In this document: positions 1 through 21,970 of the stretch, one piece after another | Layout: every line of letters begins with the position of its first letter | Numbering within the stretch: position 1 is the first letter of the stretch | NCBI GenBank assembly: GCA_965215885.1 | Contig: CBDCEW010000024.1 | Span: 1 to 21,970, forward strand | Direction of reading: 5' to 3' | Source of the DNA: Candidatus Moanibacter sp. | GTDB lineage: Bacteria > Verrucomicrobiota > Verrucomicrobiia > Opitutales > UBA2987 | DNA: 21,970 nucleotides | Made by a program: the position numbers and the translations under genes | The notes under the pieces: model-generated | What the model was told of the DNA's origin: nothing | Database searches by the model: none | The model's input: only the letters and a program-made list of their open reading frames with translations

Positions 1-289
1 CGAGTTGTAACCGGGGTCCCTCAAAGCCAAGCACCGTAATGTGCCCGATAACTGCTCCTACCATCACACCGGCGGCAAGGAATGCGCCATAGGCGGCACT
101 GCCGGGGATCACTAAGAGGATTCCGGCGATCAGTTCGCAAACGCCGATGATGATACGTCCCGCCGGTTCCATCCCAATCTCGGTAAACAGCTGCACCGAA
201 TCGGGGTGCGCCGAAAATTTGAAATAGAGCGTCTGCAGCAGTATCACTGCAGTGATGATTTGAAGAGCCCAAACAATTACCTTTTTCAT
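1..289 (-). CDS. DoxX-family membrane protein (3' end runs off the window)
   Basis: Not in the ORF track. Manual translation from ATG at 289 gives MKKVIVWALQIITAVILLQTLYFKFSAHPDSVQLFTEIGMEPAGRIIIGVCELIAGILLVIPGSAAYGAFLAAGVMVGAVIGHITVLGFEGPRLQL..., open to the edge. It has hydrophobic helices, LQTLYFKF and G..E...G.LL.P motifs, and starts 30 nt after the upstream stop. Confidence 0.85.
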   Translation of the reverse strand, partial: MKKVIVWALQIITAVILLQTLYFKFSAHPDSVQLFTEIGMEPAGRIIIGVCELIAGILLVIPGSAAYGAFLAAGVMVGAVIGHITVLGFEGPRLQL

Positions 290-319
290 TTCTTATATTG
301 TGCAAGTTAACACTGATGA

Positions 320-1849
320 TTATGCCGAAGCACGAAGGTAGGGCGCGAGACTGCTCCCTTCCGGAACGTAAAGATTGTCCAAAGTCAGCTCCTTGGGCGA
401 CCGGCAACCCGAAGATGTGAGCAGCTCGATAAACTCGTGTTCAAGATGCTCGACGTATTGCTTAACGCGAATCGCTTTTACCCCAATGACAAGGCCCTTC
501 TGAAGTTTCGGGTCGTGCGTCGTGATGCCCACCGGGCAGGTGTTGTTGCCGCACTGGAGCGCCTGAATACATCCCAGTGCGAGCATGAATCCACGTGCCG
601 TATAACAGGCGTCCGCTCCCAGACTCATTGCAACGAGCTGTTTCCCTGCGTTGATCAGTTTGCCGGCCGAGAGAAGCTTGAGTCTGTCGCGGACTCCTTC
701 CTCCAGGAGTATATTTTGGATACCCTGAAGGGCCGGATACAAAGGCACCCCGACATGATCCATAAACGCCTTCGGCGCCGCGCCCGTGCCCCCTTCAGAT
801 CCGTCGATAGAGATATAATCTGGGAAAATGTCCTGGCGCTTCATCTCCCTGACAAGCTCCCGAACTTCCTCAAACGATCCCACACACATTTTAATACCGA
901 CAGGAAGCCCGGAAACATCCTGAACCCGTTTAATAAATTGAACCGTACTGTTTTTGTCCGTGCACTCGACATGGTGCGGGGGCGAAATCACGTCTTTTCC
1001 CTTGGGCACACCCCGAAGTTCCGCGATTTCGTCGGTGATCTTCTCTTTCGGAAGAAGCCCGCCCTTTCCGGGTTTCGCCCCTTGAGAAAATTTGATCTCA
1101 ATCATCCGGACCTGTTCCTTGCTCGCCAGTGCCTTGAGGTCGTCCTCATTCAACGATGCATCGTCGTTGCGCACCCCGAACTTGGCCGTTCCCATCTGGA
1201 AGATCAAATCGACTCCCTCCTGCAAGTGGTACCTGGGACAGCCGCCCTCCCCGGTGTTCATCGGAATACCCGCCATTTTGGCGCCGCGCGCCAATGCGCG
1301 GACAGCAGGCTGACCCAGCGCACCGTAGCTCATCGCGCTGATGATGACCGGCTTTGTTATGGTAAAGGTATTCTCGATCCCGCGTTCCTCACCGAAAGTA
1401 ACCGAGAAGGGCTCCAGATTTTCTGTATCTACCGGGTAGAGGGAGTGCCTGAGCTTAATCTCCGTCGCATCAAAATTCTGTTGAGAACCGAAGGAGAAGG
1501 CCGAGTCGATGTTCAGGGCTTTTCGGTAGACCTCGCTTCGCTCTTCACGGTTGAAGGGACGCTCCTCCGTATCGCTGGCGAAGAGGTATTGCCGCAGCTC
1601 CGGCCCGATACTCTCAATCATGTAGCGTCCCTGGCCGAGAACACCAAAATTCCGCAGCAGTGTATGGTGGGTTTGGACGTGACGATAAAAGAAATTGATG
1701 ATGGTGAGAAAAATGAACGTCACCGTCAAAAAGTGGAAGTAGAAGGAGAGTTTGATTCCGGCCAAAAGGAACAAAACAGCGAGTATCGGAATCGCGAGGT
1801 TCGCAAATTTGGCCAGCTTATGGAGATCGATCTTTATTTTTGAGAACAT
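320..1849 (-). CDS. Stand-alone FMN-binding glutamate synthase family protein (YerD-like) with N-terminal membrane anchor
   Basis: Motifs SAMSYGALG, NTGEGG, IEIKFSQGAKPGKGGLLP, IDGSEGGTGAAP and the 3Fe-4S motif GCIQALQCGNNTCPVG. No amidotransferase domain is present; the N-terminus has two hydrophobic segments. Confidence 0.92.
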   Translation of the reverse strand: MFSKIKIDLHKLAKFANLAIPILAVLFLLAGIKLSFYFHFLTVTFIFLTIINFFYRHVQTHHTLLRNFGVLGQGRYMIESIGPELRQYLFASDTEERPFNREERSEVYRKALNIDSAFSFGSQQNFDATEIKLRHSLYPVDTENLEPFSVTFGEERGIENTFTITKPVIISAMSYGALGQPAVRALARGAKMAGIPMNTGEGGCPRYHLQEGVDLIFQMGTAKFGVRNDDASLNEDDLKALASKEQVRMIEIKFSQGAKPGKGGLLPKEKITDEIAELRGVPKGKDVISPPHHVECTDKNSTVQFIKRVQDVSGLPVGIKMCVGSFEEVRELVREMKRQDIFPDYISIDGSEGGTGAAPKAFMDHVGVPLYPALQGIQNILLEEGVRDRLKLLSAGKLINAGKQLVAMSLGADACYTARGFMLALGCIQALQCGNNTCPVGITTHDPKLQKGLVIGVKAIRVKQYVEHLEHEFIELLTSSGCRSPKELTLDNLYVPEGSSLAPYLRASA

Positions 1850-2165
1850 GATGAGAACAGTTGAACGGTTTTATAACTGAGACGAAGTTGGAAGCGATTC
1901 ATTACAGAGAAAATCGTATTCTTACTATAGAACCAATATAGCCCCCGGACGCCCTCAAAAAACATTAAGGACCAATTTCAAGCACGCAAGCCAAACGACA
2001 CATTAGTCCCTTTGAATGCACCGCGCTTGCTTCTCCGACTCCGCCCTGGCATCCTCCGGACCATGAAAGCGTTTCTCTGGGCCGGCCCTCACGGGTATGT
2101 GCCTTTGCTGCTCGAAAGCGATTTCCAATTAATTGCAAGGTAACAAAATTGGAAAGGAAAAACCG

Positions 2166-4223
2166 ATGCGATTAATGACCGGAGAGAACCTGTCAGAGAT
2201 TAAACGTCGCTGCGGGAACACTGACTTCACCCCAGCCTACGAAAGACTGAAAGAAGAGAGCGAAGGGTTTCTTTCGATCGATATGCCCCCTCCGGTTGAA
2301 CAGGCAGGCTTCTATCACAACTATTTTTGTCCGGAACATGCAATGGAATTGGTCTTCGATCCGAATAAACCCGAATCCCACCGATGTCCCAAGGACGGAC
2401 GGGTCTACTCGGGAGAACCCTATGACTCTGCCTGGCGCTGGTTCGTCAATAACCGCCTCTCCACCATGGCGTTCAAATTAGCCCTTATGTGGCGGATCGA
2501 TGGTAAAGAAGGATATTTGAATAGGGCAAAAGAGATCCTGGGCGGTTATGCCGATGCATATCCAGAGTATCCTTCGAGCCCGGATAAACCCTATGGCCGG
2601 GGAAGAGCAACCTTCCAATCTCTGGATGAAGCTGTCTGGCTGATCCCCCTGGTGCGAGCCTACGACCTGATCAGGGAGGGGATGGATACCGATTTCCAGC
2701 AAAAGGTGGAGGGCGATCTGTTACGAGCAGGGGCAGATCATATCCTTGGACAGAAGTACTTCAGGATCCACAATATCGAGTGCTGGCATAACGCTGCCAT
2801 TGGAGCAGTAGGTATCTGCCTTAAAGACTCCGAACTTATCCGCATTTCCAAAGAGGATGATTTCGGTTTTCACCATCTCTTGAACGAAGGCGTCCTGGAT
2901 GACGGTCTCTGGTGGGAGGGGTCTACCAGTTACCATTTTTATGCCCTGGCGGCACTGATGACATACGCACAAATCTCTGAGGGTGTCATTGGTTCCCTTA
3001 TCAGGGCCGAGCGCCTGGAGAAGATGTTTCGCGCCCCGATTGATTTAGCCTATCCTGATCTTAGACTGCCGGCAACAAACGATTGTTGGTTTTCCACCTC
3101 TCTCATAGGAAATGTCTGTCATGGAGTTCCTTCCGCCGCCGGAATCTATGAGGCAGCCTTCGGTTGGTACCGCGACCCCGTTTTCGCCTGGGTGCTCCAC
3201 CGGAATTACATCCACCACGAGCGAGATTCCTTAGAAGCCCTACTCTACGGACAAGTACTACCAGAGTCCGCCAATAAAACGTGTCTTAAAGGAAAGAACT
3301 TTACAGCATCCGGTTATGCCATTTTTCGTTCACAAAAGCCGGTGGAAAACGAAAATTACCTCCTGTTAAAGTACGGCCCCCATGGAGGCAGTCACGGCCA
3401 TCCGGACAAACTGAGCATCTTCTTCCATGCTTACGGCCATCCGCTTTCCCCCGACTTGGGCACCCCCGGATACGGTATCGATCTCAATAATTCATGGTAC
3501 CGGCAAACGCTAAGCCACAATACGGTAATTATAGACGGGCGATCTCAACCCGCCGTAGAGGGGAAGCTCGTCGCTTTCAATGACGGTATGGGGGAAGATT
3601 TCGGCGTCGCCGATGCAAGGGCCTCCTGGACGGAAGAGCCGTACCAAGGTGTTTCAATGCGGAGAACCATCCTTTGGGCCGAGGATTATTTCCTCGATTT
3701 TTTCCAGGTGGATTGCGATCGGGATCGTCAGATCGATTGGGTCTGCCGCTTCAGGGGGGAAAAAAGAGAGGAGGAAGGCCTGTCAAAAGAAGAACCGGTT
3801 AGACTCGAAGGCGACGGTTACAGTCACATCTTCCAACCCACAGGTTCAGTCTCGAATGGACCAGTTCGTCTCGGGTGGCGTATATCAGAAGGTGGCATAT
3901 CGATTTTCCTTCCCAACGAGGTGGGTTCGAAAACTATCCATGGTCGGGTGCCCTTTAACCCCTCTTCAGAAACGAGCGACATACTCATCCGCCGGCGCAA
4001 CTCTCAAAGGGCCACTTTCCTGGCTCTGCTACACCCCTGGGTGATAGAATCGGTCGTTGCCGACGTTAAACCGGTCGAGGCCGAACTTCCCGCGGGCGTA
4101 TGGGCGATACGGGTCAATTTGCCCAAAGAGGACCACATTTGGATCATTCATGAAAGAGATCTGGAGGGGGATTTTTCCGTTCCCACGTCAGGGTCAGAAC
4201 GTGTTTTCATCTATTCGCTCTAA
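2166..4223 (+). CDS. Heparinase II/III-family polysaccharide lyase (oligo-alginate lyase-like), no signal peptide
   Basis: Motifs HNIECWHNAA, GLWWEGSTSYHFY, LKYGPHGGSHGHPDKLS and DLGTPGYG...WYRQTLSHNTV. ATG 2166 follows an AAGGA RBS and is preferred over TTG 2133. Confidence 0.85.
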   Translation: MRLMTGENLSEIKRRCGNTDFTPAYERLKEESEGFLSIDMPPPVEQAGFYHNYFCPEHAMELVFDPNKPESHRCPKDGRVYSGEPYDSAWRWFVNNRLSTMAFKLALMWRIDGKEGYLNRAKEILGGYADAYPEYPSSPDKPYGRGRATFQSLDEAVWLIPLVRAYDLIREGMDTDFQQKVEGDLLRAGADHILGQKYFRIHNIECWHNAAIGAVGICLKDSELIRISKEDDFGFHHLLNEGVLDDGLWWEGSTSYHFYALAALMTYAQISEGVIGSLIRAERLEKMFRAPIDLAYPDLRLPATNDCWFSTSLIGNVCHGVPSAAGIYEAAFGWYRDPVFAWVLHRNYIHHERDSLEALLYGQVLPESANKTCLKGKNFTASGYAIFRSQKPVENENYLLLKYGPHGGSHGHPDKLSIFFHAYGHPLSPDLGTPGYGIDLNNSWYRQTLSHNTVIIDGRSQPAVEGKLVAFNDGMGEDFGVADARASWTEEPYQGVSMRRTILWAEDYFLDFFQVDCDRDRQIDWVCRFRGEKREEEGLSKEEPVRLEGDGYSHIFQPTGSVSNGPVRLGWRISEGGISIFLPNEVGSKTIHGRVPFNPSSETSDILIRRRNSQRATFLALLHPWVIESVVADVKPVEAELPAGVWAIRVNLPKEDHIWIIHERDLEGDFSVPTSGSERVFIYSL

Positions 4224-4388
4224 AGGTAAGTGGTACATTTCCAGTCAGGATCAATAGTTCACACGAGGTTATGGGTTTCGATTTTCGACTACGCTTAAGG
4301 TTGCGATTTTCGGCAGTCAGCGACTGACCTCCCTTCCACCAGTAAATGATCATCGTATTCGTATACCTTATCCCTAACATGAGGTCCC

Positions 4389-5477
4389 ATGAACGCATTC
4401 TTCTTCTGGGAAGAAGCCGCGGGCGGGCTAACGCTGGAGCACCGCTGCAATCCCTATGCCGGACTTTTAGCCCGGGCGCTGGAGAGACTGGATATCCATC
4501 TCGAGTTGGGGAGATACGCCTTCGAGCGAGAATGGTTGGAGAGCAACCGAAAGGAGTATGAGGTCCTCCACCTGAACTGGCCACACCATTTCTACAGAGC
4601 GGACGATCTCGAAACGACAATCAACCGCTATAGCAAATTTGCCGACAACCTGACATTTGCCCACCGTATAGGCTACCGCATAGTCTGGACCATGCACAAC
4701 CTCTATCCGCACGAGCGCCCCTTTCCCGAGGTTGATCATATGGGCAGACTACTGATCACACAAATTGCCGATGACGTTATCGCCCACTGCGATTACGCCG
4801 CCGATCTGGCGAGAAGGAAATTCTATCGCAGCCATAACCTCCACGTGATCCCGCACGGCAATTTCATCGATGCGTATCCCAACGAGGTCTCACGGGAGGA
4901 GGGGCGGAGAAAACTCGGTATTAGCGAGGAGGCGTTCGTCTATATCTTTTTCGGCAATGTTAGAGGCTACAAGGGAATTGAATCTCTGCTGGACGCCTTT
5001 TGTAAATTGAAGGACCCCGATGCCCTCCTGATTCTGATGATGCGCCAGTGGGGAAACGACGTATATATTCGCGAGATGGGAGAATTAGCCAGGCGGGACA
5101 AGCGTATCCGTGTCTTCACCTCGTCATATTTTCCAGACAAGGAGTTTCAGATCTATTTGAACAGCTCCGATGTCGCAGTGTTTCCATTCTCAGAGGTGCT
5201 GACTTCAGGATCGGCGATTACGGCGCTATCTTTCGGAAAACCGCTGATCCTGCCGAAGTTGGGTTGTATGGTGGAATTGATTGATGAAAATTCAGGCATA
5301 CTTTACGATCCGAAGGACGATCGCGGGTTGGAAAAAGCACTTGCCGAAATTCGCAATCATGATATTGAGGCTAACGGGCGCGAAGCATTTCAAATCGCTA
5401 AGAACCTGAATTGGGATAGTATAGCGTCACGTATAGCGGAGGTGTATAGGAGAAAATGGGAGGGTAATGATGGATGA
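4389..5477 (+). CDS. Glycosyltransferase family 4 (GT-B fold)
   Basis: Motifs VLHLNWP, VWTMHNLYPHE, VIPHG, FFGNVRGYKGIE and TSGSAITALSFGKPLI. GAGGT RBS upstream. Confidence 0.9.
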   Translation: MNAFFFWEEAAGGLTLEHRCNPYAGLLARALERLDIHLELGRYAFEREWLESNRKEYEVLHLNWPHHFYRADDLETTINRYSKFADNLTFAHRIGYRIVWTMHNLYPHERPFPEVDHMGRLLITQIADDVIAHCDYAADLARRKFYRSHNLHVIPHGNFIDAYPNEVSREEGRRKLGISEEAFVYIFFGNVRGYKGIESLLDAFCKLKDPDALLILMMRQWGNDVYIREMGELARRDKRIRVFTSSYFPDKEFQIYLNSSDVAVFPFSEVLTSGSAITALSFGKPLILPKLGCMVELIDENSGILYDPKDDRGLEKALAEIRNHDIEANGREAFQIAKNLNWDSIASRIAEVYRRKWEGNDG

Positions 5478-5486
5478 TCTACGGGG

Positions 5487-5527
5487 GCTAGGAATCTGTC
5501 GGACTTAGGGTCCGACAGATTCCTAGC
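5487..5527. repeat. Perfect 18-bp inverted repeat formed by two IS/MITE-type ends separated by 5 nt and flanked by CTAG; may also act as a bidirectional terminator
   Basis: GCTAGGAATCTGTCGGAC-ttagg-GTCCGACAGATTCCTAGC. The same end sequence recurs at 19209-19226 and, inverted, at 19291-19307 and 19540-19559. It lies between convergent genes. Confidence 0.85.
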
Positions 5528-5673
5528 TGATACTTCGCGAGAAATGCTCCGCCTCCTGGAAAGCCTCGCTAATCATGGCCGCCATATATTCAGGCCCGAT
5601 GCCGCCCTGCTCCAGGCGTAAAGTAGTTTCAGCGCTGCAGGAGCAGACTCTATGAGAAAAGGTTCAAACCATT

Positions 5674-8289
5674 TCAGACAATCCGCCGCTGACGAGCGTT
5701 CACCTCAAGGCAGTGGTGGAGTAAAGCAATCAATGAAAGGGGTTCCACGCCACAGGCACTGTTCCGCGCCCCGATCTCGAATGCGATGCGCCACTGCTCC
5801 ATGAGGGTTCGACAGCCATAAAAATAACTATTTCCTGGATCGTATATGTGCGTTGCCTCAGAAGTAATCCCATTCAGTTCAATGACCTTCAAATCGCGTC
5901 CTTCCTGAAGGGCTTCGGCCGAAGGAACCCGCATATCGTAGCGGCCAAAGAAGAACCCTTCATATTGTTTGCTGATCGCGTCTACGGCGTCAGTAAGCGC
6001 CGGCGTAAGAAGATGACCGCCATCGAGAAACAAGGAGCCACGGGAGTGCACACCGAGTTCGGTAATCTGAATATGCTCACCTCTTCCGGGTATCTCGAAG
6101 AGGCGTTCCCGATGCTGAAACAGAAAGAAGGGCGCCATACATACAGCGCGGTCATCTTCCAGAATAAGCTCTTCCAGCGTTTTCTCTCCATCACCGCGCA
6201 ATGACAGCAATCGCTTATCGGTGATGGAAAATATACGGCCTTTCTCTTCATCCGGGTAGCGGTAGTAGAAAATCCCATACTCTTCGCCAGAGATTTGCTC
6301 CTGCACGATCGTATCGACGACAGCCCGGTCAAAGAACCGTCTCGCTTCATCCGGTGATTGGACAATAGTTACGCCCAGACCCCGTTGTCCATCAACGGGT
6401 TTGAATACTACGGGATATTGGAGATCGTTATCATCTAGAAATCCCTCCACCTTCGCCATCTGCTCTTCCCTGTCGGAGTCGTATTCTACGGAAATCCATT
6501 GTGCCACTGAGTCTTCAGCTCCGGCTAACCCTGTCAGGATCCCAATTTTTCCTGTTCCCATAAAACCGCTTGCAGGCATTGTCGGATTCACTGCGGTGAA
6601 GAGCGTAAGGCAGCGGTTTCTGAGACCCAGAAAAAGTATATACAGAACAACAGGTGGATATATCGCCCAAATCGGCCAGAACTCCCAGCGCCTCTTACGT
6701 CGCCACTCCGACAAGAGGAGGCGCCGCCCGCGAAAAGAGAATTGTGGCGGGAGGATATTAAGCGCGATATAAAGCAAAAACCAAACGCCGGCCAGCAATT
6801 CGACGTTTGAAGCGTGGCGGTCGGAGAAATGTGCGAGGACCACAGTCCCGGCCAGCAGTGCGAGGAGCAGAGCAGCCGATCCCAAAGAAAACGTCGACAA
6901 TATCAACACGATAAAAAATCTCCAAAAACTGCAACGCAACTTCCCGGCCGCAAATAGGACTGAGAGACGGGAGCCGTGATAGAGGGGTGTTTTGAACAGG
7001 AAGAGAGCGCCGGATTGTTGGATCCACTTTTCACTCACTTCCACCAATCGTTCGCAGACCATGGATCGAAACGGCCACCTTTGAAGGAGCGAAGCGACAT
7101 CCCACCGTCCGCAGAAAAAGAAAAGCAGTTCCACCGTCAGGATACCAAAAATGGAAGCCATTAAAGCTGCCGGTAGTTCCAATACACTATTTGCTACCAA
7201 CAGGCCGGCCGCCACAGCTGCGGCGATCGGAGATATCCAGGCGACAAAGAAAATCAAGGTAACTGCGACGAGAAACGCAAAGGCTCCCGCTGAGGGTATA
7301 TTTCCATAATCAAAAGGTTGATCGGCAGTTTTTATTCGAATTGGATCGGCTTCCTCGCGAATTTTCGCCGTGCCGCTTTCGACTCTCTCTACAAAGGAGT
7401 CCATCGAATCGGCCATGAGTTGAGGTTCCGAAAAAATCAGCATGTGGGCTCCATCAAAAGTCACTAGCTCACTATGAGGAACGAGCCGGTGATGCTCGAG
7501 AGCTGCGGCATAAGGTACCAGCTTGTCCTCTATACCGTGAAGTATGAGCAACGGCGCTTTTATCTCCTTCAGAACCCTGCGAAGTGGCCTTAGATCCGAA
7601 TCGTGAAAATTGCGCGCATATGGAAGATCGAGCAAGGTGTGATCGAGAAGTCCAAAATGTGGAACTCCCTCTTGAATAAGCCACAATACACAAACCTGGG
7701 CCGCGAACAATAGACGGTTAATCCCGTAGTGACCGAAGAGCTCGAATTCGAGCAACCCATTCCCGGAACCCAGGATAATCGAGCTCACTCGAGCGGGTTC
7801 CAGATCCGCAACATTCAGAACAACGGCTCCTCCCCGGCTATATCCGAAAAAATGTGCTCTGTTGATCCCAAGATCTCCCAATAATCCGATAACGTACTTG
7901 GCATGCGTTCGGGCTTTATAATCATCCAATCGATAGGTTGACCCCCCAAAACCCGGTAAGTCGGGGATAATAACACGATATTTTTCACCAAGGAACGGGT
8001 AGAGCCCGTCTATAGATCTGGACGCCAGGGGGCTTCCATGAATAAGGACGATTACCGGTGGATCGGTTACTCCTTGAGGTGCCACATCCCGGTATGCGAT
8101 GGAAATGGGCCGATTGTCCTCGGCTTTCGCGTCAATTAGCGCGATTTCCGAAACACTCTGACCGGAACGGACTGGTCCTGAAGGAGAGGACAACCGGCGA
8201 ACTCCGTGGGAAGCGACTAAAATAGCAGCGTAAACCAGAATCACCCGTTTCCAGGTGAGACCTCGCGACATTCGTTTTCCGATAGCCAT
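5674..8289 (-). CDS. Fusion of alpha/beta hydrolase, DedA/VTT-like membrane domain and ATP-grasp (carboxylate-amine ligase-like) domain
   Basis: N-terminal hydrophobic anchor. Hydrolase motifs VLIHGS, PDLPGFGGS, GYSRGG (Ser151), HGIEDKLV and GAHM. Multi-TM segment at about aa 335-520 with RLSVLFAAGKLRCSFWRF. ATP-grasp motifs PVVFKPVDGQRGLGV, IVQEQISGEEYG, FGRYD and VIELNG. Confidence 0.85.
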   Translation of the reverse strand: MAIGKRMSRGLTWKRVILVYAAILVASHGVRRLSSPSGPVRSGQSVSEIALIDAKAEDNRPISIAYRDVAPQGVTDPPVIVLIHGSPLASRSIDGLYPFLGEKYRVIIPDLPGFGGSTYRLDDYKARTHAKYVIGLLGDLGINRAHFFGYSRGGAVVLNVADLEPARVSSIILGSGNGLLEFELFGHYGINRLLFAAQVCVLWLIQEGVPHFGLLDHTLLDLPYARNFHDSDLRPLRRVLKEIKAPLLILHGIEDKLVPYAAALEHHRLVPHSELVTFDGAHMLIFSEPQLMADSMDSFVERVESGTAKIREEADPIRIKTADQPFDYGNIPSAGAFAFLVAVTLIFFVAWISPIAAAVAAGLLVANSVLELPAALMASIFGILTVELLFFFCGRWDVASLLQRWPFRSMVCERLVEVSEKWIQQSGALFLFKTPLYHGSRLSVLFAAGKLRCSFWRFFIVLILSTFSLGSAALLLALLAGTVVLAHFSDRHASNVELLAGVWFLLYIALNILPPQFSFRGRRLLLSEWRRKRRWEFWPIWAIYPPVVLYILFLGLRNRCLTLFTAVNPTMPASGFMGTGKIGILTGLAGAEDSVAQWISVEYDSDREEQMAKVEGFLDDNDLQYPVVFKPVDGQRGLGVTIVQSPDEARRFFDRAVVDTIVQEQISGEEYGIFYYRYPDEEKGRIFSITDKRLLSLRGDGEKTLEELILEDDRAVCMAPFFLFQHRERLFEIPGRGEHIQITELGVHSRGSLFLDGGHLLTPALTDAVDAISKQYEGFFFGRYDMRVPSAEALQEGRDLKVIELNGITSEATHIYDPGNSYFYGCRTLMEQWRIAFEIGARNSACGVEPLSLIALLHHCLEVNARQRRIV

Positions 8290-8374
8290 TGCGACTCCCT
8301 GTAATTCAATGTCGACGGAGCTATTCCGAAATCGGGCGGCGGATCAAATCCCTCTATCCGGCAAATTATAGCTA
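8241..8374 (-). pseudogene. 3' part of IS-interrupted DinB-like gene
   Basis: With the IS removed, the frame continues IICRIEGFDPPPDFGIAPSTLNYRESQWLSENECREVSPGNG* (TGA at 8243-8241). FG(V/I)APST is a typical C-terminal motif of this DinB-like subfamily. Confidence 0.88.
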
Positions 8375-10291
8375 GACCTTATCCGAAAAGCTACTGATTG
8401 GCCGCAAAGAGGCGCAAAAGGCGCAAGAAAAACTTGAGAAAAATCATTTTTTGGCTTGATAAAAAGTGTCGCAACATGCTAGTGCTTAACAACCTAAGAT
8501 TAAGAAAGGAGTTAAACATGCCAACATGTGCGACAGAGGAGAACAAAAGCGATAAGACGCCCCTTAGCAACCTCATTCTGCCGGTTCCAGACACGGAGTT
8601 TCGTGATTTTCTGGATGAAGTTGAAGAATTGGCCGGGTTCGCGGCGCAAATCATCGAGGCGATCGAGAAGGATCTGGACGCCCATGCGCGTGAGAAGAAG
8701 AAACTTCGATTGGAAGATCGAAGGTTCTTTGAAGGGCGCACAGCGGAGCTGCCGGAGCTGGACATCGAGGAGGAGAATATTCTGGCTGCTGAATTGAATC
8801 TTGGGGCAGGCCGGCCGCGGATGCCGGCTTATGCGGTATACGTGTTCGTGATGATTCGAGGGTTTCTGGGTTCGTTGACCACGAAACCGGCACGGCGGTT
8901 TGTGCGCGAGTCGATGAGCTTGTACGGATTTTTGCAGAGCGGGGGACTGAGAATGCCGGCGGTGACGACGATTCTGGAGAACGTGAACCTGGTCAGCCAT
9001 ACGACCCGCGAGTTGATCTTTGATAAACAGATTGGGTTTATCCTCCAGGAGCAATGGGACGATTTCGGGAAGCTGACGATCGACAGCACCTCGGTGAAAG
9101 CAAACAGCTGCTGGCCCACCGATGGGAAGATTCTGAGCGGTCTTTTGATGCGGGCCAATCGTTTGGGTCAGAAGTTGCATGTCTTCGGGCTGGAGGATTT
9201 TCGCAAGGGATGGGTTGGGCGTTGGCTGGAGGAAATGGACAAGCTGGAGTTTCAGATTTGTCTGGCCGCGGGCAAACCGAAGTCGAAGGGCAAGCTGAAG
9301 AAACACTACCGGCGGTTGCTCAAGCGGGGCCGCAAGGCGGCCGACTCACTAACGGGGGAACTGAGCCATCTTGAAGAGGGCCTGTCGATGGATTCACTGC
9401 CTCCCACTCGCCGGGAGCTTCTGGAGCGGGCATTGAGCCAGATCAGGGGCGATATTGCCGACGCCAAGCGGGTTGTTGAGTATGCTCATGATCGGGTGTT
9501 TCACGAAAAGAAGCTACCGTCCACACAGAAGGTCCTGAGCCTCTCGGACGGATCGGCGGCCTACATCAAGAAGGGCAGCCGCAATCCAGTGATCGGGTAC
9601 AAGCCACAACTGGTTCGCAGCGAAAACGGTTTTGTCACCAGCCTGATCGTACCGCAAGGCAACGCGGCAGACTCCATTGAGCTGGCGCCGGCCATCGGCG
9701 ATTCGATCAAGCGCACCGGTGTCATTGCTGAACTGGTCAGCACCGATGACGGATATGCTTCGGCGAAGGGACGCAAGGAGGTGCTGAGCATGGGGGTAAA
9801 GCAGATCAGTATCAGTGGGGCGAAGGGCAAGAAGTTGACCACCCCCGAGGACTGGGAGAGCGAGGCGTATCGCGAGGCACGCCGCGATCGCTCCGCAGTG
9901 GAGTCGCTGATGTTCACGATTAAAGATGGATTTGCCTTTGGCGAACTCGGCCGCCGCGGCATCGATGCGGTAGGCGATGAACTGCTCGAGAAGGTTCTGG
10001 CCTACAACTTCTGCCGCATCATACTGATGAAGAAACGCCGAGGGGAGGAACTGGAACAGGCAGCCTGAATCTGACCGCTTTGAAGCTCAGAGAAAAAAGC
10101 ACCACGGGATGAGTATGCCTCCAGACAGCGGCAAATATACGTATTGTGCAGCAAGCCACGCCGATGGCCGCTCAATACCTGCTCATCGGCAGCGCCGGCA
10201 GCCTAAAACCCGAAACCTGCCAGCCATAGGCTGGTCCGCCCGTGGCGGAGAACCTTAAACCGCCCGCTCGAAAGGCTTTTCGAATGGGGTC
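8375..10291 (+). mobile_element. Insertion sequence, ISNCY/IS5-like DDE type, 1917 bp
   Basis: Terminal inverted repeats GACCTTATCCGAAAAGC / GACCCCATTCGAAAAGC (14/17). TAGCTA is duplicated at 8369-8374 and 10292-10297; it is palindromic, so the ends are ambiguous by 1-3 nt. One transposase ORF. Confidence 0.92.
8518..10068 (+). CDS. DDE transposase (ISNCY-like)
   Basis: Motifs TIDSTSVKANSCWPTD, STDDGYAS and RSAVESLMFTIK. ATG 8518 follows an AAGGAG RBS. Confidence 0.88.
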   Translation: MPTCATEENKSDKTPLSNLILPVPDTEFRDFLDEVEELAGFAAQIIEAIEKDLDAHAREKKKLRLEDRRFFEGRTAELPELDIEEENILAAELNLGAGRPRMPAYAVYVFVMIRGFLGSLTTKPARRFVRESMSLYGFLQSGGLRMPAVTTILENVNLVSHTTRELIFDKQIGFILQEQWDDFGKLTIDSTSVKANSCWPTDGKILSGLLMRANRLGQKLHVFGLEDFRKGWVGRWLEEMDKLEFQICLAAGKPKSKGKLKKHYRRLLKRGRKAADSLTGELSHLEEGLSMDSLPPTRRELLERALSQIRGDIADAKRVVEYAHDRVFHEKKLPSTQKVLSLSDGSAAYIKKGSRNPVIGYKPQLVRSENGFVTSLIVPQGNAADSIELAPAIGDSIKRTGVIAELVSTDDGYASAKGRKEVLSMGVKQISISGAKGKKLTTPEDWESEAYREARRDRSAVESLMFTIKDGFAFGELGRRGIDAVGDELLEKVLAYNFCRIILMKKRRGEELEQAA

Positions 10292-10718
10292 TAGCTATGA
10301 GAGCATAGTGATGAATTGAATGGCTAATCAGAAACTGAAGTTCGCGCCTTACCGTAGATTCACTCCAGGAATCGGCCGCATCTTCCATTCCGCTCTCCAA
10401 TTTAACCTGTACCGGTCTATCGAGGTCAATCTCGTTGATCGTTTTCAACCGGTCCAGGATTCCCAACATTATTTCTGAGGCAATGGTACGATCGAATTCG
10501 ATGCTCGGATCCCGCTTTCGGTCGTCGTAATCGATTCTCCCCGTTTCATAACCATTGAGTAGACTTAGATAGTGGTCGATGTTGTGACGGATATGCTCAC
10601 CGATTCGGCCCTCGTAACAAGCTGCACAGGGTCGAATGTATAGATCCCCATCGAGTTCTTCGAGGAAACGCAGACACTGAAGGATGCAGTCGCAGTTTTC
10701 CTGGATGATGGGTTTCAT
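10292..10718 (-). pseudogene. 5' part (142 codons) of DinB/YfiT-like protein, interrupted by IS
   Basis: Motifs IGEHIRHNIDHY, IDYDDRKRD and RRELQFLISHSIHHYALIA. The last 29 aa of ORF 10203..10718 are read from IS sequence. Confidence 0.88.
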
Positions 10719-10735
10719 AATCAGAGGCTAGGCAT

Positions 10736-12643
10736 CTATGCGGTCACCAACGATCCTCGATTCCTCTTCGAGTGATACGTGATGAACTTTCCGTAGGCGC
10801 TCCGGCCTAGATATTTCCTGAGCAAGCGTGGATTCGACTTTGTCAGATCCACTACGATGAAACCGTCCAGCGCATCGCTGAACCCCTGGTCAATCCCGAA
10901 ACAGAGAATTACTCCGTTGAGCCGCAAATAATGCTTCAATAGTATCGGCACTCCCCTGTTGTCTCCCTCGAATTCGGATACGAGCGATGAGACATCCTCG
11001 AGTTCCGGAAGCGACGAGCCAAAGGCGATACTGCGAAGACTCTTCGGACGATTGAGCCGAGGAGGGACTCTCGCATGAATCAACTTCTGTAGCGTCGGGT
11101 GCAGACTGTTATGTCTGAGATACTCGAGCATCAGAATCTTCGACAATGGCCGATAGGTATCCGTCGTCATACACACGGCGCCAAAAAGAGTCTTATATTC
11201 CGGGAAACGCCCCACCAATTCTCCAATTCCCCTCCACAGGAGCGCTAGCAATCCCTTCTGTTTCTGATATTTTTCGGTGATAAAAGAGCGGCCCAATTCA
11301 ATCGCGGGATTAAGTTGCTCGAGCAGTCCCTTCCTGAATTCGAAGAGTGTATTACAATATAGACCTTCAACCCCGTATTCCTCTACAACCCGGTCGACGA
11401 AGCAAAGACGGTAGGCGCCGGCGATTTCGCAAGTCTCATTGTTCCACAAGAAGAGATGGTGGTAGATCGCGTCAAATCGGTCGATATCGCTCGGTTTTCC
11501 CGTTCCTTCATCAACAACTCGGAAAGTCTCTTCGCGCACTCTTCCAATCTCATGCAGAAGATTGGGAATCTGCTCTGCCTCGGCGTAATACACCGTGAAG
11601 ATACCCTTTTCCACGAGACGGCGCTCCTCGGGAAGCGCTTGGATGTCACCAATCAGGGCACTTGCCGGCATCCGCTGGCAGATCGGCTCCATTTTTGGTC
11701 TGGTCACCGAAAGAGGCCTTCTATGCATTTTCTCTTCCTTTTCGGAATCCCGCTCCCGGAGGAGGTAGGTATTCAGTCGCAGGAATTCGGAAAGCGCCTC
11801 TGCGGTATCGAACCGCCTCAGTCGCGCCGGCAGGATCGGCCTTCCGATCTTCACATGGAACGAGCACCCTCTTTTGTTCATCAATTCTCTCCCAAGAAAT
11901 GCCGTGCGTAATCTAGGGTGGAGTAGACTGAGCAGCTGAAACATCATGGTGTTCTTGCCTTCCAAATAGATCGGAACAACGCTGGCCCCGCTTCGCTGGA
12001 TCAAAGTCGCCGTATTCGGATTCCACTGCGGGTCCGTAACCATACGCTTTTTCAGATTGTAATGAGCAACCGTTCCGGCGGGGAAGGTACCAAGGCAATG
12101 TCCTTCTCTGAGCCAGCGTAAGACCTCTTTTAACGGCGCCACGTTCATTCTCGCTGCCCGTTTCGATCCAAAAGGATTCACTTCAATCGTCCACTCCTTC
12201 ATCTCCTCTACAGCCCCTAGGAGGTAATTTACCAGGAGTTTCGAATCGGCCCGAACGGAGGCGAGAATCGAACCGAGTATGATGCCGTCAATTCCTCCGC
12301 ACGGATGATTGGCTACACAAACCACGGGACCGTTTCTCGGGATTCTGGCAAGATCCCTTTCGGATACGACAAGGCGAACATTTCCCAAATTCAAGGCGTG
12401 ATCGAAAAAATTAGCACTGCGATCTCGATCATTCGCAAAGCGGCGGCTCACTTCCTCGTAACCATCATTGATCTCATCCACACAAAGCAGAAAATCGATT
12501 GGCCGCCCGACAAACCAGTAGGCCTGTCTGAGAATCGGACTTTTAATCGATCTTCGAAAATCGACAAGCTTCTCCGTGCCCGTTTTCGAGTGCGGGTTAT
12601 GAGACTGATCGCCTACTGATCGGGATTTGCAGAGCATGCTCAC
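10736..12643 (-). CDS. Bifunctional acyltransferase: N-terminal PlsC-type O-acyltransferase plus C-terminal GNAT (OlsB-type) N-acyltransferase; OlsF-like amino-lipid synthase
   Basis: Motifs VANHPCGGIDG (HxxxxD), FPAGTV, EIGRVREETFR..EGTGK..DIDRFD, IELGRSFI..YQ and GVPILLKHYLRLNG. The start may be ATG 12637. Confidence 0.88.
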   Translation of the reverse strand: MSMLCKSRSVGDQSHNPHSKTGTEKLVDFRRSIKSPILRQAYWFVGRPIDFLLCVDEINDGYEEVSRRFANDRDRSANFFDHALNLGNVRLVVSERDLARIPRNGPVVCVANHPCGGIDGIILGSILASVRADSKLLVNYLLGAVEEMKEWTIEVNPFGSKRAARMNVAPLKEVLRWLREGHCLGTFPAGTVAHYNLKKRMVTDPQWNPNTATLIQRSGASVVPIYLEGKNTMMFQLLSLLHPRLRTAFLGRELMNKRGCSFHVKIGRPILPARLRRFDTAEALSEFLRLNTYLLRERDSEKEEKMHRRPLSVTRPKMEPICQRMPASALIGDIQALPEERRLVEKGIFTVYYAEAEQIPNLLHEIGRVREETFRVVDEGTGKPSDIDRFDAIYHHLFLWNNETCEIAGAYRLCFVDRVVEEYGVEGLYCNTLFEFRKGLLEQLNPAIELGRSFITEKYQKQKGLLALLWRGIGELVGRFPEYKTLFGAVCMTTDTYRPLSKILMLEYLRHNSLHPTLQKLIHARVPPRLNRPKSLRSIAFGSSLPELEDVSSLVSEFEGDNRGVPILLKHYLRLNGVILCFGIDQGFSDALDGFIVVDLTKSNPRLLRKYLGRSAYGKFITYHSKRNRGSLVTA

Positions 12644-12703
12644 TTCGCAGTATTGGGAATCGCGTTTTTGCTACACCGCATTGGCGCTAACTTGAGAGGG
12701 TGG

Positions 12704-13150
12704 TTACTTCGGATCGGCTGGCAGCGGCGTTGATGAACGCCGAGGCTTGGATGGTGAGCCCTTCTCTAGCGGCAGGCCGTTCTTCCGCCATTCGCTTAAA
12801 TCGCCTTCAAGATGCCTCACTTTGACAAATCCGTTCTCTCGCAGAACGGCCTCGGCATGGGATGCCCGCACACCCCGCTCACAGTGGACAACGACTACCC
12901 TTTCCCTGAACTTTTCGATTTCGCCGATTCGTTTTACCACCTCGCTATGGGGAATATTTACTGCCCCGTGTATGTGCCCGCTCTTGTATTCCTCGGAACT
13001 TCGAACATCGAGAATGATTGGCGCTTGATCGCTTAGGATTCTCCGAAGCAGTTCTTTGGTGCCGACCGATGCAGTCTCCCCATCTGCCCATAACGCCGCT
13101 ACGAGGAGCGGGAACACGGGAAATATTGCAAGTTTTCGGTGGGTAAGCAT
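12704..13150 (-). CDS. Single-domain rhodanese with probable signal peptide (PspE-like)
   Basis: Motifs ILDVRSSEEYKSGHIHGAVNIP, active-site loop HCERGVRA and LEGDLSEW. Hydrophobic N-terminus ending ALWA. Confidence 0.9.
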   Translation of the reverse strand: MLTHRKLAIFPVFPLLVAALWADGETASVGTKELLRRILSDQAPIILDVRSSEEYKSGHIHGAVNIPHSEVVKRIGEIEKFRERVVVVHCERGVRASHAEAVLRENGFVKVRHLEGDLSEWRKNGLPLEKGSPSKPRRSSTPLPADPK

Positions 13151-13312
13151 GAGACTCTTCGATCAACAAGTCACGGAGACCGATTATCGAAGAGGTGTAT
13201 ACCAACACGCAACCCGAAATGGCAAGTAACCAGCGAATTCGCCACAATTTCTCCGTTTACCAAGGCAGGATTCATCAGTCGACAAAGTTTCCGACAATGC
13301 TTACGACGAAGT

Positions 13313-14470
13313 ATGGGAATGGCAACCGGATCGGGCAAACGCTGCGACGTAGCTGTGATCGGCGCGGGGATCAACGGGCTTTGTGCCGTCTTTCATCTGT
13401 TAAGGCGAGGTGTTTCCCGGGTTGCCCTCATCGAGCAATTCGACCTGGGGCACACCCGAGGAAGTTCTCACGGCCAAAGCCGCATTACGCGAAGCGCCTA
13501 CATCAACAAAGATTACGTCCATCTCATGCAGGTGGCCCACAAGGAGGAATGGCCTCGACTGGAACGGGACTTGAAGGCGTGCCTCATCCACCGAATTGAC
13601 GGCTGTTATTATGGCCCGGCGGGCGGCACATACGACAGCTACGCTGCTTCCGTCGCACAGGTTGGCCTGGACGTGGAAGAAGTGACCGCCGAAGAGGCGA
13701 GAAGAAGCTATCCCCAGTTCCAGTTTCCCGATTCCACCGGTGTCCTCATCGACCGAACGGGAGGCTTCATCGCGGCGGCTGAAGCCGTTCGGTGTCTCTC
13801 CGACCTGGCCCGTCGAAAGGTGGACATCCTGGAGCGATGTCGCGTCCGGTCGATCGACCCTGGTACTAATTTCGTCCGGATCAACACCGACGCCGGCTTT
13901 GTCGACGCCGACCGCCTCATCGTCGCCGCCGGGCCCTGGGCAGCCCGCCTGATTCCCGCCCTGTCGGCCCGGCTCACCGTCACCCGGCAGGTGGTCGGCT
14001 ACTTCGAGATGGAAGGCCTGCCCGGAGACTACGAGCCCGGCCCTTTTCCCGTGTGGGGCTACCTCGGCGGCCCCCAGAGCGTCACATTCTACGGGCTCCC
14101 ACGTTTCGGGAAGGATGGCATCAAGGTCGCACGTCACGTAACCGGCGGGCGCAGAGACGACCCCGACCGGGTACCGGCGGAATTTGAGCCGGACTGCATC
14201 GAAGATCTTCGGGATTTCGTGACGAAGCATTTCTCAATTCCGGCCCGGCGCCTGGTGCGGTTGGAGCACTGCCATTACACGAACACTCAGAGCGAAGATT
14301 TCATAGTCGATTTTCACCCCGACGACGACCGAATCGTAGTCGCGGCCGGTTTTTCGGGGCACGGATTCAAATTCGGTCCCGTAACCGGGCGCGTCCTCGC
14401 GTCCCTCTCCCTCGACGGCGAATCGGATCTGCCGGAATTCTCGATCGCCCGCGACAGGTTCCGGTTATAG
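13313..14470 (+). CDS. FAD-dependent N-methyl amino acid oxidase (monomeric sarcosine oxidase / SolA family)
   Basis: Motifs DVAVIGAGING, GSSHGQSRITR, CHYTNT (candidate covalent-FAD Cys) and GFSGHGFKFGP. True start is likely ATG 13313 or 13319, not 13139. Confidence 0.88.
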   Translation: MGMATGSGKRCDVAVIGAGINGLCAVFHLLRRGVSRVALIEQFDLGHTRGSSHGQSRITRSAYINKDYVHLMQVAHKEEWPRLERDLKACLIHRIDGCYYGPAGGTYDSYAASVAQVGLDVEEVTAEEARRSYPQFQFPDSTGVLIDRTGGFIAAAEAVRCLSDLARRKVDILERCRVRSIDPGTNFVRINTDAGFVDADRLIVAAGPWAARLIPALSARLTVTRQVVGYFEMEGLPGDYEPGPFPVWGYLGGPQSVTFYGLPRFGKDGIKVARHVTGGRRDDPDRVPAEFEPDCIEDLRDFVTKHFSIPARRLVRLEHCHYTNTQSEDFIVDFHPDDDRIVVAAGFSGHGFKFGPVTGRVLASLSLDGESDLPEFSIARDRFRL

Positions 14471-14548
14471 ACTACCGAGGATTCAATCCAGCAATCCTCG
14501 CCTGCCTCGGCACAGCGGAGCAACGACGGGTCGCAATCCCGCTGAGCG

Positions 14549-16154
14549 CATACGCGTAAACCTTATTTTCGCAACTTAGTCAGATTCAAAGACTTGCGAG
14601 GTATTTTGCGGCGGAGTATGAGGGTGTCTCTATCCTCGAGGTTCCACTCCATTTGTTCGCCCTTTTCTATTTGCTTCGTTTCGACCACAGCGGTGAGGAA
14701 ATTCGCAGTTGAGCGAGTGCATTTTGGCCGGGTTATCTTCTCTACTTTTACCGTCTACCCCATTTTTTTTCACTTTGGCAGCATTTTATACTGTACATTC
14801 GTTCATATATAGGATTTATCCTTCGGATGCAAAGTATAAAAAAAGCTGATTGTATCCGTCAAACCTTCCGTAAGTTGAACCTCACAGCCCTCGCTAAACA
14901 GAGTGGTTTTAGAGAGAGGAAATCGCGCAAGATCTCCCCTCTGAACTTTGTTTTGGCTTTGCTGGCGATGGCTTCTAAGGGGGCCTTGTCCCTTGGCAAA
15001 GAAGCCGAGCTTATTGGATTCTTAGCCAACCGCACCATTTCCAGACAAGCGGTCCAAAAGTGCGCCAAAAAAGCCACCGCTTTTATGACCTTAGTGCTCC
15101 TGAGGCTTTTAGAACTTAAAGCTTATGGGCCTGTGGGCAGAGCTGTTCCAAATTGCATGAGGAGCTTTGAACGGGTTCTCATTGCCGACAGCACTTCGAT
15201 TGGCTTGCCTAAGGTCCTGGCCCCCTTCTTCCCCGGAGCGTCCAATCAGACAGGCTCCAAACAGGCTCAACTGAAGATTCAGGCCTATTACGATCTGCGC
15301 AATGAATCCTTCGTTGACTTCAGCCTCAGTAGCTTCCGAAAAAACGATCAGGCTGCTTCCAAAGACATTCTCGCTCTCGCTCAACCCAACGACTTGATCC
15401 TGCGCGACTTAGGCTATTTTGTCCTCGATGTCTTTAAGCAACTCGATCAGCGCGGCTGCTTCTTTGTGAGTCGTTTGAAAACCGGCACTTGCCTTTTAGC
15501 CAACGAAGGCGATGAAGAGCTCGATCTACGCAAACTTTTACGTGGCCAAAAGCTTCTCGATATGCCCGTTCGGGTGGGTAAAAAAGCCAAGCTTCCGGTT
15601 CGTCTGATCGCCGTCAAACTCCCTCAGAAGGTGGCCCATAAACGCCGCCGCGAGCATAGACAAAACCGCGACAATAGACTTCGATATACCAGCCGCACCA
15701 GCTTCCTTCTCGGTTTCCAAATCTTTATTACAAACCTCCATCAGAAAGACTTTAGCCCTAAGCAGATTCTGAGCTTTTACGGGCTTCGCTGGCGCATCGA
15801 AATTTTCTTTAAGGCCTTTAAGCAACATCTTAATCTCGGTCAGGTCAAAGAGACTACTCCCTACCAGGTTGAGCTTCTTATCTACGCCCGTCTCATCCTC
15901 ATTACCCACTTACTCAACTTCGTCTATGGTCCCCTTAGACACTATTCGAATACCAGTTTGTCCTCTCCTCTGAGTATCCTTAAATTCTCCTACTGGTTTG
16001 GCTTCTTTGCTCCCTACTTCTTCATCCTCTCTCACATTCCCAAAGATCAGATCATCCCCCGATGGCTCAAACAAATCCCCAAACACTGCACCTATGAAAA
16101 GCGTTCTCGACTTGATTTCCTCTCTTGTTTCTTCTCCTTAGGTTAACGCAAATG
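14549..16154 (+). mobile_element. IS4-family insertion sequence, 1606 bp
   Basis: Ends CATACGCGTAAACCT / CATTTGCGTTAACCT (12/15). Flanks CGCTGAGCG (14540-14548) and CGCTCAGCG (16155-16163). The transposase stop lies in the right inverted repeat. Confidence 0.9.
14827..16146 (+). CDS. IS4-family transposase
   Basis: Motifs LIADST and LRDLGYF, plus the YREK signature YGLRWRIEIFFKAFK. Confidence 0.93.
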   Translation: MQSIKKADCIRQTFRKLNLTALAKQSGFRERKSRKISPLNFVLALLAMASKGALSLGKEAELIGFLANRTISRQAVQKCAKKATAFMTLVLLRLLELKAYGPVGRAVPNCMRSFERVLIADSTSIGLPKVLAPFFPGASNQTGSKQAQLKIQAYYDLRNESFVDFSLSSFRKNDQAASKDILALAQPNDLILRDLGYFVLDVFKQLDQRGCFFVSRLKTGTCLLANEGDEELDLRKLLRGQKLLDMPVRVGKKAKLPVRLIAVKLPQKVAHKRRREHRQNRDNRLRYTSRTSFLLGFQIFITNLHQKDFSPKQILSFYGLRWRIEIFFKAFKQHLNLGQVKETTPYQVELLIYARLILITHLLNFVYGPLRHYSNTSLSSPLSILKFSYWFGFFAPYFFILSHIPKDQIIPRWLKQIPKHCTYEKRSRLDFLSCFFSLG

Positions 16155-16381
16155 CGCTCAGCGGGACCCGAACCTTGTCGAAATATGCATCGGGACTGTA
16201 ATCGGCATCGAGTCCTGGCTTGCCGGCTAGCCGGGATTGAATGTAGAATTTTCGACGTTCAATTGATATCTTATCGATCTTCTCCCCATTCGATTTTGGA
16301 TCGCGGCCTGCCATGGGCTAGTCGAATGGATTATGAACCTCGACAGAAGATCGTATAGCTCCCCTTCTCCCATCGTGTTCC

Positions 16382-16591
16382 CTCCTTGATGTCGACAACT
16401 TCAAGAAATTCAATGACACTTACCGACACCTCTTGGGAGACGAAGTTCTTAGGCTCGTTGCGAAATGAATCCTGGAAGTGACACATTCCAGCGACTTTGC
16501 GGCCCGCTACGGCGGAGAGGAATATGTCGTTATTTTACCAGATTCGAACCTCACCACTGTGAACGCAGTGGCAGAACAAATCCCTGCTTGA
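16382..16591 (+). pseudogene. GGDEF (diguanylate cyclase) domain remnant
   Basis: Manual translation gives LLDVDNFKKFNDTYRHLLGDEVLRLVAK*ILEVTHSSDFAARYGGEEYVVILPDSNLTTVNAVAEQIPA*. In-frame TGA at 16466-16468; truncated at both ends. Confidence 0.9.
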
Positions 16592-16760
16592 TGTGTAAGG
16601 CGCTTCAAACGAATTGGGGTTAGAATTAAAATCATCGTCGTAATCAGGACTCATTGAGTCCTATATCGGCAACTGTGTGCTCCGGGTCGGGAAGTTTCAT
16701 TTCTCGCTTGCTTGAAACACGGCCAATCCAGCACATTATCAACAATCGACGGTAATACTT

Positions 16761-17582
16761 ATGAGTAGCCAAAACCGAAAAGGTCTCGTTTCGATCAATA
16801 CCTTGTTCGCGATGAAGAAGCGCAGCGAGAAATTCGCGGCGCTGACCGCCTACGACGCATGCTTCGCCGAGTTGATCAGCTCGGTCGGGATCGAGGTTTT
16901 GCTGGTGGGCGATTCCCTGGGAATGGTGCTCCAGGGACACGATAGCACGCTGCCTGTGAAGCTGGACGATATGGTCTACCACATGCACTGCGTCCGAGCC
17001 GGCAACCGCGGCAGCCTCATCATGGCCGACCTGCCCTTCATGAGCTATGCATCCGAAGGGCAATCGCTCGAAAGTGCAGCGGCATTGATGCGGGCTGGCG
17101 CGCACGTCGTCAAGCTGGAAGGCGGCGCCTGGCTCGCCGAGTCGACTCGCCTGCTGACCGAGCGGGGCATTCCGGTGTGCGCCCACATGGGTCTCACTCC
17201 GCAATCGATCAATCGCCTCGGCGGCTATCGCGTTCAAGGGCGAGATCCGGAGAAGGCCAGCGCCATGCTGGAGGAAGCGTTGATTCTGGAGGACTCGGGT
17301 GCCGTTATAATTCTGCTGGAATGCGTGCCGGTCGATCTGGGTCGCGAGATCACCGAGCGCCTCGACGTGCCGGTAATCGGCATCGGGGCCGGCCCTCATA
17401 CCGACGGCCAAATCATGGTGATGCACGACATGCTGGGCGTCACCCCCTCTTCGTTTCGCGTGCCGAAGTTCGTGAAGAATTTCATGGGGGAAAGCAAAGA
17501 GGGCGTGAAGGGGGCGTTCGAGGCTTACGCCAAAGCCGTTCACGAGGGCACGTTTCCAGCGCCAGAGCACTGTTTCACCTGA
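16761..17582 (+). CDS. panB: 3-methyl-2-oxobutanoate hydroxymethyltransferase
   Basis: Motifs LTAYD, LLVGDSLGM, ADLPFMSY, VKLEGG, HMGLTPQS and IGIGAG...DGQIMVMHDMLG. Confidence 0.97.
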   Translation: MSSQNRKGLVSINTLFAMKKRSEKFAALTAYDACFAELISSVGIEVLLVGDSLGMVLQGHDSTLPVKLDDMVYHMHCVRAGNRGSLIMADLPFMSYASEGQSLESAAALMRAGAHVVKLEGGAWLAESTRLLTERGIPVCAHMGLTPQSINRLGGYRVQGRDPEKASAMLEEALILEDSGAVIILLECVPVDLGREITERLDVPVIGIGAGPHTDGQIMVMHDMLGVTPSSFRVPKFVKNFMGESKEGVKGAFEAYAKAVHEGTFPAPEHCFT

Positions 17583-18427
17583 TGGAGACGATCGGCGAGA
17601 CCAACGAGCTCCGCAAATGCCTCCAAGGCTGGCATGGGAGCGACCGCGTCGGCCTGACCCCGACCATGGGTAACCTGCACAAGGGCCATCGCGCGCTGGT
17701 GGAAGCCGCTCGGAGGGATTGCGAGATCGTCGTGATGAGCATCTTCGTCAACCCGATGCAGTTTGGCGCGGGTGAAGACTACAGTGAGTACCCTCGAACG
17801 TTGGAGGCCGACCGCGATAAGCTCGCCAAGGCGGGCGTAGATATTCTGTTCGCTCCCTCTCTGGAAGATGTCTATCCGGATGGACAGTCTAATCAAACCA
17901 TCGTGAGCGTTCCCGAGCTGTCGATAATACTCTGCGGCGCCAGCCGGCCGTACCACTTCGACGGCGTCACTACGGTCGTGGCCAAACTCCTCAACATGGT
18001 CCAGCCCGACGCCGCCTACTTCGGTGAGAAAGATTGGCAGCAGCTCGTCATCATTCGCACAATGGTTCGCCAACTGAATATGCCGATCGACGTCATCGGC
18101 GTTCCGATCGTTCGCGAAGAGGACGGCGTTGCGCTATCGAGCCGCAACGAATACCTGAGTGAGGGCGAACGGTCGATCGCACCGTTATTGCACCAGACGC
18201 TGCAGGACGTTTGTCACGCCATCTCAGAAGGCGAGCGTAACTTCGCTTCTCTGGAGCAGACCGCGAAGATGGCTTTGAAGCGCGCGGGATTCGAGCCCGA
18301 GTATGTCGCCGTTCGCGACGACTCCACGCTGCTCCTTCCTAACGACGCTACTCAATCGCTTCGAATTCTCGCAGCGGCCAGGCTCGGCCAAGCACGTCTC
18401 ATCGACAATGTCAGCGTGGAGCTTTGA
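17582..18427 (+). CDS. panC: Pantoate--beta-alanine ligase
   Basis: Motifs PTMGNLHKGH, SIFVNPMQF, RPYHFDGV, FGEKDWQQ, ALSSRN and RLIDN. The ATG overlaps the panB stop (TGATG). Confidence 0.97.
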   Translation: METIGETNELRKCLQGWHGSDRVGLTPTMGNLHKGHRALVEAARRDCEIVVMSIFVNPMQFGAGEDYSEYPRTLEADRDKLAKAGVDILFAPSLEDVYPDGQSNQTIVSVPELSIILCGASRPYHFDGVTTVVAKLLNMVQPDAAYFGEKDWQQLVIIRTMVRQLNMPIDVIGVPIVREEDGVALSSRNEYLSEGERSIAPLLHQTLQDVCHAISEGERNFASLEQTAKMALKRAGFEPEYVAVRDDSTLLLPNDATQSLRILAAARLGQARLIDNVSVEL

Positions 18428-18600
18428 TGGCAACGGAGCTTGCTTTTTTCTGAAAATTCACAAAGGTGGTGTCTCTGGCTAGAAAACCAGTTCATTCCAG
18501 GCAAGGCAGGTCATCAGGTGAATTTCCTTATTCAGTGGTGATTTTAAACCCGGGGATCGGGTCCGGTCTGAGCGGAAGTATTAGCGAGAAAATCTAAGTA

Positions 18601-18990
18601 ATGAACACAAAAATGTACGTGGGAAATATTCCCTACGAGGTAAATGAAGCGGAGCTTCGCGACCATTTCTCCGCGCACGGCGTGGTTAGCGAAGTATTCA
18701 TGGTAATGGACAGGGAAACCGGGCGGCCCAAGGGGTTCGCATTTGTCACCATGGAAGCGAGAGATGGAATGGAGGCCGCAATACGCGAACTGGACGGCTC
18801 TGATTTCAACGGCCGCACCATCAAAGTCAATGAAGCGCGGCCACGTGAAGAACGGCCCTCTTTTTCCGGCGGCGGTGGGCGCGGCGGCTACCGTGGCGGC
18901 GGTGGCGGCGGTGGACGCGGTGGCCACCGCAGTGGGGGCGGCAGCCGCAAGGGCGGCAAGGGCCGGCCCGGCCGGTCTGAAGGTTGGTAA
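18601..18990 (+). CDS. RRM-domain RNA-binding protein with Gly/Arg-rich tail
   Basis: RNP2 MYVGNI, RNP1 [17 protein letters not shown] and an RGG-rich C-terminus. Confidence 0.95.
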
Positions 18991-18995
18991 ACCCT

Positions 18996-19025
18996 AGCCC
19001 ATCCTCCACCAGCCCATCCTCCACC
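18996..19025. repeat. 15-bp tandem repeat, two exact copies
   Basis: AGCCCATCCTCCACC x2, followed by a degenerate third unit. Confidence 0.8.
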
Positions 19026-19057
19026 AGTCTTCCGCCCTCCCACGCTTGGAATTGCAA

Positions 19058-19073
19058 TCCCGCCGCGGCGGGA
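19058..19073. repeat. REP-like palindrome
   Basis: TCCCGCCGCGGCGGGA, a perfect 16-bp palindrome preceded by GCAA, as in GCAATCCCGC at 14533-14542. Confidence 0.65.
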
Positions 19074-19136
19074 AGCTGTCAACAGGAAGTGGATATTCGG
19101 AGAGAATGATTACGGGGGATCGGATAATTTAGAAGA

Positions 19137-19211
19137 GGAAATCACACACTTCGTAGCGAGATCCCGGCGCGCTGGGATCGTAGTAAAAGGTTTGTGAGTT
19201 GTTCGGGTTAG
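19137..19211. mobile_element. Internally deleted, inverted copy of the MITE at 21309-21494
   Basis: TCGTAGCGAGATCCCGGCGCGCTGGGA matches one end region (26/27). It is joined directly to TCGTAGTAAAAGGTTTGTGAGTTGTTCGGGTTAG, which matches the other end (27/34). Confidence 0.82.
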
Positions 19212-19308
19212 GAATCTGTCGGACTTTGAATTCCTAACTTCCTCGTGGGGTAGATTCCATGTTGAAGGATCGACATTCCGACCTTGATCAGACCGACAGA
19301 TTCCTTGG

Positions 19309-19479
19309 AAGAAAATGAACCTGAGATTTGAAACGCAATGTCATGTTTTTTCCATCGTCGACTTCGAATCTGATGGTGACAGATTGTGGCATTCGGGTTG
19401 ATTGTGTCAAAATGGTCCATAGCGAAACCGCTTTGCAACAATTCATCCTCCTTCCCTCAAATCTCAGGTTCATTTTCTT
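19309..19479. mobile_element. 171-bp MITE-like unit with perfect 23-bp inverted repeats
   Basis: AAGAAAATGAACCTGAGATTTGA (19309-19331) / TCAAATCTCAGGTTCATTTTCTT (19457-19479). CTAG at 19484-19487. Confidence 0.75.
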
Positions 19480-19487
19480 GTTTCTAG

Positions 19488-19502
19488 TCCCGCTCAGCGG
19501 GA
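19488..19502. repeat. REP-like palindrome, an uninterrupted form of the IS4 target
   Basis: TCCCGCTCAGCGGGA matches the half-sites flanking the IS4 element. Confidence 0.7.
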
Positions 19503-19555
19503 TCGGAATAAAACCGAGTAACTCTTCCGAAAGAAGCATAAAGTCCGACAGGCTG

Positions 19556-20722
19556 CTAGGTTGGCGCCTCCGCCAGATAGTCTAAGGCGGCCTGCACACC
19601 CCCCTTTCGGTGGGAAACTCCGCACGCCGCCAGCCCCATCTCCACTCCGCAGAGGGTGCCCAGAATCATCAGTTCATTGAGGTCTCCCAAATGTCCGATC
19701 CGAAACACCCTGCCCTTCAGTTTGCCCAGGCCCGCCCCCAGTGACATATCGAAGCGCTCCAAAACCAACCTGCGCAGCGCGTCGGCGTCCTGGCCTTCGG
19801 GTAGCCGCAGCGCTGTCAGTGTGTTCGAATACTCAGAAGAATTAACACACTGAATCTCCAGTCCCCACGCGCCGACCGCCCGGCGCGTGGCTTCCGCCAG
19901 GCGACCGTGCCGTCTGAATACCTGCTCGAAGCCTTCCTCGCGTAGCATCTTTATCGCTACCTCCAAGCCAAAGAGCAGGTTTGTGGCGGAAGTGTAGGGG
20001 AAAAAGCCGGATTCGTTAGCTTTCAGCATTCGATCCCACGACCAGTAGGACTTCGGCAACTTTGCTTCCTTGGAGGCCGCCAGAGCCTTTTCGCTGATCG
20101 CATTAAAGCTCAGCCCCGGAGGGAGCATGAGGCCCTTCTGCGATCCCGCCACCGTTACATCGACTCCCCACTCATCGTGGCAATAGTCGATCGATCCCAG
20201 CGAAGAAATGGCGTCTACTAGAAACAGGGCAGGATGCGCCGCGCGGTCTATTGCATTCCGAATCTCCCGAATCCCGCTGGTGACTCCGGTTGACGTCTCG
20301 TTGTGCACCACCGCCACTGCCTTGATGGCACGGGCTCGATCGGCGTTCAGCCTTTCAAACACCACATCCGGATCTACACCCCGGCGCCAGTCTCCCTCGA
20401 CCCATTCCACTTCCAAACCAATCGAGCGAGCCATGCCCGTCCACAAAGTGGCAAACTCCCCTGTCTCGAACATCAAGATGCGCTCCCCCGGCGACAGCGT
20501 GTTCACTAAGGCAGCCTCCCACGCCCCCGAACCCGAAGACGGGAAAATCACCACTGGACCCGATGTCTTAAAGACGACTTTCAAACCTTCCATGATTCGC
20601 AGCGCCATGGACATAAATTCCGGCCCCCGGTGATCGATCGTCGGCCGATCCATGGCTCGCAAGACGCGATCCGGTAGGTTCGTTGGCCCCGGTATCTGCA
20701 AAAAATGCCGGCCCGCCTTCAT
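19556..20722 (-). CDS. Class V PLP aminotransferase (serine/alanine--glyoxylate aminotransferase-like)
   Basis: Motifs GRHFLQIPGPTN, VHNETSTGV, VDAISS, GSQKGLMLPPG (PLP Lys) and FRIGHLG. Confidence 0.92.
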   Translation of the reverse strand: MKAGRHFLQIPGPTNLPDRVLRAMDRPTIDHRGPEFMSMALRIMEGLKVVFKTSGPVVIFPSSGSGAWEAALVNTLSPGERILMFETGEFATLWTGMARSIGLEVEWVEGDWRRGVDPDVVFERLNADRARAIKAVAVVHNETSTGVTSGIREIRNAIDRAAHPALFLVDAISSLGSIDYCHDEWGVDVTVAGSQKGLMLPPGLSFNAISEKALAASKEAKLPKSYWSWDRMLKANESGFFPYTSATNLLFGLEVAIKMLREEGFEQVFRRHGRLAEATRRAVGAWGLEIQCVNSSEYSNTLTALRLPEGQDADALRRLVLERFDMSLGAGLGKLKGRVFRIGHLGDLNELMILGTLCGVEMGLAACGVSHRKGGVQAALDYLAEAPT

Positions 20723-20727
20723 CCTCC

Positions 20728-21084
20728 TCAGAAATCGTAGTATACAGCGCGTCCGAGTACGTTGACGGAAAGTCGGGTCGTGTCCGTTCCCACGGTCAGA
20801 ACGGTATAGTCTTCTCCGGCAACTTGTTCAAGAACATGCAAATGCCCACTCTGACCGACGATCTGACTGTAGCCTACCACCGAGAGCCCTTCGTCCAACA
20901 TGTACTGCGCGCCCGCCGATGCAAATTGACGAAGGTTATTTCTCACCGCATTGTCCTGGGCCCGCACCCTCGTCTTTTGAAGGGTCGGCACTGCCATGAC
21001 CGTAAGCATGCCGATGATAGCTACCACGACCATGATCTCTACCAAGGTAAACCCATTAATTTCAGTCGTTTCCTTTTCACTCAT
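20728..21084 (-). CDS. Prepilin-type N-terminal cleavage/methylation protein (type IV pilin/pseudopilin)
   Basis: G|FTLVEIMVVVAIIGMLTVMAVP, followed by NNLRQFASAGAQY. Confidence 0.9.
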   Translation of the reverse strand: MSEKETTEINGFTLVEIMVVVAIIGMLTVMAVPTLQKTRVRAQDNAVRNNLRQFASAGAQYMLDEGLSVVGYSQIVGQSGHLHVLEQVAGEDYTVLTVGTDTTRLSVNVLGRAVYYDF

Positions 21085-21308
21085 GCACTGTGCTCCATTT
21101 CTACCACTCGGATATAACCGGACGAATGCCTACACAAAATCGATCCAGCTGGCAATTCGATTTTTGCATCAATCTGAAGAGATGGCGCGCGCGTTATGGG
21201 GTCAGGCCTTTGTTTTTTGACTTTCTGTCGCTTTCGATCTTCGACTTCGGTAACGCCTTCAATTCCGGCGAAAAGCATCACTTCCTGGAGCGGTTGCTAC
21301 TTTCTCAT

Positions 21309-21494
21309 CTAGCCCGAACATTTCACAAACCATCTGCTGCGACCACGGATGTCACTGCGCCTTAAGGCCTTCTCTTGTCCGGCGACCTCATAGAGTTCCA
21401 ACACACTGTCGCCCGCCGGACTGCGAAAAGACCTTGATCCGCAGTCCCGGCGCGCCGGGATCTCGCTACGATGTGTGTGAAATTTCCGGGCTAG
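21309..21494. mobile_element. 186-bp MITE bounded by CTAG
   Basis: CTAG-CCCGAACATTTCACAAAC ... GTGTGTGAAATTTCCGGG-CTAG (inverted repeats 15/18). Internal palindrome TCCCGGCGCGCCGGGA. A second, deleted copy is at 19137-19211. Confidence 0.85.
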
Positions 21495-21583
21495 CCGTGC
21501 AAAACGTCCGCTTCGCCGTGTTCCACTTTCAGGTGGATTGCCAGTGGCTTATATCCGCCAATGGACTTGAAATATAAAAAGAT

Positions 21584-21970
21584 GCCTCGTCAGCAGAATC
21601 TGTGGGTTATTTCGGGTTCAGGCAAGTCGGCCATGGTATGAAATAGGGCGATCTTAAGCACTTCGAAGCTCTTAAAGCCGTATGCTTTTCTGATAGTGAG
21701 ATTTATATTGCGGTTAAAGCCCTCCACAATGCCGCAGGAAAAGGCCTTTTTGGCCCGAAACCAGTTGAGGATGAGCGGCTCGTGTTTGCGCACCGAGCGC
21801 ACGAACCTTTTGATCGGTTTGAGGCGCGAACGCATGGCGCGCGTGCACCATTTTTTCAGATACCATTGGGCCCAGTAGGGACTTTTATAATGCCACAAGA
21901 GCTGAAAGCTCTCCTTTAGTAGATAGGCCCGCACGCTCTTCAGATCGTATTGGAGCACCTCCTTGAGGCG
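21584..21970 (-). mobile_element. ISL3-family element, right end only
   Basis: The transposase C-terminus runs into the terminus ACCCACAGATTCTGCTGACGAGGC, followed by an AT-rich flank. Confidence 0.85.
21590..21970 (-). CDS. ISL3-family transposase (C-terminal part; 5' end outside the window)
   Basis: Motifs RAYLLKESF, W...AMRSRL.P, GIVEGFN, RKAYGFK and LPEPEITHRFC. Confidence 0.92.
   Translation of the reverse strand, partial: RLKEVLQYDLKSVRAYLLKESFQLLWHYKSPYWAQWYLKKWCTRAMRSRLKPIKRFVRSVRKHEPLILNWFRAKKAFSCGIVEGFNRNINLTIRKAYGFKSFEVLKIALFHTMADLPEPEITHRFC

Follow-up and report, generated by a model that had tools for sequence, protein, structure and literature searches.

Genes at the locus and the inserted element

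The window analysed here is a stretch of 21,970 nucleotides from Candidatus Moanibacter sp. A rhodanese, a PlsC+GNAT acyltransferase, a DinB-like gene and an 871-aa fusion protein all lie on its minus strand, with gaps of 60 nt between the rhodanese and the PlsC+GNAT gene and of 17 nt between the latter and the DinB-like gene. Coordinates and strands agree with the first-pass annotation, which had described four co-oriented genes with these gaps, and the overlap that it had noticed between the DinB-like stop and the fusion start once an IS element is removed was computed as 49 nt. The features, in order of position, are as follows:

2..289, minus strand: DoxX gene at the contig end, 5.4 kb downstream, 40-57% identical to the DoxX associated with the gene module described below
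5674..8289, minus strand: 871-aa fusion, whole
5674..6744, minus strand: fusion part 3, large-lid ATP-grasp domain of the CphA/GshAB type (RimK-like ATP-grasp, E=1e-3)
6745..7300, minus strand: fusion part 2, DedA/VTT membrane domain, degenerate (VTT, E=7e-4, below cut-off)
7360..8289, minus strand: fusion part 1, N-terminal hydrophobic anchor and alpha/beta hydrolase (Abhydrolase_1, E=3e-20)
8241..8374, minus strand: DinB-like gene, 3' part, its stop overlapping the fusion start by 49 nt
8375..10291, plus strand: IS element of 1917 bp with a DDE transposase (8398-10068) and a 6-bp target duplication
10292..10718, minus strand: DinB-like gene, 5' part, with the His45/His133/His137 triad (DinB_2, E=1e-4)
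10736..12643, minus strand: protein of OlsF architecture, O-acyltransferase with HX5D motif and GNAT N-acyltransferase (Pfam, NCBIfam)
12704..13150, minus strand: rhodanese, single domain, with hydrophobic N-terminal segment and active-site cysteine (Pfam PF00581, E=6e-20)

Scans of the locus for promoters and terminators gave signals no better than chance. The IS element, flanked by 6-bp direct repeats (8369-8374 and 10292-10297), sits within the DinB coding sequence, a detail absent from the first-pass annotation, and cuts the gene upstream of the conserved C-terminal FG-x-A-x-ST motif; with the element taken out, the frame encodes 184 aa and ends at 8241. The genome holds 107 end-to-end copies, 65 of them with the 6-bp duplication, and the best model for the transposase is ISNCY, at a score below its cut-off. 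An assembly artefact is ruled out, since filled and empty alleles are both present: contigs from runs X1, X3 and X5 continue from the flank into the element, and a contig from run X2 jumps exactly from 8368 to 10292.

Domains of the acyltransferase, the fusion and their partners

Domains of the GNAT and PlsC types build N-acyl and acyloxyacyl amino lipids. The window protein (Pfam Acetyltransf_5 and Acyltransf_2; PF19576/PF01553 plus PF13444), the sole such gene found in its own genome, fuses O-acyltransferase and GNAT N-acyltransferase domains, with the HX5D motif present, as in OlsF; this PlsC+GNAT architecture is common to OlsF, OlsB/OlsA and GlsB/GlsA. It falls below the family cut-offs of OlsF, GlsB and GlsA alike: the top NCBIfam match is OlsF (NF052615, E 6e-103) with 345 bits against a cut-off of 620, followed by 118 bits of 300 for GlsB and 92 bits of 260 for GlsA. 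The OlsF-like synthase proposed earlier is thus borne out in its architecture and not at the level of the OlsF equivalog, and because of this score ornithine specificity is not established.

The hydrolase domain of the fusion, predicted to be periplasmic, shows the nucleophile elbow and intact triad (Ser151/Asp255/His282, positions assigned from motifs and conservation) of an alpha/beta serine hydrolase. The triad is complete in 59 of 71 fusion homologues, an alignment from which G172 and G175 were left out. All 71 fusions carry a Glu, Asp, Arg, Arg signature in the DedA domain, the acidic pair at re-entrant helix 1 and the Arg pair at re-entrant helix 2, which points to the COG0586/UptA-like class, an assignment made from residues and not from a tree. 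In the window copy, 22 of 35 conserved DedA positions are changed, as against a maximum of 9 in any of the 71 homologues; family Glu354, Asp355, Asp387, Arg435 and Pro438 are replaced and Arg441 is retained, so that changes such as Glu354Pro, Asp355Ile and Arg435Pro remove the UptA-like residues, and the Pfam score lies below cut-off. This degeneration was a further detail missing from the first-pass annotation.

The closest PDB relatives of the ATP-grasp domain are CphA1, CphA2 and GshAB, both by profile (E 1e-10) and by structure (model pLDDT 91.5), at ~17-20% identity and a TM-score of ~0.5 to cyanophycin synthetase and GshAB. With the G domain of cyanophycin synthetase and with GshAB it has in common the large-lid fold and the catalytic residues: Lys581, Lys630, Arg783, Asp785, Glu804 and Asn806, comprising the two Lys, Arg-x-Asp and Glu-x-Asn of ATP/Mg binding, are intact in the window and near-invariant across the 71 homologues, presumably in the roles that they play in Ddl-type enzymes. 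The window copy departs from the family at the conserved sites Glu579Thr, Ser580Gly, Asp632Val and Thr747Val. Unlike cyanophycin synthetase and GshAB, the ligase has no Mur-ligase or GshA domain and has instead a membrane-inserting N-terminal segment and the DedA fusion; it reaches 25 bits against the TIGR02068 cut-off of 850, and it is not a Ddl proper. From sequence and model it is best described as a putative membrane-inserted ligase of the cyanophycin-synthetase/GshAB type. A WE(F/Y)WP motif (WEFWP in the window) and a hydrophobic helix, which we count in favour of a lipid substrate, precede the domain and are conserved in fused and stand-alone forms. The label 'D-Ala-D-Ala ligase' given to the family in some records is ruled out, since CphA and GshAB outrank Ddl. 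The family comprises 1664 clusters at 50% identity (E up to 1e-30), and no natural fusion of ligase and acyltransferase was found by Pfam labels among the 120 matches listed (proteins of 196-627 aa).

In the DinB-like family, His45, His133 and His137 are invariant (30/30), and the model of an intact homologue (L009) resembles DinB structures at a TM of 0.6-0.65, with the four-helix fold and three-His site. Its matches to the thiol S-transferases BstA and MST have Foldseek E 0.04-0.6 at 10-12% identity and rank under uncharacterised DinB proteins. Most relatives encode an NRDE protein at the position held in the window by the 3' part of DinB. These proteins begin with Met-Cys and retain the NRDE motif, residues proposed to be catalytic in the cysteine Ntn-hydrolase human TANGO2, as described in PMC13044924.

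A conserved module in many bacterial phyla

The core of the module consists of the ATP-grasp ligase, DinB, NRDE/TANGO2 and a transporter (DedA or LysE); YHS, DoxX and a ferric-reductase–Rieske unit are accessory members. The module is spread over many bacterial phyla. NRDE/TANGO2 as a core member had been missed by the first-pass annotation. Of 58 well-flanked loci, 56 encode a hydrolase, NRDE or both, where about 7 loci with neither would be expected if the two were independent; 18 of the 58 have NRDE without a hydrolase. In Vibrio aquimaris THAF100, Vibrio THAF191d and Photobacterium GJ3 the genes form one co-oriented run, VTT-grasp-DinB-NRDE-YHS-DoxX-OlsF, with gaps of -17 to +23 nt in both Vibrio.

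Among 80 metagenome loci, 38 have an N-acyltransferase within 7 kb of the ATP-grasp gene, including 18 of the 23 loci whose flanks are complete; the same holds for 15 of 30 loci from genomes and for 12 of 17 ATP-grasp genomes in a sample drawn evenly from one phylum. Some homologous loci have a gene of the OlsF type and others split genes of the OlsB/OlsA type, and the partner falls into two deeply separate clades, each with 100% SH-aLRT support in a tree from a quick search only. Beyond adjacency, an N-acyltransferase is encoded in 29/30 genomes with the ligase vs 24/161 without it in two samples, made up of the own order (13/13 vs 10/27) and the phylum of G043 (16/17 vs 14/134); Fisher p values overstate this co-occurrence because kin are not independent. 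DinB occurs only in the ligase-bearing genomes of these samples (own order, 12/13 vs 0/27; phylum of G043, 12/17 vs 0/134) and is missing from 6 of the 30. The linkage of ATP-grasp, DinB and DedA to amino-lipid acyltransferases, anticipated earlier from the window, is thus conserved, because both adjacency and genome co-occurrence extend across phyla.

Adjacency was not seen everywhere. No acyltransferase adjoins the ATP-grasp gene in any of 13 own-order relatives, at any of 30 stand-alone loci in G042's phylum, or in Salinivibrio, Azospirillum, Paracoccus and Komagataeibacter, and the ATP-grasp genome G542 gave no PF13444 match. The stand-alone loci encode YHS (13/30), DoxX (11/30) and, in a few cases, ECF sigma, DM13 and AhpC genes; 13 of the 30 have no DinB nearby and 16 no NRDE. 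CoxA is present in 66 of 67 ligase carriers of one sample, and the ligase in 1 of 80 genomes without CoxA. In the phylum of G041, 13 of 133 genomes carry the ligase, two of which (G172 and G175) are unpublished, and no claim is built on them.

The window rhodanese had been counted as a pathway member with a possible sulfur component. The neighbourhood survey, in which links to OlsF-like and DinB genes held, found a rhodanese at 0 of 168 ATP-grasp loci and near 0 of 20 OlsF-like genes of relatives, and a model of the single sequence does pick up two further rhodaneses elsewhere in the same genome. By this comparison the gene is a chance neighbour outside the module; sulfur transfer in the pathway is ruled out on these counts, and the sulfur idea is without support since the rhodanese is not a module member. 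DedA-rhodanese fusions occur elsewhere (bioRxiv 2023.01.04.522824), and none was seen among the loci of this analysis. The window DoxX is 40-57% identical to the DoxX proteins that 6 of 30 ATP-grasp loci encode, and it belongs to the subfamily found with the module at other loci. The copy of the module in the window itself is decaying: DinB is split, the DedA signature residues are gone and no NRDE gene was found in the own genome. It is therefore a poor test object.

A possible role in extending amino lipids

Known tailoring of amino lipids comprises hydroxylation, N-methylation and an ATP-dependent taurine transfer to ornithine lipid, the enzyme for which has been known since the 1970s and, according to PMC12971839, still lacks a gene. 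Enzymes extending the amino-lipid carboxyl are a stated gap, and the ATP-grasp family is a direct candidate class. The literature searched yielded no ATP-grasp, DedA, DinB or NRDE partner of amino-lipid synthases and no described route matching the amine attachment proposed here. Our tentative reading, which we hold at somewhat short of an even chance, is that the ATP-grasp domain extends an amino lipid at its free carboxyl by ligating a second amine there, presumably an amino acid, and that DedA flips the product and the hydrolase trims it. The GNAT and PlsC-type domains would first make an N-acyl or acyloxyacyl amino lipid. At the cytoplasmic face, ATP-grasp would form an acyl-phosphate on the carboxylate of this presumed substrate and ligate the amine, and DedA may then carry the anionic product across the inner membrane, substrate and direction both being conjectural. 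A periplasmic serine hydrolase or cytoplasmic NRDE/TANGO2 cysteine hydrolase could trim or turn over the product, as AcvB acts for the MprF-type synthase LpiA, and DinB might catalyse a reaction that depends on a metal and acts on the product or on the amine, the least certain of the steps.

The arrangement is similar to that of MprF/LpiA and AcvB, where, according to PMC13197417, a synthase, flippase and periplasmic hydrolase are co-encoded and set the level of aminoacylated lipid. PMC10193950 records DedA fusions to lipid-synthesis domains, MprF synthase included, and describes that DedA can stand in for the MprF flippase domain. The likeness is by analogy only: amide chemistry of an ATP-grasp enzyme would replace ester transfer from aminoacyl-tRNA, the substrate is likely an amino lipid and not phosphatidylglycerol, and no MprF synthase/flippase or AcvB/VirJ-family hydrolase was found among the Pfam and NCBIfam matches listed.

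That the ligase extends a lipid carboxyl is our inference, and its chief competitor, salvage or head-group exchange, which we consider rather unlikely, fits the anatomy nearly as well. The hydrolase or NRDE would cleave an amino lipid, DedA would flip the anionic remnant (a lyso lipid or acyloxyacyl acid) inward, and ATP-grasp would re-ligate it to its former amine or to another one. The near-constant presence of a hydrolase or NRDE (56/58, with ~7 loci lacking both expected by independence) and the predicted order of periplasmic hydrolase, DedA and cytoplasmic ligase suit such a cycle, which explains the genomic N-acyltransferase requirement equally well. The acidic and basic residues of the family DedA are those of the UptA-type class, proposed to recycle undecaprenyl phosphate by flipping it (bioRxiv 2023.01.04.522824), a point in favour of salvage; however, PetA, of the same class, moves PE outward, as PMC10193950 describes. 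TANGO2 counts in favour too: according to PMC13044924 it is akin to Ntn hydrolases that cleave amides, among them acid ceramidase and NAAA. The incomplete triads of 12 of the 71 fusions, and stand-alone loci without nearby DinB (13/30) or NRDE (16/30), speak against salvage.

Still less probable is a soluble, redox-related pathway in which the product of ATP-grasp, like that of GshAB, is a small peptide or thiol conjugate and DinB transfers it; a YHS (seleno)protein, DoxX, DM13 and the ferric-reductase–Rieske unit would keep the conjugate reduced, with the acyltransferases as co-regulated neighbours. GshAB is among the top structural matches, the DinB model shares the fold of mycothiol and bacillithiol S-transferases, stand-alone loci combine YHS (13/30) and DoxX (11/30) with no adjoining N-acyltransferase, and CoxA accompanies 66 of 67 carriers in one sample. 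The membrane-inserting segment and DedA fusion, the two independent acyltransferase partners and the nesting in N-acyltransferase-positive genomes (29/30) would nevertheless be left unexplained, and DinB is missing from 6 of 30 ligase genomes. A de novo synthase joining a free 3-hydroxy fatty acid and an amino acid, with the hydrolase adding a second acyl, is very doubtful, since the GNAT N-acyltransferase, present in 29/30 carriers and often adjacent, would be needless and many loci have no hydrolase (NRDE only in 18/58), even though the fusion would unite in one chain both kinds of activity with which OlsH and OlsI, an ATP-dependent GH3-fold amide ligase and an alpha/beta-hydrolase O-acyltransferase, make ornithine lipid in Singulisphaera acidiphila according to PMC12493201. 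By that account OlsH is an adenylating enzyme that replaces OlsB/OlsF, whereas the window ligase is an ATP-grasp and not a GH3-family enzyme and coexists with them.

Further observations weigh against the preferred carboxyl extension. DinB, YHS, DoxX and the ferric-reductase–Rieske unit would be superfluous for a simple ligation. Gly-Ser, the best-known dipeptide lipid, is produced by the anaerobe B. thetaiotaomicron (PMC8791184), yet the ligase occurs in 1 of 80 genomes without CoxA. The TANGO2 family also has no match in the B. thetaiotaomicron control genome, and on this indirect evidence the ATP-grasp family is unlikely to be the Bacteroides Gly-Ser (flavolipin) ligase.

If carboxyl extension holds, it would provide a substrate for one DedA subfamily and a bacterial context for the substrate search of TANGO2, a human disease protein (PMC13044924, as there described), and cultured strains of Vibrio and Photobacterium, in which the seven-gene run is intact, make the family testable. 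In a wider and improbable version, the module would do for phosphorus-free lipids what MprF/AcvB does, but independently of tRNA, with a single chain ligating, flipping and trimming a peptide-headed amino lipid. Its product would be a lipid class not described so far, on which TANGO2-family hydrolases naturally act. The three-His site of DinB would then be that of an oxygen-dependent iron enzyme fed by the ferric-reductase–Rieske unit, which would explain the near-restriction of the ligase to aerobes (66 of 67 carriers).

The window's locus and the decay of its copy

The arrangement described in the first-pass annotation is real: four co-oriented genes, all on the minus strand and with gaps of 60 and 17 nt, encode a rhodanese, an OlsF-like PlsC+GNAT acyltransferase, a DinB-like protein and a hydrolase/DedA/ATP-grasp fusion. 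An IS (8375-10291), flanked by 6-bp direct repeats, lies within the DinB-like gene directly past its third histidine, and its excision in silico gives a frame of 184 aa, with a 49-nt overlap between its stop and the fusion start. Among public sequencing runs compared at the locus (4 of 18 listed, from three studies), the contig of run X2 skips exactly the 1923 bases of the insertion while those of X1, X3 and X5 continue from flanking sequence into the IS; this shows the insertion to be both real and polymorphic. The organism's own 6.36-Mb genome (G000) holds 107 end-to-end copies of this 1917-bp IS, 65 of them with a 6-bp duplication. These copies (~246 kb of matches) represent a massive IS expansion, and TA-rich 6-bp sites are the preferred targets.

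The window's copy of the module is decaying and broken. In its DedA domain 22 of 35 family-conserved positions are changed, against at most 9 in any homologue; the corresponding counts are 2 of 33 for the hydrolase and 5 of 86 for the ligase (the ATP-grasp domain or, elsewhere, its stand-alone homologue). Since X2, which is IS-free, differs over the locus region by only ~1 base per contig, the DedA decay predates the insertion. NRDE, a TANGO2-family cysteine hydrolase, was not found in the organism's genome (90% complete), and the sole gene there for a YHS-domain (seleno)protein, a usual module partner (G000:C73:16036-16416), is interrupted by another copy of the 1917-bp IS. DedA may tend to be lost in this lineage, because the three ligase-encoding genomes (carriers) of the same family have DinB, NRDE and ligase without fused DedA or hydrolase.

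Composition of the conserved module

The conserved unit is not the same as the four genes of the window. Profiles came from the first 30 loci, so that the remaining sets provide a fair test. Within 7 kb of the best 80 of 573 confirmed metagenome loci we found DedA at 73, DinB at 43, NRDE/TANGO2 at 40, N-acyltransferase (the PF13444 GNAT amino-lipid enzyme) at 38, O-acyltransferase at 29, DoxX at 22, YHS at 10, ferric-reductase-Rieske at 9 and rhodanese at none; the hydrolase, counted within 2 kb, occurs at 42. Where at least 5 kb upstream and at least 2 kb downstream were available (23 of the 80), DedA is present at 23, DinB at 18 and NRDE at 15. NRDE thus belongs in the module model; TANGO2 is described as having the structure of a cysteine Ntn hydrolase whose substrate is not known (PMC13044924), and is discussed elsewhere in relation to acyl-CoA binding and heme trafficking (PMC11867700, PMC10470608). 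Rhodanese lies near none of 168 ligase loci and, in relatives, near none of 20 OlsF-like loci, so that neither its proposed membership of the pathway nor a sulfur element is supported; its single-sequence model did find two further rhodaneses in the organism's own genome.

Across all 30 stand-alone ligase loci (L217-L246) of a 301-genome sample from the phylum of G042 (Balneola record L007), nearby genes include DinB (17), NRDE (14), YHS (13) and DoxX (11), and N-acyltransferase is near none. A LysE-type membrane protein takes the place of DedA, being present at 17 of the 30 and directly adjoining at 14 (Pfam confirmed 2 of 3 tested). This protein has weak Sap/SfLAP lipid-export similarity (E ~0.005). 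In several phyla an accessory unit of an 85-aa membrane protein, a ferric-reductase-Rieske fusion and a 260-aa protein without Pfam match stands beside the module (L005:3063-5627, L008, L012, L017, L106, L161 and others). A distant ligase subfamily (L066, L067) neighbours a methylase in Komagataeibacter and separate hydrolase and VTT genes in Paracoccus denitrificans PD1222; Komagataeibacter and the taurine-lipid producer Gluconobacter belong to one family.

The ligase domain is modelled confidently (pLDDT 91.5); among solved structures, cyanophycin synthetases and GshAB come closest to it, ranking above D-Ala-D-Ala ligases. The residues presumed to bind ATP and metal vary hardly at all among 71 full-length homologous fusions, and the window's copy keeps them. 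In both fused and stand-alone forms the domain is preceded by a WE(F/Y)WP motif and then a hydrophobic helix, which suggests a membrane-located substrate. The hydrolase carries a hydrophobic anchor at its N-terminus and a Ser-Asp-His triad that 59 of 71 homologues have in full; Balneola and Pelagicoccus-type fusions (L003, L004, L006, L007, L013, L015) have lost the triad and kept DedA and ligase. Hydropathy and charge bias suggest a predicted topology with the hydrolase outside and the ligase inside. In the family DedA domain a pair of acidic residues and a pair of arginines occur in 71/71 fusions, the signature of a class proposed to flip anionic lipid (bioRxiv 10.1101/2023.01.04.522824). 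For an intact DinB homologue the predicted fold is a DinB/YfiT bundle, and the three-His site is invariant.

Amino-lipid acyltransferases and possible function

The window's acyltransferase (635 aa, PlsC-type and GNAT domains) is the sole gene of its kind found in the genome; OlsF is its best-scoring model, but the 345 bits fall short of that model's cut-off of 620. The linkage of ligase, DinB and DedA to N-acyltransferases, anticipated from the single locus, recurs in a gene-neighbourhood check (18 of the 23 well-flanked metagenome loci). The N-acyltransferases beside the ligase split deeply into an OlsF-type and an OlsB-type clade (quick tree, 77 rows), and hence the link is not a single inherited neighbourhood. 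PF13444 is found in 13/13 own-order relatives with the ligase versus 10/27 without, adjoining it in none of the 13, and in 16 of 17 carriers (12 adjacent) versus 14 of 134 non-carriers among 151 genomes evenly sampled from the phylum of G043 (an Acidobacteriaceae record). The module's DinB subfamily occurs only in carriers (12/13 versus 0/27; 12/17 versus 0/134). This nested occurrence suggests that the acyltransferase may act first, then the ligase, then DinB. In these counts kin are non-independent and many genomes incomplete. Three cultured Vibrionaceae records carry DedA, ligase, DinB, NRDE, YHS, DoxX and OlsF-like genes as a single co-oriented run, and in Variovorax the acyltransferase is directly downstream; counting against the link, it is absent within 8 kb in the Salinivibrio, two Azospirillum, Paracoccus and Komagataeibacter records.

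The core proposal of the first-pass annotation, amino-lipid tailoring, is well supported by context, though unproven. We tentatively favour a scheme, somewhat short of an even chance, in which the ligase would extend the carboxyl of an N-acyl amino lipid, DedA would transport the product and either the hydrolase or NRDE would trim it. Of 58 well-flanked loci (L058, a duplicate of L009, left out), 56 encode hydrolase or NRDE: 20 have both, 18 the first alone and 18 the second alone. This suggests that the two serve one common need. As far as the available text of these reports goes, the LpiA/AcvB pair (PMC13197417) and DedA-MprF fusions (PMC10193950) follow similar logic; the module itself has no MprF homology. 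The same layout operating inward, for salvage or head-group exchange, is an unlikely reading. Still less probable is a soluble redox pathway, with which YHS, DoxX and Rieske neighbours agree, as does CoxA, present in 66 of 67 carriers (among 80 CoxA-negative genomes there is 1 carrier), an association that may however reflect phylogeny alone. De novo synthesis of the OlsH/OlsI kind (PMC12493201) is consistent with the fusion but very improbable, as constant presence of a GNAT acyltransferase does not fit it.

The Gly-Ser lipid of Bacteroides is reported in the available part of PMC8791184; that its ligase is the module's is unlikely, given the aerobe bias and the Bacteroides thetaiotaomicron genome, which has no TANGO2-family match. 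Excerpts of a 2026 review give five ornithine-lipid modifications, the gene of the ATP-dependent taurine transferase being unknown (PMC12971839), and in the accessible portion of a 2024 review (PMC11631085) ATP-grasp appears solely in a reference title. Literature searches, covering few subscription papers and no supplements, found no description of the module and no paper joining three of DinB family, NRDE family, DoxX, YHS domain and ATP-grasp.

Other features of the window

14537-16166: IS4-family element, 27-nt inverted repeats, intact 439-aa transposase
5485-5530: perfect 18-bp hairpin, downstream of the fusion
19205-19227 and 19540-19559: arms similar to this hairpin
19309-19479: 171-bp element, perfect 23-nt terminal inverted repeats
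320-4223, 4389-5477, 13139-14470 and 16761-21084: further genes
Contig end: transposase fragment

The further genes include an FMN glutamate-synthase-like protein, a heparinase II/III-like lyase, a GT4 glycosyltransferase, a sarcosine-oxidase-like flavoprotein, a class V aminotransferase and a pilin-like protein, with panB/panC-like and RNA-binding ORFs named from translation alone. The IS4 element, with 31 near-full copies in the genome, shares in the IS expansion. The hairpin may be a REP-like repeat or the end of an IS; its arms match 134 genome places, 5 of these across the greater part of the length. The 171-bp element, with 17 near-full copies, is MITE-like.
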